This document shows positions 1 through 64,000 of a DNA stretch of 64,000 nt, piece after piece. The translations under genes and the position numbers were made by a program. Source of the DNA: Candidatus Hydrothermarchaeum profundi (lineage in GTDB: Archaea > Hydrothermarchaeota > Hydrothermarchaeia > Hydrothermarchaeales > Hydrothermarchaeaceae); the NCBI GenBank assembly GCA_002011125.2, contig MTMF02000009.1, positions 936,989-1,000,988 of the forward strand. Reading direction: 5' to 3'. Position 1 is the first letter of the stretch. Every line of letters starts with the position of its first letter. The notes under the pieces are model-generated. The model worked only from the letters and a program-made list of their open reading frames with translations, did no database searches and was not told the DNA's origin.

Positions 1-1
1 A

Positions 2-3000
2 AGAGGCTTGGGCACATACAATTATACGTGGGGATCAAGCTCTAACGAAACGCCTGGAGAGTGGACAGTACTAGTTAGAAACCAATCATCGCCAACGGGG
101 TCTATAGTAGCTCAGTTCAAAATATTTGTGCGTGGGCAGTTGAATGTTACTGCGATATCAGTAAACTCCACATCTCCCAGAGTTGGAGATACATTGCTAA
201 TCAATGCAACCCTTAAAGATCATACAAACGCTCTTGTAGGGAGCACCTCTCTTGGTTCTGGGCAGGTTACAGCGTATATTGTTGGGCCAGGAGAAAATTC
301 TGAGGTTGCCCTTTCGGATGCAGATGATGATGGTTACTGGACCGGAGAGTTCACCCCAAATACCTATGGAGATTATATCATTGTCGTCAAAGCAACAGAT
401 GGCCATAATAAGTGGATTGATGGCAGAGGAAGCCAGAAAATAGCAGTCACAGGTAGTTTTCCATCTTCATTTTTCGGGTCACTCTTTAGGGGAATAATAG
501 GATTATTTATCGTTTTTTGGCTGTTGAGGAGTTCTACAAAAAAAAAGTTTAGTATCTTTTTTATTATAGCGTTGCTGATTCTCGTCGGAGGGGTAAGTGC
601 TATAGATACCGGGAGATATAACATATCTAAGCCTAATTTAGAGATAGAAGGCTCTACTACTGCAAATCAACTTGACTCAACAGCGCGGGGATGCATCACT
701 AGTGTAGATAATTCTTCATGCCATCTTAGGGACAATAATTTTGGTACAGGAGACTATCAACAAAGAGGGACAACAGATTTGAGTGGGGTAACTCATCCAG
801 GTGCTAATAGAGATGTAGCAGGTTTTTTTCCAGACTGGGTGCATATGCATCATGGCGGTAGCAATTGGCCGCAGTGGTATTGGGATATAACAGGGACGAC
901 CGGTAACGATGCTAGTGGACTGGCCAATATAACGTCTCCAAGGGTAAGTAGTTTGGCGAAAGGTAATGGCGATGCGCAGATAGGATCTGGCTTTGACGCG
1001 GCATTTAATAGAACGCATTATGATGCAGATAGAGACGCATATGAATCCTTGCCTTTTCTAGGTCAGCCCTACGATATTGGAGGAAATAATCCTCAAATGC
1101 CAAAAAGCTGTACGTATGGCGCACAACCAGCGTTGGGAGGTGTTGCAGAGCCTTTCCCCGATCAAGAATCTCTAGGATGTCACGGTACTAGAGAGTTAGG
1201 AGATACTCTAGCTAGAGATTACCCGAGAAGCGATAATGTGAACTGTACTGATTGTCATGGCTCTATAACCGTTCAAAGCACCAATACGAAGCATGGTAGT
1301 GTTGCAGGTGCAAATTGCACATCATGCCATAATGCATACTATAATAGTAGTGTTTCCAAATACCAGTTAGATGGTTCTACTAATATAACAGTATATTATT
1401 GTGCAAACTCGACTTGCCATCAATCTTCTGTAATTACTCCATTAAACACTTCATATCTACATGCTGGAAGAGACTGCCGCTATTGTCATGGTCATGGCCA
1501 TAATATAACAAGCACACCAAAAAGCACTCCCTCTCTGTGGTGGAATACTACCTGCGGGAGTCAAGACGATACGTGCCATGGTAGCGGGGCGCCTTCTCCG
1601 AGAAATGTAGGTGTAGTGCAACATAATGTGACAAACCCCTTCTCGTCACCGCCCAATTGTACCGATTGCCATTCTTATACTTCGTCTGCTCATAACGTAT
1701 CCTCTATACCAGCATGTAGCAAATGTCACAACACTACTTCTACTTGGGGAAAAGCAAGAGCAAATCAGAGTGTACCCAACTGGATAAGCTCACAGACAAA
1801 TAACATGACTCATGGCGACCTTGGTAGAGGAAATAGAAGCAATCTCTCCTGCAACTTCTGTCATAATGATACTAGCTATCATTTTCCTGGATATAGAAAT
1901 ACCAACTATGAGACACAGGGATGTAATAATACTTTATGTCATGGTAATGCAAGTAGTTCTCTCATGGCAAGCAATCTGACTCAGATAAACCGTAGTCATT
2001 CTAATCTAAATTGCAAAGCATGTCACAACAACCAGACTATTTATAGCGAGTCTAGTAATAAGACTTTGGGACCTATAACTATAGATACGAATATACATGC
2101 AAGTAATTCATCTTGGCTAATACCCTTCAATGTTACTACTAGAGGATATGTTACGAACACAACATGCCTGAACTGCCATAACAACAGAACCTATATAGAT
2201 CAAAGTCTAAATTGCACTGGGTGTCATGGGATAAATGGCAAGTTAAATGTCCATACAGATCTTAATGTTGAAGCAACTGTTGGAGACGGCATCCACAATA
2301 CTGGAGACTGTGGCGCATGCCACGCTGATCCATCAAGAGATATTTTCGTTAATTTTTCTGCGGTGAATGAGAGTGTTCATCGTAACTTGAATGTGAATGC
2401 CTCGAATTCTACGCCTTTGTCTTGGGGTAATGTTACTAAGGCGTGTTGGGCTTGTCATGGTAATGGCTCGCAGCCTAGTGGGCATCCGAGTAATTATAAG
2501 ACGCCTTGGAACTGTACTTATTGTCATACCCGTAATGCCTCTGGTCTGGGTAATTTTTCTGCTCCCTTGGTGTATGAGCATTTTGATAATGAGAGTACGC
2601 TGGTGAATATTGATATTAATGTCTCGGTTGGCTGTGTGGATTGTCATAATAATAGTGTTGTGGATGCTAATGACACCTTGTATAGGTCTATTGTTCAGAC
2701 TGGGAGGTCTAATGTCTCGCATTATGGTTCTAGTAGTGGTCTTTTGCCTGGTGGTCAGCCTTCTCGTAATTGTACGGCTTGTCATAGGAATCAGACTACC
2801 GCGAAGACTTGGGGGATCCGGGATAGGTATCCTTTCACTAATAATATCTTTGGTAATCGTACTATTAGGCATTCTGGGAATGAGACTAACTCTGATGATT
2901 CCACGTATTGTGTGAAGTGTCATAATACTTCTACGTCTTCTTCTGGCTTTTTTGACGGTAGCCCGGATGTGAGCTTGCTTGTTAATCTGCATTCTGAGCA

Positions 3001-5743
3001 GCTTTTTGGGGCTACGCCTCCGGGTAAGGTTGCTAGCGTGCACTTTTATTTTGACTGGGAGGGTGATGATTCTGCTGAGTATCCTCCTGGTAATGGTAGC
3101 GTGGAGAATAAGGCTTATGAGAGTTGTCCGGCTTGTCATAATAATACTGGTCTTACTGGTGAGGGTGCGGATGCTGCTAATGCGAAGGTTTGTGAGGATT
3201 GTCACGTGATTAATGAGTCTCTCGGTAAGCCTAATGGCCCTTATCCTGGCCCTGTTGGGCCTTCGGGTCCCTTGGTGAATAAGTTTGTGTTGAGGTCTGA
3301 TTATGATAATGCCTCTGTTCCTGTGGTGAAGGAGCATATTAACGCTACAGACTACTACACTGGAACCGAGATAAATGTCACTACTAATCTTTCTGAGATA
3401 TTTGGCAGTACCTTGAAGCGTTCTACTTCTTGTGTCGGCTATAATGCTACCTCTGGCGAGGGAAGCTGTCATGGCGTCTCATGGGAGTTTAGGGGTAGTG
3501 CTGGAAGCTTTTTCGCTTTTAATAGGAATAGGAGCGTGAATGAGTCTAATGCTACTTATCATTATCAGCTTATCGTTGACTATTTGCCTGACACCCGGAA
3601 CTGTACCTTCTGCCATCTTAGCACGGATGAGAACCTTAGAAAAGCCTGGGGAAACGCCACATATATACCAAATAGTACTGTTAGGGCTCACAATGAAACA
3701 AGTAATTCTCAGTGCTATGATTGTCATGCAGGTGGAACAGCTCCATATAATTTCCATACTACTTCAGTTAATCCTGGAATAGGTGGGGCAGACTGTGGAT
3801 CAGCAGGGTGCCATGCGGATTCTTCGAAAAATATCTGGGTTAATTTTTCTGCGGTGAATGAGAGTGTTCATCGTAACTTGAATGTGAATGCCTCGAATTC
3901 TACGCCTTTGTCTTGGGGTAATGTTACTAAGGCGTGTTGGGCTTGTCATGGTAATGGCTCGCAGCCTAGTGGGCATCCGAGTAATTATAAGACGCCTTGG
4001 AACTGTACTTATTGTCATACCCGTAATGCCTCTGGTCTGGGTAATTTTTCTGCTCCCTTGGTGTATGAGCATTTTGATAATGAGAGTACGCTGGTGAATA
4101 TTGATATTAATGTCTCGGTTGGCTGTGTGGATTGTCATAATAATAGTGTTGTGGATGCTAATGACACCTTGTATAGGTCTATTGTTCAGACTGGGAGGTC
4201 TAATGTCTCGCATTATGGTTCTAGTAGTGGTCTTTTGCCTGGTGGTCAGCCTTCTCGTAATTGTACGGCTTGTCATAGGAATCAGACTACCGCGAAGACT
4301 TGGGGGATCCGGGATAGGTATCCTTTCACTAATAATATCTTTGGTAATCGTACTATTAGGCATTCTGGGAATGAGACTAACTCTGATGATTCCACGTATT
4401 GTGTGAAGTGTCATAATACTTCTACGTCTTCTTCTGGCTTTTTTGACGGTAGCCCGGATGTGAGCTTGCTTGTTAATCTGCATTCTGAGCAGCTTTTTGG
4501 GGCTACGCCTCCGGGTAAGGTTGCTAGCGTGCACTTTTATTTTGACTGGGAGGGTGATGATTCTGCTGAGTATCCTCCTGGTAATGGTAGCGTGGAGAAT
4601 AAGGCTTATGAGAGTTGTCCGGCTTGTCATAATAATACTGGTCTTACTGGTGAGGGTGCGGATGCTGCTAATGCGAAGGTTTGTGAGGATTGTCACGTGA
4701 TTAATGAGTCTCTCGGTAAGCCTAATGGCCCTTATCCTGGCCCTGTTGGGCCTTCGGGTCCCTTGGTGAATAAGTTTGTGTTGAGGTCTGATTATGATAA
4801 TGCCTCTGTTCCTGTGGTGAAGGAGCATATTAACGCTACAGACTACTACACTGGAACCGAGATAAATGTCACTACTAATCTTTCTGAGATATTTGGCAGT
4901 ACCTTGAAGCGTTCTACTTCTTGTGTCGGCTATAATGCTACCTCTGGCGAGGGAAGCTGTCATGGCGTCTCATGGGAGTTTAGGGGTAGTGCTGGAAGCT
5001 TTTTCGCTTTTAATAGGAATAGGAGCGTGAATGAGTCTAATGCTACTTATCATTATCAGCTTATCGTTGACTATTTGCCTGACACCCGGAACTGTACCTT
5101 CTGCCATCTTAGCACGGATGAGAACCTTAGAAAAGCCTGGGGAAACGCCACATATATACCAAATAGTACTAAGCAGTCACATTCAACATCTCTAACTAAC
5201 ACAGAGTGTTATGGCTGTCATACCGAGGATAATCAAGCCCCATACAATTTCCATAGCGCTACACTAGCAACCACTAATTGTAGAGGATGTCATTTTAGTT
5301 GGACAACCATGAATAATACGAAGAACGCACCTACTAAATACGTCAATCAGACTCTTTTCAATACGAGCGTGCACGGTAATAGTTCTGTGATAGATTGTCA
5401 AGACTGTCATACAGGAAGCCATGGGACCTTTGAATCTGGTGGTGGTCCAGAAGAGTACACCTGGAAGTGGTGTGAATGTTGTCATACGGTTATGCCTACC
5501 TATGCAAATAAAACTCCAATAATTTCAACTGGGATAGGATTGAGACACAATTTGACGCGAAAGCCCCAATACCTCTATTATAATATATCAGGCACACTTC
5601 AAACTCCTCTAGAGATAACGACTTGTACGACTTGTCATGATTCGACGCTTTATAACAACGCTAAGGCTAATTTCAACCGTTCTGCCTCAAAGGATTGTAC
5701 CTACTGCCATCCTTTCCCAGATAAACTGCCAGGAGGGGACTAA
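2..5743 (+). CDS. Giant extracellular multiheme cytochrome c, 5'-truncated by the window edge; N-terminal Ig-like region, two hydrophobic segments, then a heme array
   Basis: Frame is open from position 2, so the true start is probably upstream of the window. By-eye count: 33 CxxCH, 3 CX4CH, 1 CX6CH, 1 CX8CH, 2 CX11CH. Very many N-X-S/T sequons. Confidence 0.92.
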   Translation, partial: RGLGTYNYTWGSSSNETPGEWTVLVRNQSSPTGSIVAQFKIFVRGQLNVTAISVNSTSPRVGDTLLINATLKDHTNALVGSTSLGSGQVTAYIVGPGENSEVALSDADDDGYWTGEFTPNTYGDYIIVVKATDGHNKWIDGRGSQKIAVTGSFPSSFFGSLFRGIIGLFIVFWLLRSSTKKKFSIFFIIALLILVGGVSAIDTGRYNISKPNLEIEGSTTANQLDSTARGCITSVDNSSCHLRDNNFGTGDYQQRGTTDLSGVTHPGANRDVAGFFPDWVHMHHGGSNWPQWYWDITGTTGNDASGLANITSPRVSSLAKGNGDAQIGSGFDAAFNRTHYDADRDAYESLPFLGQPYDIGGNNPQMPKSCTYGAQPALGGVAEPFPDQESLGCHGTRELGDTLARDYPRSDNVNCTDCHGSITVQSTNTKHGSVAGANCTSCHNAYYNSSVSKYQLDGSTNITVYYCANSTCHQSSVITPLNTSYLHAGRDCRYCHGHGHNITSTPKSTPSLWWNTTCGSQDDTCHGSGAPSPRNVGVVQHNVTNPFSSPPNCTDCHSYTSSAHNVSSIPACSKCHNTTSTWGKARANQSVPNWISSQTNNMTHGDLGRGNRSNLSCNFCHNDTSYHFPGYRNTNYETQGCNNTLCHGNASSSLMASNLTQINRSHSNLNCKACHNNQTIYSESSNKTLGPITIDTNIHASNSSWLIPFNVTTRGYVTNTTCLNCHNNRTYIDQSLNCTGCHGINGKLNVHTDLNVEATVGDGIHNTGDCGACHADPSRDIFVNFSAVNESVHRNLNVNASNSTPLSWGNVTKACWACHGNGSQPSGHPSNYKTPWNCTYCHTRNASGLGNFSAPLVYEHFDNESTLVNIDINVSVGCVDCHNNSVVDANDTLYRSIVQTGRSNVSHYGSSSGLLPGGQPSRNCTACHRNQTTAKTWGIRDRYPFTNNIFGNRTIRHSGNETNSDDSTYCVKCHNTSTSSSGFFDGSPDVSLLVNLHSEQLFGATPPGKVASVHFYFDWEGDDSAEYPPGNGSVENKAYESCPACHNNTGLTGEGADAANAKVCEDCHVINESLGKPNGPYPGPVGPSGPLVNKFVLRSDYDNASVPVVKEHINATDYYTGTEINVTTNLSEIFGSTLKRSTSCVGYNATSGEGSCHGVSWEFRGSAGSFFAFNRNRSVNESNATYHYQLIVDYLPDTRNCTFCHLSTDENLRKAWGNATYIPNSTVRAHNETSNSQCYDCHAGGTAPYNFHTTSVNPGIGGADCGSAGCHADSSKNIWVNFSAVNESVHRNLNVNASNSTPLSWGNVTKACWACHGNGSQPSGHPSNYKTPWNCTYCHTRNASGLGNFSAPLVYEHFDNESTLVNIDINVSVGCVDCHNNSVVDANDTLYRSIVQTGRSNVSHYGSSSGLLPGGQPSRNCTACHRNQTTAKTWGIRDRYPFTNNIFGNRTIRHSGNETNSDDSTYCVKCHNTSTSSSGFFDGSPDVSLLVNLHSEQLFGATPPGKVASVHFYFDWEGDDSAEYPPGNGSVENKAYESCPACHNNTGLTGEGADAANAKVCEDCHVINESLGKPNGPYPGPVGPSGPLVNKFVLRSDYDNASVPVVKEHINATDYYTGTEINVTTNLSEIFGSTLKRSTSCVGYNATSGEGSCHGVSWEFRGSAGSFFAFNRNRSVNESNATYHYQLIVDYLPDTRNCTFCHLSTDENLRKAWGNATYIPNSTKQSHSTSLTNTECYGCHTEDNQAPYNFHSATLATTNCRGCHFSWTTMNNTKNAPTKYVNQTLFNTSVHGNSSVIDCQDCHTGSHGTFESGGGPEEYTWKWCECCHTVMPTYANKTPIISTGIGLRHNLTRKPQYLYYNISGTLQTPLEITTCTTCHDSTLYNNAKANFNRSASKDCTYCHPFPDKLPGGD
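2348..3679 (+). repeat. Intragenic direct repeat, copy 1 (1332 bp, 444 codons, 8 CxxCH + 1 CX11CH)
   Basis: gttaatttttctgcggtg...ccaaatagtact recurs at an offset of 1491 bp; no differences seen by eye; all-frame ORF translations match. Confidence 0.95.
3839..5170 (+). repeat. Intragenic direct repeat, copy 2
   Basis: Identical to 2348-3679. Confidence 0.95.
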
Positions 5744-5744
5744 A

Positions 5745-6269
5745 ATGCAAGCAAGAACGACTTGGTCTATGGTATTATCGGCGATTCTCCTAGTCGTTAT
5801 AGCAGTAATGGCTATTTATCCTGGAAAAACCACTTTCGCAGGAAGTCATACCATTCATTCTATCCGCAATAGCACAGATTATGGTGATGCTCAATTCTGC
5901 TGGAAGTGTCATCCGAGCCAGGTGGTGAATGTCACATCATCTGGAAATTATACGGCTCATAACTCAACTGCATGTATATGTCATGGTTACCTTCCAAATT
6001 ATACCCAGCTTAGCGGACCTTTTGGATACTATACTCCAAGGACTATAAATCTAGAGCATAATCTAACGATGAACATCTACTGTACCAATTGTCATACTAA
6101 TTATAATGAGAGTGAAACAGTTGGGGCGATAATTATATACTCTGACGGTACTAAAACCGAGAACCAATCTGCCCATTATATCTACTTTAACGGTAGTAGT
6201 TCTTCATCTATTGAGGAGACTTATAATAGAAGCTGGAGTTATTTCAACAGAAGCTTCGGTAGTCCTTAA
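5745..6269 (+). CDS. Small exported c-type cytochrome (2 CxxCH + 1 CxCH)
   Basis: ATG at 5745 after an AGGAGG SD and right after the upstream stop; N-terminal hydrophobic segment; CWKCH, CICH, CTNCH. Confidence 0.85.
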   Translation: MQARTTWSMVLSAILLVVIAVMAIYPGKTTFAGSHTIHSIRNSTDYGDAQFCWKCHPSQVVNVTSSGNYTAHNSTACICHGYLPNYTQLSGPFGYYTPRTINLEHNLTMNIYCTNCHTNYNESETVGAIIIYSDGTKTENQSAHYIYFNGSSSSSIEETYNRSWSYFNRSFGSP

Positions 6270-6362
6270 ACGATGTGTAAGAAAATAAACCTCACTTATA
6301 AATTAAATTTCTGGAATATTTTCAATTGTTAGAAGCTTTTTCTTCTGAAAGAGGTTAAAGGA

Positions 6363-6686
6363 ATGGTAAAAGTAACTAAAAAAGCAGCAGAGGAAATTAA
6401 GAATATTTTAGAAAAAGAAAATAAGCTTGGGTACGGTCTAAGGATATTCATCGCAGGTGCGAGCTGTGGAGGGCCACATTACGGCCTTGCCTTGGAAGAG
6501 AAGCCCGGGGAAGGAGATAAAGTAATAGAGAGCAACGATGTCAAGATATTTTTAGACGAGAAGACCGCTTATTATCTTGAAGATGTGGAGCTGGATTACA
6601 TCGAGACTCCAGAGGGTTCTTGGTTCTCATTAAGCAATCCAAACGTAGACTCAGCTTGTGGTAGCGGGTGTAATTCTTGCTATTAA
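6363..6686 (+). CDS. A-type Fe-S cluster carrier (IscA/HesB/ErpA family)
   Basis: VTKKAAEEI...LRIFIAGASCGG..YGLAL...LDY...NPN...CGSGC pattern. Confidence 0.9.
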   Translation: MVKVTKKAAEEIKNILEKENKLGYGLRIFIAGASCGGPHYGLALEEKPGEGDKVIESNDVKIFLDEKTAYYLEDVELDYIETPEGSWFSLSNPNVDSACGSGCNSCY

Positions 6687-7465
6687 CCTAATAGCATTAT
6701 TTTAAAGGTATCTCTCAATCCAGGGGAATATCCTAACAAGAAAATTGCATAATACCACAGTGAGTTCTCATCTATTTTTTCCAGTAAGGAAATTGCTATT
6801 ATAAGAATGAGTATCTTAAGGGGATATAAAACTAGAGCTGTATTTGCTAAATGTATAAGATAGTTCTCAAAGACATGCTCTTCCCAGTAGCCGTAAAACT
6901 GGATGGCTATAAAAGTAGCGCTCGCATCAAGCATATGGGAGGAGTAGATAAGAGAGATTACTTTACTCTTGATTTTAAATGCTCTCAAGAAGAAGAGAAT
7001 AAAAAGAGAGGATACTACAGTTACAGCGATTATCTGGAGTAAGGGAACCCAAAAGCGAATATTTTGTAATAGCAATGCTAGAGGGTATGCTAGAAATCCT
7101 AGCCCAAAACCAAAAAAGGACTTATGGTACTCTATCCCCTTTTTATTTTCTAATATCAGCGCTATACCTAGGCTGAAGAAGGTTAATAGGAAGATTGTTA
7201 GGAAAATCCCGGGAGTTATAAAGAAAAATGATGTTGGCAAGATGTGAGCGTCCGTTAAAGCGCGTAATATTGATGCTAATGTTAAGAAGGGGATAGTAGC
7301 AAAGTAAAACTCTCTATTAATCGAGATTCTTAGCTTTTTAAGCATCTTGTCCGCTAAAATAATGCCTATTCCAAGTAGAAGGCCATAAATTATAGTATTG
7401 TAAATATTATAGCCTGTACCTTTATAGATGGGTTTTATGAAATGTTCTGATATAAAGTCAATCAT
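6683..7465 (-). CDS. DUF63-family archaeal membrane protein
   Basis: GYNIYNTIIYG, HMLDASATF, YWEEHV and LGYSPGLRD motifs; multiple TM segments. Confidence 0.8.
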   Translation of the reverse strand: MIDFISEHFIKPIYKGTGYNIYNTIIYGLLLGIGIILADKMLKKLRISINREFYFATIPFLTLASILRALTDAHILPTSFFFITPGIFLTIFLLTFFSLGIALILENKKGIEYHKSFFGFGLGFLAYPLALLLQNIRFWVPLLQIIAVTVVSSLFILFFLRAFKIKSKVISLIYSSHMLDASATFIAIQFYGYWEEHVFENYLIHLANTALVLYPLKILILIIAISLLEKIDENSLWYYAIFLLGYSPGLRDTFKIMLLG

Positions 7466-7499
7466 ATTTATATAGCTCGTTTACAGATTGAAATTCTAT

Positions 7500-7781
7500 A
7501 TGATGTCTAATCTAAGGAGGGAAATCGACCTCATCCATAGGCATGTTTTCATATTGAAACTTGTATTAGAAAATGAGCCTATTGGGATTTTAAAGCTTTC
7601 CGATCTTAGCCACCTCCCACAGCATAAGGTTAGATATTCTCTAAGAGTTTTAGAGCAGATGGGTTTGATAAGACCTTCCCTGCATGGTGCGGTCTCTACT
7701 AAGGCTGCTAAAAACTTTCTCAAAACTCTGCCTGAGGAAGTAGAGGAGCTTATAGCTAAGCTGGAGATCTTAAGGACCTAG
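7500..7781 (+). CDS. Small winged-helix transcriptional regulator (archaeal)
   Basis: PIGILKLS..SHLPQHKVRYSLRVLEQMGLIRPS wHTH; ATG 7500 preferred over TTG 7488. Confidence 0.75.
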   Translation: MMSNLRREIDLIHRHVFILKLVLENEPIGILKLSDLSHLPQHKVRYSLRVLEQMGLIRPSLHGAVSTKAAKNFLKTLPEEVEELIAKLEILRT

Positions 7782-8213
7782 TTTATAATGGTCTTTATCA
7801 ACGGAAGCTGTTTTAATGACTTTCTCCGATACATATACTGGGGAGTTCGTTCTTACTGCTAGCGCTAGACTATCACTCGGTCTAGCATCAAATTCGAATT
7901 CATCACCGTTCTTCTCCACTATTAATCTAGCGAAGAAAACTCCGTCATTAAGGTCGTCTATTATGACTTTTTTTATCCTAGAATTCAGACCCTCCAATAT
8001 AGAAAGTAAAAGGTCGTGGGTTAGAGGTCGTGGGTAAGGTAGTTTCTCCAAAGCGGTCTGTATAGAAAATGCTTCAGCCGCTCCGATATAGATAGGCAGT
8101 ACCTTCTCTTCGTCATTTTCAAGGAAAACTATTGGCGTTGACCCCTCTGGGGAGCTTGCCATATAAACGCCTGCTACTTTTACCTGCTGATATCCTGTTT
8201 CTGTGTCTACCAT
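7770..8213 (-). CDS. Bifunctional nuclease family protein (DUF151)
   Basis: LPIYIGAAEA, RPLTHDL and DARPSDSLALAVR motifs. Confidence 0.9.
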   Translation of the reverse strand: MVDTETGYQQVKVAGVYMASSPEGSTPIVFLENDEEKVLPIYIGAAEAFSIQTALEKLPYPRPLTHDLLLSILEGLNSRIKKVIIDDLNDGVFFARLIVEKNGDEFEFDARPSDSLALAVRTNSPVYVSEKVIKTASVDKDHYKLGP

Positions 8214-8316
8214 ACTACTACTTCACCCTCATTGCATAAAATTGTTTTCTATAACGTTGTTATTCAATGCTGTAATGGAAAGGTTTTTGAATTCTTTCTA
8301 ATTGACAGTAAGACGG

Positions 8317-9585
8317 ATGTATAATGGAATGACTATTGCTGAAAAAATTCTGGCTAAGAAATCTGGTAAAAAGAAAGTCGAGCCAGGAGAAATAATTGAA
8401 GCTGAGGTAGACTATATAATGGTTAACGATGTCACGGGGCTTCCAGCCTTTGAGGTGTTTGAGAATTTTAACGTTGCGCCATTGAGAGATAAAATCGTAT
8501 TAATACCCGATCATTATGTCCCAAACAAGGATGTTCCTTCTGCAGAGCAAGCTAAAGCTATGCGAATCTTCGCTAAAAAATATAATCTACCCTATTATTA
8601 TGAAGTGGGAAGTAGTGGCGTATGCCATCAGCACATGATAGAAAAGGGATTTGCTGCTCCTGGCAGATTGATAGTGGGAGCAGATTCGCATACATGTTCC
8701 TACGGAGCTCTGGGGGCTTTCTCAACAGGTATAGGCTCTACAGAGGCTGCTTGTGCAATGGCTCTGGGTAACTTATGGTTCCGTGTTCCAGAATCCCAGA
8801 AATTCATTATAGAAGGAAAAACAAGGAAATATGTTATGGGGAAAGACGTGATACTTCATATAATTGGGGATATAGGGGTAGATGGAGCGTTATATAAATC
8901 TATGGAATTCTATGGTTCCACAGTTGAATCATTCCCATTAGCGGATAGAATTTCTATAGCTAATATGACCGTAGAGGCTGGAGCTAAGGCAGGTATTATC
9001 CCTCCAGATAATACAGTATACGAATACTTGAAGGGCAGGGTTATCGGGGAGTATGAACCAGTATTCGCTGATTCAACTGCTGAATATATTGAAACTTTCT
9101 CTTACGATGCCATCGAGATTCCATGTACAGTAGCTAAGCCTTATCTACCGTCTAATATTGCCCCTGCTTCTGAGCTTGGAGACATAACAATCGATCAGGC
9201 ATATCTGGGATCATGCACTAACGGGAGAATAGAGGATCTTAGAATAGCTGCTAAAATTTTGAAGGGGAAAAAAATACACCCAAATGTTAGAATGATAGTA
9301 GTGCCAGCGAGTAAGGAAGTATACGAGCAAGCCTTGGAGGAGGGAATCATTAAAGTTTTCCTAGACGCTAATGCATATGTCTCTGGCCCTACATGTGGCG
9401 CGTGCCTTGGCGGTTATATGGGCGTATTAGCGAGGGGAGAGAGGTGCATTTCTTCGACAAATCGGAATTTTATTGGCAGGATGGGTCATAAAGAAAGCGA
9501 GGTGTATCTCGCTAATCCTGCAGTAGTTGCCGCTAGCGCTATAACAGGTAGGATTACTGATCCCGGAGAGGTTGAGCATGGATAA
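8317..9585 (+). CDS. leuC: 3-isopropylmalate dehydratase large subunit (LeuC/HacA family)
   Basis: MTIAEKILA, DHYVP, GADSHTC, GSCTNGRIEDL, CGACLG, STNRNF; start could be 8317 or 8329. Confidence 0.9.
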   Translation: MYNGMTIAEKILAKKSGKKKVEPGEIIEAEVDYIMVNDVTGLPAFEVFENFNVAPLRDKIVLIPDHYVPNKDVPSAEQAKAMRIFAKKYNLPYYYEVGSSGVCHQHMIEKGFAAPGRLIVGADSHTCSYGALGAFSTGIGSTEAACAMALGNLWFRVPESQKFIIEGKTRKYVMGKDVILHIIGDIGVDGALYKSMEFYGSTVESFPLADRISIANMTVEAGAKAGIIPPDNTVYEYLKGRVIGEYEPVFADSTAEYIETFSYDAIEIPCTVAKPYLPSNIAPASELGDITIDQAYLGSCTNGRIEDLRIAAKILKGKKIHPNVRMIVVPASKEVYEQALEEGIIKVFLDANAYVSGPTCGACLGGYMGVLARGERCISSTNRNFIGRMGHKESEVYLANPAVVAASAITGRITDPGEVEHG

Positions 9586-10069
9586 GATAAGAGGACGTGT
9601 ATGGAAATTTGGGTCTAATGTTGACACTGATCAGATAATACCCGCAGAATACCTTGTTACAGGAGACCCTAAAAAACTTGCAGGACATGCTTTTGAAAAA
9701 GTTAGACCAGACTTCGCTAAAAAAGTAAAAAAAGGGGATATAATAGTTGGAGAAGAAAACTTTGGTTGTGGATCAAGCAGAGAGCATGCTCCGCGGGCTT
9801 TGATTGGATGCGGCATTTCCTGTGTTATTGCTAACTCATTTGCTAGGATATTTTTCAGAAATTCTATAAATATCGGCTTGCCTTTAATTGAGTGCGCCGT
9901 AGAGGCTACTGAGGGGGATATACTTGAGATTGATTTCGAAAACGGCAGGATATTGAATACGAACTCTGGTAGAGAATATCGCTTTAAGCCCTTACCGGAT
10001 TTCTTACTAGATCTTTTAAAGGCCGGAGGGATAGTAGAGTATACTAAAAGAAAATTAGCTAGTAACTAA
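9578..10069 (+). CDS. leuD: 3-isopropylmalate dehydratase small subunit
   Basis: NVDTDQIIP, NFGCGSSREHA, SFARIFFRN; YLVT loop is closer to the IPMI type than to HACN YLRT. Confidence 0.9.
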   Translation: MDKIRGRVWKFGSNVDTDQIIPAEYLVTGDPKKLAGHAFEKVRPDFAKKVKKGDIIVGEENFGCGSSREHAPRALIGCGISCVIANSFARIFFRNSINIGLPLIECAVEATEGDILEIDFENGRILNTNSGREYRFKPLPDFLLDLLKAGGIVEYTKRKLASN

Positions 10070-10528
10070 CTCAGTATACAATCTCGGTTCTATATTTTCC
10101 TCTGTGTAGCCGAGTGTCTTGATAAATCTAATTAAATCTCTTTTCCTGTGTTTCTCCGTACTTATGATTTCAAAATCAGCAAAACAGCCTGCCCCCTCTA
10201 CTTCATTCAATTCGATAGTTATATCCCCGTAGCGGTAAATTTTTCTTGTTTTTCTTACTACTACAAGCTCTTCAAATCCCAGTTTTTTTAAAATAGCTAA
10301 GAGTCCAACTTTTTCTCCTACCTCCACCTCTATTTCTCTAAAAAGAGTGTTTTCTCTGTCTATAATCTCTTTATACCCAAGAAAATATCTCCCCTCTACC
10401 TCTCTAATCCTAAGAAGCTTTCGATCAGGCATTTTAAAATAGGTGTCAATTTGCCTCTCTGACCTGATAAACGTGGCAAAAGATATTTTCTTTTCTAGTT
10501 CTTCTATACTTCGAAGCCTTATTTTCAC
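10055..10528 (-). CDS. CYTH-domain protein (class IV adenylyl cyclase/triphosphatase-like)
   Basis: QIDTYF, LRIRE, EIEVEV, VRKTRKIY, ELNEVEGAG.F..FE; N-terminal ExExK motif not evident. Confidence 0.75.
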   Translation of the reverse strand: MKIRLRSIEELEKKISFATFIRSERQIDTYFKMPDRKLLRIREVEGRYFLGYKEIIDRENTLFREIEVEVGEKVGLLAILKKLGFEELVVVRKTRKIYRYGDITIELNEVEGAGCFADFEIISTEKHRKRDLIRFIKTLGYTEENIEPRLYTELVTS

Positions 10529-11589
10529 TTCAATCTCGATTGGATCGCCTTTATGAATTCCTCTACCTCCTCTTTCGTATTATAAAAATGGGGAGATACT
10601 CGAACATAATCATCTTTTTTTGTTACCACGAATTTTTTTGGAATTTTAAAGTCATACTTAAATGAAAAAATTCCAGAGGTATTCTCAGGGGTTAATCTAT
10701 TTTCTAAGTTCTCATGAAAGATTTGCGTCAAGGATAAGACTCTTTTCTTGATCTTTTTAATTCCTATGGAAAATAGATATTCCAAAGCAGCCTTATAACC
10801 AAAAATACTGGCATGACAAGGAGTCCCAATTTCGAATTTTTTAGCGCCTTCAGCGGGCTCATATTCTAATTTGAAGTCAAAGGGATTTCTAGCGGATTTC
10901 CATCCGATATACGGAGGCTCAAACATATCTGTTAGCTCTTTCCGGATATAAAGCACACCAACTCCAGATGGACCAAGTTGCCATTTATAGGCTCCAGATG
11001 ATAAAAAATCTATTTTGGCTTTTTTTACATCCACCTCTAGGACTCCCATAGATTGGATAGCATCTACGAAAAAATAGATGTCTTTCTCTTCGCATAGCTC
11101 ACCCAAAGCTTCAATATCATGGGCGAAACCATTTTTATAGGAAACATGACTCACAGACAAAACCTTAGTGTTTTCGTTAATCTCTTTCTCGAAATCTTCT
11201 AAATCTATCCTCCCCTTCTTTGATCTTACAACTTTATACCTAAACTTCATCCAAGGATAAGTATTAGATGGAAACTCCAAGTCATTAAGTAATACCTCTC
11301 CTTTGCCTTTTAATCCAAGCATATTTGCTACTATATTTATTCCTTCTGATGTGCTGCCCACTAACGCTATCTCGCTGACATCAGCATTCAAAAGTCTTGC
11401 AATCAATTTTTTTGTTTTTCGTGCAACTTCATGCCAGCGCTTGTAGTAGAGGCCGCCATATTTTCTGGTTTCATAGTATTCTTGAACTGCTTCTATAACA
11501 GGCAAGGGTAATGGAGACGTAGCAGCGTTATTTAGGTAAACGTATTCCTTTGTAACAGGAAAATCTTCTCTTATCTTCTCAATATCCAT
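10525..11589 (-). CDS. Class V PLP aminotransferase / cysteine desulfurase-like protein
   Basis: YLNNAATSP, VDAIQSMG, SGAYKWQLGP, RVSPHFYNT. Confidence 0.85.
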   Translation of the reverse strand: MDIEKIREDFPVTKEYVYLNNAATSPLPLPVIEAVQEYYETRKYGGLYYKRWHEVARKTKKLIARLLNADVSEIALVGSTSEGINIVANMLGLKGKGEVLLNDLEFPSNTYPWMKFRYKVVRSKKGRIDLEDFEKEINENTKVLSVSHVSYKNGFAHDIEALGELCEEKDIYFFVDAIQSMGVLEVDVKKAKIDFLSSGAYKWQLGPSGVGVLYIRKELTDMFEPPYIGWKSARNPFDFKLEYEPAEGAKKFEIGTPCHASIFGYKAALEYLFSIGIKKIKKRVLSLTQIFHENLENRLTPENTSGIFSFKYDFKIPKKFVVTKKDDYVRVSPHFYNTKEEVEEFIKAIQSRLK

Positions 11590-11683
11590 TTAACCACATT
11601 TTCTTTATTTCTTGCACCGGTTAGAGTAATATATATAAGTAAGAGCAATATAATATCTTTCGGAAATATTTGGAGGCAAAATT

Positions 11684-12823
11684 ATGAAAGTTCTTGTCTT
11701 AGGATTAGGTCAAGCTGGCGGTAAAATAGCCGACCTGTTTTTAATGGATGACCGGAAAAGTCATGTCCCTCATACTTTCGAGGCTATCGCCGTTAACACA
11801 GCGATTTCGGATTTAATGGGTCTACAATATATACCCCAAGAGGATAGGATATTGCTTGGGGAAACAGCTGTAAAGGGTCATGGCGTGGGGGCAGATAATA
11901 AAAAAGGAGCTGAGATAGCCGAGGATGAGGCGGAGATTGTCTTAAACAGAATTTCTAAAACTAATGTTAGCAACATAGATGCTTTTTTTATAATTGCAGG
12001 CCTAGGAGGAGGTACAGGTAGCGGAGCGATATCAGTTATAACAAAACATCTCAAGAAGGTATATGACGAGCCAGTATATGCTATAGGCATTCTTCCAGCT
12101 GAAAATGAAGGCGACATTTATACACTCAACTCAGCGAGAAGTTTGAAGGCGCTTCTCCCGGTAGCAGATGCTACGATTCTCGTTGATAATGGGGCGTTCC
12201 TTAGGTCAGGTGAAAGTGTTAGAGAAGCCTATGATAGAATAAATGCAGAAATTGTTAAGAGGATAGGAATTCTGTGCAGGTCAGGAGAAATTAGGTCCCG
12301 AAAACAGGTAGGGGAGATGGTAGTTGACGCTGCTGAGGTTATAAATACATTCAGAGCGGGGGGAATATGTAGTATTGGATATGCGTCAGAGATGGTCAAA
12401 CGTGAAGGACTTTTCACAAGGATGTTCAAAAAGAAGCAGTATGAGATAGGCAAAGCTTCTAGGATACTATCTGTTACGAAAAGGGCAGTAAAAGGAAGGT
12501 TGCTTCTACCATGCGATTATAAAACAGCTAACAAGGCGTTGATAATCATAGCCGGGCCTCCCAGCCAGTTAGATAGAAAAGGAATCGAAAAAGCTAGAGA
12601 ATGGCTAGAGAACACTATAGCAGGTTCTGAAGTACGGGGAGGAGACTACCCACTTCCTAAGAGTAATTACGTTGGTTGTGTTGTACTGCTAGCTGGAGTA
12701 GCTAATGCTCCACGAGTTAAATCAATGCTAGAGAAGGCAAGATATGTCCAAGAGAAAATAGGAGAGGAGCCTGAGCGAGAAAAAGACCTGGACTATCTCT
12801 TAGGTGAGATAGACAATCTCTAG
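11684..12823 (+). CDS. cetZ: Tubulin/FtsZ superfamily protein, CetZ type
   Basis: GLGQAGGKIAD, KGHGVGADN, GLGGGTGSG, T7 VVDAAEVINT, amphipathic GLFTRMF loop, EVRGGDYP. Confidence 0.9.
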   Translation: MKVLVLGLGQAGGKIADLFLMDDRKSHVPHTFEAIAVNTAISDLMGLQYIPQEDRILLGETAVKGHGVGADNKKGAEIAEDEAEIVLNRISKTNVSNIDAFFIIAGLGGGTGSGAISVITKHLKKVYDEPVYAIGILPAENEGDIYTLNSARSLKALLPVADATILVDNGAFLRSGESVREAYDRINAEIVKRIGILCRSGEIRSRKQVGEMVVDAAEVINTFRAGGICSIGYASEMVKREGLFTRMFKKKQYEIGKASRILSVTKRAVKGRLLLPCDYKTANKALIIIAGPPSQLDRKGIEKAREWLENTIAGSEVRGGDYPLPKSNYVGCVVLLAGVANAPRVKSMLEKARYVQEKIGEEPEREKDLDYLLGEIDNL

Positions 12824-12824
12824 G

Positions 12825-13838
12825 GTGTATGGAATGCTCTCTTTGGTAGGAGTGGGAGGCGCCGGATGTAATATAATCGAGGCCTTCTACAGAAAAGACC
12901 TTATCAGCACTATCATTAGTAAAATTGGCGGAGAGGGATATGTCAGAGGGGTTGCTATCGACACTTCAGAGAGCATCGCTAATCTAAATTCTATTCCAAC
13001 TCAAAATCGAGTACTAATAGGAAGTAGTCGCGCAAAGGGTCATGGCACTGGGGGGAGCGTTGAATTAGGTAGAAAGATAATGAGCGAAGAATCAGAGCTG
13101 GCGATGAGTGCTATACGCAGGGCCAACGTAGAAAAGCCGGAGATATTCTTCATAGTAGCGGGCTTAGGTGGGGGAACAGGCACCGGAGGATTGCCAATTC
13201 TAATTGAAAGGATAAAGGTCACTTATCATGTGCCAATTATAGGCGTGCTGATTCTCCCTTCTAGGAGTGAGGGCACCTTATACATGAAGAATGCTTTCCA
13301 AAACTTTGATGCCATAAGCAATGCACTCGATGGAACGATAGTGTTAGATAATAATGTTCTCACTAATAGAGGAGAGGATATCCTTAACTGCTACAAGATA
13401 GTTAATGATGCTATTTTTAATTTTCTAAGCGTGATAGACCCTGTGTATATCCTAAGGGCTACTAGAGAAAAAATATCTACGATAGGGTTTATGAGGACTA
13501 AAGTGGCTAGAATTTCCATTAAAGAGTTGCTGGATAAAATGTTGAGAGACTACGTCTATTTCTCTATAGAAGATAAAAAAATAGATGAGATGCATCTAAT
13601 ACTAAACGGGGATATGGGTAAAGTGTATGGCCAGAGTTTTGCGCAGAAGTGGGTGAAAGAAAATTTTGACGTAGATGTGAATCTAGCTTTAAAGGATGAG
13701 CCGAATTCTAAATATTTAAATACTGGGTTGATTATTACAGGATTAAAGGATATTACCCAAGGTTTTAAAGTGGAAGAAGAAAAGAAAATCCCATCAGAAC
13801 TGGAAGACTTGTTGGGCGACATTAAGCCATTATTCTAG
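12825..13838 (+). CDS. Divergent tubulin/FtsZ/CetZ-like protein 2
   Basis: GVGGAGCNI, KGHGTGG, GLGGGTGTG, LDN; shortened and degenerate T7/C-terminal region. Confidence 0.85.
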   Translation: MYGMLSLVGVGGAGCNIIEAFYRKDLISTIISKIGGEGYVRGVAIDTSESIANLNSIPTQNRVLIGSSRAKGHGTGGSVELGRKIMSEESELAMSAIRRANVEKPEIFFIVAGLGGGTGTGGLPILIERIKVTYHVPIIGVLILPSRSEGTLYMKNAFQNFDAISNALDGTIVLDNNVLTNRGEDILNCYKIVNDAIFNFLSVIDPVYILRATREKISTIGFMRTKVARISIKELLDKMLRDYVYFSIEDKKIDEMHLILNGDMGKVYGQSFAQKWVKENFDVDVNLALKDEPNSKYLNTGLIITGLKDITQGFKVEEEKKIPSELEDLLGDIKPLF

Positions 13839-13846
13839 GAGGTAGG

Positions 13847-14662
13847 ATGATGAAGAAGATTTTGATATTCCTATTACTCGCTTCCCTTGCTCTAAGTACT
13901 GTAAGTGCTCAGATCCCAGACTACCTTAGAGCAGTTTCTTCAGATGTTTCTCCTTCTGTTCAAGCCCGGATGGGGCAACCTGTAGCGGCTTCTATGATAC
14001 TCAAAAGAGTTGGGATAGTTCCAGATGAGGCTAAATTAAATGTAACGGTAGACCTTGTTGCTCCTAGAGTAGAAGTTAGAATTGACCAGAATTACGAGGT
14101 ATTTGGCATTAATCAATTTGAAGTTCCTCTCCCGCCTGATGGTGTGGATGAAGTGGAAATAAGAGTTAGTGGATACGCGCCTTCAGTTGAGAAGGAGTCA
14201 AAGATTAGAGCGTTAGAAGTTAAAACATATGTTAAATATAAGGGTGAGGAAGGGGTATACCAGGACGATGGAAGCCTAACATTAACGGTGACAACGAAGG
14301 AAATAAAAGAAACACTCTTGGTGTTAGAGGACGCTAAAACTCTCCTTGCTCAGGCAGAGTCAAAGATAAATGATCTTAAACAAAAGGGAGTTAATACCGC
14401 AGAGTTGGAAGCCGATTTAATTAATGCTAAGGAGCAGATATCTAGGTCAGAGGCAGAGCATGAAAAAGGTGATATAGATAATGCTAAGTTTTTAGCAGAG
14501 CAGGCCAAAAAAGATCTGCAGGATATTATAAGTAGAGCGGAGGAAATGGGGGCAGGACCCGCTCCAGTGGACATAAAAAGGTATTTGACGATTGGTGCAG
14601 CGATCGTTGTCATACTAATAATAGCGTTTTACATTAGAGGTAGAAGAGAAGAGCTTGGATAA
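13847..14662 (+). CDS. Secreted, C-terminally membrane-anchored protein of unknown function
   Basis: Signal peptide ending VSA, beta-rich domain, helical/coiled-coil stretch, TM helix, tail RGRREELG; SD GGAGG. Confidence 0.8.
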   Translation: MMKKILIFLLLASLALSTVSAQIPDYLRAVSSDVSPSVQARMGQPVAASMILKRVGIVPDEAKLNVTVDLVAPRVEVRIDQNYEVFGINQFEVPLPPDGVDEVEIRVSGYAPSVEKESKIRALEVKTYVKYKGEEGVYQDDGSLTLTVTTKEIKETLLVLEDAKTLLAQAESKINDLKQKGVNTAELEADLINAKEQISRSEAEHEKGDIDNAKFLAEQAKKDLQDIISRAEEMGAGPAPVDIKRYLTIGAAIVVILIIAFYIRGRREELG

Positions 14663-14807
14663 CTTTTGAGTATCATTCAATTTTTAATCTCAGCAGCTTT
14701 CCAAAGAACTGTAATTGCCTTTTTTCACTTATTACCTAGGTGATAGCATAATTTTAAGAAAAGCTTGATTAGTATATATTACTTGTTTGTAAAATATTCA
14801 AACCTAA

Positions 14808-15527
14808 ATGGTTTTAGCTATGGGACAACCAGTCCTCTCCCTTATAATCCCCCTCTATAATGAGGAAAAAAGAATAAAAAATGTCCTTGAAAGATATGTT
14901 AAGTTTTTGGACAAAGAATTTGATAACTACGAGGTAATCGGGGTTTGCAATGGATGTACTGATAGTACTCCTAGTATAGTAAGGGAGTTTGGTAGACGGA
15001 ATAGTAGAGTTAAATGCCTACAATTTAAAGACAAGCTTGGCAAGGGAGGGGCAATATTAGAAGGTTTTAAGCTAGCCAAGGGAGAATATATTGGTTTTAT
15101 AGACGCTGATGATAGTGTCGCCCCTACTGAATTTAAAAAATTGATATCGGCATTAACTAATGCAGATGGGGCTATTGCTTCAAGAAGAATAAAAGGGTCC
15201 ATAATTCAAATTAGACAATCCCTGGTAAGAAGGATTTCAAGTAAAATCTTTAATATTCTTGTTAGACTTATTTTCAGACTTAATTTTATGGATACTCAAT
15301 GTGGAGCCAAGGTATTTAAGAAAGAGGCGGTTTTGAGTATTCTCCCAACGATGGTGCTAAAAGGATTTGAGTTTGATGTCGAGCTATTATGGAGGATGGT
15401 TAATAAAGGTTATAGAATTAAGGAGATTCCCATTGTTTGGAAACAATCTCCAGGATCTAGGTTTAGTTTAAAATATGCTCCATCGATGTTTTTTAACCTA
15501 CTTAAGTTAAGACTAGGTGCATGGTAA
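14808..15527 (+). CDS. GT2 glycosyltransferase (dolichyl-phosphate glycosyltransferase-like)
   Basis: SLIIPLYNEE, GKGGA, FIDAD, DTQCGAK, FEFDVELL. Confidence 0.9.
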   Translation: MVLAMGQPVLSLIIPLYNEEKRIKNVLERYVKFLDKEFDNYEVIGVCNGCTDSTPSIVREFGRRNSRVKCLQFKDKLGKGGAILEGFKLAKGEYIGFIDADDSVAPTEFKKLISALTNADGAIASRRIKGSIIQIRQSLVRRISSKIFNILVRLIFRLNFMDTQCGAKVFKKEAVLSILPTMVLKGFEFDVELLWRMVNKGYRIKEIPIVWKQSPGSRFSLKYAPSMFFNLLKLRLGAW

Positions 15528-15639
15528 AAAGGAAAGCATTATGGAGTTTAAGTCTAAATATTTAAATATCTCGGAATCCTAGAAAATTGCCGTTATCCTA
15601 ATTAAGGCACTGCTAAAGAAACTTAAGAGAGGAGTTTAA

Positions 15640-16794
15640 GTGAAACCATTCATAATTGGCATTGGAAGAGCAGGTTGTAGAATAGCGAACTTACTCCTAA
15701 CCAAGGGGTACAATGGTATCCTAGCAGATACAGAAAAGTCGGATTTACTCTTTTTTCCTTATAGATACAAAATCTTGTTAGGGGAAAAAATACTAGATGG
15801 AAATGGCACTGGCGGGGATATCGATATTGGAAGAGAAGTACTCGAATTAGAAAAATATAACATCATAGATCGTATCGACTCAATCAAAGATTCTATGGAT
15901 TGCATCTTTGTGATATCTGCGATGGGAGGTGGAACTGGAGGCGCGGTCGATATCCTCATAGATGAACTTAAGAAAAGTTATATGGAGCCTATTTATTATG
16001 CTGGAGTGCTTCCTTCCGTAGAGGACCCCTCTGAAATATTGGCTAATTTTTCAGATAATCTAAAGCGAATTGCGCCAATGAGCCATGGTTTTCTCCCGAT
16101 AGACAATGACCACATCAAGGGAAAAATGAGACTAAGAGGATGGTATAATCATATAAATAGCAAGATTTCAAGGTACCTACTCGACCTCTTCAAGGTTGGG
16201 GATTATAGATCTAGGGATGAGTTAGGTGAAAATGTTTTGGGAACAACAGATGTAATTAATACCTTTAAGGGTATCAGTAGTATTGGTATAGGACTTCATG
16301 AAGTTAAGGATGAGGGATTTGGATTCTTTAGACATACGAGTAGTGAAGATAAGCCTGAAATTGTTATCGCTTTAACAGAGAAGGCTGTAAGTAATACATT
16401 AATTTCGGTTGATATCTCTGAAACGAGAAAGGCTCTAGTCGTAGTTTATGGCCCGAGAAAGTACCTTGACTTTTTAGGAAGTATCCCCGCAAGATTATGG
16501 GTTGAAAAAAATATAGGTGGAGTAGAAGTGAGAGGAGGCGACATACCTTGGTCTGAGAAAAAAGACTTAGAGGTCATGGTACTACTCTCAGCTATCAAAA
16601 AAAATGATAGGCTTAAGTATCTCTACCAGCTGGGGAAGATTCAGAAAAATCGAGACGAATATATAGATAAAATAACCAAACTATACGATAAGCTCAAAAA
16701 CATGGAATCTAAGTTTATAGAGATTGAAGAGGATTTTAAGGAGATATATGAAGACTTAAAGAAAATAGAGGAACCGCGAGAAGAGTCATCTTAA
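15640..16794 (+). CDS. Divergent tubulin/CetZ-like protein 3 with C-terminal coiled coil
   Basis: GIGRAGCRI, GNGTGGD, AMGGGTGG, IDN, LGTTDVINT, EVRGGDIP. Confidence 0.85.
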   Translation: MKPFIIGIGRAGCRIANLLLTKGYNGILADTEKSDLLFFPYRYKILLGEKILDGNGTGGDIDIGREVLELEKYNIIDRIDSIKDSMDCIFVISAMGGGTGGAVDILIDELKKSYMEPIYYAGVLPSVEDPSEILANFSDNLKRIAPMSHGFLPIDNDHIKGKMRLRGWYNHINSKISRYLLDLFKVGDYRSRDELGENVLGTTDVINTFKGISSIGIGLHEVKDEGFGFFRHTSSEDKPEIVIALTEKAVSNTLISVDISETRKALVVVYGPRKYLDFLGSIPARLWVEKNIGGVEVRGGDIPWSEKKDLEVMVLLSAIKKNDRLKYLYQLGKIQKNRDEYIDKITKLYDKLKNMESKFIEIEEDFKEIYEDLKKIEEPREESS

Positions 16795-17232
16795 TTTCAT
16801 CAACATTTCGGTGATGTTATCAAGAGTCTGTATCAAGTCATCTATGTAGTGGGGAAGCACATCCCGGATTGTAACAATACCTACAAGCCTGCTCCCCTCT
16901 ACAACAGGCAGTCTTCTTATACCTTTTTTTATCATTAGAGCCGCAGCATCACCTAAATCGGAGTTTTTATCGATAGAGATAATAGGCGTGGTCATTATAC
17001 TTGTAATACTGTCGTTTAAATCCCTCTGTCTAGCGATAACTTTTTTTAGAAAATCTTTTTCGGTTACAATGCCTACCGGAGAGTTATCTTCTATGATAAT
17101 GATACACCCAATATCATTTTCATCCATTTTCTTAGCGGCTTCGAGTAAAGAGGCGTGGCTTGAAATAGTAACTACCTCTTTTACCATTATCTTCTCAATC
17201 GTTGAATTTTTGACAAGCAATTCAGTATTCAT
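16786..17232 (-). CDS. CBS-pair protein
   Basis: Two CBS repeats (VGIVTEKD; IRRLPVV...VGIVTIRD). Confidence 0.88.
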   Translation of the reverse strand: MNTELLVKNSTIEKIMVKEVVTISSHASLLEAAKKMDENDIGCIIIIEDNSPVGIVTEKDFLKKVIARQRDLNDSITSIMTTPIISIDKNSDLGDAAALMIKKGIRRLPVVEGSRLVGIVTIRDVLPHYIDDLIQTLDNITEMLMKLR

Positions 17233-17360
17233 ATCATCAGTAAGCTAAGGTATTAACTGCTCCATGATATAAACTTTTTGAGAAGAATCTAACTCAACTA
17301 AATTACTCTAGTTACTATTCAGGTACTTAGTAAACTCATTTTAATATTTTTATATTTTTT

Positions 17361-17409
17361 CAGAAATCTTTATAAGGTTAAAAGGAATTCCCTCAAAGGA
17401 GGAAAAAAT
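17361..17409 (+). promoter_or_regulatory. Putative BRE/TATA promoter and strong SD in front of the leuA leader
   Basis: cagaaa-tc-TTTATAA at ~17361-17375; AGGAGG at 17397-17402. Confidence 0.55.
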
Positions 17410-17442
17410 ATGAAAGGACGGGATTACGTTCTACATGATTAA
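17410..17442 (+). CDS. Putative leader peptide MKGRDYVLHD upstream of leuA
   Basis: AGGAGGAAAAAAT-ATG; 10 codons then TAA. Confidence 0.45.
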   Translation: MKGRDYVLHD

Positions 17443-17458
17443 CAAGTCTAGGAAGGGT

Positions 17459-18967
17459 ATGAATCTCCCAAAATCTGTTAAGATTTTTGATACTACGTTG
17501 AGGGATGGGGAACAGACGCCCAGTGTGGCATTAACGGTTGGAGAAAAAGTTACGATTGCTAGACAGCTTGATAAGCTTGGAGTAGATATAATAGAAGCAG
17601 GTTTTCCTATCTCTTCAAAGGGAGAAAAAAAAGCTGTTTCGAAAATAGCTGAAGAAGGATTGACTTCAAAGGTATGTGGCTTATCTAGAGTGTTAACCAA
17701 TGATATAGACGCTTGCTTAGACTGCGATGTTGACATGGTTCATACGTTTGTATCTACCTCAGATATTCAACTTGAGCACACACTGAAGAAAAGCAAAGAA
17801 GAAGTTCTGCAGATGGCTGTAAACGCCGTTTCCTATATCAAAGATCATGGAGTAGAATGTCTTTTCTCCGCAATGGATGCGACTAGAACTGATGTAGATT
17901 ATTTGATTAAAATTTATAAAGCTGTGGAAGAGGCTGGGGCGGACATAATAAACATACCTGATACAGTGGGAGTCATGATTCCTCCAGCTATGAGACTTTT
18001 GACTAGTGAGGTATATAACGCAGTAAAAATACCGATTGATGTACATTGCCATAATGATTTTGGCCTTGCTGTGGCTAATAGTCTAGCAGCGGTTGAAGCT
18101 GGGGCTAGTGAGGTGCAGTGTACCATTAATGGTTTAGGTGAAAGGGCAGGAAACGCGGACTTAGAGGAGATTGTAATGAGCCTTACCTCAATTTATGGAG
18201 TAAAGACAAATATTAAGACCCAGTATCTGTTTGAGACTTCCAAGCTTGTAGAAAGACTTACGGGTGTAAAGATGCCTCCTAACTTCCCTATAGTAGGGGA
18301 AAACGCATTTTCTCATGAATCAGGTATCCATACACATGGAGTGATTTCCAAAGCAGAAACGTTTGAGCCGGGGCTTATGACCCCTGAGATGGTAGGCCAT
18401 AAGCGAAGAATAGTTTCAGGAAAACATGCAGGAACGCATGGAGTGTTAGCAATGCTAGAAGAAATGGGGGTCAAAGTGAATGAAGAAATGCTCAGAGAAA
18501 TTACAATGAGAGTGAAGGACTTAGGTGACAAGGGTAAGCGTGTTACTGACGCTGATCTCAAAGCTATAGCTGAAGCGGTTATGGGAGAAGTCGAAAAAGA
18601 AAAGAAAATAGTTGACTTGAAGGAGTTAGCGGTGATGACGGGGAATATGGTACTTCCTACTGCTAGTGTGAAATTGAGATTTAAAGACAAAGAGTTAGTT
18701 GGTGCGGATATTGGAGTTGGACCCGTGGATGCAGCTCTTAATGCAGTAAGAAGAGTTGTAAAAGGTGTTGAGGATATTAAACTTACAGAATATAATCTAG
18801 AGGCTATAACTGGGGGGTCAGATGCTCTTGCGGAAGTCCTAGTGAAATTGGAAGATAGCAAGGGAAATGTTGTAACTGGTAGAGCAGCTAGAGAGGATAT
18901 CGTAATGGCGTCTGTAGAGGCAATGATATCCGGGATAAATAGGATTTTCTTATTAAGAGAAAAATAG
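17459..18967 (+). CDS. leuA: 2-isopropylmalate synthase (archaeal type)
   Basis: DTTLRDGEQ, HCHNDFG, GERAGN, HESGIHTHG, C-terminal regulatory domain GPVDA; alternative start at 17435. Confidence 0.85.
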   Translation: MNLPKSVKIFDTTLRDGEQTPSVALTVGEKVTIARQLDKLGVDIIEAGFPISSKGEKKAVSKIAEEGLTSKVCGLSRVLTNDIDACLDCDVDMVHTFVSTSDIQLEHTLKKSKEEVLQMAVNAVSYIKDHGVECLFSAMDATRTDVDYLIKIYKAVEEAGADIINIPDTVGVMIPPAMRLLTSEVYNAVKIPIDVHCHNDFGLAVANSLAAVEAGASEVQCTINGLGERAGNADLEEIVMSLTSIYGVKTNIKTQYLFETSKLVERLTGVKMPPNFPIVGENAFSHESGIHTHGVISKAETFEPGLMTPEMVGHKRRIVSGKHAGTHGVLAMLEEMGVKVNEEMLREITMRVKDLGDKGKRVTDADLKAIAEAVMGEVEKEKKIVDLKELAVMTGNMVLPTASVKLRFKDKELVGADIGVGPVDAALNAVRRVVKGVEDIKLTEYNLEAITGGSDALAEVLVKLEDSKGNVVTGRAAREDIVMASVEAMISGINRIFLLREK

Positions 18968-18989
18968 TTTTCAAATGTTAATCTGAGCC

Positions 18990-19036
18990 ATAGGTTTATA
19001 TATTCTAGTCGATTTAATCTTCAGGAGGAGAAAAAA
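18990..19036 (+). promoter_or_regulatory. Putative TATA promoter and strong SD in front of the cimA leader
   Basis: TTTATATA at 18995-19002; AGGAGG at 19023-19028. Confidence 0.55.
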
Positions 19037-19072
19037 ATGAAAGAACTAAAAGTGGGGGATCGCTTTATTTGA
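19037..19072 (+). CDS. Putative leader peptide [11 protein letters not shown] upstream of cimA
   Basis: AGGAGGAGAAAAAA-ATG; 11 codons then TGA, ending 10 nt before the cimA ATG. Confidence 0.45.
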
Positions 19073-19082
19073 TCCTAAGGAA

Positions 19083-20642
19083 ATGCCTAAGGAAGTCAAA
19101 ATCTACGATACCACTCTTAGAGATGGGGCGCAATCAGAGAATATATCTTTTTCATTAGAGGACAAGTTGCGCATAGCCAAGAAACTAGATGATCTTGGCA
19201 TACATTATATTGAGGGGGGGTGGCCTGGATCAAATCCAAAAGATATGGAGTTTTTTAGAAAGGTTAAGAAATTAAATCTCAAAGCTAAAATTGTCCCATT
19301 CGGTAGTACGAAAAGGGCAGACAGCAGCGTTGAAAAAGATCGAAACCTGAGAGCCCTTCTAGAGACCAATATGAAGACTGTTTGTATATTCGGTAAGACT
19401 TGGGACCTTCATGTAAGACATGTCCTCGGTACCGGACTTGACAAAAACTTGAAGATGATTGAGGAGTCGATAGAATACCTTAAGTCGAAAGACCTTGAGG
19501 TAATATTTGATGCAGAGCACTTTTTTGATGCCTATATTAGCAATTCTTTATATGCGATTGAAGCTTTGAAGGCTGCTAGAGAAGCGAATTGTATCGTGCT
19601 TTGTGATACTAATGGTGGAAGTATCCCCTTTGAGATCCAGCGGATAATAAGGGAGGTAAAAAAGCACATTAAGACACCGTTGGGAATTCATGCCCATAAT
19701 GATTCTGATATGGCGGTTGCAAATAGTATAATCGCAGTTCGCACGGGCGTAATTCAAGTCCAGGGAACAATTAATGGCTTTGGTGAACGTTGTGGTAATG
19801 CGAATCTATGTTCTATAATTCCAAATTTGAAGTTAAAGTTGGGAATAAACTGCATAACAGATGAGCAGCTTAAAAAATTAACTAGCGTCTCTAGGTTCGT
19901 AAGCGAGATTGCGAATGTGAGTTTGCCCACTAATATGCCGTATGTAGGGGAAAGTGCTTTTGCACATAAGGGAGGCGTACATGTTGACGCTGTACTAAAG
20001 AAGGCGGAGACTTATGAACATGTTAAGCCCGAATTGGTGGGGAACTATAGAAGAATCTTAGTTTCAGAACTTGCTGGAAAAAGCACCATATTAGTCAAGG
20101 CTAGGGAATACGGTTTAGATTTAAAGAAGGATACCCCTGAAACTAGAAAAATATTAGAGAAACTAAAAGAAATGGAGAATCAAGGATATCAGTTCGAAGG
20201 GGCAGAAGCTAGCTTTGAGTTGCTAATGAAAAAGGCGTTAGGGACGTATAAAAGTTTTTTTGAGATGAAAGGTTTTAAAGTGATAGTGGATGCTAGAGAT
20301 GGGGAGCTAATCGCAGAAGCAACGGTTAAAGTAAGAGTAGATGGAAAGGAAGAACACACAGCGGCAGAAGGAAATGGTCCAGTAAATGCTTTGGATAATG
20401 CATTGAGGAAAGCCTTAGAAAAATTCTATCCGGTGTTAAAGGAAGTCCGTTTATCTGATTATAAAGTTAGGGTATTGGACGAAAAGAGGGGAACAGGCGC
20501 CAAGGTTAGGGTACTGATCCAGTCTAGGGATGATAAGTCTTCTTGGGGAACTGTAGGTGTTTCCGAGAACATAATAGAGGCGAGTTGGATTGCTCTCTCT
20601 GATAGCATAGATTATAAGCTAATGAAAGAATTATCTCCGTAA
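19083..20642 (+). CDS. cimA: Citramalate synthase (bacterial-type CimA / LeuA-related)
   Basis: [50 protein letters not shown]. Confidence 0.85.
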
Positions 20643-20704
20643 GATTTATAACATTTGCAGGGTTTACCTTCTAAATCAAATCAATTCTAAAGGGTTGTTC
20701 TAAT

Positions 20705-22384
20705 ATGAAAATGAAAGGTGCAGAAGCCATTGTCAAAGCATTGGAGAAAGAAGGAGTAGAAGTCATGTTCGGGATACCTGGGGGAGCCTCTATACCAATA
20801 TACGATGTACTCTACGATTCAAGCATCCGGCACATTCTAACGAGACATGAGCAGGCGGCTGCTCATGCTGCTGATGGGTATGCCAGAGTAAGCGGTAAAG
20901 TTGGTGTTTGCTCCGCTACTTCTGGTCCAGGAGCTACGAATCTTACTACTGGCTTAGTTAATGCATATATGGATTCATATCCTGTGGTTGCTATAACTGG
21001 GCAAGTAGCAACCATTTTCATAGGGAAGGACGCTTTTCAGGAAGCAGATACTATTGGAATTACAATGTCAGCTACTAAGCATAACTTTCAGCTTAGATCG
21101 GTAGAAGAGATTCCGACTGTAGTAAAAAATGCTTTCACGATAGCTAGCACAGGTAGACCTGGTCCAGTATTAATAGATGTTCCAAAAGATATACAGGAAA
21201 AAGAGGGGGATATTAAATTTCCAAAAAAAGCAGAGATTATAGGCTATAAACCAACCTTGAAAGGTCATCCTAGACAAATTAAAAAAGCAGCTGAACTACT
21301 TTTGAATGCTGAAAGACCGATTATACTCGCTGGAGGAGGCGTAATATTATCTGGCGCGACAGATGAATTGCGTAGGTTGTCTGACCTTTTAGGTATTCCT
21401 GTTGCTACAACTCTAATGGGTAAGGGTTCATTCCCTGAGGACCATCCACTGGCTTTAGGTATGGTAGGGATGCATGGTAGAAAAGCTGCTAATTATGCTA
21501 TAAATGATGCCGACGTACTATTAGCCATTGGATGCAGATTTTCCGATAGGACTACAGGTCTAGTAAGCTGTTTTGCTCCTGAAGCGTATATTATCCATGT
21601 AGACATAGATCCGGCTGAAATAGGGAAAAACGTCAATGTGCACCTACCGATTGTAGGCGATGCCAAGCAGGTATTAAAAGATTTACTGAAATTTTTGAGA
21701 GAGAAAATAAGGAAAGGACATGAGACTGAGTGGATGCGTAAGGTTATGGAATACAAAAAAGAGTTCCAGCCTAAAATGGACTATAAGGATGTACCGTTAA
21801 AGCCTCAGAAGGTCGTAAAAGAGATAATGGACACTATTGGGGAAGACGATATTGTGGTTACAGAAGTAGGTCAATGTCAAATGTGGGCCGCTCATTATCT
21901 AGCTAGGACTAAACCCAAAACTTTTATTTCCTCGGGTGGCCTTGGGACGATGGGCTTCGGTTTTCCTGCGTCAATGGGAGCTAAGATAGCTAAGCCGGAT
22001 GTTAATGTCATAGATATAGCTGGAGATGGAAGTTTCTTGATGAACTGTCAGGAATTAGCGACGGTTGTTGAAAATGATATTCCTGTTGTCGTAGCAGTAT
22101 TGGATAACCACTATTTGGGAATGGTGCGTCAGTGGCAGGAGCTATTTTACAATAGGAGATATTCGGCCGTTGACTTAGGTAATACGCCTGACTTTGTAAA
22201 ACTTGCTGAGGCATTTGGGGCCAAAGGTATCCGAGTTGAAAATCCTGAGGAAATCGGGCCTGCGGTAAAAGATGCTTTTGAATCTGGGAGGCCTACTGTA
22301 TTAGATATAATAGTGAATCCGGAGGAGAACATATTCCCAATGGTTCCTCCTGGAAGGTGTTTAAAGGATATTATTGAGGGGTGA
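20705..22384 (+). CDS. ilvB: Acetolactate synthase large subunit
   Basis: RHEQAAAHAADGYAR, SGGLGTMGFG, TPP motif GDGSF, GMVRQWQ. Confidence 0.95.
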   Translation: MKMKGAEAIVKALEKEGVEVMFGIPGGASIPIYDVLYDSSIRHILTRHEQAAAHAADGYARVSGKVGVCSATSGPGATNLTTGLVNAYMDSYPVVAITGQVATIFIGKDAFQEADTIGITMSATKHNFQLRSVEEIPTVVKNAFTIASTGRPGPVLIDVPKDIQEKEGDIKFPKKAEIIGYKPTLKGHPRQIKKAAELLLNAERPIILAGGGVILSGATDELRRLSDLLGIPVATTLMGKGSFPEDHPLALGMVGMHGRKAANYAINDADVLLAIGCRFSDRTTGLVSCFAPEAYIIHVDIDPAEIGKNVNVHLPIVGDAKQVLKDLLKFLREKIRKGHETEWMRKVMEYKKEFQPKMDYKDVPLKPQKVVKEIMDTIGEDDIVVTEVGQCQMWAAHYLARTKPKTFISSGGLGTMGFGFPASMGAKIAKPDVNVIDIAGDGSFLMNCQELATVVENDIPVVVAVLDNHYLGMVRQWQELFYNRRYSAVDLGNTPDFVKLAEAFGAKGIRVENPEEIGPAVKDAFESGRPTVLDIIVNPEENIFPMVPPGRCLKDIIEG

Positions 22385-22387
22385 AGA

Positions 22388-22879
22388 ATGATGGAGGAAT
22401 CTCATATTCTAACTGCTCTGGTGGAAGATAGACCCGGTGTTATGCAAAGAGTTTCCGGTCTTTTCAGAAAGAGAAATTTCAATATAGATAGCATCTCTGT
22501 CGGGCATTCAGAAAAGAAAGGAGTTTCCAGAATGACCCTTACGGTTACAGGGGATGATAAAGTATTAGAACAGGTGATAAAACAGCTTAATAAGCTAGTG
22601 GAAGTTATAAAGGTATCTAAGATTGATAAGAGCGACTGTGTTGCCCGTGAACTTGCTTTGGTCAAGGTTGTAACTAAGAGTGAGAATATACGAGCTGAGA
22701 TCGTTCAGTATGCTAACATTTTTCGGGGAAGGATAGTAGATGTTAGGAAAGACTCCTTAATTGTTGAAATCACTGGAGATAGTGCTAAAATCGATGCTTT
22801 TGAAAAGCTAATGGAGTCTTATGGAATAAAGGAGTTGGCTAGAACCGGTATAACTGCGATGACCAGGAGTTCGAAATAA
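22388..22879 (+). CDS. ilvN: Acetolactate synthase small subunit
   Basis: ACT domain DRPGVMQRVSGLF, KQLNKL, RELALVKV, ELARTG. Confidence 0.93.
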   Translation: MMEESHILTALVEDRPGVMQRVSGLFRKRNFNIDSISVGHSEKKGVSRMTLTVTGDDKVLEQVIKQLNKLVEVIKVSKIDKSDCVARELALVKVVTKSENIRAEIVQYANIFRGRIVDVRKDSLIVEITGDSAKIDAFEKLMESYGIKELARTGITAMTRSSK

Positions 22880-22891
22880 GGAGGAAATAAA

Positions 22892-23869
22892 ATGATCTAT
22901 TATGATAAGGATGTGAAATTAGATATTCTTAAAGATAAAACTATAGCAGTTATTGGTTATGGCATTCAAGGGGCGGCCCAGTCACAATGTATGCAGGACT
23001 CAGGGCTAGATGTTGTAGTTGGTCTCAGAGAGGGTGGCCCCTCTTGGAAAAGAGCAGTTAAGGATGGGATGAGGGCTCTACCGATATCTGATGCTGCTAA
23101 GAGGGGAGATGTAGTTCATATCCTCATTCCAGACGAGATACAATCCAAAGTATACTACGAGCATATCCATGAAAATTTAGAAGAAGGTAACGCCTTAAGT
23201 TTCTCGCATGGATTTAATATTAGGTTTAACCAGATAGTTCCCCCAGAAAATGTGGATGTTATCATGGTGGCTCCTAAGGGTCCTGGGGCTATGGTCAGGA
23301 GGGAATATTTGTCTGGATCTGGCGTTCCCGCTTTGATCGCTGTTGAGCAGGATTACACGAAAAATGCTAAAGAAAAAGCTCTAGCTATGGCAAAGGCGAT
23401 CGGGGCAACTAGAGTTGGTGTTCTGGAGACTACTTTTGCTGAGGAGACCGAAACAGACTTATTTGGTGAGCAAGTTGATCTATGCGGTGGTTCTGCGGAG
23501 CTTGTGAAGGCTGCTTTCGAAACACTTGTGGAGGCAGGATATCAGCCGGAGATTGCATATTTTGAGTGCATGCATGAGTTAAAATTGATTGTTGATTTAT
23601 ACTATAAACAAGGTATTGAAGGAATGTGGAGGAATGTCTCTAACACAGCAGAATATGGTGGGAGAACGAGAGGCCCCAGAATAATTTCGCCTGAAGTGAA
23701 AAAGAATATGAAGGCTATATTGCGAGATATTCAGTCAGGAGCTTTTGCAAAGGAATGGGTCCTTGAAAACCAGGCTGGAGCTCCAATTTTGAATAGCCTA
23801 CGTAAAAGAGGAAAAGAGCATCCTATCGAAAAAGTCGGCAAAAAACTTAGAAAAATGATGAACCTGTAA
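22892..23869 (+). CDS. ilvC: Ketol-acid reductoisomerase
   Basis: [35 protein letters not shown]. Confidence 0.95.
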
Positions 23870-23957
23870 TTCTTTTAATCTTCTTACTTTGGAGAAAGCT
23901 ACCTTCCTTTTATGGCATGACATATGATTATATATCGCTAGTAGCAACTCTTATAAT

Positions 23958-26315
23958 ATGAAGGGCCTTTTGCTAGACATTGACTATAAAACTAGAGATG
24001 AGAAAGCAGTAGTTAGACTTTTTTTCAAAGGCGAGAAAGAGAACTTTATTGCTGAAGACGATACTTTTTATCCATACCTATATGTTTTGCCGACTACAGA
24101 TGACTTAGACTTACTTAAGGAGAATATAAAGAGATTAGAACAAGTCGTGGATGTTAGTGAGGAGCATAAGATTAATGGAAGAGAGATTCTAGTGTTAAAG
24201 GTTGTTGCCAAGCATCCTCAGGAAGTACCGAGATTACGTGCGATTTTAAAAGAAATTATTGGGCCTAACGCAGTATATGAACATGATATCCCGTTTGTTA
24301 GGCGGTATCTTATTGATAAAAAATTAATTCCTCTCACGTGGGTGGAAATTGAAGGCGATACCGTTGATGGAGTACTAAAAATAAGAAACTTCAAGCCTAT
24401 TGGAGGAAAATTTAACCCAGTTGTACTAGTCTTCGATATCGAAGTATATAATCCTAAAGGAGCTCCTAGGGCAGATAAAGATCCTATCATAATGATAAGT
24501 TTAGCGTCCACTACAGGCCTGAGGAAAGTTTTGACTTGGAGGAAACTAGAGAGCGATATGGATTATGTGGAAGTTCTAGAAGATGAGAAAGCTATACTAA
24601 AAAGATTCGAGGAAATAGTACGGGAAGAGAATCCTGATGTAATTGTAGGTTATAATACGGATAACTTTGACTTTCCATATATAAAGGAAAGGATTAAAAA
24701 ACTAAATACGGAGTTAGGTTTGGGGTGGGATAATTCCGAAGCTATTGTAACTAAGAGGAGAGGTCTATATGAGGCTAAAGTTAAGGGGAGGCCCCATATA
24801 GATATATACCCTATTGTAAGGAGGTCTATAAAGCTAACAAGCTATGTACTGGAAGATGTTGTAAGAGAGGTTTTAGAGGTAGATAAAGAGAAAATATCTA
24901 GCGATAAGCTTTGGCAATACTGGGATCATGGAGGAAAAGAACTTCAAGAGTTAATAAAATACTCGCTGGAGGATGCCGATTTCACATTGCAACTATGTGA
25001 AAAGTTCTTACCTCTTTATATTGAACTTTCTAGACTCGTGGGACAGACGCTACATGATGTAAGTAGGATGACTGCTGGCCAATTGGTTGAATGGTTGTTG
25101 ATGAAAGAGGCTGCTAGTAGGGGAAGTCTTATTCCTAATAGAGCTGGTGGAGAAGAGTTTCACCGTAGGAGGGAGGAGACATATGTAGGTGGGTATGTAA
25201 AGGAACCTAAAAAAGGGCTTTCAGAGAACATAGCGGTTTTTGATTTTAGAAGCCTATATCCTAGCGTTATAGTAACTCATAATATAGACCCGTTTACCTT
25301 TAACACGGAGGGGAAAGGAGATAAAGCTCCCGAATTTGAATACTGGTTTGATAAAGAGAAAAAAGGGTTTATACCTGCTATATTAGAGAATCTGATTGAA
25401 AATAGGTTGAATATTAAAAAGAGGATGAAAAAAGAAGTAGATCCAGTAAAGAGGAGAATATTGGATGTAGAGCAAAGGGCTTTAAAAATACTTGCCAATA
25501 GTTTTTACGGATACATGGGGTATCCTAGGGCAAGGTGGTACAAGAAAGAATGTGCGGAGAGTGTAACATCCTTCGCTAGGATGTATATTAAAAAAGTCAT
25601 GAGTATAGCTGAAGAAAAATTCGGCTTAGAGGTTGTCTATGGTGATACGGATTCCCTTTTCGTCGTAGTTCCTGAAGGGAAAAAAGAGAAGGTATTTGAA
25701 TTTTTAGATTTAGTTAATAAGGAACTGCCTGGTATAATTGAACTCGAGTTTGAAGACTTTTATCCGCGAGGGCTATTTGTTACTAAAAAGAGGTACGCCC
25801 TGATAAATGAGGAGGGAAAAGTCATTGTTAAAGGCTTAGAATTCGTGCGTAGGGATTGGGCTCCTATTGCCAAGAAAACCCAAGAAAGAGTACTCCACGC
25901 TCTGTTAAAGGATGCTTCTCCAGAGAAAGCTGCACGGATAGTTAGGAAGGTCGTTGAGGACATAAGAAACAGGAGAGTATCACTAGAGGACATAACGATT
26001 TATACACAGCTTACTAAGAAGATTTCCTCATATAAGAATATTGAGCCCCATGTAGAAGTCGCTAAAAAACTTCAGGAAAGGGGAGTCGAGATTACTCCTG
26101 GCATGACCTTAGGGTATGTTATTGTAAAAGGTACTAAACTAATTTCGAAGAGAGCTGAGCCCGTTGAATTTGTTACCCTAGAGGATTATGACCCAGAATA
26201 TTACATAGAGAATCAAATAATGCCAGCTGTTTTGAGGATATTTGAGGCAACGGGATATTCGAAGGATTATCTTAAATTTGGTGTTACTCAGGAGAGTATT
26301 GAAAAATGGTTTTGA
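23958..26315 (+). CDS. polB: Family B DNA polymerase (euryarchaeal PolB3), intein-free
   Basis: Exonuclease FDIE, YNTDNFDF; polymerase DFRSLYPS, KILANSFYGY, YGDTDS; N-terminal uracil-pocket-like HPQEVP/EHDIPF. Confidence 0.96.
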   Translation: MKGLLLDIDYKTRDEKAVVRLFFKGEKENFIAEDDTFYPYLYVLPTTDDLDLLKENIKRLEQVVDVSEEHKINGREILVLKVVAKHPQEVPRLRAILKEIIGPNAVYEHDIPFVRRYLIDKKLIPLTWVEIEGDTVDGVLKIRNFKPIGGKFNPVVLVFDIEVYNPKGAPRADKDPIIMISLASTTGLRKVLTWRKLESDMDYVEVLEDEKAILKRFEEIVREENPDVIVGYNTDNFDFPYIKERIKKLNTELGLGWDNSEAIVTKRRGLYEAKVKGRPHIDIYPIVRRSIKLTSYVLEDVVREVLEVDKEKISSDKLWQYWDHGGKELQELIKYSLEDADFTLQLCEKFLPLYIELSRLVGQTLHDVSRMTAGQLVEWLLMKEAASRGSLIPNRAGGEEFHRRREETYVGGYVKEPKKGLSENIAVFDFRSLYPSVIVTHNIDPFTFNTEGKGDKAPEFEYWFDKEKKGFIPAILENLIENRLNIKKRMKKEVDPVKRRILDVEQRALKILANSFYGYMGYPRARWYKKECAESVTSFARMYIKKVMSIAEEKFGLEVVYGDTDSLFVVVPEGKKEKVFEFLDLVNKELPGIIELEFEDFYPRGLFVTKKRYALINEEGKVIVKGLEFVRRDWAPIAKKTQERVLHALLKDASPEKAARIVRKVVEDIRNRRVSLEDITIYTQLTKKISSYKNIEPHVEVAKKLQERGVEITPGMTLGYVIVKGTKLISKRAEPVEFVTLEDYDPEYYIENQIMPAVLRIFEATGYSKDYLKFGVTQESIEKWF

Positions 26316-26995
26316 AAGCGATTTTTTTCGACATAGATGATACTTTATATGACAGTAGCAAGCTAACAGCAATGGCTAGGATGAATTCTATTAAAGCTAT
26401 GATTGATTCAGGTCTACCCGAAAAAGACGAGAATAAAGTATATAAAATACTGGAGGGTATCATAGCAAAGTTTGGTCCGAACTATGGTAAGCATTACGAT
26501 GAGCTTCTGAGAGAGTTAGGGCTAAAATGGGATCCTAAGATAATTGCCGCCGGCGTTGTCGCATATGAGCATACTAAAGTTGGCTACCTGAAGCCGTTTC
26601 CCGGGGTTATCCCCACCTTATTAGAGCTGAAAAAGAATTATAAGATAGGCGTTATATCTAACGGCCTTGCGGTTAAACAGTGGGAAAAGCTTATTGGATT
26701 AGGTATTCATCATTTTATGGATATAGTGGTAACTTCAGAGGAAGTGGGTGTAGAAAAGCCCGATAAGAAAATTTTTGAGCATGCTATTAATGAGCTTGGA
26801 TTACTCCCAACTGAGTGTGTTATGGTGGGTGATAGGCTCGATACCGATATCGCAGGAGGCAAAGGGGTTGGAATGTACACTGTTCGTATAAAGAAAGGTA
26901 AGAGGGCAGCCGAGAAGTCAGGTATAGAGAATCTCCCAGATTATGAGACTAGCGATTTTAGCGAATTGCCAGGAATCTTGGAAAAAATAGAATAA
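26306..26995 (+). CDS. HAD-superfamily hydrolase
   Basis: FFDIDDTL, SNG, EKP, MVGDRLDTD. Confidence 0.9.
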   Translation: MVLKAIFFDIDDTLYDSSKLTAMARMNSIKAMIDSGLPEKDENKVYKILEGIIAKFGPNYGKHYDELLRELGLKWDPKIIAAGVVAYEHTKVGYLKPFPGVIPTLLELKKNYKIGVISNGLAVKQWEKLIGLGIHHFMDIVVTSEEVGVEKPDKKIFEHAINELGLLPTECVMVGDRLDTDIAGGKGVGMYTVRIKKGKRAAEKSGIENLPDYETSDFSELPGILEKIE

Positions 26996-26999
26996 TGAT

Positions 27000-27266
27000 A
27001 TGACTGGAAAAAAAGACTATTTAATTTACTTTGTAGCAATAGTAGTAGGCATAGTGGTTGAGATTTTGGGTATTAGGTTTGAGGGAGTGATGATGAGAAT
27101 GAATCTCTCAGCTAGAGTAGGATTTTTGATCTCTCTTTTTCTACTTATATTTAGCCCCTTTTTTACAACGGGAGTAATTGTTTACAAGCTCACTGGGGAA
27201 CTTATGAAAGGAGTAGTTCTCTCAGCATTAGTTTTTGCGCTTTCGCTGATTATTCTCTTGATATAA
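27000..27266 (+). CDS. Small membrane protein (about 3 TM)
   Basis: Hydrophobic 88-aa ORF directly after the HAD gene. Confidence 0.6.
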   Translation: MTGKKDYLIYFVAIVVGIVVEILGIRFEGVMMRMNLSARVGFLISLFLLIFSPFFTTGVIVYKLTGELMKGVVLSALVFALSLIILLI

Positions 27267-27346
27267 ATAAATCTTCATTAAGTTTTTATTAGTCATGGAA
27301 TTATAATGGAAAACGATTCTTAAACATAAAAGCGAGCTGATGGTAG

Positions 27347-28234
27347 ATGAAAGAAAAAGAAAAATATCTAGAGGCTGGAAGGATAGCAGCAGAGGTAATG
27401 GATGAAGGGTACAGAGAGATAAAAGAAGGCGTAAAGCTATTAGATCTCGCTAATTATGTTGAAAAATTGATATATGAAAAGGGAGCTAAACCTGCGTTTC
27501 CGTGTAATATCTCGGTTAACTCGGTTGCTGCTCATTACTCGCCAGATGCATGGGATGAAACGGTGATTAAAAAGAGCGATCTGGTTAAGCTTGACTTAGG
27601 AGTGCATGTTAACGGATACATAGCTGACATCGCAAGATCGAAAATAGTTGGAGGAAATAAAAGCGATCTAATAAAGGCCGCGGAAGAAGCATTAGAAAAC
27701 GTGATTGAGGCAATAAAACCTGGTGTAACTACAAGCGAGCTTGGAGAAGCTGTTGAAAAGACCATCGAAAGCTACGGTTATAGGCCTATAGTAAATCTTA
27801 CTGGACACATGTTAACGAGGTGGAATTTACACGGCGGAATAACGATACCAAATATTAAAACCACTTCAGGAGAAACATTGAAAGAGGGCCAGGTTTTCGC
27901 TATCGAGCCCTTTGCTACGGATGGGGAAGGGAGGGTAGTGGATGAACCAAATGCCATAATTTTTAGATATCTGCAAGACCGCCCACTACGGATAAAAGAG
28001 GCGAGAGAGATATTAAAATACGTTAAAGATAATTATAATACCTTACCTTTTGCGGAAAGATGGATAGCCCATTTAGTCCCACGATTTAAACTTAACCAAG
28101 CTCTACGGCAACTCGTATTTACAAAAGCGATATATGCATATCATATTCTGAGAGAAAAAAAGAGGGGTCTTGTGTCACAGGCAGAACATACAGTAATAGT
28201 TACAAAGAATGGCTGTGAAGTCACGACTCTATGA
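27347..28234 (+). CDS. map: Methionine aminopeptidase type II
   Basis: AFPCNIS, AAHYSP, DLGVHVNGYIAD, NLTGH, IEPFAT, SQAEHT. Confidence 0.95.
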   Translation: MKEKEKYLEAGRIAAEVMDEGYREIKEGVKLLDLANYVEKLIYEKGAKPAFPCNISVNSVAAHYSPDAWDETVIKKSDLVKLDLGVHVNGYIADIARSKIVGGNKSDLIKAAEEALENVIEAIKPGVTTSELGEAVEKTIESYGYRPIVNLTGHMLTRWNLHGGITIPNIKTTSGETLKEGQVFAIEPFATDGEGRVVDEPNAIIFRYLQDRPLRIKEAREILKYVKDNYNTLPFAERWIAHLVPRFKLNQALRQLVFTKAIYAYHILREKKRGLVSQAEHTVIVTKNGCEVTTL

Positions 28235-29597
28235 TGCCTTCTTTTTCCAATATTCCTCTTGCAGCCATGACCCCTGTTGCGGAAGCAATTATCAGTCCTC
28301 TAGAGACGCCTACACCATCTCCTGCTACAAATAGGTTAGGGATACTAGTTTCCATATTTTTGCCGACTTCAACTTGCATAGCATAAAACTTTATTTCTGG
28401 GGCATAAAGGAGAGTGGAGTCTGATGCAACCCCGGGTATGACTTTATCGAGTCCATCTAGGCCTTCTAAGATATTCGTTACGACTCTATGAGGCATAACC
28501 ATAGCTATATCCCCTGGAGTAGCGCCTAAGAAAGTAGGTTTTACGATACCGCTTTTAATCCTCTTCCAAGTAGACCTTCTGCCCCTTCTTAAATCTCCCA
28601 GTCTTTGGATCAGTGGTTCTCCCCCACCCAAAGTTGTGGCCGTTCTCGCTATTGATTCTCCATAGTCAGTCGTATTTTCTACCGGCTCAGTAAGCTCGAT
28701 TCGCGTTAAAAAAGCAAAATTAGTATTTTCTGACTCTTTATCTCTCAGAGAGTGACCGTTTACTCCGACATAACCTCTATAGACTTCTTTTACTACAAAT
28801 CCCCTATGATTTACACAGAAAGTTCTAACGAAGTCGTCATAAGTCTTAGTTATAATATGGAATTTTGGATCTCTATTAATCCGGCATACTGGGTCCATAA
28901 CAATTCCAGGAACTTCAACTCTTACTCCGACATCTATTGGCCCATGTCTCATATCAATTCCAAGTTTTTTTGCTTGCTCTACTATCCACGAAGCTCCAGC
29001 TCGACCAGGAGCGGCTATAATGTATTTAGCTTTAATTTTTTTTCCATTTTCTAATTCCACGCCATTTTTGATTATATTCCTGACCTGAGTCTTAAGGAGA
29101 AATTTCACTCCTCTATCTTTAAGAGTCTTTTCAATAGATGCTATTACTTCTGGAGTATGATCGCTCCCAATATGTCTCTGAGGTATCTGGACGAATTCTA
29201 TACCAGCTGAAGCAGCCTTCCTAGATAATTCTTCTTCCTCTAATGGGGTAGCTTGATAAAGTTTATCAGGTGCGCCGTGGGCTACATAAATACCATCGAC
29301 ATATTTTACCAATTCCCATGCTTCTCTCTCATTTAAGAATCTGTATAGATCTCCACCTATATCAGGTCTTATATTTAGGGTACCATCAGATAGTCCTCCT
29401 GCTCCCCCAACCCCACTCATAACATTACATGGATCGCACCCGATACAAATGCCCGTTTTTTCCATCGGGCACTTTCTCTGTGAAACGGTCTTACCCATGT
29501 CGATTATCAATATTTTAAGCTTACTTCGCTCTGACAGCTCAAGACCTGCAAAAAGACCTGCTGGTCCTGCTCCGATAATCACCACATCATACTCCAT
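28221..29597 (-). CDS. FAD-dependent oxidoreductase with N-terminal Cys cluster (uncharacterised family)
   Basis: GAGPAG, CPMEKTGICIGCDPC, GGAGGLSDG, VGVRVE, YAPEIKFY, AGDG. Confidence 0.85.
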   Translation of the reverse strand: MEYDVVIIGAGPAGLFAGLELSERSKLKILIIDMGKTVSQRKCPMEKTGICIGCDPCNVMSGVGGAGGLSDGTLNIRPDIGGDLYRFLNEREAWELVKYVDGIYVAHGAPDKLYQATPLEEEELSRKAASAGIEFVQIPQRHIGSDHTPEVIASIEKTLKDRGVKFLLKTQVRNIIKNGVELENGKKIKAKYIIAAPGRAGASWIVEQAKKLGIDMRHGPIDVGVRVEVPGIVMDPVCRINRDPKFHIITKTYDDFVRTFCVNHRGFVVKEVYRGYVGVNGHSLRDKESENTNFAFLTRIELTEPVENTTDYGESIARTATTLGGGEPLIQRLGDLRRGRRSTWKRIKSGIVKPTFLGATPGDIAMVMPHRVVTNILEGLDGLDKVIPGVASDSTLLYAPEIKFYAMQVEVGKNMETSIPNLFVAGDGVGVSRGLIIASATGVMAARGILEKEGIIES

Positions 29598-29725
29598 TTT
29601 TTAGCCCCATGAGTTTGCGTAGGTTCGACTATTTTAACCTTACGCAGATTATAGGCTAACGATTTGAAAAAATTTCCTAAAAAAGTTAGTAAGAAATATA
29701 TCCTATAAGCCTTTAATTGCACTTT

Positions 29726-30238
29726 ATGAAAATAGTGGCGGTAATAGGGGCTGGAAGGAAATCTGGTAAAACAACAACTATTGAGGCTCTTGTTAAAGAA
29801 CTTTCTGCTAGGAATTTTGAAGTTGGCACTATAAAACAAATACATGAGGAGGATTTTTCTATAGATAAGCCGTATAAGGATACTTGGAGACATGCCGAGG
29901 CTGGTGCGAAAATTGTAGTATCCGCAGCTCCTAACGAAGTGGCAGCTATTAAAAGGCTAAGGGACGGTGATAGGTTTTCTGAGGCTATGGGTTTCTTGGA
30001 AAAAGAGGATTTAGATTTTGTTATTATAGAGGGGAATCCTGGGGTGAGCGTAGATAAAATCCTTGCTATTAGAGATGCAACTTCAGCAGCCGATATCTTG
30101 ATGAAAGTGAAGAGAATATTGTTTATATCTACCTTATCACAGAATTTTGATAGTTCTAAATTTAATGTTCCCGTTTTTAATCCCTTAAAGGATCAGATTA
30201 AAATGATCGACTTTTTCCTAAATTCTTTGGATAAGTGA
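29726..30238 (+). CDS. mobB: Molybdopterin-guanine dinucleotide biosynthesis protein B
   Basis: RKSGKTT, DKPYKDTWRHAEAGA, IIEG. Confidence 0.8.
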   Translation: MKIVAVIGAGRKSGKTTTIEALVKELSARNFEVGTIKQIHEEDFSIDKPYKDTWRHAEAGAKIVVSAAPNEVAAIKRLRDGDRFSEAMGFLEKEDLDFVIIEGNPGVSVDKILAIRDATSAADILMKVKRILFISTLSQNFDSSKFNVPVFNPLKDQIKMIDFFLNSLDK

Positions 30239-30357
30239 CTTAGATTAATTCTATTAAAATCATCAAATTATTTTTAAATCCATGGTAACTTGTATGGCAC
30301 TGCGAGTTCTCCTATACGATTTTTTTCGTTAATAACTCACAAGAGAGATGAGGAACA

Positions 30358-31032
30358 ATGAAAAGCATAGTAGAACTATTTGCCAAGTCTCCTTTTAAGC
30401 CATTAGAACTGCATGTTGAAAAAGTAAAGCTCTGTTCAGATATGTTTAGGGAATGTGTAATTGCATATTGTAAAAGCGATTTTGAAAAAGCCGAGACTTT
30501 AGCTGTAGAGATTTCAAGAATAGAGCACGAAGCAGATAAAATTAAAAATTTTATTCGTGAACATCTTCCCAAAGGAATTTTTATGCCGGTGGATAGAGGA
30601 GACCTTCTCAATTATTTATCTGAACAAGACAAAGTCGCAGATTATATTGAGGAAACTGCTCTTACTCTTGCTCTTAGAAGAACTATGCTATCAGAAGACC
30701 TAAGAGAGGACTTTCTAGATCTCGCCAAAAAAACGTGCGACGTTGTAGATTTAATTCCTCTTACAGTTAAGAGCATGAGCGGGCTTTTAGAGACCTCTTA
30801 TCTAAAAAAAGGCGAGGGGAAGATAATGGAATACATAAGATTAATGAAAGAAAAAGAGGAACTTACAGATCAACTTGACTTAAAGATTAGGAAAGAACTC
30901 TTCGACAAAGAAGATGAATTTACACATGGTGAGTTTTTTCATTTAATGAGGACAATTAAGCTTCTTTCTAGGATTGCTGATCATGCAGAAAACTGTGGTG
31001 ATCGGATGCTTATTATGATAGCTAAGGTTTAA
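30358..31032 (+). CDS. DUF47/PhoU-like phosphate transport regulator
   Basis: SPFKPL..H, EHEADKIK, FMPVDRGD, QDKVAD, IADHAEN. Confidence 0.85.
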   Translation: MKSIVELFAKSPFKPLELHVEKVKLCSDMFRECVIAYCKSDFEKAETLAVEISRIEHEADKIKNFIREHLPKGIFMPVDRGDLLNYLSEQDKVADYIEETALTLALRRTMLSEDLREDFLDLAKKTCDVVDLIPLTVKSMSGLLETSYLKKGEGKIMEYIRLMKEKEELTDQLDLKIRKELFDKEDEFTHGEFFHLMRTIKLLSRIADHAENCGDRMLIMIAKV

Positions 31033-31045
31033 GGAGGTAGATTAT

Positions 31046-31339
31046 GTGATTGAACCTAAGACTGAGATAATAATGGTGGGGCATATACTGGAAAAAGGAA
31101 TAGTATTCAAGCTCTATGAGGCGATAAAGGATATAGATGTAGATGTAAAGCACTGTGAAATATCATTTACAACACTTAAGGACGGTATAGAGGAGAAGAA
31201 ACCTTCTACCATGAGGTTCTATTTAATAGGGCCAAAAGAGGAAAGAGATAAGGCACTTAAGAAAATAGAGGAGCTGGCACAAGAAACTGGGTGCGGTGTT
31301 CAGAGAGTGGATTATGATAAACTTTGGGTTAAAACCTGA
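31046..31339 (+). CDS. Small hypothetical protein, probable ACT/ferredoxin-like fold
   Basis: SD GGAGGT, GTG start; beta-alpha-beta-beta-alpha pattern beginning EIIMVGHILEKG. Confidence 0.6.
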   Translation: MIEPKTEIIMVGHILEKGIVFKLYEAIKDIDVDVKHCEISFTTLKDGIEEKKPSTMRFYLIGPKEERDKALKKIEELAQETGCGVQRVDYDKLWVKT

Positions 31340-31966
31340 TTACTCAGATTTCTTAAAAGTTCTACAGAATACCGGCCCGTTTGGCTTTTCCTCGGAGAAT
31401 ATCACGCCTTTAAACCGATATACTTTCGTATTGATGTCAAACCAAGAGTCTGGGAGGAGCCCAGCTTTCATGCAGGTGTGAGATAGGAACTCTTCGGTGT
31501 CCCATCCAAATTCAACAGGGACTTGCGGTAATAAAAGCCCTCTATTTAAGCCTTTTTCAACTATTAAACCATCTTCCCCAATTTTTATAGTATCTAGATA
31601 ATCCTTTGGCGATTTAACTCTAATTAGTTCTGGTGGGGTAAGAATACTTACCTCTAAGATAATATGCTCAAGTTCATACTTAGTAAGATGAGGAAAGCGA
31701 GGGTCTTGGGTAGCTGCAGCTATCGCAGACTTTATAGTAGCATCTACTAGCGGCATAATTGGTTCTGGATAGCCTATGCATCCTCTAAGTTCCTTAGAAG
31801 GATAGGTCTCAATAGTTACAAAGACTCCTGCATTTTGTGATAATTTTTTAGGATATTCTTTTGGCGGGTCAATGACCCTACCCTCGCGTATATATTCAGT
31901 AATAGCTTTCCTAGCTAGTTTGACTAGAAATTCACCATCTTCTATAGAGTATTCTACTGGTTTCAT
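31340..31966 (-). CDS. AMMECR1-domain protein
   Basis: GVFVT, LRGCIG, DPRF, EVSILT, GLLLPQV. Confidence 0.92.
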   Translation of the reverse strand: MKPVEYSIEDGEFLVKLARKAITEYIREGRVIDPPKEYPKKLSQNAGVFVTIETYPSKELRGCIGYPEPIMPLVDATIKSAIAAATQDPRFPHLTKYELEHIILEVSILTPPELIRVKSPKDYLDTIKIGEDGLIVEKGLNRGLLLPQVPVEFGWDTEEFLSHTCMKAGLLPDSWFDINTKVYRFKGVIFSEEKPNGPVFCRTFKKSE

Positions 31967-32343
31967 TTCGTGTAAAAAATATATCTTTTTGGGGCTAAAT
32001 ATCTTTTGTCCATTTTGAAATCACATCTCTTGCATTTGCTTCCTACTAAAGTCTCTTCACCCAACAGTCCCTTTACTTTGAGCTTTTCAAGTTCTCCCCC
32101 GCATATAAAACACTTCTTAGCCTCTTTATTAGATCTCCTCTTCTCAACGAATATTTTCACGTCAGGCATCTGTGAAGAAATTCTCTTGAGCCTTTCGACC
32201 GACAACTTGTAGTGGGGGTTATCCTTCCTTAATTTCCTTAATATCATATCTAAGAAGAGCTTTTGTGAATCTATTTCTTTATTTTTTTCCAAAACTACTC
32301 TAATAGCTCCTTGCACATCTTTTTCTTTTGGAATCTTGTACAT
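31963..32343 (-). CDS. Hypothetical protein with C-terminal zinc ribbon
   Basis: CFICG...CKRC. Confidence 0.65.
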   Translation of the reverse strand: MYKIPKEKDVQGAIRVVLEKNKEIDSQKLFLDMILRKLRKDNPHYKLSVERLKRISSQMPDVKIFVEKRRSNKEAKKCFICGGELEKLKVKGLLGEETLVGSKCKRCDFKMDKRYLAPKRYIFYTK

Positions 32344-32376
32344 TTAGACTTAAATTGTAGATTCGAAATAAAAAAA

Positions 32377-32835
32377 TTATTCCTTCATAAGATCTCTAAC
32401 GGTTTTTTTTATTTTATCCCAATGGCTTCCATGCCAGTATATTTTGCCGCAATCCCTACATTCCCAGAACTCTTCAACCACTGCTAGTATCCCGCCGGGT
32501 ACTTTATTTTTAACTTTACCTTTTTCCAGCTTCTTGATTTCCCCGTTGCATAGAGGACAGCGGGAGTTTTCTGGAGTTTCTTTCAGAACTATTCCTTTAT
32601 TTCTAATAAGTTGCCTAAGCTGGTCTTGAAGCGAATTACTAGAAAAAAGAATGACTTCTCTACCACTCTTCAATGCTTTCTCAGCCAGCTCTGCGTCACG
32701 CGTTAAAATTACTCTTTTCGCTGCTTTATTGAGAACTTCTTCATCAGAGTAATACCTAGAATAAAGTACATCATATCCACTTAACCTTAGCCATCTAGCA
32801 AGCTTTCCCATCATAGAGTCTGCAATAAATCTCAT
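32377..32835 (-). CDS. Mut7-C RNase (PIN-like, DUF82) domain protein
   Basis: FIADSMMGKLARWLRLSGYD, LTRD, RCPLCN, CRDCGKIYWHGSH. Confidence 0.9.
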   Translation of the reverse strand: MRFIADSMMGKLARWLRLSGYDVLYSRYYSDEEVLNKAAKRVILTRDAELAEKALKSGREVILFSSNSLQDQLRQLIRNKGIVLKETPENSRCPLCNGEIKKLEKGKVKNKVPGGILAVVEEFWECRDCGKIYWHGSHWDKIKKTVRDLMKE

Positions 32836-32937
32836 TTTAATACATTTAGTATAGTGATAAATTTTTAGGGACTAACCATAATCTTTTTATTTGCTAGATA
32901 TATTTATAACTGAAGAAAATAAACCGGAGGAATTTAA

Positions 32938-33486
32938 ATGGACACTGAGGTCAGAGTTAGGGAAGCAATGACAACAGATGTTATAACTGTAGATAAAAGT
33001 ACTTCCGTAGATGAAGCGGCTAAGTTGATGGCTGAAAAAAATATAGGAAGTCTCATAGTCGTTGAGGATCATAAGCCGGTAGGTATTGTAACAGAGAGGG
33101 ATATATCTTTTAGAGTGGTAGCCAAAGATAGAAAGCCCTCCACTGTAAAAGTAGGAGAAATAATGTCATCGCCCTTGAAGACAGTTGGACCTAATATTAG
33201 TCTAACAGAGGCTAGCAAAATTATGGCTAAAAATAATCTGAGGAGGCTCCCGGTAATAGACAAGGGGAAGCTTGTAGGCTTGATAACTAATAAAGATATC
33301 CTTGCCATAGCTCCAGAGCAAATTGAGATTCTTACCGAACTTTCGAGGATGAAAGAAGAGCCTATAGAAAAAGAAGTTCCAGATAAGGGAACATGCGAAA
33401 ACTGTGGAGACTATGGCGTAGAGTTATACGAAGTCAATGGAATCTTCGTTTGTGAAAGTTGTAGGGAGGAATTGGGTGGGGACTGA
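32938..33486 (+). CDS. CBS-pair protein with C-terminal zinc ribbon
   Basis: Two CBS repeats plus GTCENCG...CESC. Confidence 0.88.
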   Translation: MDTEVRVREAMTTDVITVDKSTSVDEAAKLMAEKNIGSLIVVEDHKPVGIVTERDISFRVVAKDRKPSTVKVGEIMSSPLKTVGPNISLTEASKIMAKNNLRRLPVIDKGKLVGLITNKDILAIAPEQIEILTELSRMKEEPIEKEVPDKGTCENCGDYGVELYEVNGIFVCESCREELGGD

Positions 33487-34273
33487 CCTCAAAGTGGCCG
33501 AGGTCATGACCACAGGTCCTCTCTGTGTTAGGGAAGAGGACTATGCGACCAAGGCCAGATCTCTCTTCAGGAAAACAGGTTATAGGAGTTTGCCTGTAGT
33601 AGATGAAGACAATAGACTAGTGGGCATAATAACTAGAGGGGATATACTGAATGTTACATCTACCAAATCAAATATCCAAGTAGGCGGTTTAATGTCTTCT
33701 CCCATAATTTATGCGACTCCAGAAGAGGATATTATTAGCGTTGCTAAAAGGTTAATTAAAGCTGATGTAAATAGGGCTCCAATAGTAAAATCTAATTCGG
33801 ACATGGAGTTGGTTGGTATACTATGTCTACATGACATTATGCGGGAGTTAAGAAGAAAGGGAATTAAACCTAGAAAAAAGAGGGTTAAGGAGGTAATGAC
33901 AGAAAATATTTTGACTTGCAGCCCTGCCGATCCGATAACGAAGGTTTGGGCTAAAATTGATGATACCGGGTATTCTGGTATTCCTGTTATTAAGGATGGT
34001 AGGCCAATTGGCATGATTACGAGAAAGGACATAATAAAGGCAGGATACGCTAGAATTGAGAGAGAGGGTAACAAAGGAAGGATGAAGAACCCCCCGATAG
34101 TTGAAAAGCTTATGAGGACTCCTGTAATCAGCGTTTCGAAGGAATGTAGTGTTGAAGAAGCAGTAGATCTAATGCTTAAATTTGATATTGGTAGACTGGC
34201 AGTAGTAGAGAATGGAGTTCTAGTTGGGATAATTGATAGAGAAGATGTTATAAAAGCATATATAGGGGATTAA
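33476..34273 (+). CDS. Four-CBS-repeat protein
   Basis: Repeated LPVV..VGIIT motifs; probable GTG start 33476 after GGAGG. Confidence 0.88.
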   Translation: MGTDLKVAEVMTTGPLCVREEDYATKARSLFRKTGYRSLPVVDEDNRLVGIITRGDILNVTSTKSNIQVGGLMSSPIIYATPEEDIISVAKRLIKADVNRAPIVKSNSDMELVGILCLHDIMRELRRKGIKPRKKRVKEVMTENILTCSPADPITKVWAKIDDTGYSGIPVIKDGRPIGMITRKDIIKAGYARIEREGNKGRMKNPPIVEKLMRTPVISVSKECSVEEAVDLMLKFDIGRLAVVENGVLVGIIDREDVIKAYIGD

Positions 34274-34274
34274 A

Positions 34275-35210
34275 ATGGTGAAGGATTTCATAAAAGAGAG
34301 AATAAAAGATGTACATAGTATAACTAAAGCAAGGGAAAGGAAAGCCTTGGATTTCAAGTCGAAGTTAGCATCGTATGAAGGATCAATAATGTCTATTGCA
34401 ACAAAAGAAGTAGTTACTATTCCTCCTACTATGACAATAAAAGGTGCAGCAGAAACTATGACTAAGTATCGTTTTAGGAGGCTTCCAGTATGTGATCCAG
34501 GCACTAATAGGCTTGTGGGTATTGTAGGCAGTAGTGATATTATAGACTTTTTGGGTGGAGGCGAAAAGTATCTTTTAATTGAGAAAAAGTTTGGTGGAAA
34601 TTTTTTTGCCGCTATTAATGACTCAGTAAGAGAAATAATGGTAACAGATGTATTAACTGCGCGGACTGATGAGACTATTGAAGAAGCATTGGATAAGTTG
34701 CTTAAAACCCGTGCTGGGGGAATCGTAATAGTTGACGATGAACAGAGGGCTAAGGGAATAATTACAGAACGTGATTTCGTGTTTCTTCTTTCTGAAAAAG
34801 TTACTGGTAAGAAAGTGGGAGAGCATATGACTACTAACGTTGTAACCGCAACTCCAGGAATGCCGTTGGGAGACGCATGTAAGATAATGGTTAGGAATAG
34901 TTTCAGGAGGTTGCCTGTCGTGAGTCAAGGATTCTTAAGAGGCCTTATAACCACAAGAATGATTATCGAGTTTATTGGAAGGAATCATATTTTTGATAAG
35001 ATAGTACAAAATAAAGTTAAAGAAATCTTAGATACCAGAGTTTCGGAGATAATGTCTAGAGATGTGCCGACCATATCAAAGGAAGCAGATATCGGTGAAG
35101 CAGCTAAGATTATGGAATCAAGCGGTAGAGGTACAATCTGCGTTGTAGAGGACAGCAGGCTTTTGGGTATTCTGACTGAAAGAGATATACTAAAGGCGCT
35201 AGCAGAATGA
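34275..35210 (+). CDS. Four-CBS-repeat protein
   Basis: FRRLPV twice, GIITERD, DFLGGGEK insertion. Confidence 0.88.
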   Translation: MVKDFIKERIKDVHSITKARERKALDFKSKLASYEGSIMSIATKEVVTIPPTMTIKGAAETMTKYRFRRLPVCDPGTNRLVGIVGSSDIIDFLGGGEKYLLIEKKFGGNFFAAINDSVREIMVTDVLTARTDETIEEALDKLLKTRAGGIVIVDDEQRAKGIITERDFVFLLSEKVTGKKVGEHMTTNVVTATPGMPLGDACKIMVRNSFRRLPVVSQGFLRGLITTRMIIEFIGRNHIFDKIVQNKVKEILDTRVSEIMSRDVPTISKEADIGEAAKIMESSGRGTICVVEDSRLLGILTERDILKALAE

Positions 35211-36058
35211 TGATTGAAAAATATATGAGTAAAGAATTGGTCGTTGTATCCCCAGGCGATACTATAGCTCATGTGCGCAACTTATTGATATCTAACAGAG
35301 TGAGTAGAGTATTAATTGCTCAAGAAGGGCTGGTAGGTATAGTAACTAAAAAAGATATTTCAGAGAGGCTCGCTACAGGGAGTGCGCTATGGAGAAGAAG
35401 ACCGATTGACAAGATTTCTGTGAGTAGAGTCATGACTACCGATCTCATTACGATTTCTTCAGATGCATCGATAGCTGAGGCAGCCAAAATGATGATAGAA
35501 AATAAAATATCTTCTCTCCCGGTTATAGATGACAAAGGTAACTTAGTAGGTATTATAACAAAAACGGATCTAGTTAAGGCGTATCTTGAGAATTATAGGG
35601 GAAAATATAAAGTTAGAAAACTTATGAGTAAAAATGTTGTAACTGTTGATAGATTTCATACTCTGAGTCACGTGGTTGAACTAATGCGAGAGAAAGGAGT
35701 AGGCAGAGTGATTGTGATTGATGGTGGTAAGCCGGTTGGTATTATAACTCCTTCTAATATCTCATTCTATGAGTTAACTGAGCCTCGAAGAGGTGTAAGG
35801 GTAATGGAAAAGACTTTTGTCAGAAAACCTGATAGGGCAGAAAGGCCGAGATATAGGTATGTAAAAACATTACTCGTTACTGCAGAAGATCTTATGTCCT
35901 CAAATCTTATTACGATTAAAAGCACGAGAGACGCGACAGAGGCTGCGGATCTCCTGATCAAAAATAAAATATCTTCATTGCCTGTAGTTGATGATACCGA
36001 ATTATCTGGGATAATAACTAAAACGGATATTGTGAGGGGGATAGCAAAAATCGGGTAA
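35207..36058 (+). CDS. Four-CBS-repeat protein
   Basis: ISSLPV twice, GIITKTD twice, WRRRPID. Confidence 0.88.
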   Translation: MMIEKYMSKELVVVSPGDTIAHVRNLLISNRVSRVLIAQEGLVGIVTKKDISERLATGSALWRRRPIDKISVSRVMTTDLITISSDASIAEAAKMMIENKISSLPVIDDKGNLVGIITKTDLVKAYLENYRGKYKVRKLMSKNVVTVDRFHTLSHVVELMREKGVGRVIVIDGGKPVGIITPSNISFYELTEPRRGVRVMEKTFVRKPDRAERPRYRYVKTLLVTAEDLMSSNLITIKSTRDATEAADLLIKNKISSLPVVDDTELSGIITKTDIVRGIAKIG

Positions 36059-36082
36059 TTCAATAATATTTAATCTTTCGAG

Positions 36083-36871
36083 GTGGGATCTATGGTCCTT
36101 TTAGTTGATGATTTAATGACGAGGGAAGTTATTTGTATCGATAAGAATCGAGCTTTATCAGACGCTTATAAGCTAATGGAGAAGAAAAATATTTCTAGGA
36201 TATTGGTTACTTCTGCCGGGGAATTATGCGGTATTATGTCTATAAAGGATGTGCTTGAACATTTAGGGTCATCTAAACATGGTAAAATTTTGCCCTCTAG
36301 TCTTCATGTGTCTACTGTAATGAATGATAGCCTGATAGTTATTAAAAAAGGCAAAAGTGTAAGAGATGCTGCTAAACTGATGCTTGAGAATAGAATTTCT
36401 TGCCTGCCTGTGATGGATGCTGACCGCGTTGTTGGAATAATTACTAAGACAGACCTAATAAAAAGTCTTAAAAACTCTAAAAAGAAGATTGAGAAGGTAA
36501 TAACATGGGACCCAGACGTAGTTAGCCCAAAGGATAGAGTAGTGCATGCTAGGCGAATAATGCTCGATAAGAACATTGGCAGACTCATAGTTCTAGAAGA
36601 AGATGAACTCGTAGGGATAGTAACAGAGAAGGATATAGCTAAAGCCTTATCCGCTTTTAGGAAAACTGCAGATAGGTATCAATATAGCCGTATAAGGAAC
36701 ATGATAATAGAAGATGTAATGACACAAACAGTTAAAACACTTGATATAAATGCAACGGTAGGGGATGCCGTTAGCATGATGTTAGAGAATAATTTTTCTG
36801 GGATTCCTATCCTTAATGACGGAAAGTTGGCAGGTATAGTCACTAAGACGGACCTCATACGAGTTATATGA
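36083..36871 (+). CDS. Four-CBS-repeat protein
   Basis: GIITKTD, DRVVHARRIM, GIVTKTD. Confidence 0.88.
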   Translation: MGSMVLLVDDLMTREVICIDKNRALSDAYKLMEKKNISRILVTSAGELCGIMSIKDVLEHLGSSKHGKILPSSLHVSTVMNDSLIVIKKGKSVRDAAKLMLENRISCLPVMDADRVVGIITKTDLIKSLKNSKKKIEKVITWDPDVVSPKDRVVHARRIMLDKNIGRLIVLEEDELVGIVTEKDIAKALSAFRKTADRYQYSRIRNMIIEDVMTQTVKTLDINATVGDAVSMMLENNFSGIPILNDGKLAGIVTKTDLIRVI

Positions 36872-37998
36872 TTATAGAAAAAATTTCTAGGGCCTTAGGA
36901 GTAGAACCTTGGAGAATAAAAGGAGCTCTAGACCGTCATACAATAAGAATCGTTAAGGACTTTACTCCAAATTACATAGTTTTTAAAAAAAGCTTAGGGC
37001 AGATTGAGAGGGGTACTAGTGTTTTTCTTAATGATGATCTTGATGTAGTGCCAGGGTTCCCTAAAATCCAGAGAGCTTTTTATCTAAGACCTGTAGTTGA
37101 GAGACATTTCGGAGAGAAAATAGCTGTAGAAGAAAAAATGAATGGTTATAATGTAAGAGCATTTCTCGTTAACAATAAAGTTTATGCACTCACAAGAGGG
37201 GGATTTATATGCCCTTACACAACAGCTAAGTTGAGAGAGATCTCTGGCATTAAAAAATTTCTATCAGACCATAATGTTGTACTATGCGGTGAAGTTGTTG
37301 GTATGGAGAACCCCTATGTAATTCATGAATACCCTGAAGCAGGAAAATTTGGTTTCTTTGTTTTCGATATAAGGGAGAAAAAGTCTAATGACCCTAAACC
37401 TATTCAGGAAAGAAACTCGCTACTCGATGCGTATGGTATTAGATATGTGAGGTTGATAGGTATTTTTAAGAAGGCTATAGTGGTAGAAGAAATTTTCAAA
37501 ATTATAAAGGAATTAGAGAAGGAGAATAGGGAAGGTGTTGTCCTAAAAGATCCAGATATGAAGATACCCCCAATAAAATATACCTCTTCGAAGACAAACA
37601 CGTCTGATTTAGCATACGCATTCAGGTTTCCCTATGATTACGGTAGAGACTTCTTCTTTTCAAGGATTATGAGAGAGGGCTATCAAGCTTTAGAGCTTGA
37701 GGAAGAGGAGGATGACCTAAAGAAGCGAGCACTTAGACTTGGCGAGAGTCTATTATATCCTATGGTTGAAACTATGAAAAAGATTAAAAAAGGCGAGATT
37801 GTTACCGAAGATTTTACTGTTAGGGTTAATAGTAGGAGGGAGATTTCTAAAATAGAAACATACTTGCGGAGACAGGGAGTGGACGTGAATATCGTTGATA
37901 TACGGGAAGAGGAAAATGGATTTGTAGCGAGGGTAAAAAGGATGAGGCATTCTACTAATGATAAGATAAGATCATTGTTATCTGGTAAAATAGAATAA
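36868..37998 (+). CDS. ATP-dependent RNA ligase, archaeal Rnl3 (Pab1020-like)
   Basis: GFPKIQR, motif I EEKMNGYNVR, TRGGFICPYTT, GEVVG, FFVFDI, REGVVLK, IKYT. Confidence 0.9.
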   Translation: MIIEKISRALGVEPWRIKGALDRHTIRIVKDFTPNYIVFKKSLGQIERGTSVFLNDDLDVVPGFPKIQRAFYLRPVVERHFGEKIAVEEKMNGYNVRAFLVNNKVYALTRGGFICPYTTAKLREISGIKKFLSDHNVVLCGEVVGMENPYVIHEYPEAGKFGFFVFDIREKKSNDPKPIQERNSLLDAYGIRYVRLIGIFKKAIVVEEIFKIIKELEKENREGVVLKDPDMKIPPIKYTSSKTNTSDLAYAFRFPYDYGRDFFFSRIMREGYQALELEEEEDDLKKRALRLGESLLYPMVETMKKIKKGEIVTEDFTVRVNSRREISKIETYLRRQGVDVNIVDIREEENGFVARVKRMRHSTNDKIRSLLSGKIE

Positions 37999-37999
37999 T

Positions 38000-38350
38000 T
38001 TACCTATACCCTGGCATAGGAGGTGGGGAAGTGGGAGGACCCATATGCCTCTTCTTTTGTTCATAATAGTCCTTATATACACGCCATGTTTTTTCAGCAA
38101 GGTTTCCTCGTAATATTTTTGTTATAATCATTTTGGGAGCAGGGAGTTTATCTGAGATTGGAGTATAATCTACGATTACAATGTCTCCTTCACGTATTTT
38201 TTTACTAAGCTTGGGGGATACCTCTGTAGTAAGAAGATTTTCATCCCACATCATAAGAGCGGCTTGAGTGGCCTCGTCAGCAGATTCCACCTCATCATTA
38301 TCCGGAGAGAATACTTTTACAGTTTTGCCTACATGGTACATCTGCTTCAC
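38000..38350 (-). CDS. Hypothetical protein
   Basis: 116-aa ORF, GTG start overlapping GAGAGGTG, Pro-rich C-terminus. Confidence 0.6.
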   Translation of the reverse strand: MKQMYHVGKTVKVFSPDNDEVESADEATQAALMMWDENLLTTEVSPKLSKKIREGDIVIVDYTPISDKLPAPKMIITKILRGNLAEKTWRVYKDYYEQKKRHMGPPTSPPPMPGYR

Positions 38351-38430
38351 CTCTCATGTTTTGCTTCACTATTATAAAACACATCTAGCGGTGTTAAGAA
38401 TTAAATACCTTTTACACTTTATTTAAACCC

Positions 38431-39690
38431 ATGCTCTTAAAAAACTGTAGGATAGTTAGTTCTAGTAAAATTATAATGGCAGATATTTTAATTGAGGGAG
38501 AAAAGATAAAAGAAGTAGGGGTGGGTCTCCGAGGGGATGAAATTTTTAATCTTCGAGGCAAGCTCGTTATACCCGGAGTTATCGACCTCCATGTACATAT
38601 GCGTGATTTCAGCCAGAAGTATAAGGAGGATTTTACTTCAGGTAGTAAAGCCGCTCTGGCAGGGGGGGTTACTACTTTTGTGGATATGCCAAACTCTTCT
38701 CCCCCGGTTATTGACGCAAAGACCTTCAGGAGAAGATTAGAAGAAGCTGGTAGAAAGTCCCTTATAGATTTTGGGATTAATTTTGGAGTTGTTACTGATA
38801 ATTCGAGATTTCTTAAGGATATTAGACCATCATTTTGTAAGATATACATGGATGGAACTCTTGGTGAAATTGATGATGAAACACTAAGAAACGCTATTAG
38901 GAGATGTCCTAAAACTGCAGTACATGCTGAGGATATAAACGTCATTAAGGAAAACATAGAAAAATTCAAGGGCAAAGAAGTCTCTGATTTTCATTTGAAG
39001 ATAAGAGGGCCGGAGGCTGAAGAAAAAGCGATAAAAAAAATTGCTTCGCTTACCGCATCCTTAAATAAAAGTGTTCATATTTGCCATATTTCTTTAAGAA
39101 AATCGCTGGAGTATCTCAATGAGAACGTAACTTGCGAAGTAACACCTCATCATCTATTGCTCACAAATAAAGAGTTAAAGGAAAAGGGGGGCATTGCAAA
39201 GACAAATCCTCCCCTCAGGTCTCAAAGTGATACTAATGCTCTTATGGGAGCACTAAAGAATAGGAGGATAGATATAGTAGCAAGTGATCATGCGCCTCAC
39301 TTGGAGGATGAAAAAGAGGATGAGGTATCTGCTCCTCCAGGAATACCTAATTTAGACATTATGCTTAAGCTGTTCTTAACTCTCGTCAATAAGAAAGTGC
39401 TTACTTTAAGTGATATTGTAAGGACGATGTGCGAAAATCCGGCTAGATTACTGGGATTGAAAAAAGGCGAAATAAAAAAGGACAACTATGCTGATCTTGT
39501 TATTCTGGACTTAGAGAAGGAAAGTAAAATAGAGGTGGAGGAGTTTTATTCAAAGGCGAAGTACTCGCCTTTTGAAGGTTGGAGAACTAAAGGCTGCCCT
39601 GAGGTAGTATTTATAAGGGGAGAAATCGCTTTCGAGGATGAGGATTTTATTGTGAAAAGAGGATATGGAAAATGGATAGGAGGGATGTGA
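38431..39690 (+). CDS. pyrC: Dihydroorotase (amidohydrolase family)
   Basis: PGVIDLHVHMR, GGVTTFVDMPN, HAED, CEVTPHHL, KTNPPLR, ASDHAPH. Confidence 0.9.
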   Translation: MLLKNCRIVSSSKIIMADILIEGEKIKEVGVGLRGDEIFNLRGKLVIPGVIDLHVHMRDFSQKYKEDFTSGSKAALAGGVTTFVDMPNSSPPVIDAKTFRRRLEEAGRKSLIDFGINFGVVTDNSRFLKDIRPSFCKIYMDGTLGEIDDETLRNAIRRCPKTAVHAEDINVIKENIEKFKGKEVSDFHLKIRGPEAEEKAIKKIASLTASLNKSVHICHISLRKSLEYLNENVTCEVTPHHLLLTNKELKEKGGIAKTNPPLRSQSDTNALMGALKNRRIDIVASDHAPHLEDEKEDEVSAPPGIPNLDIMLKLFLTLVNKKVLTLSDIVRTMCENPARLLGLKKGEIKKDNYADLVILDLEKESKIEVEEFYSKAKYSPFEGWRTKGCPEVVFIRGEIAFEDEDFIVKRGYGKWIGGM

Positions 39691-39840
39691 ATGGGATATG
39701 AATATTCTATAATAAACATGAGCCATCTAAAAGAGAGGGGGATAATTGCTCAAGAGAGTGCCCTAAATAAATTGGGTAGGGAGGGGTGGGAATTAGTCGG
39801 CATAGATGGAGAGTGGTATATATTTAAGAGGCCTATCTAG
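39691..39840 (+). CDS. 49-aa DUF4177-like protein (absent from the ORF track)
   Basis: Manual translation MGYEYSIINMSHLKERGIIAQESALNKLGREGWELVGIDGEWYIFKRPI*; YEY/LN.LG.EGWELV/FKRP pattern; abuts the pyrC stop. Confidence 0.75.
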   Translation: MGYEYSIINMSHLKERGIIAQESALNKLGREGWELVGIDGEWYIFKRPI

Positions 39841-40033
39841 TCGCGAGTTTGATGTCTTTAGCTTTTACTGTCTTTCTCCCAGCATGTTTTGCTAGTTTTC
39901 CGGCTTCTATTGAAATCTCAGATCCGATCTCCTCTAATACTGCCGCAAGTTCCATTGCCGCATCGTTACCAACCCTTAAACCAGTCGCTTTTCGTATAAT
40001 TCTATCTGCTGCAGCCACAGGTATATCGGCCAT
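39833..40033 (-). CDS. Archaeal histone (HMf family)
   Basis: IPVAAADRIIR..G.RV..DA...LA...HAGRKTVKAKDIKLA; SD AGGTGA. Confidence 0.95.
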   Translation of the reverse strand: MADIPVAAADRIIRKATGLRVGNDAAMELAAVLEEIGSEISIEAGKLAKHAGRKTVKAKDIKLATR

Positions 40034-40092
40034 TTACATCACCTAAGAGAATAATCAAAGACATACAATATAAAGATTTCGTAAAAAAGGCC

Positions 40093-40974
40093 TTATTTGC
40101 TCGCTAATTTAACAGAATTAATTATTTTCTTTGTAGGTACAAAATTTTTATCTAAACCAAGTTTTTTTGGAGTTATTCCCAAAGCTAAGCCTATAAGTTG
40201 AGTAAAATAGAGCACTGGAACTTCTATTTTCTCATTATACTCTTTTTCAATGTACATTTGTCTAGCGTCTAATGCCATATGGCATAGCGGGCAGGCAGTT
40301 ATAATACAATCTGCATTTTCTTTAGCATCTAGAAGGATTTCTCGACTGAGTTTCATTTGTACTCCTTCATTTGCCATCATCAGTGCTCCCCCACAGCACT
40401 TGACTTTGTGTTGGAAAGGAGCGACAGTTGCGCCCACAGCTTCTATTATTCTATCCATTGATGTCGGCCTTTCAGGGCTATCGAATCTCTTATTCCTAGG
40501 GGGTCTAACTATAACGCATCCATAATACGGAGCTACTTTAAGACCGTTGAGAGAATTCACCACTTTTTCTGCTAGCTTTTCGATTCCAATATCATTTACT
40601 ATAACATCAAGAGGATGCTTCACATCTATACTGCCTTTTACTTTAAGGCCTGTCCCCTCTAAAGCTTTATTCATCTTATCTAGAAGTTCTCTATCCATTT
40701 TAATAGAATCACTGGTTTCCCATTCTCTAAGATAACATTCTGGGCAGGGGGCCAGTATATCCATATTCTCTTTCTCTGCTAGTGCTAAATTCCGTGCAGC
40801 TAAGGAAAGGGAGAGTAGGTGATCTATTGAATAAGCGGCAGACGCACCACAACAGTTCCAATCTTCTATCTCTTTAAGCTCCACTCCTAGAGCTTTAAAC
40901 ACTTCCTTTACTGACATATCATATTCTTTAGCAGTCGCTTCCAATGAGCATCCCGGATAATAAGCGTATTTCAC
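40093..40974 (-). CDS. hdrB: Heterodisulfide reductase subunit B
   Basis: YYPGCS, WNCCGA, PYYGC, CCGG, TACPLCH CCG domains. Confidence 0.9.
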   Translation of the reverse strand: MKYAYYPGCSLEATAKEYDMSVKEVFKALGVELKEIEDWNCCGASAAYSIDHLLSLSLAARNLALAEKENMDILAPCPECYLREWETSDSIKMDRELLDKMNKALEGTGLKVKGSIDVKHPLDVIVNDIGIEKLAEKVVNSLNGLKVAPYYGCVIVRPPRNKRFDSPERPTSMDRIIEAVGATVAPFQHKVKCCGGALMMANEGVQMKLSREILLDAKENADCIITACPLCHMALDARQMYIEKEYNEKIEVPVLYFTQLIGLALGITPKKLGLDKNFVPTKKIINSVKLASK

Positions 40975-41564
40975 TTTTCTTCCTCCTCTATTTTGCGTAT
41001 ATTTTCAATAATCTTTTTCATATGTTCTCTACCTTTAATTTTATGAGGCATTAGAGCTATTTTTCCCTTTTTTGTGAGTTCCATTCCAAGAGAAGCATGT
41101 CGCAATAAGTGTTTTAGCGTACCTGACAGAGAGCCCTCTGATTTTTGAGCAAATTTGAGCATTAATAGAGGTTCGAACATTCTTCCATAAGATAAAGCAA
41201 TCTCCACGAAAGAATTGTAAAAAGCTGGGCCTTTCTCGTTTGCAGCCCTAACTCCCTCCCTTATTGCTATGCTTTTTAACGCCCCCATAACATTGGTTAT
41301 TTCCACTCCTCTAGGACATCGAGTTTGACAGGTGTAACAAGAAGCACATACCCATATAGTTTCACTATTCAGAACTTTATCTTTTATACCTAAAGTTACC
41401 ATACGCATTATCTGCCTTGGTGTGTAGTCCATGGTATACACCGTTGGGCAACCCGCAGAGCAGGTACCACATTGGAAGCAGAGATGGACATTTTCTCCAC
41501 CTGCTTCCTCTACTTCATATACAAAATTTGGGTCACAATCTTTAAGTCTTATTATTTGTTCCAC
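40971..41564 (-). CDS. hdrC: Heterodisulfide reductase subunit C
   Basis: CFQCGTCSAGCP and CASCYTCQTRCP; adjacent to hdrB. Confidence 0.9.
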   Translation of the reverse strand: MEQIIRLKDCDPNFVYEVEEAGGENVHLCFQCGTCSAGCPTVYTMDYTPRQIMRMVTLGIKDKVLNSETIWVCASCYTCQTRCPRGVEITNVMGALKSIAIREGVRAANEKGPAFYNSFVEIALSYGRMFEPLLMLKFAQKSEGSLSGTLKHLLRHASLGMELTKKGKIALMPHKIKGREHMKKIIENIRKIEEEEK

Positions 41565-41619
41565 TTTAACACCTTTGCAACACTTTGAATCTTGCCAAGG
41601 TAAAAATTATCTATCAACC

Positions 41620-42783
41620 TCACAAAAATTTTTTGGAAAACCGTTCTATCCTTTTCAGAGCGATACTTATATCCTCAAAAGAGGCGGCGTATGCGCATCT
41701 TATAAAACCTCTGCCGGCATCTCCAAAAACATCACCGGGTACAACAGCGACTTTCTCCTCTTTAAGAAGTTTCTCAGAAAATTCCACGGAGCTAAGCCCT
41801 GTTTTTTTAATGGACGGGAAGGCATAAAAGGCGCCTTTTGGTTCAAAGCATTCTAGGCCGATCTCATTTAACCTTTTAACTATTAACTTTCTACGCCTAT
41901 TGTATTCTCTAACCATCTCTATATAAGATCTCCTTCCTCTCCGCAAGGCCTCTATTGCAGCCATCTGGGACATTATAGGTGCGCATAATGCCGCATATTG
42001 GTGGATTTTCATCATGGCTTCTATTATTTTCTCGTTTCCACATGCATAACCAAGCCTCCACCCCGTCATTGCATACGCCTTAGAAAACCCGTTTAAATAA
42101 ATTACTTTATCTTTCATTCCATTTAGTGATGCAATAGAATAATGTTTCCCTGAGTAGGTGAGTTTATCGTAAACTTCATCAGAAATAACCAATAGATCAT
42201 GTTCATTGACGACATCTGCTATACCCTCTATCTCGCTTTTATCTAATATCGCGCCAGTAGGATTATTAGGATAGCTTAGTACAATAGCCTTAGTTTTAGG
42301 CGTAATTTTTTCTTCTATCTCCTCAGGTAGAACTTTGAAATCGTTTTCAACTTTTGTTGGAATAACCACAGGTCTACCGCCTGCGAATATTACACATGGT
42401 TTATATGCAACATAGCATGGCTCAGGTATAATTACTTCATCTCCTGGGTTGATAGTAGCTCTTATAGCGAGGTCAAAGGCTTCGCTGACTCCAACAGTAA
42501 CTAAAATGCTCGTTAAAGGGTCATAATTTATTCCGTAGTCGTTGTATATTGATCTAGATAGTTCTTCTCTCAGTTCAAGCATGCCGTAGTTAGAGGTATA
42601 CATAGTGTATCCTTTTTCTAAAGAATAAATGCATGCTTCTCTTATATGCCATGGCGTCACAAAATCCGGTTCTCCAACTCCGAGGGATATGATATCCTCC
42701 ATACCCATAACTAGCTCGAAGAACTTTCTTATACCAGACTTAGGGACACTTTTTACCCTATCTGAGATGATTGTCTCATCCAT
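41620..42783 (-). CDS. Class I/II PLP aminotransferase
   Basis: SLGVGEPDF, YPNNPTG, SDEVY, GFSKAYAMTGWRLG. Confidence 0.92.
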   Translation of the reverse strand: MDETIISDRVKSVPKSGIRKFFELVMGMEDIISLGVGEPDFVTPWHIREACIYSLEKGYTMYTSNYGMLELREELSRSIYNDYGINYDPLTSILVTVGVSEAFDLAIRATINPGDEVIIPEPCYVAYKPCVIFAGGRPVVIPTKVENDFKVLPEEIEEKITPKTKAIVLSYPNNPTGAILDKSEIEGIADVVNEHDLLVISDEVYDKLTYSGKHYSIASLNGMKDKVIYLNGFSKAYAMTGWRLGYACGNEKIIEAMMKIHQYAALCAPIMSQMAAIEALRRGRRSYIEMVREYNRRRKLIVKRLNEIGLECFEPKGAFYAFPSIKKTGLSSVEFSEKLLKEEKVAVVPGDVFGDAGRGFIRCAYAASFEDISIALKRIERFSKKFL

Positions 42784-42828
42784 AAGATGCAACTGCATTC
42801 TAATATTTATAAAAAGCTTTCTAGGATT

Positions 42829-43314
42829 TCAAGGACTAATTGCGAGTCTTTTGTGTTCTTCTCTATCAAAAAGTATGTCCCCATCCTCTTTATAGATGTT
42901 TAAAACAAAATGAGTAACGGTGCTTTGAACTCTCTCAAGAGGTGAAAGCTTTTCTTGTACAAAGGATGCTACTTCTTTCATATTTCTACCTTCTACAAGC
43001 ACTTCTAAATCGTATTCGCCTGAGACGAGGTACAGAGCTTTGACTTCAGGAAATCTCATAATCCTCTCTGCGACAGCGTCATAGCCTTTTTCTCTAACAG
43101 GACTGACTTTTACATCTATAAGGGCGTGAACAGACTCTCGGCCAGCTTTTTCCCAGTTTATCACAGTTTTGTATTTCCTGATAATTCCTTTCTTTTCATA
43201 TTCTTTGATTTGCTCTTTAACTTTTTTCTCCGAGATTCCTAGCATTGTTGCTAGCTCTTTGGCGGATATCCTAGCATTCTTTTCTAATATCTCAAGTAAT
43301 TCCATAATTTCCAC
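42829..43314 (-). CDS. Lrp/AsnC family regulator
   Basis: N-terminal HTH (LEKNARIS..ELA), RAM domain LVSGEYDL; upstream of the aminotransferase. Confidence 0.9.
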   Translation of the reverse strand: MEIMELLEILEKNARISAKELATMLGISEKKVKEQIKEYEKKGIIRKYKTVINWEKAGRESVHALIDVKVSPVREKGYDAVAERIMRFPEVKALYLVSGEYDLEVLVEGRNMKEVASFVQEKLSPLERVQSTVTHFVLNIYKEDGDILFDREEHKRLAISP

Positions 43315-43315
43315 C

Positions 43316-46099
43316 TCATTCTTTTGATACAGGTTTAGTTATTGTTAAAGTTTTAAGTATTACTAGTATTATTATTATTGAGGAGATCATCGTAACTGCT
43401 GCCTGCTTTTTCGTTAGTTTAAGTTCTTTAGGTACTTCTTCTGGTTTTTCTATAACTTTCTTATTTACATTTATTCTAAGCTCGTTAGAAACCTTTATAT
43501 ATTCGTTACCCACCCGGTCCTTCCATTTTACTGTGGCTGGATCTAATGGGTAACTACCCTCATATAACCCCTTAATTCTGTACTTATTTATTACTTCTTC
43601 CCCAGGTTTCAGCTTTGCTACCTTAATCTCGGTAGACCCCTCTATTAATACGAAATTTACTGGGGTAAAGTCGGACAAAATAACCTCGAATGCAGTTGCT
43701 TCGCCTATATTCTTGGATTTCAAGGTAACGTTTACTTCATCTCCCTCGTATATGCTGGTATTACTTACCTCTTTTGTTATAGTGAGAATTGCTCCTTTTA
43801 CTTTAAATATTAGGGTTCCTTTTAGCTCGTTCCCATTGAAGGTTACCTTGTATGGAATCTCATACAAACCTGATCTCAGTCCTCTTAGCAAAAAGTATAT
43901 CTCCTCTTCTTCTTTTACATTTAAGCTTCCGTTCCATTCTATTATACCCGTATATACTTTCCAAGTACTATTCGCATACCGCATTGTAGCTTCTTCTCTA
44001 CCTTGCCAAGCAGTATCATTGGACGCTAGTTCTACGTTCCTAGGAAGCTCTATCTTTAATGATATATTTTCCAAGAAAGCAAATCCCTTATTTTTCAAGC
44101 GTATTATCCCTTCTCCATATTCCTCTACCTCGGTTTCATTAGAATAGTTTAATGTTATTTGGAGGTCTTTTTTTTCTATAGCTACAAACAATATAGGTGG
44201 AAGCGGTGGCGATACTACTAATTTTGTACTCGAATTCGTTATAAATTTTCTACCGAATAAGTCAAAGTATTCTGCGGTCGTGTTAATTTCGAAAACCGAT
44301 TTTTTTTCAACTTTTGGAGTTCTAATCGTATACTCATATATCACATTCGTAGGAGACCAGTTCCTACTACTTCCATCGGGGTAATACTGTGCTTTAAGCA
44401 CATCTATATAATGGTAGGTCTGACCTTTAATAATTCTAAACGGGATGGCTACTCTAGCTGTGATGTCATGTACCGAATCGCTTCCATTAGAGCTTAGTGT
44501 TATGTTAAAGTCTACTTCACAGTCCGATAAGACCTTAAGTTCTGAAGGCTGGGTAATATTCAACCCAGGATATAACCCATAGAATATCCCTCGAGATGAA
44601 AAATTTACGCCCTCGATTTTTTCGGTGCAATAACATGCACATTTGCTGTCATATTCTTTCCCAAATTCTAATGATGCAGGAGCAACATCTATATATCCAA
44701 TATCGGTTCTAAGCGTCAGGTTTCCATGTCGTATGACCTCCGCCGTATAATTATACAAAAGTCTCTCTTCTCCTGGAGATATCTCCCCCACCCATGAGGT
44801 CTTACCATGGGCTTTTAAGCCTTTGAGAATTTCTTTTACTTCCACCCCCCGTGCTACAGTATTCCCTATGTTTTTAATTTTAACACTCACGTTGGCTGTT
44901 CGATTGATCCAGACTTCTTTGGGAGAGTCTATTATAGTGTCGTACTCCCTTTTTTTCCACCATTTGTCTTCATTTATTTTCCAAGTGGTTTCGCCGTTTA
45001 CAGTACTTTTAATAGGGCTAATACTCCATTTTATGCCATTTATTTCTTTTTCAATAACTAGGAGGGGGGAAAATCTAATTGTGCTGTTTTCAGAAAAGCT
45101 TTCGTAAGAGTTACCAAAGCGGTCTTGGTAAGCTACTTTGCTGATTCCAGAACACATGATTGGGGTTTCTGAAGTCACATAATAAGTAAAGATTTTTCTT
45201 TGTCCTTCTAGTATATTGCCTGACCATTTATTGATACCTTGGACAACTTTTATCTGAGGCGGAAGGACATCCTCCCATCGAGCATTGTATGCATCTAGGT
45301 TGCCCGTGTTGTTTATCGTGATTGTTACTCCCACTCTTCTTCCGGGTCCGTCTAGCGAAGAGTTAGTTGTTTTTCTTTCAACCTCCAGTACAGCTGATTT
45401 TATTTCGATAGGTATAGCGTAAAACTCCGAGTGGTCTTGAACTCTTCCAAGCTGGATATTCTCATCATAATAGTCAAGCTTAAGGAATAGATTGTAGATA
45501 AAAGGTTTTCCTACGTCGGGGGTCTTTAATTTGTATTCAACTTTTATTGTGCTACCGGGGCATAAGTCATAGGCTCTGGCGTTGGTGTCTAAGATCTGAA
45601 AATCTCCAAATTCCGGTGTAAGAACTATATTCTTAGCTTCAAGTTCCCCCGTATTGTTTAAAGTTACTTTGAGAGTGAATATTTCGTTTGGATATGTGTA
45701 ATTCCTTTCTGTTTCTGTTATGACATCGCTTGCAAGAGTTAAATTCGCTCGATGAGGCGTGTAAATAGTTAAATTTGCTACGTTGCCTCCTGTATTATGA
45801 AGTTCTAAGAGAATATCTTCTCTCTTAATAATGTTGTCCTCTCCAACTTGGAGGGAAGTTTTGAGGTACTCACTAGAATGCTTTAATACTGATACCCTCA
45901 CAATACCTGGGGCTATAATTTTAGTCACAGTGACTTCAAAATCCTCTACCTTTATTGGTGTATTAATAGTTAAATTTCCTGTAGTATTTCTAGGACTCCA
46001 GCCTGGGAACTTGCCTTCTATTACTTCTGGGCATTTCGCACTTACCGTAGAAAAGGATAAAAAAAGTACAATTAATATTAGAACCTTATTGCTTGACAT
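43316..46099 (-). CDS. Large surface / S-layer-like protein with multiple Ig-like (DUF11/BatD-like) domains
   Basis: Signal peptide, repeated V...N.G...A..V motifs, many sequons, C-terminal TM. Confidence 0.75.
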   Translation of the reverse strand: MSSNKVLILIVLFLSFSTVSAKCPEVIEGKFPGWSPRNTTGNLTINTPIKVEDFEVTVTKIIAPGIVRVSVLKHSSEYLKTSLQVGEDNIIKREDILLELHNTGGNVANLTIYTPHRANLTLASDVITETERNYTYPNEIFTLKVTLNNTGELEAKNIVLTPEFGDFQILDTNARAYDLCPGSTIKVEYKLKTPDVGKPFIYNLFLKLDYYDENIQLGRVQDHSEFYAIPIEIKSAVLEVERKTTNSSLDGPGRRVGVTITINNTGNLDAYNARWEDVLPPQIKVVQGINKWSGNILEGQRKIFTYYVTSETPIMCSGISKVAYQDRFGNSYESFSENSTIRFSPLLVIEKEINGIKWSISPIKSTVNGETTWKINEDKWWKKREYDTIIDSPKEVWINRTANVSVKIKNIGNTVARGVEVKEILKGLKAHGKTSWVGEISPGEERLLYNYTAEVIRHGNLTLRTDIGYIDVAPASLEFGKEYDSKCACYCTEKIEGVNFSSRGIFYGLYPGLNITQPSELKVLSDCEVDFNITLSSNGSDSVHDITARVAIPFRIIKGQTYHYIDVLKAQYYPDGSSRNWSPTNVIYEYTIRTPKVEKKSVFEINTTAEYFDLFGRKFITNSSTKLVVSPPLPPILFVAIEKKDLQITLNYSNETEVEEYGEGIIRLKNKGFAFLENISLKIELPRNVELASNDTAWQGREEATMRYANSTWKVYTGIIEWNGSLNVKEEEEIYFLLRGLRSGLYEIPYKVTFNGNELKGTLIFKVKGAILTITKEVSNTSIYEGDEVNVTLKSKNIGEATAFEVILSDFTPVNFVLIEGSTEIKVAKLKPGEEVINKYRIKGLYEGSYPLDPATVKWKDRVGNEYIKVSNELRINVNKKVIEKPEEVPKELKLTKKQAAVTMISSIIIILVILKTLTITKPVSKE

Positions 46100-46165
46100 C
46101 TGACTTCCTTCCTCACTAGTATTAATATAAGTTTTAAATATAAGCGTTACCTTTAAACAGAATTG

Positions 46166-46333
46166 ATGGATTTAATTAAACTCCTCGAAATAGCTGAAGA
46201 TAGGGAGCTGAATATAAACTTAATAGTTGAGGGTAATAAAATTTTTGAGGTTAGAGCTAAAGATAGGAATATAGACATAGAGATAGTAGACCCAGAGGCT
46301 TTTAAAAATATACTTAAGGAGCTGAGACGGTGA
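46166..46333 (+). CDS. 55-aa hypothetical protein (absent from the ORF track)
   Basis: MDLIKLLEIAEDRELNINLIVEGNKIFEVRAKDRNIDIEIVDPEAFKNILKELRR*; GTGA overlap with the next ORF. Confidence 0.6.
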   Translation: MDLIKLLEIAEDRELNINLIVEGNKIFEVRAKDRNIDIEIVDPEAFKNILKELRR

Positions 46334-46515
46334 AAGAACTAAGTGAACTCATGGGATTGGCTAATGAATTGAAAAAAAGGAATTATACAGTTAATATATT
46401 TAATAATAAAAAGCTGATTTTAAGGATGGGGAAAGAAGCAAAGCCGGGTTTACTCTCTGCATTTGGACCTATTGAAATAAAAGACCTGCGAGCGATTTTA
46501 AGCCTCTTAGGATAA
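46330..46515 (+). CDS. 61-aa hypothetical protein
   Basis: GTG start overlapping the upstream stop; ends 2 nt before the next gene. Confidence 0.6.
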   Translation: MKELSELMGLANELKKRNYTVNIFNNKKLILRMGKEAKPGLLSAFGPIEIKDLRAILSLLG

Positions 46516-46517
46516 AG

Positions 46518-47537
46518 ATGTTGGCAGTTCGAGTTAAAAAAATAGATGCTGAACTTGCGCGCAGGATTCTCTCATCCGGGAGATGGATTGATAAGGGAAG
46601 GCTTATACAAGTTAAAAGTGATTACGTCGAGATACCTATACGGAACGTAAACCTTCCAAAATTTGGATTTAACTACGAGATCATAAAGCAGACAGACCCG
46701 GTTTTTAATTCTAAGGAGAAGCTAAACTTTAGGACATTAAAAGAGAAGCTAGTAAGAGAATTTGGGAAAAAAGCAGAGAATATTCGAGGTGGATGGGAGG
46801 TAATAGGTGACATCTTAATTATAGATTTACCAAAGGAGCTTGAGGACGAGAAATATTTAGTAGGAGAAAAATTGAGAAACTTATTCCCAAGAATCAATAG
46901 TGTAGTAATAAGGCGGGGTATCGTTGGGGACTATAGGAAACCTATGATTGAACTAATATCTGGGACAAAAACTAACACTATACACAAAGAGAACTATTGT
47001 TATTTTAAAATCGATGTTTCTAGAGTGATGTTCTGCGCAGGTAATATGGATGAAAGGAGGAGGATGGCTTTTATATCCAACTCTGATGAAGTTGTAGTGG
47101 ATATGTTTGCAGGAATCGGCCAATTCACAGTACCGATGGCAAAACATTCAAAGCCTAAGAAAATATATGCTATTGAAAAAAATCCTTCAGCTTTTGAGTT
47201 CTTAAAAGAAAACATTAGATTAAATAAACTAAATAATGTCGCCCCTATATTAGGGGACTGTAGATTAGTGTGTCCTCAGAATATAGCGGATAGGGTTATA
47301 ATGGGATATTTTTTTGATCCTCATGAGTATTTACCCACTGCGGTAAAGGCCTTGAGGGAGGGAGGGATTATTCACTACCATTTCTTATCAACAAAGGATA
47401 AGATAACTGATAAGTGGCGGCAAACGAAGGTTCATATAAAAAGACTTGGATCAAAGGTTTCTCTAAATGATAAAAGAATAGTAAAATCTTATGCTCCTAA
47501 AATATGGCATGTGGTCTTCGATTTAGAGGTGAAATAG
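46518..47537 (+). CDS. Trm5/Taw2 (TYW2) family SAM-dependent tRNA modification enzyme
   Basis: TIHKEN, VMFCAGN..ER, DMFAGIGQF, EKNP, ADRVIMGY, KSYAP. Confidence 0.85.
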   Translation: MLAVRVKKIDAELARRILSSGRWIDKGRLIQVKSDYVEIPIRNVNLPKFGFNYEIIKQTDPVFNSKEKLNFRTLKEKLVREFGKKAENIRGGWEVIGDILIIDLPKELEDEKYLVGEKLRNLFPRINSVVIRRGIVGDYRKPMIELISGTKTNTIHKENYCYFKIDVSRVMFCAGNMDERRRMAFISNSDEVVVDMFAGIGQFTVPMAKHSKPKKIYAIEKNPSAFEFLKENIRLNKLNNVAPILGDCRLVCPQNIADRVIMGYFFDPHEYLPTAVKALREGGIIHYHFLSTKDKITDKWRQTKVHIKRLGSKVSLNDKRIVKSYAPKIWHVVFDLEVK

Positions 47538-47599
47538 ACAATTAATCTATTGCGAAAATTATTTATGTTTTTTCAATCATACATTCTAGAGGAAGGACT

Positions 47600-47848
47600 A
47601 TGGTTTTTTTTATCGATGTTATAATGTGGCTCGTACTAGCTAGCTATATTTTCCTTGTTTTTATTTCATGGTATAATTTCAGAAGAGCAAAGTTAAAGAT
47701 AGTTCTATTCTTTGCCCTAGGTTTTTCAACCTTATTAGTGGCAAGGATATTGTACTCCACAATGGGATACCAGGAAGCCGAGGTATATATTACTCTTCTT
47801 GAATTCTGTGCTGCAGTATATTTCGTAGCTGGTATGCTCTCCGTATAA
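47600..47848 (+). CDS. Small 3-TM membrane protein
   Basis: Hydrophobic 82-aa ORF, co-oriented with the downstream cytochrome. Confidence 0.65.
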   Translation: MVFFIDVIMWLVLASYIFLVFISWYNFRRAKLKIVLFFALGFSTLLVARILYSTMGYQEAEVYITLLEFCAAVYFVAGMLSV

Positions 47849-47859
47849 GAGGGTTTATA

Positions 47860-49251
47860 ATGAGGTATTATTGGTTATTGGGTTTATTTTTGATCATAGG
47901 GATAGTTCATGCTCAGGAAGTTAGAGAACATCCAACCTTAAAAGAACTTGTGATTTTTTCTGAAAAAAAGATTCCATGGGACGGACTTGACTGTGGAGAC
48001 TGCCATTTTAATGCAACAAAAATGTCCGACTATGGCAGACCAGAATTTTATATTGATGTTGAAAAATACAAGAAAACAGACCATGGCAATAAGTCTGTTG
48101 GTAATACAACGTGTTATGACTGTCATTTGCTGACGTTGCCTGTGTATACCGCTAAAGGAAATGAGTATTTGAATTGGGCAGGTTTTTGTCCACCTCCTAA
48201 GATTATAGGTGGATATGGGAGCAACGATACATATCATACAGTGCCTTCTGAGGGATGTGTCAATAAAGACAAAGGATGTCATTGGACGAAAGAGATATTC
48301 TTTAGTAGTGAGCATTTCCTGCAGGATGATAGAATTAAATCCGAAAAATACTGGAATTCCTCTCATGAAGACTATCGGCCGTGGTATTGCGAGGGCTGTC
48401 ATGCCACTTGTGGGAGCTGTCATTGGGATGGGCCAGAACCCAAAGAAGAAGAGGAGTTTAAATTTGATTTCTTAGAAAATGTAGAGGCTCACAAGATAAG
48501 GAGAAATATTTCTAGCGAGATATGTGCTATATGTCACCATGGATATTATAACTTTACAGAAAACTTTCCAAAGGTATCTGTGTATGGGTCTCCGCAGTAT
48601 GAGGAGTTAAGTGTTAGTGTCCACAGTAAGATGGAATGTAAAGATTGCCATAGAAATATACATGGAGGGACTTATGAGACAGGGGCATATGGAAAAAGGA
48701 GGGGGCCAATAAGCTGTGGGACATGTCATACAGACGTAATAAAATCTCTGGAAGCCGGACCTCACATAAATGTAGCATGTGTCTCATGCCATTCTACTTG
48801 GCTACCTATATGGCAGGATCCAGAGTCGCTTACTTTAGAACCTATGGCTCTGTCATTTGGGCGCGTAGATGAACCACGCTCTTGGCCAACTCACGAGATT
48901 AGGAAGAAAGAGAACGTGAGGGAATGCAGTTATTGTCATGGTAATTCCACAACACAACAGAAATATCTTGAAATGAAAGAAGAAGCTATTGAGAAAATGA
49001 ATAAATCCCTTAACGATGTGATCGGTGCGAGGGCAGTATTAGTTACCGCAGTAAAACTCAAATTTCAAGATGCTAGAGCTGCATGGGCACATGTGTCATC
49101 AGATAGAGATGACTTAACTAGAGAAACTCTTGCTCTAGCTAAAGAAGCCAAAAAAACTGCAGACCTGATAAATTTTGTTAGTTTTATCGCATACCTCGCT
49201 ATAGTGCTTGCTATAATTGGTTTAATACTTGTAATTTGGCCATATGATTAG
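47860..49251 (+). CDS. Membrane-anchored multiheme cytochrome c (9 CxxCH + 1 CX6CH)
   Basis: Signal peptide; CGDCH, CYDCH, CEGCH, CGSCH, CAICH, CKDCH, CGTCH, CVSCH, CSYCH; C-terminal TM. Confidence 0.9.
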   Translation: MRYYWLLGLFLIIGIVHAQEVREHPTLKELVIFSEKKIPWDGLDCGDCHFNATKMSDYGRPEFYIDVEKYKKTDHGNKSVGNTTCYDCHLLTLPVYTAKGNEYLNWAGFCPPPKIIGGYGSNDTYHTVPSEGCVNKDKGCHWTKEIFFSSEHFLQDDRIKSEKYWNSSHEDYRPWYCEGCHATCGSCHWDGPEPKEEEEFKFDFLENVEAHKIRRNISSEICAICHHGYYNFTENFPKVSVYGSPQYEELSVSVHSKMECKDCHRNIHGGTYETGAYGKRRGPISCGTCHTDVIKSLEAGPHINVACVSCHSTWLPIWQDPESLTLEPMALSFGRVDEPRSWPTHEIRKKENVRECSYCHGNSTTQQKYLEMKEEAIEKMNKSLNDVIGARAVLVTAVKLKFQDARAAWAHVSSDRDDLTRETLALAKEAKKTADLINFVSFIAYLAIVLAIIGLILVIWPYD

Positions 49252-49252
49252 G

Positions 49253-50704
49253 CTACTTCCACTTGAAAGCCTCAGTGATCTTTTCTTCTACGCTTTTTCT
49301 AGGAGTTCCACTTAATACGCTTTCATACTTGGTGAATGGAAGTCTTATTTCTATTCCTCTATCCGATATAATGTATTCTCTTATTTCTTTATCATGGTCG
49401 CTATTTCTCATGCGAAGGACTGATATTGCCTTCTTTATTCCTGATTCGATTTCGACGTATCGCATGAGTATTGTGGTATCCATCATGAAGGGTGCTCTAG
49501 AGTCAAGCATAAGTGATCCCGCTATCTCGCGGGTTTCATTAGTCAAAATCGAGGTGATGCCTTTTGTTTTGAATAGTGTTATCAAAGAGTTTACATATCT
49601 TGAAAATGAGGGAGTATCTCCGAAAGCCATTTGTATTCCGTTTATAGAGTCTATTACTAATCTCTTAGCTCCTATTTCTTTGATTGTTTTTTCAATTTTG
49701 GTGTAAAGTTCATCCATGTTCACTTCAGGTGGAAGGGTGTATATAATCCTCAGTAGATTCTTCTCAGAAAAAGACTTGAGGTCCCATCCAAATCCTTCTG
49801 CGCGAGCATATATTTCATCAGGCCTTTCATCGAAGGTTATTATAATACCCGGCTCTTTATTTTTAGCTCCTTCTACTATAAAGTGAGTGCATAAGACCGA
49901 TTTTCCAACCCCCGGAGGTCCATGAACTACAGTTGAACTCCCTCTCAGTAGTCCTCCAAGAATCATATCATCTAGCCCTTTTATTCCTGTAGAACATCTT
50001 CCTTTTTCTATCGCTTCTGGTTTCTCTCTAGCCCTTATTCTTGGGAAGACTACGATACCCTCCTCAGTTATTTCGAATGAATGTTTACCTGACAGATATT
50101 TCTGGCCTCTCATCTTTTTCACGGTTAAGTACCTCTGAGTTTTAAGCATATCCGCTTCTTCAGATAGGTAAATAATGCCATCGACCATATAGGACACCAA
50201 ACTCTTAGGAAGGTCCTCTGGAGTGAATTCTCCTGTGACTAGTACCAGCGCGTTCCATCCCTTCATTTCAGTGAACAAGTTATAAAAGAACTCTCTTCTC
50301 TTTGCTTCATCGAATCTGTATCCGAGAGTTGTAACAGGGTCTATCACAACCCTGTTGGGCTTAACTGTCTCAATTTTCTCTCTTATAGAGTCTATTATCT
50401 CTTCAGGAGTATCCTTTAGAGAAAGTTTGCTGATATCTAAATAGTGGATCTTTCTTTCTTCATAAAGGTCTGGGTTATAGAAGGTGAACTGTGACATGAA
50501 GTTATTTATCATAGCGATAGGCTCTCCAACAGCCGGCATCAAAAGACAGACTTCATCCTTATATTTAGCTGCATTGAAAATGCTTTGGACTACAAAGGTA
50601 GTTTTTCCAGTACCGGCAATTCCACCCACCAATACTACGGAAGGCCTCGTAAATCCACCACCGAGAATTTCATCTAAACCGGCTATGCCGGTGGTGACTA
50701 ACAT
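49253..50704 (-). CDS. Double-domain KaiC-like / RAD55 ATPase
   Basis: Two RecA domains: GIAGTGKT...RVVIDP...KMRG and GPPGVGKS...RLVIDS...RMRNS. Confidence 0.88.
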   Translation of the reverse strand: MLVTTGIAGLDEILGGGFTRPSVVLVGGIAGTGKTTFVVQSIFNAAKYKDEVCLLMPAVGEPIAMINNFMSQFTFYNPDLYEERKIHYLDISKLSLKDTPEEIIDSIREKIETVKPNRVVIDPVTTLGYRFDEAKRREFFYNLFTEMKGWNALVLVTGEFTPEDLPKSLVSYMVDGIIYLSEEADMLKTQRYLTVKKMRGQKYLSGKHSFEITEEGIVVFPRIRAREKPEAIEKGRCSTGIKGLDDMILGGLLRGSSTVVHGPPGVGKSVLCTHFIVEGAKNKEPGIIITFDERPDEIYARAEGFGWDLKSFSEKNLLRIIYTLPPEVNMDELYTKIEKTIKEIGAKRLVIDSINGIQMAFGDTPSFSRYVNSLITLFKTKGITSILTNETREIAGSLMLDSRAPFMMDTTILMRYVEIESGIKKAISVLRMRNSDHDKEIREYIISDRGIEIRLPFTKYESVLSGTPRKSVEEKITEAFKWK

Positions 50705-51154
50705 TTAAATTACCTCCTTCACTACCTCGCTCCATTTAACATTCGCAAGTGTGAAGGTACATCTCCCATTCTCACCGTGCTTTTCCTTATAATAGTAGTG
50801 GATATCCCTTTTTTCTCCGTAAATACCTGAGGTTAAGCCATATAGAAACCCGCGCATGAAGTTACATCGTGATTGTCTTGTGGATAGTTCAAATGAGTTA
50901 CTCAGAGTTATGTTTATCAGCTCTTCCTTAAAGGAAATGTCAAAACCATCATAAAAACCTAAGGGGATTAAATTTTCAAGGGCCTTGTTAAGCTTTTTAT
51001 CTTGGGGTATCTCGTTTAATTGAGTAGAGTATTTATATCCCATTCTTTCGCCGAATTTGTATATTATCCCTTCTCCACCTCGGCCCGTCACGTCTACTAA
51101 ATCATTAAAAAGAGCGATTAAGTCCTCAATTTCAATCTTAAATTCTTTCATCAT
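50705..51154 (-). CDS. V4R-like domain protein
   Basis: GIIYKFGERMG, NSFE, CNFMRGFLYG, CTF; directly upstream of the KaiC-like gene. Confidence 0.6.
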   Translation of the reverse strand: MMKEFKIEIEDLIALFNDLVDVTGRGGEGIIYKFGERMGYKYSTQLNEIPQDKKLNKALENLIPLGFYDGFDISFKEELINITLSNSFELSTRQSRCNFMRGFLYGLTSGIYGEKRDIHYYYKEKHGENGRCTFTLANVKWSEVVKEVI

Positions 51155-51254
51155 GGTTATATTCGTCTAAGTATATTTTATATTTTTCCTTACATTTTAA
51201 TAGTTCTTCAACTAAAATATGTAAATTACCAGAAAAAGGAAGTTTTGGTTAATT

Positions 51255-52790
51255 TCACCGTTCTCCGATGAAAGTATACTCTGGAAATCTTTTCAGTATC
51301 ATACCTTCAATGCGGACAGGTAGAAGTTGTTTTGCAAGCTTTGAGGCTTCTTCTAGCTCCCACTCGGATTCCGCGTAAATATCAAAAAGCGGTTCTCCTT
51401 TGGCGACTTTTGTACCTTTGGTGATATATAGGTGTATTCCTGCGCCTTTACTCTTTGGAGAACCTGCAGCCCTAGCAACCTGCACAATCGCTTTGTTTGA
51501 TATATGCGTTACATATCCCCCCATGGGCGAATAAATAGTTTCTTTATATCTCCCGACCGATATATAGTCAGAGGTCACTTTAGGGTCTCCGCCTTGAGCC
51601 TCTATTATCTCTTTCATCTTTTTAAGAGCTTTGCCTGATTTCAATATCTCCATTGCCGCTTGTTTTCCATTCCCTTTAGTTGCGATCCCTCCAGCCTCTA
51701 GTAATATACCTGCGATATCAGTTGACTTCTCGATTAGACTACTTGGTCCTTCACCTTCTAATGCTTTCAATCCTTCTTTAGCTTCTAGCGCAGGTCCTAC
51801 AGCTCTCCCTATAGGCTTGTCACCATATGTGACAGCGCACTCAACCGTTATATCCAATCTCTCCCCTAATTCTAAGAAATCTCTAGCATATTTCCTAGCA
51901 TCTTCCATGGTGGGAATCTTAGTTTCAGAGCCCATGGGTAAGTCTATCACTACAAAATCTGCACCTACCGCATATTTTTTAGCCATGACAGAGCATAGAG
52001 CTAGATAATGAGGATCAATTGCTAAAGGATACTCGACTCTTATAAATATATCATCTGCAGGAGCAAGGTTTACACCGCCGCCCCATGCTATTATTCCATT
52101 AGTCCTATCGACTATCTCTACTATTTCGCTTGCGTTAAATGTAACTGGTGCTAAGACTTCCATAATATCCGCTGTCCCACATGCTGATGTGATAGCTCGA
52201 GAAGAAGTTTTTGGGATTGCAAGACCAGCTGCCGCTACTATAGGAACTACCAGCAACGTGATTTTGTTTCCCGGTACCCCTCCAAGACTATGCTTGTCGA
52301 ATACTGGTTTCTTCCTAATTTCTAATATTTCGCCGGTTTCAGCCATCTTTTTTGATAGATAAGCCGCTTCATCTATATTTAGCCCATTTATATAAATAGC
52401 TGAGACGAAAGCGGTAATCTCTACCTCACTTAATCTCCCGGTGACCACATCTTTGACTATAGATTCGAACTCTGCCTCACTCAGAGTAACCCCCTGCATT
52501 TTCTTTCTTATATATTCCACCGACTTGGGCTTCTCGGTAGGGGCCACTATGATATCATCGCTCTCTTTCACTCCCATAGTCTTAAGTATGTCAGCTGAGA
52601 TGCCTATCTCTCCAGCCTTTATTACGGTTTTAGTTGTATTTACTACGGCGACTATCGATTTTCCGCGTGAGAAAAGTTTTATTCTATCTTTAGGACGAAC
52701 TCCAAGTTTTTTAGCATCAGTTTCATTTAGAGTTGCTTCGTATCTCCCTATCTCTAAATCAAAGATTTTAGCTTTTAAAGTTATTTCCAT
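51255..52790 (-). CDS. AMP phosphorylase (archaeal thymidine phosphorylase family)
   Basis: N-terminal extension, DKHSLGGVPGNK, PKTSSRAITS..GTAD, GPALEA. Confidence 0.92.
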   Translation of the reverse strand: MEITLKAKIFDLEIGRYEATLNETDAKKLGVRPKDRIKLFSRGKSIVAVVNTTKTVIKAGEIGISADILKTMGVKESDDIIVAPTEKPKSVEYIRKKMQGVTLSEAEFESIVKDVVTGRLSEVEITAFVSAIYINGLNIDEAAYLSKKMAETGEILEIRKKPVFDKHSLGGVPGNKITLLVVPIVAAAGLAIPKTSSRAITSACGTADIMEVLAPVTFNASEIVEIVDRTNGIIAWGGGVNLAPADDIFIRVEYPLAIDPHYLALCSVMAKKYAVGADFVVIDLPMGSETKIPTMEDARKYARDFLELGERLDITVECAVTYGDKPIGRAVGPALEAKEGLKALEGEGPSSLIEKSTDIAGILLEAGGIATKGNGKQAAMEILKSGKALKKMKEIIEAQGGDPKVTSDYISVGRYKETIYSPMGGYVTHISNKAIVQVARAAGSPKSKGAGIHLYITKGTKVAKGEPLFDIYAESEWELEEASKLAKQLLPVRIEGMILKRFPEYTFIGER

Positions 52791-52823
52791 TTTATCACTC
52801 TTTATATTTGTAGACTACTCTTT

Positions 52824-53765
52824 TTAAAAGAAGTGGTCTATTGACTTTTGATTTTTAGTGATCCTTTTTTGCCGAGAAATAACAAATTCTTGGAAGCGTT
52901 CTATAGATTTGAATTTTAAGTTCTTTATCCCACGGTAACTCCAGTTTGTAGCGTTTATACTAGCTACAGTATTAGCTATATTAGCGCTTTTTAAAGGATT
53001 TCCTGTCTTAAGGTATGATGAAATGAAAGCCCCAGCAAAAGAATCACCACATCCAGTAAGGTCTAGGATCTTTTGTTGGTAAGGAGTAGCGGATAGAGTT
53101 GTTTCTCCTTTTTCGATTATCGCGCTCCCGTCTATCCCAATAGTTACAACTATTAAGTTATGTTTCATTTTTTTTAATGAACTCAGAGCGTTTCCCAATC
53201 TTTTAGTCTTAGTTAATAACACGGCTTCTTCCTCGTTAAGAGAAAATACATCTACCATCGGGATAAGTTTTATAATCTCTTTCCTATATCTTGGTAGATA
53301 GCCGAGATGAGTGTTAAGGGATATTAATGCGTCCGTTTTTTTCCGTAGAAATTTTATAAAAGATGCTTGTTTAGTTGAAGCCATCGGTGCTAGATGGAAA
53401 GCCTTAGCATTCAGGTACTCCTGCGGAATGTCTCTTGGGCGTATATACACCCCTACGTTTAAGGAGTATTCCTTATAAACTGCTGTTCCATCCTTAGCAT
53501 ATTCGATCACAAAGTTTGTGCTTTTACCTCTTACTTTTTTTATGCCCCTTATATCAATTCCAGCTCTTTTGATGTCCATAAAAAAATCCTGCGGGAAGTC
53601 CTTTCCAACTCTAGAAACAACTCCTGTTTGGTTAAAAATTTTAGCGGCCATCGCAGAGTATATCGCAGCTCCTCCAAGCTGAAGCTCATAGCCGCCGTCA
53701 ATTCTCACTTTATCTATACTAGCATGCCCTATTGTAACTACGTCCATGAGGAATTCTCCTGGCAT
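52824..53765 (-). CDS. PfkB family carbohydrate/nucleoside kinase
   Basis: LGGAAIYSA, VGKDF, NEEEA, DLTGCGDSFAG. Confidence 0.88.
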   Translation of the reverse strand: MPGEFLMDVVTIGHASIDKVRIDGGYELQLGGAAIYSAMAAKIFNQTGVVSRVGKDFPQDFFMDIKRAGIDIRGIKKVRGKSTNFVIEYAKDGTAVYKEYSLNVGVYIRPRDIPQEYLNAKAFHLAPMASTKQASFIKFLRKKTDALISLNTHLGYLPRYRKEIIKLIPMVDVFSLNEEEAVLLTKTKRLGNALSSLKKMKHNLIVVTIGIDGSAIIEKGETTLSATPYQQKILDLTGCGDSFAGAFISSYLKTGNPLKSANIANTVASINATNWSYRGIKNLKFKSIERFQEFVISRQKRITKNQKSIDHFF

Positions 53766-53977
53766 TCAGTAGTTAATTAATCTATTGAAATAATTATAGA
53801 TTTATTGCATTAGAGCTTTAAATTAATTCTGAGGAATATCAATAATGCTAATTTCTTTTTCAGCGTCTTTCTTATTATCCTGCGATTATAGTTAATCTCG
53901 AGTTCTCACTCTTTCTGATAGTAGTTCTGATCCTCACTCCAAAGTATTTTTATGTTTCTCTTTCAGAAGAATTTCTA

Positions 53978-54757
53978 GTGAACTCGAGATCAGTTGCAAC
54001 AAAACGGGTTAAATTTAAGAATGACAGAGGTTTAAAATTATCGGGAATATTGGATTACCCAGTATATGTTGAAAAAAAATTTCCTGCTGTGGTGATTTGT
54101 CCTCATTTTACTGGATTCAAGGAGATAAAACATTATTACAATCTCGCAAAAATTTTAACTATGAATGGTTTTGTCGCATTGAGATTTGACTTCTCAGATT
54201 GTATAGGAGAAAGCGAGGGTTCTTGTGAGGACATGATGCTCACTCACCAAGTGAGAGATGTTTTCTCTGCACTTGATTTTATGGAAAAGCAATATATTGT
54301 TGATCCTATGAGACTTGGAATCATAGGGCACTCACTTGGCGGTACTACGGCAATAGTTGCTGCAGCTAAAGATAATAGGATAAGAGCATTGGTTGTAGTT
54401 GCTCCAGCTAGAGCCGACATTTTCGGTTCTAAATTAATTGAAGAGTGGAGAAAAGATGGATATATGACTTTTAGGACTTATAAGAGAGGTGAAATTAGAG
54501 TTAAGTGGAGCTTCTATGAGGATCTTAAGAAATATGAGTTAACTAGATTAGTTAAGAAAGTCAGATGTCCACTAAGGATAATTCATGGAAGTGCAGATGA
54601 GTTATTTGATATAGAAGCTGCCAAGATATTATATGCGAATGCGAATAAGCCTAAAGACCTTAAAGTCATTGAAGGAGCCGATCATTTTTTTAATGATGAA
54701 AAATATGGAGAACAGATGATAGATCTGACTGTTGAATGGTTTAAAGAGAAACTTTAA
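53978..54757 (+). CDS. Alpha/beta hydrolase
   Basis: HFTG, RFDFS..GESEG, GHSLGG, IHGSAD, GADH. Confidence 0.9.
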   Translation: MNSRSVATKRVKFKNDRGLKLSGILDYPVYVEKKFPAVVICPHFTGFKEIKHYYNLAKILTMNGFVALRFDFSDCIGESEGSCEDMMLTHQVRDVFSALDFMEKQYIVDPMRLGIIGHSLGGTTAIVAAAKDNRIRALVVVAPARADIFGSKLIEEWRKDGYMTFRTYKRGEIRVKWSFYEDLKKYELTRLVKKVRCPLRIIHGSADELFDIEAAKILYANANKPKDLKVIEGADHFFNDEKYGEQMIDLTVEWFKEKL

Positions 54758-55056
54758 CTGCTTTTCTCTTTCTCTAACTGCTCTCTACCAGAACCCCTAG
54801 TACAATAATACTGCCATCTCAAATTCATTTCGCTTTGGACCGGGCACGGAGGACACATGCAGCCTTTCTCTTCCTCTATCATCTCACTTTTCCCGATCCC
54901 ACAAAATAGTAATTTAGTTTCCCCAGTACCAGAATATGTGGGACATTTTCCACAGTAATTAGCACAGATCTTAGATGCAGTTTCCATTCTTTTTTTAATT
55001 TCTTCTTCTGATAACTTGGACATTTCTTTTAAAACGTCTTCATATTTTTTAGCCAT
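54754..55056 (-). CDS. Cys-rich DUF2769-like protein
   Basis: CGKCPTY...LFC..GKS...GCMCPPCPV...YYC. Confidence 0.75.
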   Translation of the reverse strand: MAKKYEDVLKEMSKLSEEEIKKRMETASKICANYCGKCPTYSGTGETKLLFCGIGKSEMIEEEKGCMCPPCPVQSEMNLRWQYYCTRGSGREQLEKEKSS

Positions 55057-55146
55057 AAGCAATCACAGTTGGGATTCAGCTAATAAATTATATAAAACGT
55101 TAGCATGATTATCGTAGGCTGGATTCGATTCTCAATGATTTTAAAC

Positions 55147-55800
55147 TCATTTTCTTTCTTTAAAAACATGGATTAATACCATCCCCGTGATGAAACCGCC
55201 AATATGAGCGAAATATGCGACTCCTCCAACGTTAGAACTCATCTGTGGTAATACTGTTACTCCTGTGAATAGTTGTATTATGAACCAAAACCCTAAGACC
55301 CAGATTGCTGGTAGTGTGATCCACCTTATAAAATATCCGAATATTACTATACAATGAACTCTAGCATGAGGGTATGTTACAAAATAGGCTCCTAATATTC
55401 CAGCAACTGCACCGGAGGCTCCTAGATTTGGCACAGTTGAATACGGATTGACCCATATTTGGGTTGCAGCCGCTCCTAGCCCAGATAGAATATAAAATAT
55501 TATGAATTTAAACCGTCCAACGATGTCTTCTATATTATCACCAAAGATGTAGAGGTACAGCATATTGCCCATTATGTGCATCATACCTCCGTGTAAAAAC
55601 ATAGAAGTAAGAAGCGTGTAGAGGCTAGTGCCATTCATTATATTAGCAGGTATTAGAGCATAAGCTCTAAGGAAACCAAAAAGGTCTCCACTAAAAGAGA
55701 GGGCTATTTCATACAGGAATACGACTCCATTTATTAAAATAAGGGTATATGTTACTATTGGAGTTCGCCGTGAAGGATTGTCATCTTTTATTGGAATCAT
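55147..55800 (-). CDS. Rhomboid intramembrane serine protease
   Basis: MIPIKDDNP start, SMFLHGG..HIMGNM, GASGA, AHIGGF. Confidence 0.92.
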   Translation of the reverse strand: MIPIKDDNPSRRTPIVTYTLILINGVVFLYEIALSFSGDLFGFLRAYALIPANIMNGTSLYTLLTSMFLHGGMMHIMGNMLYLYIFGDNIEDIVGRFKFIIFYILSGLGAAATQIWVNPYSTVPNLGASGAVAGILGAYFVTYPHARVHCIVIFGYFIRWITLPAIWVLGFWFIIQLFTGVTVLPQMSSNVGGVAYFAHIGGFITGMVLIHVFKERK

Positions 55801-55852
55801 ATCCTTGTTTACCCAAACTTTAAATATAAGACTGTTGGTATTCCGGAATTTA

Positions 55853-57243
55853 ATGAGAATTGTAATGAAATTTGGAGGAAGTTCTCTCAAAAACGGAGAG
55901 ATGATTAGTAAAACAGCTCAGATAGTTAAGGACTATAAGCCGGAAGAATGTGTCCTAGTAGTTTCGGCCATGCAGGGAGTTACGGACCAGCTGATTGAAA
56001 CCGCTAACAAAATAGCTGAAGGCCTTTTAGATGAAGAAGAAATAAGAAATTTTGTTGGGGATTTACAAGAAAGGCATCGGGTTGCCACAGTGAAGGCGGT
56101 AACTGGTGAACATCAAGAACCAGTTTTAATTGATATAGAAAAATTATGCTCCGAACTCGAAAAAGTATTGATAGGTATCTCCTATGTAGGAGAGTTGACT
56201 CCTAGGTCCATAGATTATGTGATGTCTTTCGGTGAGAGGCTTTCAGCACCAATTGTATCTGGAGCCCTTAGAAGTCTTGGAGTTGAATCACAGTGGCTTA
56301 CTGGATACGATGCGGGAATTGTAACAGATTCCAATTTTGGAAGAGCAAGCCCAATATGGGATTTAACCAATGAAAGAGTTAAAGCTACTCTCTCCCCTGT
56401 GATAACTAGAGGGGAAGTTCCGGTAGTTACAGGGTTTATAGCTGGAGACATGCGTGGACGTATTACTACTTTAAGCCGTGGTGGTTCTGATTTTACTGCC
56501 GCTATCATTGGAGCCGCCTTAAGTGTGGATGAAATATGGATCTGGACGGATGTGGATGGGATAATGAGCACAGATCCTAGGATGGTCAAAGAGGCGAGAA
56601 CCATAAAAGTTATATCATTTATGGAAGCGATGGAGCTTGCTTATTTTGGTGCCAAGGTTCTTCATCCTAAAACAATCGAGCCAGCGATGGAGAAAGATAT
56701 CCCTGTGAGGGTTAGGAACACTTTTAACCCTGCTAATGAAGGCACAGTAATAGTAAGAGAGCAAGAGCAGGTTGTGGATGTTGTTAAGGCTATAAGCGTC
56801 ATGGAGAATGTGGCACTCCTCAATGTGTCTGGAGTGGGTATGATAGGAATACCTGGAGTCGCAGCAAAAGTATTTAGCGCCCTAGCAGAGGAAAAGGTGA
56901 ACATATTAATGATATCCCAAGGGTCAAGTGAGGTTAATATCTCAATCATAGTTGAGAAGGAAGACCTTAAAAAGGCTGTGAGAATCTTAGAGAGGGTTTT
57001 TGCTGATAAGAGTATTGTTAAAGATGTTCAATACAATGAGGATGTAGCTATAATCGCGGTAGTTGGAGCTGGAATGAGAGGTACTAAGGGGGTAGCTGCT
57101 AGAGTATTTAAGGCAGTAGCAGATGCTGGTGTTAACGTATTAATGATAGCTCAGGGTTCGAGCGAAGTAAATATATCATTCATCGTTCTAAGAAAAGATG
57201 CCGTTAAAGCGGCAAAGGCCCTCCATGATGAGTTTATAAAGAA

Positions 57244-57247
<4 letters not shown>
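55853..57247 (+). CDS. lysC: Aspartate kinase
   Basis: [33 protein letters not shown], two ACT domains. Confidence 0.92.
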
Positions 57248-58407
<1,160 letters not shown>

Positions 58408-58507
58408 TTATGTTTCCTCCATCTTTCTATAGAAGTAATTAGATATAAAAAGTATTTCTAAAAGAGGGTATAGATTTTTTTTAATATTTTCAAGGATCAT
58501 TTTCAGA

Positions 58508-61500
58508 TTACTCGAAATCTTCTAATCTCAGCTCATGAACGTGTCCTTTATGGTATTCGTCAATGGATCTTATGCTCATCTCTCCTTTCTTTATACTTTC
58601 TAAGGCCATCACAGCCGCTTTCGCTCCAGTTAAAGTTGTAATATAGGGTATATTCAGGTCTACTGCGTATCTCCTAATATAATACCCGTCAGTGAAAGGG
58701 ATCTTGCCTCCAGTCGGAGTGTTTATAATGAGGTCGACCTCTCTCGCCATCATTATATCGAGTATATTTGGTGAGCCTTCTCTAATTTTTTTAACTAAGT
58801 TACCAGGGATACCATTTTTTTCGAGTATTTGAAGTGTTCCATCAGTTGCAAGAATTTTAAACCCTAGTTCATGAAACTTCCTTGCTATCGGGATAATTTT
58901 TTCTCCATCTCCTCTTCTTATACTTATAAAGACTTTACCTTCCCTTGGCAGAGCATTTCCAGCTGCGAGCTGGGATTTAAAATAGGCTTTTCCAAAATCA
59001 AAATCGATGCCCATCACTTCTCCAGTCGACTTCATTTCTGGACCAAGCACCGGATCAACTCCGGGAAGTTTTACAAATGGGAATACGGCTTCTTTTACTG
59101 CAACATGACGTATTTTCCTTTCTCCGATATACCCCAATTCTTTGAGGGTCTTACCGATCATCACTTTAGTTGCGATCTTTGCCATCGGGACTCCAATTGC
59201 TTTACTCACATATGGAATAGTTCTGCTTGCTCGGGGATTGGCTTCTAACACATAAACTACCTCATCCTTCACTGCATACTGGATGTTCAAAAGCCCTACT
59301 ACATTTAATTCTCTAGCGAGGCTAATAGTATATTCTTTTATCTTTCTAATAACCTCCTTACCAAGAGTCTGAGGTGGGAGTACGCAGGCCGAGTCACCAG
59401 AGTGGATTCCTGCGTGTTCGATATGCTCCATTATACCCCCTATGAAGACATCTTTTCCATCGGAAACAGCATCGACGTCAACCTCAACAGCGTCCTGAAG
59501 GAACTTATCCACAAGTACGGGATGGTCTTCGGAAACATCCACCGCTTCTTTCATATATTTTTTCATCTGAAAGTCATCGTAAACTATCTCCATTGCTCTC
59601 CCGCCTAGTACGTAAGATGGTCTAACTAGAACTGGATATCCTATCCTTTCAGCTATCTCTAGGGCATCTTCAATAGAATATCCTGTGCCATATGCAGCTT
59701 GAGGAATACCAAGCTTATTGAGTACCTCTGTAAACTTCTCTCTATCCTCCGCTCTATCTATATCTTTAGGAGACGTTCCAATGATTTTTACTCCTTTTTT
59801 CGCTAAGGGTACCGCTAAATTTAGGGAGGTTTGACCTCCAAATTGCACTATTACTCCATCCGGCTTCTCCTTTTCTATAATATTCATGACATCCTCAAAA
59901 GTCAGAGGCTCGAAATAAAGCTTATCGGATGTATCGTAGTCGGTAGAGACCGTTTCAGGGTTATTATTGATAATAATAGCTTCTATTCCCTCTTCTCTTA
60001 ATGAAAGTACCCCATGTACACAGCAGTAATCGAACTCTATACCTTGGGCGATTCTTATTGGTCCTCCTCCTAAAATTATTATCTTTTTTTTGGAGGTCAC
60101 CATTACCTCATCAAATTCGTCATATGAGGAGTAATAGTAGGGAGTTGCAGCTTGAAATTCAGCCGCGCATGTATCAACCATTTTATACACGGGTTTTATA
60201 CTATTCCTGCGTTTTCTAACATCTCCCTCTTTAACCTGCCAGATAAATGCTAGTTGCTTATCAGAGAACCCTAGTCTTTTAGCTGATTTGAGGAGGCTAT
60301 CAGGCGCGTTGTAAAGGTTATATTTCGCAAGCCTCTCTTCCATTTTTAATATATTTCTAATTTTCTCTAAGAAAAAGGGGCTAATTCCTGTGAGTTTATT
60401 GATCTCTCCTACGCTCAGTCCAGCTTTTAGTGCGTCGTAGATATAAAATATCCGAGCATCTGTTGGTGTTTTTAAATTTCTTTTTATAACTTCTAGATCC
60501 CTTTCCTCTTTTCTTCCATCGCAACAGATACCAAGTCTTCTTATGTCTAAAGATCGTATTGCTTTTTGAAGGCTCTCCTCAAAGCTTCTCCCAATTGCCA
60601 TCACTTCTCCAGTCGACTTCATCTGCGTACCTATTTCTTTTTCTGCTGTGCTAAACTTGTCGAAGGGCCATCGAGGTATCTTAGTAACCACATAATCTAG
60701 TGCAGGTTCAAAGCAAGCGGGAGTTTCTTTAGTCACATCGTTAGGTATTTCATCTAACGTCATGCCCACTGCTATCTTCGCAGCAATTTTAGCAATCGGA
60801 TAGCCTGTAGCCTTGGAAGCGAGAGCAGAGCTTCTCGATACTCTCGGGTTTACCTCTATTACATAATATTCCCATTTGTACGGGTTGACTGCAAATTGAA
60901 TATTACAACCCCCCTCGATTTTTAATGCTCTAATTATCTTTAGAGCCGCGCTTCTTAAGCGTTGATGATCATTATCACTAAGGGTCTGAGCAGGAGCCAC
61001 GACTATACTCTCTCCTGTATGGATTCCCATTGGGTCAATGTTTTCCATGTTGCAGACTGTAATGCAATTGTCTGCTCTATCCCGCATTACCTCATATTCG
61101 AATTCATACCAGCCTAAGAGAGATTTCTCAATGAGAATCTGATGAACCATACTAGCTTCTAGTCCTCTTTTCGCTATTTTTTCTAAATCCGTTTCATTTC
61201 TAGCTACGCCGCCACCTGTTCCACCTAAAGTGTATGCGGGTCTTATTATAACTGGATAACCTATCTTCTCGGCGGCAACTTTAGCATCGTCTAAAGTAGT
61301 AACCGCATAGCTTTCAGGTATAGGTTCATTTATGTCTATCATAAGTTTGGCAAATAACTCCCGATCTTCAGCTTGCTTGATCGTTTCTACCGAAGTTCCG
61401 AGGGTTTCAACACAGTTTTCCTTAAATACACCTAAATCTGCCAATTGGGCGGTTAGGTTTAAACCGGTTTGACCTCCCATAGTACCTAAGAATCCGTCAG

Positions 61501-61756
61501 GTTTCTCTTTTTTTATTATCTCTGCCACTATCTCAGGTTGAAGAGGTTCTATGTAAATGGTATCAGCTATCTCTTTATCGGTTTGAATAGTAGCGGGATT
61601 GGAATTCACTAATACTACTTTATAGCCTTCTTCTCTCAGCGATTTACAAGCTTGGGATCCTGAATAGTCGAATTCAGCTGCTTGGCCAATTATGATCGGT
61701 CCAGAACCCACTACCATGATTTTCTCTATATCTTCACGTTTTGGCGACTTTTTCAC
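58508..61756 (-). CDS. carB: Carbamoyl-phosphate synthase large subunit
   Basis: GSGPIIIGQAAEFDYSG, duplicated ATP-grasp domains, MKSTGEVM twice, MGS domain. Confidence 0.97.
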   Translation of the reverse strand: MKKSPKREDIEKIMVVGSGPIIIGQAAEFDYSGSQACKSLREEGYKVVLVNSNPATIQTDKEIADTIYIEPLQPEIVAEIIKKEKPDGFLGTMGGQTGLNLTAQLADLGVFKENCVETLGTSVETIKQAEDRELFAKLMIDINEPIPESYAVTTLDDAKVAAEKIGYPVIIRPAYTLGGTGGGVARNETDLEKIAKRGLEASMVHQILIEKSLLGWYEFEYEVMRDRADNCITVCNMENIDPMGIHTGESIVVAPAQTLSDNDHQRLRSAALKIIRALKIEGGCNIQFAVNPYKWEYYVIEVNPRVSRSSALASKATGYPIAKIAAKIAVGMTLDEIPNDVTKETPACFEPALDYVVTKIPRWPFDKFSTAEKEIGTQMKSTGEVMAIGRSFEESLQKAIRSLDIRRLGICCDGRKEERDLEVIKRNLKTPTDARIFYIYDALKAGLSVGEINKLTGISPFFLEKIRNILKMEERLAKYNLYNAPDSLLKSAKRLGFSDKQLAFIWQVKEGDVRKRRNSIKPVYKMVDTCAAEFQAATPYYYSSYDEFDEVMVTSKKKIIILGGGPIRIAQGIEFDYCCVHGVLSLREEGIEAIIINNNPETVSTDYDTSDKLYFEPLTFEDVMNIIEKEKPDGVIVQFGGQTSLNLAVPLAKKGVKIIGTSPKDIDRAEDREKFTEVLNKLGIPQAAYGTGYSIEDALEIAERIGYPVLVRPSYVLGGRAMEIVYDDFQMKKYMKEAVDVSEDHPVLVDKFLQDAVEVDVDAVSDGKDVFIGGIMEHIEHAGIHSGDSACVLPPQTLGKEVIRKIKEYTISLARELNVVGLLNIQYAVKDEVVYVLEANPRASRTIPYVSKAIGVPMAKIATKVMIGKTLKELGYIGERKIRHVAVKEAVFPFVKLPGVDPVLGPEMKSTGEVMGIDFDFGKAYFKSQLAAGNALPREGKVFISIRRGDGEKIIPIARKFHELGFKILATDGTLQILEKNGIPGNLVKKIREGSPNILDIMMAREVDLIINTPTGGKIPFTDGYYIRRYAVDLNIPYITTLTGAKAAVMALESIKKGEMSIRSIDEYHKGHVHELRLEDFE

Positions 61757-62841
61757 CTCCAGTAATCTTCCATCATTTTCAAAAATTCATCAAAAAGATA
61801 TTCGTTATCATGGGGCCCTGGGTGAGCTTCTGGATGATATTGTATAGAAAAAATAGGGAGTTCTTCATGCCGCATTCCTTCGACTGTATTATCATTTAAA
61901 TTAATATGGGTAACATTAAATCCTGTGCCTTCCAAGGAAGCAGCATCAACCGCATATCCATGGTTTTGGGACGTTATAAACGCTTTCCCTCTAATATAGT
62001 CCCTTACAGGCTGGTTACTCCCTCGATGTCCGAATTTTAGTTTGTATGTTTTTGCACCTGCCGCTAAGGCAAGAAGTTGATGTCCTAAGCAGATCCCAAC
62101 GATAGGCCTCTCTACCATTAGTTTTTTGATAGTTTCTATAACGTATGAGGCTTTTACAGGATCTCCAGGCCCATTAGAGATAACGATTCCTGCAGGCTCC
62201 AGATTTAGGATCTCTTCAGGTTTTGTTGTAGCAGGTACTACGTAGACATCCAATCCTCTTTTTAGGAGGTCTCTTAATATGCTTAATTTTAAACCACAGT
62301 CTAATAGGACTACTTTTTGTTTCCCTTTTCCTTTATATAGTTTAATTTCTTTGGACGTGACTCTCTTTACTAAATCTAGTTCAGAAATGTCTTTTTGTGA
62401 TCTAGCTTTTTCGAGTATCTCCCCTCCATTAATTGGCGACTCAGAAGTTTTTAGTCCACCTTTCATTGTTCCGTATTTTCTTATTTTTATTGTCAGCGCT
62501 CTGGTATCAATTTCAGATATTCCAGGAACACCCTCTTCTCTTAAAAAATCATGGATAGTCTTTATCGAGGATCTATGGCTTGGAATTAGGCAGTTCTCTC
62601 TAACCACAAAGCCTTCAGCTTTAATTCCATCCGATTCAAAGTCCTCTTTATTAACACCATAATTTCCAATCAGAGGATAAGTCAACATAAGTATTTGGCC
62701 AGTATAGCTCGGGTCAGTAAGGGCTTCTTGGTAGCCGCACATGCTAGTATTAAATACCACTTCACCATAGACCTCTTTCTCTGCACCGAAACCCACACCC
62801 TCTAAGATTGTACCATCTTCTAGCACTAAGGTAGCATACAT
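61753..62841 (-). CDS. carA: Carbamoyl-phosphate synthase small subunit
   Basis: GEVVFNT, SNGPGDP, GICLGHQ, QYHPEA. Confidence 0.97.
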   Translation of the reverse strand: MYATLVLEDGTILEGVGFGAEKEVYGEVVFNTSMCGYQEALTDPSYTGQILMLTYPLIGNYGVNKEDFESDGIKAEGFVVRENCLIPSHRSSIKTIHDFLREEGVPGISEIDTRALTIKIRKYGTMKGGLKTSESPINGGEILEKARSQKDISELDLVKRVTSKEIKLYKGKGKQKVVLLDCGLKLSILRDLLKRGLDVYVVPATTKPEEILNLEPAGIVISNGPGDPVKASYVIETIKKLMVERPIVGICLGHQLLALAAGAKTYKLKFGHRGSNQPVRDYIRGKAFITSQNHGYAVDAASLEGTGFNVTHINLNDNTVEGMRHEELPIFSIQYHPEAHPGPHDNEYLFDEFLKMMEDYWR

Positions 62842-62936
62842 TCTTTATACCAATAAATTTATATATGATTCAATTATAAAAGTTTTATGTCATATTTGAA
62901 TCAAATAATATAAAAATGAATTATTTATAATATAAA

Positions 62937-63599
62937 ATGAATATATCTGAAGCTACAAGAATGGTCCTCTCTAGGTTTCCATACCTAGAGGAATATATGA
63001 GTCAAGGAATTATAAATTATAGAGCATTGTCAAGAGTTATTTTAGAGGACATTAAGAGGGAGGTAGGTAGAGAGATAAACTTACAGAGTGTTGTGACAGC
63101 TGTAAGGAGATACCATGTTGCTAGTGGAGAAAAATTGAAGGGAGCAATACTTAAAATCCTGTCGAATAGCAATGTGAACCTTAGATATGATATTGGGGCA
63201 ATTACATTAGAGGCGGATCCTGAAGTAATGGATAATATAGTAAAAACCAAAAGTAATGAAGAAGGTTTCATTATCATTCAAGGGATAGAGACCTTAACCA
63301 TCGTTGGCGACGAAAAAGCATTGAAAGGTTTGAGTCGAAAACTTAAAGGAAAAATACTCGAAGCGAAGCAAGATCTAGCTTCAGTAATCGTAAAGAGTCC
63401 TAGGGATATAGCACATACACCTGGAGTTATTGCATATTTGGCGAATGCCCTCTCTATTGCAGGTATAAACGTCGTGGAGATGATGTCTAGCTACACTGAA
63501 ACATGTTTCATAGTAGATGAGGAAGACGCATTAAAAACTGTAGAGACTATTAGAGGCGAAATAAAAAGAGCAAGAGGGAGTTTAGTGAATTTAAAATAG
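62937..63599 (+). CDS. ACT-domain regulatory protein (archaeal)
   Basis: GIINYRALSR N-terminal HTH-like part; TPGVIAY...GINVVEMMSSYTE ACT domain; divergent from carA. Confidence 0.8.
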   Translation: MNISEATRMVLSRFPYLEEYMSQGIINYRALSRVILEDIKREVGREINLQSVVTAVRRYHVASGEKLKGAILKILSNSNVNLRYDIGAITLEADPEVMDNIVKTKSNEEGFIIIQGIETLTIVGDEKALKGLSRKLKGKILEAKQDLASVIVKSPRDIAHTPGVIAYLANALSIAGINVVEMMSSYTETCFIVDEEDALKTVETIRGEIKRARGSLVNLK

Positions 63600-63645
63600 A
63601 GCAGCGAGTACCGAGCTGGGGAAATTATTAAAGGGGGTTAAAGCT

Positions 63646-64000
63646 TTGGCTGAATTGAAGGAAATCATTGATAGGTATATGAAAAAGGTACCAGAGGTCA
63701 GGAAATATTGTGACCGATGCTTAGGGACTAGGAGATGGGATGGTAACGTTGTATTAATGATAGTTGATGCCGCTTTTACTTCTATAGGATTGAATTATTT
63801 TAAAACAGTAGTACCCAAGGTTGAAGAATTTAAAAGAAAATTTATAGACACAAGAAGAATAACGAGTCTAAAAGATCTCACTTCAATGGATATTGAAGAA
63901 CTCAGAAATATATGGAAGAATAGAAGGTCTTGGGAAATAGCAAAAAATATAGCTTCTATTTTAGATAAAATTAAGGAACAGAACAACTTAACAGATAAAG
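63646..64000 (+). CDS. Partial CDS running off the window end; possibly a HhH DNA glycosylase-like protein
   Basis: Open frame (L)AELKEIIDRYMKKVPEVRKYCDRCLGTRRWDGNVVLMIVDAAFTSIGLNYFKTVVPKV...; family assignment is weak. Confidence 0.55.
   Translation, partial: MAELKEIIDRYMKKVPEVRKYCDRCLGTRRWDGNVVLMIVDAAFTSIGLNYFKTVVPKVEEFKRKFIDTRRITSLKDLTSMDIEELRNIWKNRRSWEIAKNIASILDKIKEQNNLTDK

Follow-up and report, generated by a model that had tools for sequence, protein, structure and literature searches.

The window analysed here, meaning the whole stretch of 64,000 nt from Candidatus Hydrothermarchaeum profundi, begins inside a long gene on the + strand. The visible ORF (2..5743) contains 33 CxxCH motifs, seven of which fall in the first of the two tracts described below, and 113 N-x-S/T sequons, and it matches the Pfam families Cytochrome_C7 (134 bits), MtrC/MtrF domain II/IV (115 bits) and also Cytochrom_c3_2. 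The CxxCH repeats and the family profile matches classify the product as a multihaem c-type cytochrome. The features of this gene are as follows; NNA denotes codons ending in A, and A3, T3, G3 and C3 denote the bases at third codon positions.

2..5743, + strand: multihaem c-type cytochrome gene, open at its 5' end in the window and about 2035 codons long in the genome
2339..3346, + strand: A3-free tract, copy 1, 336 codons; third positions T 209, G 93, C 34, A 0
3830..4837, + strand: A3-free tract, copy 2, 336 codons; third positions T 208, G 94, C 34, A 0
2348..3679: core, repeat copy 1, 1332 nt, 100% identical to 3839..5170
3839..5170: core, repeat copy 2, 100% identical to 2348..3679
3347..3679, + strand: distal third of the identical core, where NNA codons return (13 of 111 codons), mirrored in copy 2 at 4838..5170
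3680..3838, + strand: linker between the cores, diverged but homologous at the protein level to the left and right flanks, with ordinary NNA use
3363..3382, + strand: variant cluster in run X1, 10 differences (five A>N, no N>A), on the unitig of doubled depth
2333..3472, - strand: antisense ORF in register with copy 1, 379 aa, rich in I, T and R
3800..4963, - strand: second antisense shadow ORF, of the same origin as that at 2333..3472, 387 aa

A recount in the frame of the ORF agreed with the sequence-only reading, in which 336 consecutive codons lacked A at the third position in both copies of the repeat (0/336 twice). Its further observations, that third positions in the tract are mostly T or G and that six AGG codons are kept, were also borne out. 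All Lys, Glu and Gln codons in the tract end in G, and ATA is absent. Elsewhere in the visible part of the gene, 288 of 1145 codons (25%) are NNA, and at this rate the chance of finding none in 336 is about 1e-42. The loss fades as had been described, with seven NNA codons among 96 at 3347-3636, followed by 20 among 64 at 3637-3829 in an ordinary linker. The long antisense ORFs are an automatic by-product of the absence of TTA, CTA and TCA codons from the sense strand. They were rejected as genuine genes, being of low complexity and forced by the lack of NNA codons.

Not one letter differs between the two 1332-nt cores, so that the tracts count as a single observation seen twice rather than as independent cases. 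The 30 nt preceding the core include 10 mismatches between the copies, and the linker and flanks can be aligned only as protein. The core is a homogenised stretch inside two older, diverged tandem modules, and the combination of an identical core with homologous but diverged flanks, both copies being present, is that of a patch of gene conversion or concerted evolution. Homogenisation of the copies had been proposed from the letters of the window, and this proposal holds. Logan contigs from runs X1 and X2, which belong to two studies, reproduced the tract sequence. In these runs the 1332-nt core forms its own unitig at about twice the depth of the flanks (129 vs 69 and 188.9 vs 92.8), and junction contigs in both runs span both sides of the core. 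Both copies are physically present in the DNA. Over-polishing with multi-mapping reads can make patches in paralogues identical, but independent contigs from two studies give the same letters and the doubled depth, and an artefact of assembly, polishing or sequencing would respect neither reading frames nor replichores; we find such an origin scarcely credible.

One short segment of the core varies. In the run X1 cluster at 3363..3382, the five differences that are not A>N are non-A changes. The NNA codons at 3362 and 3371 are gone in this version, and the encoded GTEINVT becomes ATDFTVS. Contigs from run X2 break at the same place. Elsewhere in the genome, no donor was found for either version of these 20 nt, that of X1 or that of the reference.

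The genome (2.19 Mb, 97.65% complete) contains about 11 patch families with a like signature in functionally unrelated genes, as counted with patch criteria that were set after the data had been seen and with all data coming from this one genome. Among ORFs of at least 150 codons, the longest A3-free runs are 336, 246, 203, 199 and 121 codons, and the longest runs without C, G or T at the third position are 119, 75 and 92 codons, respectively. In a crude call of 2271 genes the median A3 is 0.336; five genes are at or below 0.02 and the next lowest is at 0.094. The entirely NNA-free genes are mtmC, mtmB and two small cytochromes. Beyond cytochromes, A3-free tracts lie in genes for MtmB, a corrinoid protein, an FtsX permease, and PAS and GAF kinases, and the suggested tie to cytochrome or surface-protein modules is therefore not supported.

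Nine of the 11 families consist of duplicated patches with identical (209-1332 nt) or near-identical cores, the near-identical exceptions being r670 (1 mismatch in 185 nt) and a GAF pair (99.2% over 259 nt). The assembly has only one copy of each of the other two, mtmCB and a PAS regulator at 568 kb, and the concern that non-repeated genes might often be A3-free was thus not realised. Patches are 0.13-2 kb in size with sharp edges. The tracts span 44-340 codons inside much longer genes and one crosses a gene boundary; that of the small cytochromes begins mid-operon without a promoter of its own and extends 21 codons into the next gene. Across the tracts AGG outnumbers CGG by 38 to 5, leaving A<->C exchange untouched, and TTG outnumbers CTG by 71 to 12, so that synonymous C to T change at the first position is favoured. 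A 476-bp duplicate that is 100% identical (1475556/1858437) is not purged. In a genome scan for non-coding 90-nt stretches with no more than four A or no more than four T, the only match was itself coding.

Two mirror families have T3 close to 0 and third positions rich in A and C. One sits at 1.632 Mb in a + strand gene for a multihaem cytochrome, the other in GAF kinase genes of the - strand. Patches of this M-type include sites at 1.632 Mb and 1.010 Mb. Pooled third positions are A.013, T.505, G.369 and C.113 in the adenine-poor (K-type) tracts, and T.025, A.485, C.374 and G.117 in the M-type tracts. The M-type composition is the exact complement of the K-type composition, and the bias acts on the strand, not on the codon. 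As the mirror families lack NNT codons, codon-level selection is excluded. Adenine is purged more fully than cytosine, with about 1% of A vs 11% of C left.

At codon positions 1 and 2, MtmB retains 293 A, compared with 273-296 in five homologues, and there is no loss; its six lineage-specific replacements give a net A change of 0. The 35-nt spacer between mtmC and mtmB retains 8 A. The K-rich stretch of mtmCB starts about 35 nt upstream of the start codon, past a TATA-like stretch.

The cumulative GC skew of the genome has its minimum at about 0.48 Mb and its maximum at about 1.54 Mb. A gene for Orc1/Cdc6 lies at 482.7 kb, and the adjoining AT-rich region has two 19-nt dyad repeats. The skew minimum, Orc1/Cdc6 and the dyad repeats would together place an origin at about 0.48 Mb. 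In + strand terms, the strand that is free of adenine changes over at the GC-skew maximum. In 19 of 20 patches and 10 of 11 families it is the inferred leading strand that has been purged, though in nine of the 11 families the purged strand and the coding strand are confounded. The sole misfit is the 373-kb copy of the GAF patch, which has the wrong polarity. With a neutral window criterion of no more than five disfavoured letters per 40 codons, all 30 K-type and all seven M-type windows without N fit the polarity; three N-containing windows, which were in both lists and scored as fitting in K and as misfits in M, were dropped. Only 52.8% of genes are co-oriented with replication. Genes on the leading strand have A3.316, T3.325, G3.215 and C3.144, and those on the lagging strand A3.348, T3.298, G3.183 and C3.171. 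The patch bias has the same sign as this mild genome-wide strand asymmetry, and the polarity of the patches is probably due to replication.

We consider the best explanation, with a probability of roughly 0.58, to be concerted evolution of repeats combined with an extreme replication-oriented bias of mutation or conversion, filtered by purifying selection. Repeated gene conversion or re-duplication between the two older tandem cytochrome modules would make the patch, and a strand-asymmetric, replication-oriented bias of mutation or heteroduplex repair would then act on it. On the strand with more G than C, the inferred leading strand, A would become T or G and C would partly become T at silent changes, while purifying selection would preserve the protein; adenine has in fact gone only where the protein is unaffected. 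As the cytochrome gene is co-oriented with replication, this process would read as a lack of NNA codons; in genes on the opposite strand the same process would read as a lack of NNT codons. The strand-biased gene conversion under purifying selection that the sequence-only reading had offered is close to this explanation; the route via a reverse transcriptase (RT), offered with it, is not supported. The MtmB counts weigh against the explanation, in that a purely mutational pressure able to clear about 125 A3 sites would be expected to alter the protein as well. Also against it stand the 8 A of the mtmC-mtmB spacer, the fuller purge of A than of C, the two single-copy families, the wrong polarity of the 373-kb patch, the unpurged 476-bp duplicate, the confounding of purged and coding strand in nine of 11 families, the choice of criteria after the data had been seen in a single genome, and the lack of such a tract in a 620-kb contig of a same-order relative.

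Two candidate causes may be considered. In one, repeats would switch templates or form heteroduplexes, with NucS/EndoMS acting as the filter; in the other, the lagging-strand template would stay single-stranded for long at repeats, where adenine would be lost or deaminated. A profile search of the genome detected NucS_C (82 bits) and only a weak match to MutS_V. EndoMS is reported to cut G/T, G/G and T/T mismatches and to spare A/A, A/C and C/C (PMC4838380). For a NucS organism, another study reports that A->G exceeds T->C on the leading strand, 48 vs 13, and that both A->G and C->T are in excess there (PMC6159521). The M to K direction of change and the neutrality of A<->C exchange would fit the mismatches to which NucS/EndoMS is blind, but the weaker purge of C would not. 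The much fuller purge of A than of C is predicted neither by an EndoMS filter nor by simple hydrolytic chemistry; the filter model treats A and C symmetrically, and C deaminates faster than A by hydrolysis. Active, replication-coupled rewriting of recombining repeats, in which adenines of the lagging-strand template are replaced when paralogues exchange strands at the fork, so that all silent sites of kilobase patches are recoded and the copies stay identical, is a possibility that we take seriously but hold tentatively. The agent might be NucS/EndoMS, cutting selectively by mismatch type, or else an activity directed at adenine in single-stranded DNA.

It is improbable that the patches were imported, through homologous recombination, from a close relative or replicon that is unsampled and has an extreme strand skew, with synteny keeping the polarity. 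Patches of 0.2-2 kb with sharp edges do resemble recombination imports, and mtmB was not found among the 40 relatives searched. Run X4 also has short contigs, 85-90% alike and at high depth, in which one of 13 third-position differences is to A, and a second lineage thus seems to share the A-poor tract. However, no donor was found, and the closest two MtmB homologues (83-84% aa) have A3 of.27-.28; none of the 20 homologues measured, of 78 loci, combined high T3 with A3 near 0. In the 40 relatives, no homologue of the tract exceeds 49% identity, and none has T-rich, A-free usage. A metagenome scan returned no close relative of the tract, only two distant loci (40% and 36% identity). A nucleotide search of 38 genomes of the class returned only the genome's own copies and two short weak matches, one of 41 nt in G019 and one of 86 nt at 71% in a paralogue of the genome studied. 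The sample from a relative in the same order was one contig of 620 kb (G026 contig 2, 51% GC); it has no such tract, its longest A3-free and T3-free runs being 67 and 83 codons, and its sole 1.3-kb repeat, 96.5% identical, is unpurged. We are not aware of any genome in which one base is down to about 0% at the silent sites of one strand. Import would also leave unexplained that nine of 11 families are identical or near-identical duplicates within the genome. The donor with G/T skew that the sequence-only reading had considered a serious alternative was not found, and the polarity follows the genome's own replichores.

A transcription-coupled process, in which the non-template strand is exposed by R-loops or heavy transcription and loses A and C while transcription-associated recombination homogenises the copies, is consistent with 16 of 20 patches and nine of 11 families being purged on the coding strand, and with the start of the K-rich stretch of mtmCB after a TATA-like stretch. 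We nevertheless judge it unlikely. In two Pfam-verified families and in additional M-type windows it is the template strand that is purged, the small-cytochrome tract has the mid-operon position described above, and some of the hosts are sensor kinases, for which heavy transcription would be surprising. Selection acting on translation would call for NNA-free messages that are independent of U34 tRNAs, or that resist a ribosome-dependent nuclease needing A3. C34 tRNAs are present for most codon boxes and some genes are NNA-free throughout, but mirror patches use the opposite codon set, NNA-rich and NNT-free, tracts are partial and cross a gene boundary, and putative highly expressed genes differ in having high G3 and C3, with A3 of at least 0.11. 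We give this very little weight, as the mirror patches already refute it, provided that they belong to the same phenomenon. A tRNA-based explanation was dropped once the mirror patches had been found. The pattern is not the codon bias of highly expressed genes, in which one preferred set is used gene-wide.

Mutagenic copy-back specific for adenine, as in a diversity-generating retroelement (DGR) or by another RT, would account for the base removed, for the homogenised copies and for the five A>N and no N>A differences of the X1 cluster. The 97.65% complete genome has no match to RVT_1 (PF00078), which gave control matches in three of 14 genomes, and none to the Avd-type family (PF05635). None of seven duplicated pairs compared resembles a TR/VR pair in differing at A alone; the cores do not differ, and every kind of mismatch occurs at the edges. 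As RT and Avd genes and such pairs are lacking and AGG is kept (38 vs 5 for CGG), the route by RT that had been put forward for this locus is not supported. In addition, tracts are as long as 1 kb and 2 kb, mtmB has kept its roughly 290 A at positions 1 and 2, the polarity follows the replichores, template-strand patches included, and the other five X1 differences are not changes of A. A DGR-type mechanism is already largely refuted, and we see next to no prospect for it.

The patches share features with several known systems and differ from each. Like DGRs, they involve adenine-specific change and a pair of related repeats, but there is no RT or Avd and there are no A-only TR/VR mismatches, tracts are up to ten times longer, the protein is preserved rather than diversified, and polarity is probably set by replication. 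In gene conversion and concerted evolution, identical cores likewise lie in diverged paralogous flanks, with a fixation-like bias at silent sites only. GC-biased gene conversion favours G:C pairs symmetrically; here much of the change is A:T to T:A, with a bias that is strand-specific and depends on the replichore. Fungal repeat-induced point mutation (RIP) makes C to T changes, ruins genes and drives copies apart. As in RIP, duplicated DNA is altered and the change is strand-coordinated, but here it is A that is lost, genes are intact and copies are identical. In vertebrate mitochondrial DNA, one base is near-absent at the third positions of one strand, which is attributed to the time spent single-stranded. 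The near-loss of one base at third positions of one strand is common to both, but the mitochondrial case involves a whole replicon and a different base, whereas here there are patches and the base is adenine. In replication-strand asymmetry, the leading strand is richer in G and T and poorer in A and C, as in GC and AT skews and in PMC6159521, with a switch at origin and terminus and mainly at silent sites. Unlike replichore-wide skew, the patches are local and tied to identical repeats, and the effect is about a hundred-fold stronger (A3 of 0-1% vs 32% in other leading-strand genes). Among the papers that our literature searches listed, we found no precedent for repeat-directed mutation in prokaryotes, strand-specific biased conversion in archaea, or loss of A-ending codons with concerted evolution.

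If our preferred explanation is correct, the silent sites of recombining archaeal repeats would record the direction of replication with near-digital clarity, and a local process could recode a kilobase and leave the protein untouched. Such patches would offer a handle on the processing of heteroduplex mismatches in archaea without MutS/MutL, and, for uncultured organisms, a way to mark origins, termini and hot spots of conversion from sequence alone. It would also follow that extreme outliers in codon usage need not mean gene transfer or expression level, and long antisense shadow ORFs would be explained. Should active rewriting be the correct reading, it would be a prokaryotic equivalent of genome editing directed at repeats, with the protein spared.

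The window opens within the reading frame of a long cytochrome gene.

Window 2..5743, + strand: ORF for a multihaem c-type cytochrome, with 33 CxxCH motifs in the visible part and Pfam matches to Cytochrome_C7 and to MtrC/MtrF domain II/IV

The sequence-only reading had reported 336 consecutive codons lacking A-ending codons (NNA) in each of two copies of a repeat in this gene, and the counts bear this out. In the frame of the ORF, the third positions are T 209, G 93, C 34 and A 0 at 2339-3346, and T 208, G 94, C 34 and A 0 at 3830-4837. As NNA accounts for 288 of the 1145 codons elsewhere in the gene, the probability of 0/336 is ~1e-42. The reported codon details also hold, namely that Lys, Glu and Gln codons all end in G, ATA is absent and six AGG codons are kept, as do the fade zone (NNA in 7/96 codons) and the normal linker between the copies (20/64). 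Long ORFs in register with the tract on the opposite strand are a forced by-product, because the tract has no TTA, CTA or TCA. The cytochrome (2-5743) includes 113 N-x-S/T sequons in 1913 residues, a load that points to an extracellular protein with heavy glycosylation. Just outside the window, on its upstream side, are related giant cytochrome ORFs at 918-935 kb of contig 9 of the source genome (G000:C9).

The two A-free tracts are a single observation, because window 2348-3679 and 3839-5170 are identical, letter for letter, over 1332 nt. In the 1362-nt repeat found by BLAST, all 10 mismatches fall within the first 30 nt, and the linker and outer flanks can be aligned only as diverged protein, which points to a tandem duplication that is old but whose core was homogenised recently. 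An assembly artefact is very unlikely, because Logan contigs of runs from two studies reproduce the core, its depth and its junctions. The flank contig ends at 2377, the 1332-nt unitig is separate and has about twice the depth of the flank (129 vs 69 and 188.9 vs 92.8 in the two runs), and junction contigs run into the linker and into the downstream flank.

Sequencing runs were also compared with the window. For X1 and X2, from two studies, the flank pieces showed no differences among those listed. On the 2x-depth unitig, X1 has 10 changes within 20 nt at window 3363-3382, the fading edge of the tract; relative to the window, A is replaced in five of them (A>N) and gained in none, and the cluster takes away two NNA codons and alters six residues. 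The X2 contigs break where this cluster sits, and no template for the X1 or the window version was found elsewhere in the genome. X4 yielded short high-depth contigs, 85-90% alike to the tract, in which only one of 13 third-position differences is to A, suggesting that the A-poor tract is shared by a related lineage.

The genome is archaeal, 2.19 Mb in size and 39% GC. In ORFs of 150 codons or more, third positions go without C, G and T for at most 119, 75 and 92 codons, respectively, and the longest stretches without A measure 336, 246, 203, 199, 121, 116, 111 and 104 codons. In a crude call of 2271 genes, the median share of codons with A at the third position (A3; likewise T3, G3 and C3) is 0.336. 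A3 is <= 0.02 in five genes and 0.094 in the next, after which values run from 0.11 upward. High G3 and C3 mark the ordinary low-A3 genes, and T3 > G3 >> C3 marks the special class. The tracts fall into two types, K-type without A and T/G-rich, and the mirror, M-type, without T and A/C-rich.

Tracts purged of A (K-type) or T (M-type) at third positions; positions on contig 9
568.6 kb: PAS regulator, K-type
670.1 and 672.0 kb: two FtsX-type permeases, K-type
939.3 and 940.8 kb: cytochrome of the window, K-type
1028.0 and 1028.6 kb: two DUF1573 proteins, K-type
1125.3 and 1127.2 kb: giant surface ORF and neighbouring gene, K-type
1532.0 and 1742.0 kb: two PAS kinases, inverted, K-type
1823.9-1825.8 kb: S-layer protein, 990-bp tandem, K-type
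1841.4 and 1843.1 kb: two small multihaem cytochromes, K-type
1885.1-1887.2 kb (G000:C9:1885098-1887157, -): entire mtmC-mtmB operon, in-frame TAG at codon 202, K-type
1631.9-1633.4 kb, +: multihaem cytochrome, two identical 336-bp patches, T3 ~0, third positions A/C-rich, M-type
1010.6 and 373.7 kb, -: GAF kinase pair, T3 = 0 over ~50 codons, M-type

No function or cellular location is common to the K-type hosts, and nothing comparable was found in a 620-kb contig of a same-order relative. The giant open frame (~10,835 codons, G000:C9:1094345-1126852, +) presumably encodes a surface protein; a 351-bp module of it has an identical copy in the next gene, A-free at third positions. The genome also carries a tRNA for pyrrolysine.

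C9:1321583-1321652: tRNA-Pyl(CUA)

McrA had no match in the genome. A search of 40 relatives found no mtmB, and the MAGs that hold the closest MtmB homologues (83-84% aa) carry the label Candidatus Hadarchaeota.

In the genome self-comparison, nine of the 11 tract families map onto patches, 185-1362 bp long, that occur in duplicate. Seven pairs were compared base by base; cores are identical (1332, 976, 683, 351, 269 and 209 nt) with mismatches at the edges only, the 185-nt pair has one mismatch, at its third base, and the flanks cannot be aligned as DNA. The mtmCB and 568-kb tracts are single copy in the assembly. Conversely, a 476-bp, 100%-identical duplicate (G000:C9:1475556-1476031 and 1858437-1858912) is unpurged, and purging is only partial in a 120-bp tandem repeat at 1566 kb. 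The unpurged duplicate is a 148-codon gene, with copies in the same orientation on opposite replichores.

Within the tracts, A is removed whatever substitution is required: AAA, GAA and CAA give way to G-ending codons, ATA (48% of genomic Ile) to ATT/ATC, and A at fourfold sites mostly to T. C is lowered but not removed. Exchange between A and C shows no effect (AGG 38, CGG 5, similar to the genome ratio), and synonymous first-position C->T is favoured (TTG 71, CTG 12). Almost none of the purging leaks into protein. MtmB has 7 A at position 3 vs 56-133 in five homologues, 293 A at positions 1 and 2 vs 273-296, and six lineage-specific replacements with a net A change of 0. Position 1 of the pooled tracts shows small shifts in the expected directions, which is weak evidence.

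Pfam confirms the reading frames of both mirror families. Pooled third positions are A.013, T.505, G.369 and C.113 in K-type tracts and T.025, A.485, C.374 and G.117 in M-type tracts, exact complements. Purging is thus a property of the DNA strand, not of codons, and because the compositions are complementary, tRNA supply, ribosome-dependent nucleases and expression level are ruled out as causes. A cause at the level of the gene is also disfavoured, as regions upstream of tracts have ordinary A content and the small-cytochrome tract continues for 21 codons into the start of the gene that overlaps it downstream, keeping to the reading frame although this second gene uses a different one. Two unduplicated genes (C9:343713-344711 and 350228-351448, +), with glycosyltransferase-like neighbours, have T3 of ~8-12% gene-wide and A/C-rich third positions; these could be a milder M-type form or a foreign island.

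The A-free strand is + at 373, 568, 670, 672, 939, 941, 1010, 1028, 1125, 1127 and 1532 kb, and - at 1632, 1742, 1824, 1841, 1843 and 1886 kb. Origin and terminus were placed using the GC-skew extremes, Orc1/Cdc6 and the dyad-repeat region. Along the contig, cumulative GC skew is lowest at ~0.48 Mb and highest at ~1.54 Mb, half a genome apart. A strong Orc1/Cdc6 match lies at 482.7 kb, and the 21-30%-GC region after this gene holds, at the skew minimum, two identical 19-nt dyad repeats 45 nt apart (G000:C9:~484056-484120), which we take to resemble archaeal origin-recognition boxes. This stretch is likely to be the replication origin. A second, weak Cdc6_C match (23.4 bits) lies at G000:C9:1871820-1871993 (+), where the cumulative skew has no turn.

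By criteria set after the data had been seen, and in this one genome, the purged strand coincides with the inferred leading strand in 19/20 patches (10/11 families) and with the coding strand in 16/20 (9/11 families); co-orientation with replication holds for just 52.8% of genes. Only the 373-kb copy of the 1010-kb patch does not fit. Under a family-independent criterion (no more than 5 A+C, or no more than 5 T+G, among the third positions of 40 codons), all 30 K-type and all seven M-type windows fit, though some of the shorter ones may belong to the tails of the general skew. Three N-containing windows, present in both lists as fits (K) and misfits (M), were dropped; windows with N runs (assembly gaps) at C9:363818-364108, 546961-547104 and 712788-713033 trip the scans both ways and were excluded. 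Outside the patch hosts, leading-strand genes (A3.316, T3.325, G3.215, C3.144) differ from lagging-strand genes (A3.348, T3.298, G3.183, C3.171) with the same bias as the patches, in weak form.

The DGR-like, A-specific copy-back proposed from sequence alone is not supported by these results. The genome has no RVT_1 or Avd-type matches, none of the seven compared pairs is an A-only mismatch pair, AGG codons and the position 1 and 2 adenines of MtmB are retained, tracts reach up to 2 kb, and the polarity includes template-strand patches. For its stated alternative, import from a G/T-skewed donor, searches found no donor, and the within-genome duplicates would be unexplained. What is observed is a discrete patch class with identical copies, strand-level complementarity, a polarity switch at the skew extremes and restriction to silent sites. 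Such patches would persist through frequent gene conversion or template switching, with a replication-oriented bias acting during these events.

The bias might come from a heteroduplex filter by NucS/EndoMS, which the genome encodes (the MutS_V match is only weak). According to PMC4838380, EndoMS is efficient on G/T, G/G and T/T mismatches and less so on T/C and A/G, and hardly cuts C/C, A/C and A/A. A nascent lagging strand copied from one repeat would anneal to the lagging-strand template at the other repeat; conversions placing G or T on the leading-strand sequence would then create only mismatches to which the enzyme is blind, and reverse conversions would be cut. This predicts G/T enrichment, A<->C neutrality and identical copies, but not that A is cleared far more fully than C. 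As reported in PMC6159521, the leading-strand spectrum of a NucS bacterium has A->G exceeding T->C (48 vs 13), giving more T and G, the same sign as in the patches here. Alternatively, the lagging-strand template could stay single-stranded for long at mispaired repeats, with adenine lost or deaminated and the gap filled by error-prone synthesis; a Y-family polymerase and endonuclease V are encoded. Such damage is chemically odd, as cytosine should suffer more, and leakage into protein would be expected. Under the filter and the damage route alike, the single-copy mtmCB tract is unexplained without an unseen partner.

Literature searches, at the level of listings, returned nothing pertinent on mutation directed at repeats in prokaryotes, archaeal gene conversion with a strand-specific bias, or concerted evolution accompanied by loss of A-ending codons. 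We rate the phenomenon as an extreme, local form of strand asymmetry and biased conversion, with a fair probability of a distinct mechanism underlying the patches.

Follow-up and report, generated by a model that had tools for sequence, protein, structure and literature searches.

A conserved Hydrothermarchaeota gene cluster of one canonical CetZ, two divergent CetZ relatives and a surface-anchored membrane protein

The host archaeon, a member of the Hydrothermarchaeota, carries a conserved gene cluster that encodes one ordinary CetZ (P1), two unusual relatives of it (P2 and P3), and a small surface-anchored membrane protein (M). The conserved unit is P1-P2-M-P3, and one orthologous locus (L001) was read as DNA. 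The cluster looks like a multi-part, so far undescribed version of the archaeal cell-shape cytoskeleton. The earlier note had also called it undescribed, and no paper describing it was found in a full-text literature search. We give a probability of about 0.45 to the reading that the four genes form a CetZ module, in which P2 is a one-sided end subunit, P3 is a modified subunit for bundling or anchoring, and M is a trans-membrane link. On this reading the proteins would be linked to the envelope and may form a heteropolymer. P1, possibly together with P3, would form a dynamic filament. The GTP pocket of P2 would take in the T7 loop of its neighbour, and its own T7 face would not be workable. 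Because such a subunit accepts a T7 loop but offers none, P2 would serve as an intrinsic end subunit, analogous to an FtsZ "bottom capper", or else would be a hydrolysis-silent partner controlling the length and turnover of the filaments. Through its coiled coil P3 may dimerise, bundle or anchor the filaments, and the C-terminal tail of M is a putative docking peptide that would couple cytoplasmic filaments to the cell surface.

The window is the whole stretch of DNA that was analysed (64,000 nucleotides). The five open reading frames of the earlier note are all real and lie on one strand (Table 1), and its motifs were nearly all confirmed. Direct reading showed that the P1 ATG is preceded by a TATA-like AT-rich box, taatatatataag, at a distance of approximately 45-55 nt, and by GGAGG at 8 nt. 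The P1 and P2 genes are 1-10 nt apart, depending on the start of P2. The earlier note had placed this start 1 nt after P1; a GTG is indeed present at 12825, but the family start MLSLVG favours the ATG at 12834, which is the probable start from the sequence and gives 334 aa. An AT-rich box of its own precedes GT2 in the window, and another precedes P3, so separate expression of P3 is possible.

Table 1. Features of the cluster, in window coordinates.
Feature	Coordinates	Strand	Length	Remark
Upstream region with probable promoter and ribosome-binding site	11628..11683	+		read from the letters
P1 ORF	11684..12823	+	379 aa	
P2 ORF	12825..13838	+	337 aa	counted from GTG
M ORF	13847..14662	+	270-271 aa	signal-peptide/TM protein
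GT2 ORF	14808..15527	+	239 aa	
P3 ORF	15640..16794	+	384 aa	

P1 is an ordinary canonical CetZ1-type tubulin-like GTPase. It matched the Pfam families Tubulin (PF00091; 105 bits, cut-off 33) and CetZ_C (218.7 bits), and residues 1-374 matched PDB entry 4b46 with E = 1.3e-106. The T4 loop GGGTGSG, the T7 loop VVDAAEV and the GLFTRMF loop are all there, as first read from the letters; the T7 loop lines up with VVDSSEI of Haloferax volcanii CetZ, and GLFTRMF is a hydrophobic M-loop tip that lines up with that of CetZ1. The C-terminal tail is DLDYLLGEIDNL. In these respects (GGGTGSG, a D..E pair in T7, a long M-loop with hydrophobic tip, a hydrophobic tail) P1 is like CetZ1 and CetZ2 of H. volcanii (4b46 and 4b45), and every feature tied to GTP-dependent polymerisation in Haloferax is present in its sequence. 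P1 is 82.6% identical to its orthologue in L001, and an acid occupies the catalytic T7 position in 7/7 P1 orthologues. According to the accessible part of a study of H. volcanii CetZ1, the protein needs its tail as well as its M-loop tip to function, and the T7 mutant E218A forms hyperstable polymers (10.1101/2024.04.08.588506).

P2 matched Pfam Tubulin (PF00091; 114 bits, cut-off 33) and gave no Pfam match to CetZ_C. It has a canonical GTP pocket with GGGTGTG and no long M-loop, as the earlier note had seen. A 17-residue deletion lies ahead of T7. The lack of a Pfam CetZ_C match, of the pre-T7 linker and of the M-loop sets P2 apart from Haloferax CetZ. The AF2 model (pLDDT 87.9) predicts the complete two-domain CetZ fold, and its best fold match was CetZ1 (4b46; TM 0.77 over 330 columns). 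The T7 columns were fixed by hhalign of the P2 family against the P3 family (99.9% probability). This profile-profile alignment placed the T7 positions at D202 and Y205, which the model puts where H7 meets H8, and confirmed that the second T7 acid is a Tyr in this genome. The conserved C-terminal tail is SELEDLLGDIKPLF; of its 14 positions, most score 0.8-1.0 in conservation within a full range of 0.49-1.00, and the tail motif that P1 and P2 have in common, already noticed in the earlier note, is also conserved in L001. The "N-terminal amphipathic insert" of that note was half right: an amphipathic pattern is conserved at positions 23, 24, 27, 28 and 31, but the segment is the H1-S2 loop, which is extended in CetZs too, and P2 is 7 residues longer there.

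The P2 family comprises 86 clusters, after which E falls from 4e-60 to 8e-30. In a search of 1.84 billion representatives, P2-type matches were limited to 5 full-length and 5 fragmentary ones; the next matches were to CetZ and confined to the N-domain. Conservation within the family is uneven: T1, T3 and T4 are at the 96-100th percentile, and T7-H8 is the least conserved window (0th percentile). At the catalytic T7 position, D or E is present in 52/86 relatives and Y in 2/86, compared with an acid in 50/53 CetZ_C and 13/14 FtsZ_C representatives. Judged from the alignments, what characterises the P2 family is a lack of constraint over the entire T7-H8 stretch, and the acid in 52/86 relatives means that some P2 proteins may be active. 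The FtsZ bottom cappers (MciZ-bound FtsZ and bottom-face mutants) offer a functional analogy only. In the available part of 10.1101/2020.02.25.965095, a subunit blocked on its bottom face uses its nucleotide face to attach to a filament end and caps it, and its T7 face is closed to the next subunit, so that elongation is blocked and both length and turnover are changed. P2 is predicted to behave in this way. The FtsZ cappers are either a peptide inhibitor or mutants made in the laboratory, whereas P2 would be a dedicated paralogue encoded in the genome.

P3 matched Pfam Tubulin (PF00091; 56.4 bits, cut-off 33) and CetZ_C (97.8 bits). Like CetZ1 and CetZ2 of Haloferax it has CetZ_C, and it aligns over its full length to 4b45 and 4b46. 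It bears the CetZ_C hallmark EVRGGD and a hydrophobic M-loop tip, FGFF. The real oddity of P3 is a conserved short T4 loop together with a coiled-coil tail, features that separate it from Haloferax CetZ. One residue is missing from the T4 loop (GGGTG-GA), as the earlier note had seen, and this shortening is shared by 105/108 relatives. The coiled coil of that note is a predicted one, read from heptad spacing and a 50-sequence alignment: a helix of about 45 aa replaces the CetZ tail. The T7 loop, VLGTTDV, had been read as defective. The first Asp is lost (Gly), but the catalytic second acid is retained as Asp, so the loop is not defective at the catalytic position. An acid is present there in 107/108 relatives. 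T1 and T4 are at the 97th percentile of conservation, and these well-conserved nucleotide loops give no sign of a one-sided P3.

M is predicted by its AF2 model (pLDDT 87.5) to be a type-I membrane protein with a signal peptide, a beta-sandwich ectodomain, three long helices and one TM helix. Its cytoplasmic tail is RGRREELG-COOH, and 23/24 M relatives end in (R/K)EELG. The fold search returned only generic Ig-like or adhesin matches (TM <=0.34). Archaeal FtsZ1/FtsZ2 with SepF likewise combine tubulin-family paralogues with a membrane tether that is recognised via a short conserved C-terminal peptide, as far as the accessible text of PMC8187382 goes. FtsZ1 and FtsZ2 belong to the FtsZ_C family, whereas P1, P2 and P3 are CetZ-like. 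To our knowledge, SepF has no ectodomain; M has a large one, and its near-invariant C-terminal peptide is on the membrane protein itself. The SlaB-type S-layer stalk proteins of Sulfolobales have a signal peptide, one or more beta-sandwich domains, a long helical stalk and a C-terminal TM anchor. The architecture of M resembles this overall, although M, a far smaller protein, is predicted to form a three-helix bundle; no sequence or fold match between M and SlaB-type proteins was obtained, and we know of no invariant cytoplasmic tail in SlaB.

Two trees were built, a careful one of 76 rows and a quick one of 105 rows, and they agree. In the 76-row tree the CetZ-like proteins split from the FtsZ_C proteins (100/99), and P1 was placed within the canonical CetZ clade (99/98). 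P2 (100/99) and P3 (108 clusters; monophyletic, 100/100) are two separate families that diverge deep within the CetZ-like proteins, and neither is a recent copy of P1. The three paralogues called divergent in the earlier note thus all belong to the CetZ-like clade; P1 is a canonical CetZ, and only P2 and P3 have families of their own. That they are clustered with a membrane-anchored surface protein was upheld by the Pfam matches, the L001 gene order and the M tail family. Named members of the P2, P3 and M families are nearly all Hydrothermarchaeota. In L001 the order is P1-P2-M-P3, with M located between P2 and P3 and spacers of 9-15 nt. In 4/7 MAGs with both tags, P2 and P3 are separated by one gene according to their locus tags, and M adjoins P2 in one MAG. 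By eye, and as a proxy for linkage, the P2 and P3 match lists contain 21 same-size contigs (11 of them <=10 kb), and the M list contains 9 with P2 and 5 with P3. Neither an M-like ORF nor three tubulin-family ORFs occurred at 79 other FtsZ/CetZ loci. In the available part of PMC9856176, no haloarchaeal cetZ gene is reported to stand in tandem with divergent paralogues plus a membrane protein dedicated to them.

It is possible, though rather unlikely, that P1, P2 and P3 are independent CetZ paralogues, each with its own homopolymer and job, as is assumed for haloarchaeal CetZ1-6. The genes would then be clustered by ancestry or shared regulation, and M would be an unrelated surface protein that is merely co-transcribed. 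Several CetZ per genome are common in Halobacteria, and these paralogues are not known to co-polymerise, within the accessible part of PMC9856176. P3 lies apart from P2 in 3/7 MAGs with both tags (ACE5G7, V3T58 and ACE5J5), a separate AT-rich box precedes each of GT2 and P3, and P3, with its catalytic acid and conserved nucleotide loops, could polymerise alone. However, a least-conserved T7-H8 stretch is ill-suited to a self-polymerising GTPase, and the short L001 spacers and the near-restriction of the named P2, P3 and M members to Hydrothermarchaeota also argue against independence. The near-invariant cytoplasmic tail of M implies a specific cytoplasmic partner.

An unlikely reading is that P2 does not polymerise but is a GTP-binding regulator or sequesterer, which would bind P1 or P3 monomers, M, or the membrane (via the amphipathic H1-S2 segment and the tail) and control when and where filaments form while staying outside them. 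The conserved GTP pocket and tail beside an unconstrained T7-H8, the conserved amphipathic pattern and the missing long M-loop are consistent with this. The complete two-domain CetZ fold that P2 has kept speaks against it, and the common tail of P1 and P2 suggests the same partner or lattice site. The capper and sequesterer roles of P2 are not separable by sequence alone.

We consider it quite improbable that the proteins form an obligate heterodimer or heteropolymer of the alpha/beta-tubulin type, as the earlier note had proposed, with complementary T7 defects in P2 and P3 and GTP hydrolysed at some interfaces only. Alpha/beta-tubulin, BtubA/B and Asgard AtubA/B consist of paralogous subunits of which one is without the catalytic T7 residue, so that hydrolysis occurs at some interfaces only. 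In this genome, the P2 residue that corresponds to E218 of CetZ1 and to the catalytic Glu of alpha-tubulin is Tyr, the first T7 Asp is missing from P3, and the P1 and P2 genes are nearly contiguous. The complementarity itself was not supported, since P3 relatives keep the catalytic acid and the loss in P2 is not one fixed substitution. The non-catalytic T7 face of beta-tubulin is a conserved buried interface, whereas that of P2 is the least conserved part of the protein, which argues against this model because a buried interface should be conserved. Btub and Atub chains were weak PDB matches in the P1 and P2 searches, and P1, P2 and P3 all fall in the CetZ-like clade and not with the tubulins proper.

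That P2 and P3 are duplicates decaying under relaxed selection and serve no specific function is disfavoured and very improbable: both evolve faster than P1 (approximately 50% identity between window and L001 for each), but full-length ORFs are open in 86 and 108 clusters, 28 (P2) and 26 (P3) columns are invariant in the 50-sequence alignments, and the short T4 loop of P3 and the tail of P2 are conserved as family-specific traits.

GT2 lies inside the module here, yet its membership is not conserved. In L001, the sole orthologous locus read as DNA, there is no GT2 gene between M and P3, and the locus tags of the four MAGs allow a single gene between P2 and P3; the earlier note's inclusion of GT2 in the cluster was therefore dropped. 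GT2 is a soluble family-2 glycosyltransferase (Pfam Glycos_transf_2, 94.7 bits), with sub-threshold NCBIfam matches only, to AglJ and dolichyl-phosphate hexose transferase. Direct reading of the window showed that it is flanked by spacers of 145 and 112 nt.

Five ORFs lie on the + strand between positions 11684 and 16794 of the window. Three of them encode tubulin/CetZ paralogues (P1, P2 and P3), one encodes a surface protein with a signal peptide and a transmembrane (TM) segment (M), and one encodes a family-2 glycosyltransferase (GT2). The Pfam Tubulin domain (PF00091, cut-off 33 bits) was matched by P1 at 105.4 bits, by P2 at 114.5 bits and by P3 at 56.4 bits. The CetZ_C domain (PF21011, cut-off 21.6 bits) was matched by P1 at 218.7 bits and by P3 at 97.8 bits, and P2 gave no Pfam match to CetZ_C or any other C-terminal domain at E ≤ 0.1. 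These matches of P1, P2 and P3 are far beyond chance. In NCBIfam, the three proteins matched FtsZ models only, far below threshold. The cluster described in the earlier note is real, and its description was largely accurate. No defence system was found among the five proteins with PADLOC (zero matches), and no structured RNA was found with Rfam over the whole window (zero matches). Upstream of P1 lies a class-V aminotransferase gene on the opposite strand. The gene of a CBS-pair protein (16786-17232, -) is convergent with P3, and the 3' ends of the two genes share 9 nt.

Genes of the module in the window and in the orthologous locus L001
Locus	Gene	Position	Strand	Length (aa)	Remark
Window	P1	11684-12823	+	379	
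Window	P2	12825-13838	+	337	counted from the GTG 1 nt past the P1 stop
Window	M	13847-14662	+	271	
Window	GT2	14808-15527	+	239	family-2 glycosyltransferase
Window	P3	15640-16794	+	384	
L001	P1	8354-9499			
L001	P2	9509-10525			
L001	M	10541-11359			
L001	P3	11375 to contig end			

Judged from its sequence, P1 is an ordinary CetZ1-type protein, in which both the M-loop and the tail features of CetZ1 are present. Residues 1-374 aligned with the structure of Haloferax volcanii CetZ1 (4b46) at E=1.3e-106, and the T4 loop GGGTGSG agrees with the superfamily signature GGGTG[ST]G. The acidic residue at the T7/H8 junction is catalytic (E218 in CetZ1), and equivalents exist in FtsZ and tubulin. The T7 loop VVDAAEV of P1 lies opposite VVDSSEI of the H. 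volcanii protein, and the catalytic position is E in all seven P1 orthologues. The loop GLFTRMF lies opposite GGLLSRL of 4b46, and the C-terminal tail, LLGEIDNL, is a hydrophobic acidic motif. According to the available text of a preprint on H. volcanii CetZ1 (10.1101/2024.04.08.588506), the hallmark of the CetZ1 subfamily is a long M-loop with a hydrophobic tip, rod development needs the M-loop tip and the conserved C-terminal tail, and the T7 mutant E218A forms hyperstable polymers. Two of the features of P1 that had been singled out beforehand are thus known CetZ1 traits.

P2 is a divergent CetZ-like protein. Its relatives begin with MLSLVG throughout, and the database copy of the P2 of the window has 334 aa; the true start is therefore probably the ATG at 12834, 10 nt past the P1 stop and preceded by GGTG. 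The T4 loop of P2 is GGGTGTG, and 84 to 86 of the 86 relatives agree at each T4 position. The sequence alignment of P2 to CetZ structures ends at about residue 204, just ahead of the suspected T7 loop, and the T7 position was checked twice, with an AlphaFold2 model and by aligning the profiles of the two families P2 and P3 in hhalign. The model, built with 50 relatives, had a pLDDT of 87.9 and a pTM of 0.86, and its best fold matches were CetZ1 (4b46) and CetZ2 (4b45), with a TM score of 0.77 each, followed by FtsZ structures at 0.6-0.7. In the 334-aa numbering, helix H7 covers residues 183-200 and H8 covers residues 203-210. D202 and Y205 fall at the H7/H8 junction, the place expected for T7 residues. 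The hhalign alignment (99.9% probability, 287 columns, alignment columns 3-309) covered both domains and paired D202/Y205 with G201/D204 of P3, the two T7 positions. The T7 loop of P2 had previously been assigned by eye, and the junction of the model and the hhalign alignment agree that this assignment was right. Against the P3 family, P2 has a 17-residue deletion right before the T7 positions and lacks the long M-loop; a CetZ1-like tail is present.

The T7 face of P2 is unconstrained within its family. Among the 86 members, 28 have E at the catalytic position and 24 have D; 12 have a gap and 5 have H, L and T occur in 4 each, Y and R in 2 each, and 5 are not itemised. The position is acidic in 52 of the 86, and it is Y in the P2 of the window. 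Elsewhere, an acid stands at this position in 107/108 P3 proteins, 50/53 CetZ_C-bearing representatives and 13/14 FtsZ_C proteins. Conservation was ranked with a sliding window along the protein, and the T7-H8 window comprised 13 residues. In P2, no window of the protein was less conserved than this one (0th percentile), while T1, T3 and T4 ranked at the 96-100th percentile. The same T7-H8 window ranked at the 57th percentile in P3 and at the 80th in CetZ generally. The tail of P2 (consensus SELExLLxDIxPLx) belongs to the most conserved regions of the protein and resembles the tail of P1, and the same likeness was seen in the orthologous locus L001. The segment DLISTIISKIG sits in the H1-S2 loop, where P2 is 7 residues longer than CetZ1 and where the model is uncertain (residues 25-35). 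With a hydrophobic moment (muH) of 0.56, the segment did not rank among the most amphipathic windows of P2. It may be amphipathic by its conserved aliphatic pattern at positions 23, 24, 27, 28 and 31 (i, i+1, i+4, i+5, i+8).

P3 aligned with 4b45 and 4b46 over its full length in HMMER. Its T7 loop VLGTTDV was paired with VVDTSEV and VVDSSEI of these structures; the first Asp is replaced by Gly, and the catalytic position is Asp. In the 108 relatives, the first T7 position is G in 52, D in 16, S in 15, T in 13, N in 5 and A in 5, with 2 not itemised. At the catalytic position, 102 relatives have D, 5 have E and 1 has V. Because the catalytic acid is kept across the family, P3 has no T7 defect in the relevant sense. 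The three paralogues had been proposed to carry complementary T7 defects. This proposal was only half right: it fits Y205 of P2 in the window, but not P3.

The real peculiarity of P3 is its shortened T4 loop. The sequence GGGTG-GA is one residue shorter than that of CetZ and departs from the superfamily signature. The short form is kept in 105 of the 108 relatives, the other three being gapped there, and the segment ranked at the 97th conservation percentile. An unused nucleotide face in P3 was also considered and was rejected, as both T1 and T4 ranked at the 97th percentile. In all 50 aligned relatives, CetZ_C is followed by a C-terminal extension, about 45-60 residues long, where CetZ has its tail. 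Its hydrophobic positions, read by eye from the alignment, show 3-4 heptad spacing, and the extension may form a coiled coil. The hydrophobic M-loop tip FGFF (residues ~224-230) lies at the site of the LLSRL tip of CetZ1. An FGFF-like motif is kept by the relatives with a long loop and is missing from a subgroup with a short one. Another subgroup, P0148-P0154, consists of proteins of 410-419 aa with an additional C-terminal extension. Of the three cases in which P3 lies away from P2 by locus tags, two belong to this subgroup, which may represent a P3 that has moved or a second copy of it.

The phylogeny was determined with IQ-TREE under LG+C20+F+G4 (PMSF) on 76 rows. From an initial 105 rows, 29 had been dropped for long branches or redundancy (25 with CetZ_C, 1 with FtsZ_C and 3 without a C-domain match), and the rows included no labelled FtsZ1, FtsZ2, TubZ, artubulin or OdinTubulin references. 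The CetZ-like rows formed a 61-row clade, with P1, P2 and P3 inside, apart from the FtsZ_C proteins (100/99). P1 lay inside the canonical CetZ clade (99/98). The P2 family was monophyletic (100/99) with a stem of 0.76 and, together with one long row, was sister to a 46-row clade (93/93) that contains P1, P3 and the remaining CetZ_C proteins, all but one outlier. The P3 family was monophyletic (100/100) with a stem of 1.03 within the 46-row clade, where its exact place was not fixed by the tree. A quick LG+G4 tree of all 105 rows agreed with these results. The placement indicates that P2 and P3 are not recent copies of P1. The basal position of P2 is to be taken with care because the stems of P2 and P3 are long. 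P0329, a protein of 398 aa with only a Tubulin domain and a very long branch, grouped as sister of the P2 family (98/53); this may reflect either a distant P2-like lineage beyond the family proper or long-branch attraction.

P2-type proteins formed 86 clusters, after which the E-value fell from 4e-60 to 8e-30. When the P2 profile was run over 1.84 billion representatives, five full-length and five fragmentary P2-type representatives were among the matches listed, and the next matches were CetZ proteins aligned over positions 1-203 only. A Pfam scan of 80 of the 150 listed matches found CetZ_C in most. P3-type proteins formed 108 clusters, which graded into P1-type CetZs without a sharp score gap. 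For M, 25 relatives were found, and 97% of the 70 members of its Atlas cluster are archaeal, with Hydrothermarchaeota the commonest. The named sources of P2, P3 and M relatives were nearly always Hydrothermarchaeota. The other labels were Candidatus Pyrohabitans, the generic 'Euryarchaeota', 'Methanobacteriota' and 'archaeon', and one 'archaeon BMS3Abin16'.

Eighty genome loci were gathered with generic FtsZ patterns. Only L001 was a true orthologous locus, and the other 79 were reused as an ad hoc negative sample. In L001 the order is P1-P2-M-P3 with spacers of 9-15 nt, and GT2 is absent. Identity to the window proteins was 82.6% for P1, 50.5% for P2, 37.0% for M and 50.6% for P3. When every ORF of the 80 loci was searched with the P2, M and P3 profiles, three tubulin-family ORFs with an M-like ORF occurred in L001 only, and no M-like ORF was found in the other 79. 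The only other locus with more than one tubulin-family ORF, L012 from Candidatus Methanoperedens nitroreducens, has two on one strand, 5.5 kb apart (9800-10930 and 16496-17665), and no M-like ORF. The module is flanked by leucine and isoleucine-valine biosynthesis genes in the window, whereas translation factors flank it in L001, from which it follows that the four genes move together. By locus tags, exactly one gene lies between P2 and P3 in four MAGs (V3R93, GXO65, QF673 and ACE5HY), M adjoins P2 in one (V3T58), and P3 is away from P2 in three (ACE5G7, V3T58 and ACE5J5). As a linkage proxy read by eye, the P2 and P3 tables have 21 'longest contig' values in common, 11 of them ≤10 kb, and the M table shares nine with P2 and five with P3. 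In the window, GT2 is preceded by a 145-nt spacer and P3 by a 112-nt spacer, each with an AT-rich box, which suggests that the operon was split by an insertion. In L001, four tightly packed ORFs of 255, 215, 120 and 296 aa (5571-8256, +) immediately precede P1, without a counterpart upstream of P1 in the window.

M matched no NCBIfam family at E ≤ 0.1, and in Pfam only DUF4398 appeared, below threshold. In its model (pLDDT 87.5), a signal helix (2-14) precedes a beta-sandwich (26-148), three long helices span residues 150-234, and residues 242-269 form the TM helix. Against solved structures, the fold search gave only generic Ig-like, adhesin or TRAP-beta sandwiches with TM scores ≤0.34, and the M profile gave no meaningful match to PDB sequences; helical matches in these searches were at chance level. 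Atlas look-alikes in Methanobacteriota (score 0.90, TM 0.55-0.61) are leads only. The cytoplasmic C-terminus is REELG in 22 of 24 relatives, KEELG in one and REEL, one residue short, in one. An archaeosortase/exosortase sorting signal (PGF-CTERM and the like) was rejected, as M matched none at E ≤ 0.1 in the NCBIfam library, which contains models for such signals. The tail of M has acidic EELG after basic residues, unlike the sorting-signal pattern of a tripeptide, a TM segment and a basic tail. GT2 matched dolichyl-phosphate and AglJ-type transferases in NCBIfam only below threshold. An N-x-S/T sequon stands at one alignment column of M in 18/24 relatives. Because of this conserved sequon and the AglJ-like GT2 directly after M, an arrangement of the window alone, M may be N-glycosylated. 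A further protein of 927 aa with DUF11, CARDB and TRAP_beta domains is encoded at 43316-46099 (-) and is probably a large surface protein; the sandwich of M also drew TRAP-beta-type matches.

P1 has all that is needed for polymerisation and GTP hydrolysis. P2 could dock on the filament end that exposes T7, take the T7 loop of its neighbour and offer no functional T7 face onward; this end-subunit role is the simplest reading of a conserved nucleotide face and tail beside an unconstrained T7 face. P3, with both faces conserved, a remodelled phosphate loop and a predicted coiled coil, could join the filaments as a co-polymer or serve to nucleate, bundle or anchor them. The obvious candidate for a link between the system and the envelope is M, with its surface ectodomain and nearly invariant five-residue cytoplasmic C-terminus. 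The whole mechanism, including any binding among the four proteins, is inferred. A complex prediction of P2, P3 and residues 236-270 of M scored 0.00 without controls and speaks neither for nor against binding. We give a probability of about one in five to the full proposal, a polar multi-component filament in which P1 forms the body, P2 is an end subunit that joins through its GTP face only, P3 is a coiled-coil subunit for nucleating, bundling or anchoring, and M docks the filament to the envelope through (R/K)EELG. FtsZ 'bottom cappers' shorten filaments and alter turnover, as described in the available text of 10.1101/2020.02.25.965095, and P2 would by analogy behave in the same way. In the alpha/beta-tubulin heterodimer, a conserved non-catalytic T7 face is buried against the nucleotide of the partner; the T7-H8 window of P2 is instead at the 0th percentile. 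If the proposal is true, the module would be an independent prokaryotic counterpart of the split of tubulin into lattice, non-hydrolysing and end-specialised forms, wired to the cell surface.

For Hydrothermarchaeota, the available text of Santana-Molina et al. 2023 notes the occurrence of CetZ and no more (PMC9871819). That of Brown and Duggin 2023 does not mention the group and gives type IV pili and epimerases as other cetZ neighbourhoods (PMC9856176). No description of this cluster was found in the searched literature; the supplementary trees of both papers might show the paralogues. The cluster represents a conserved elaboration of the CetZ system, specific to its lineage and undescribed in the searched literature. 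We know of no membrane partner or accessory subunit identified for CetZ so far. An operon that combines a normal CetZ1-type gene, two specialised relatives and a surface protein offers candidates for these missing parts. P2 would be a naturally occurring tubulin-family subunit in which one of the polymerisation faces is free of constraint. With four small proteins, questions on the polarity and capping of filaments and on their coupling to the envelope become testable, and the module bears on how tubulin paralogues evolve a division of labour.

Elsewhere in the window, a giant multihaem cytochrome of >1,913 aa is encoded at 2-5743 (+), open at its 5' end; it contains an MtrC/MtrF-like domain as well as repeats of the cytochrome c7/c3 type. 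It suggests extracellular electron transfer in Candidatus Hydrothermarchaeum profundi. A second multihaem cytochrome is encoded at 47860-49251. Five consecutive genes at 32938-36871 (+) each encode a protein with CBS domains only.
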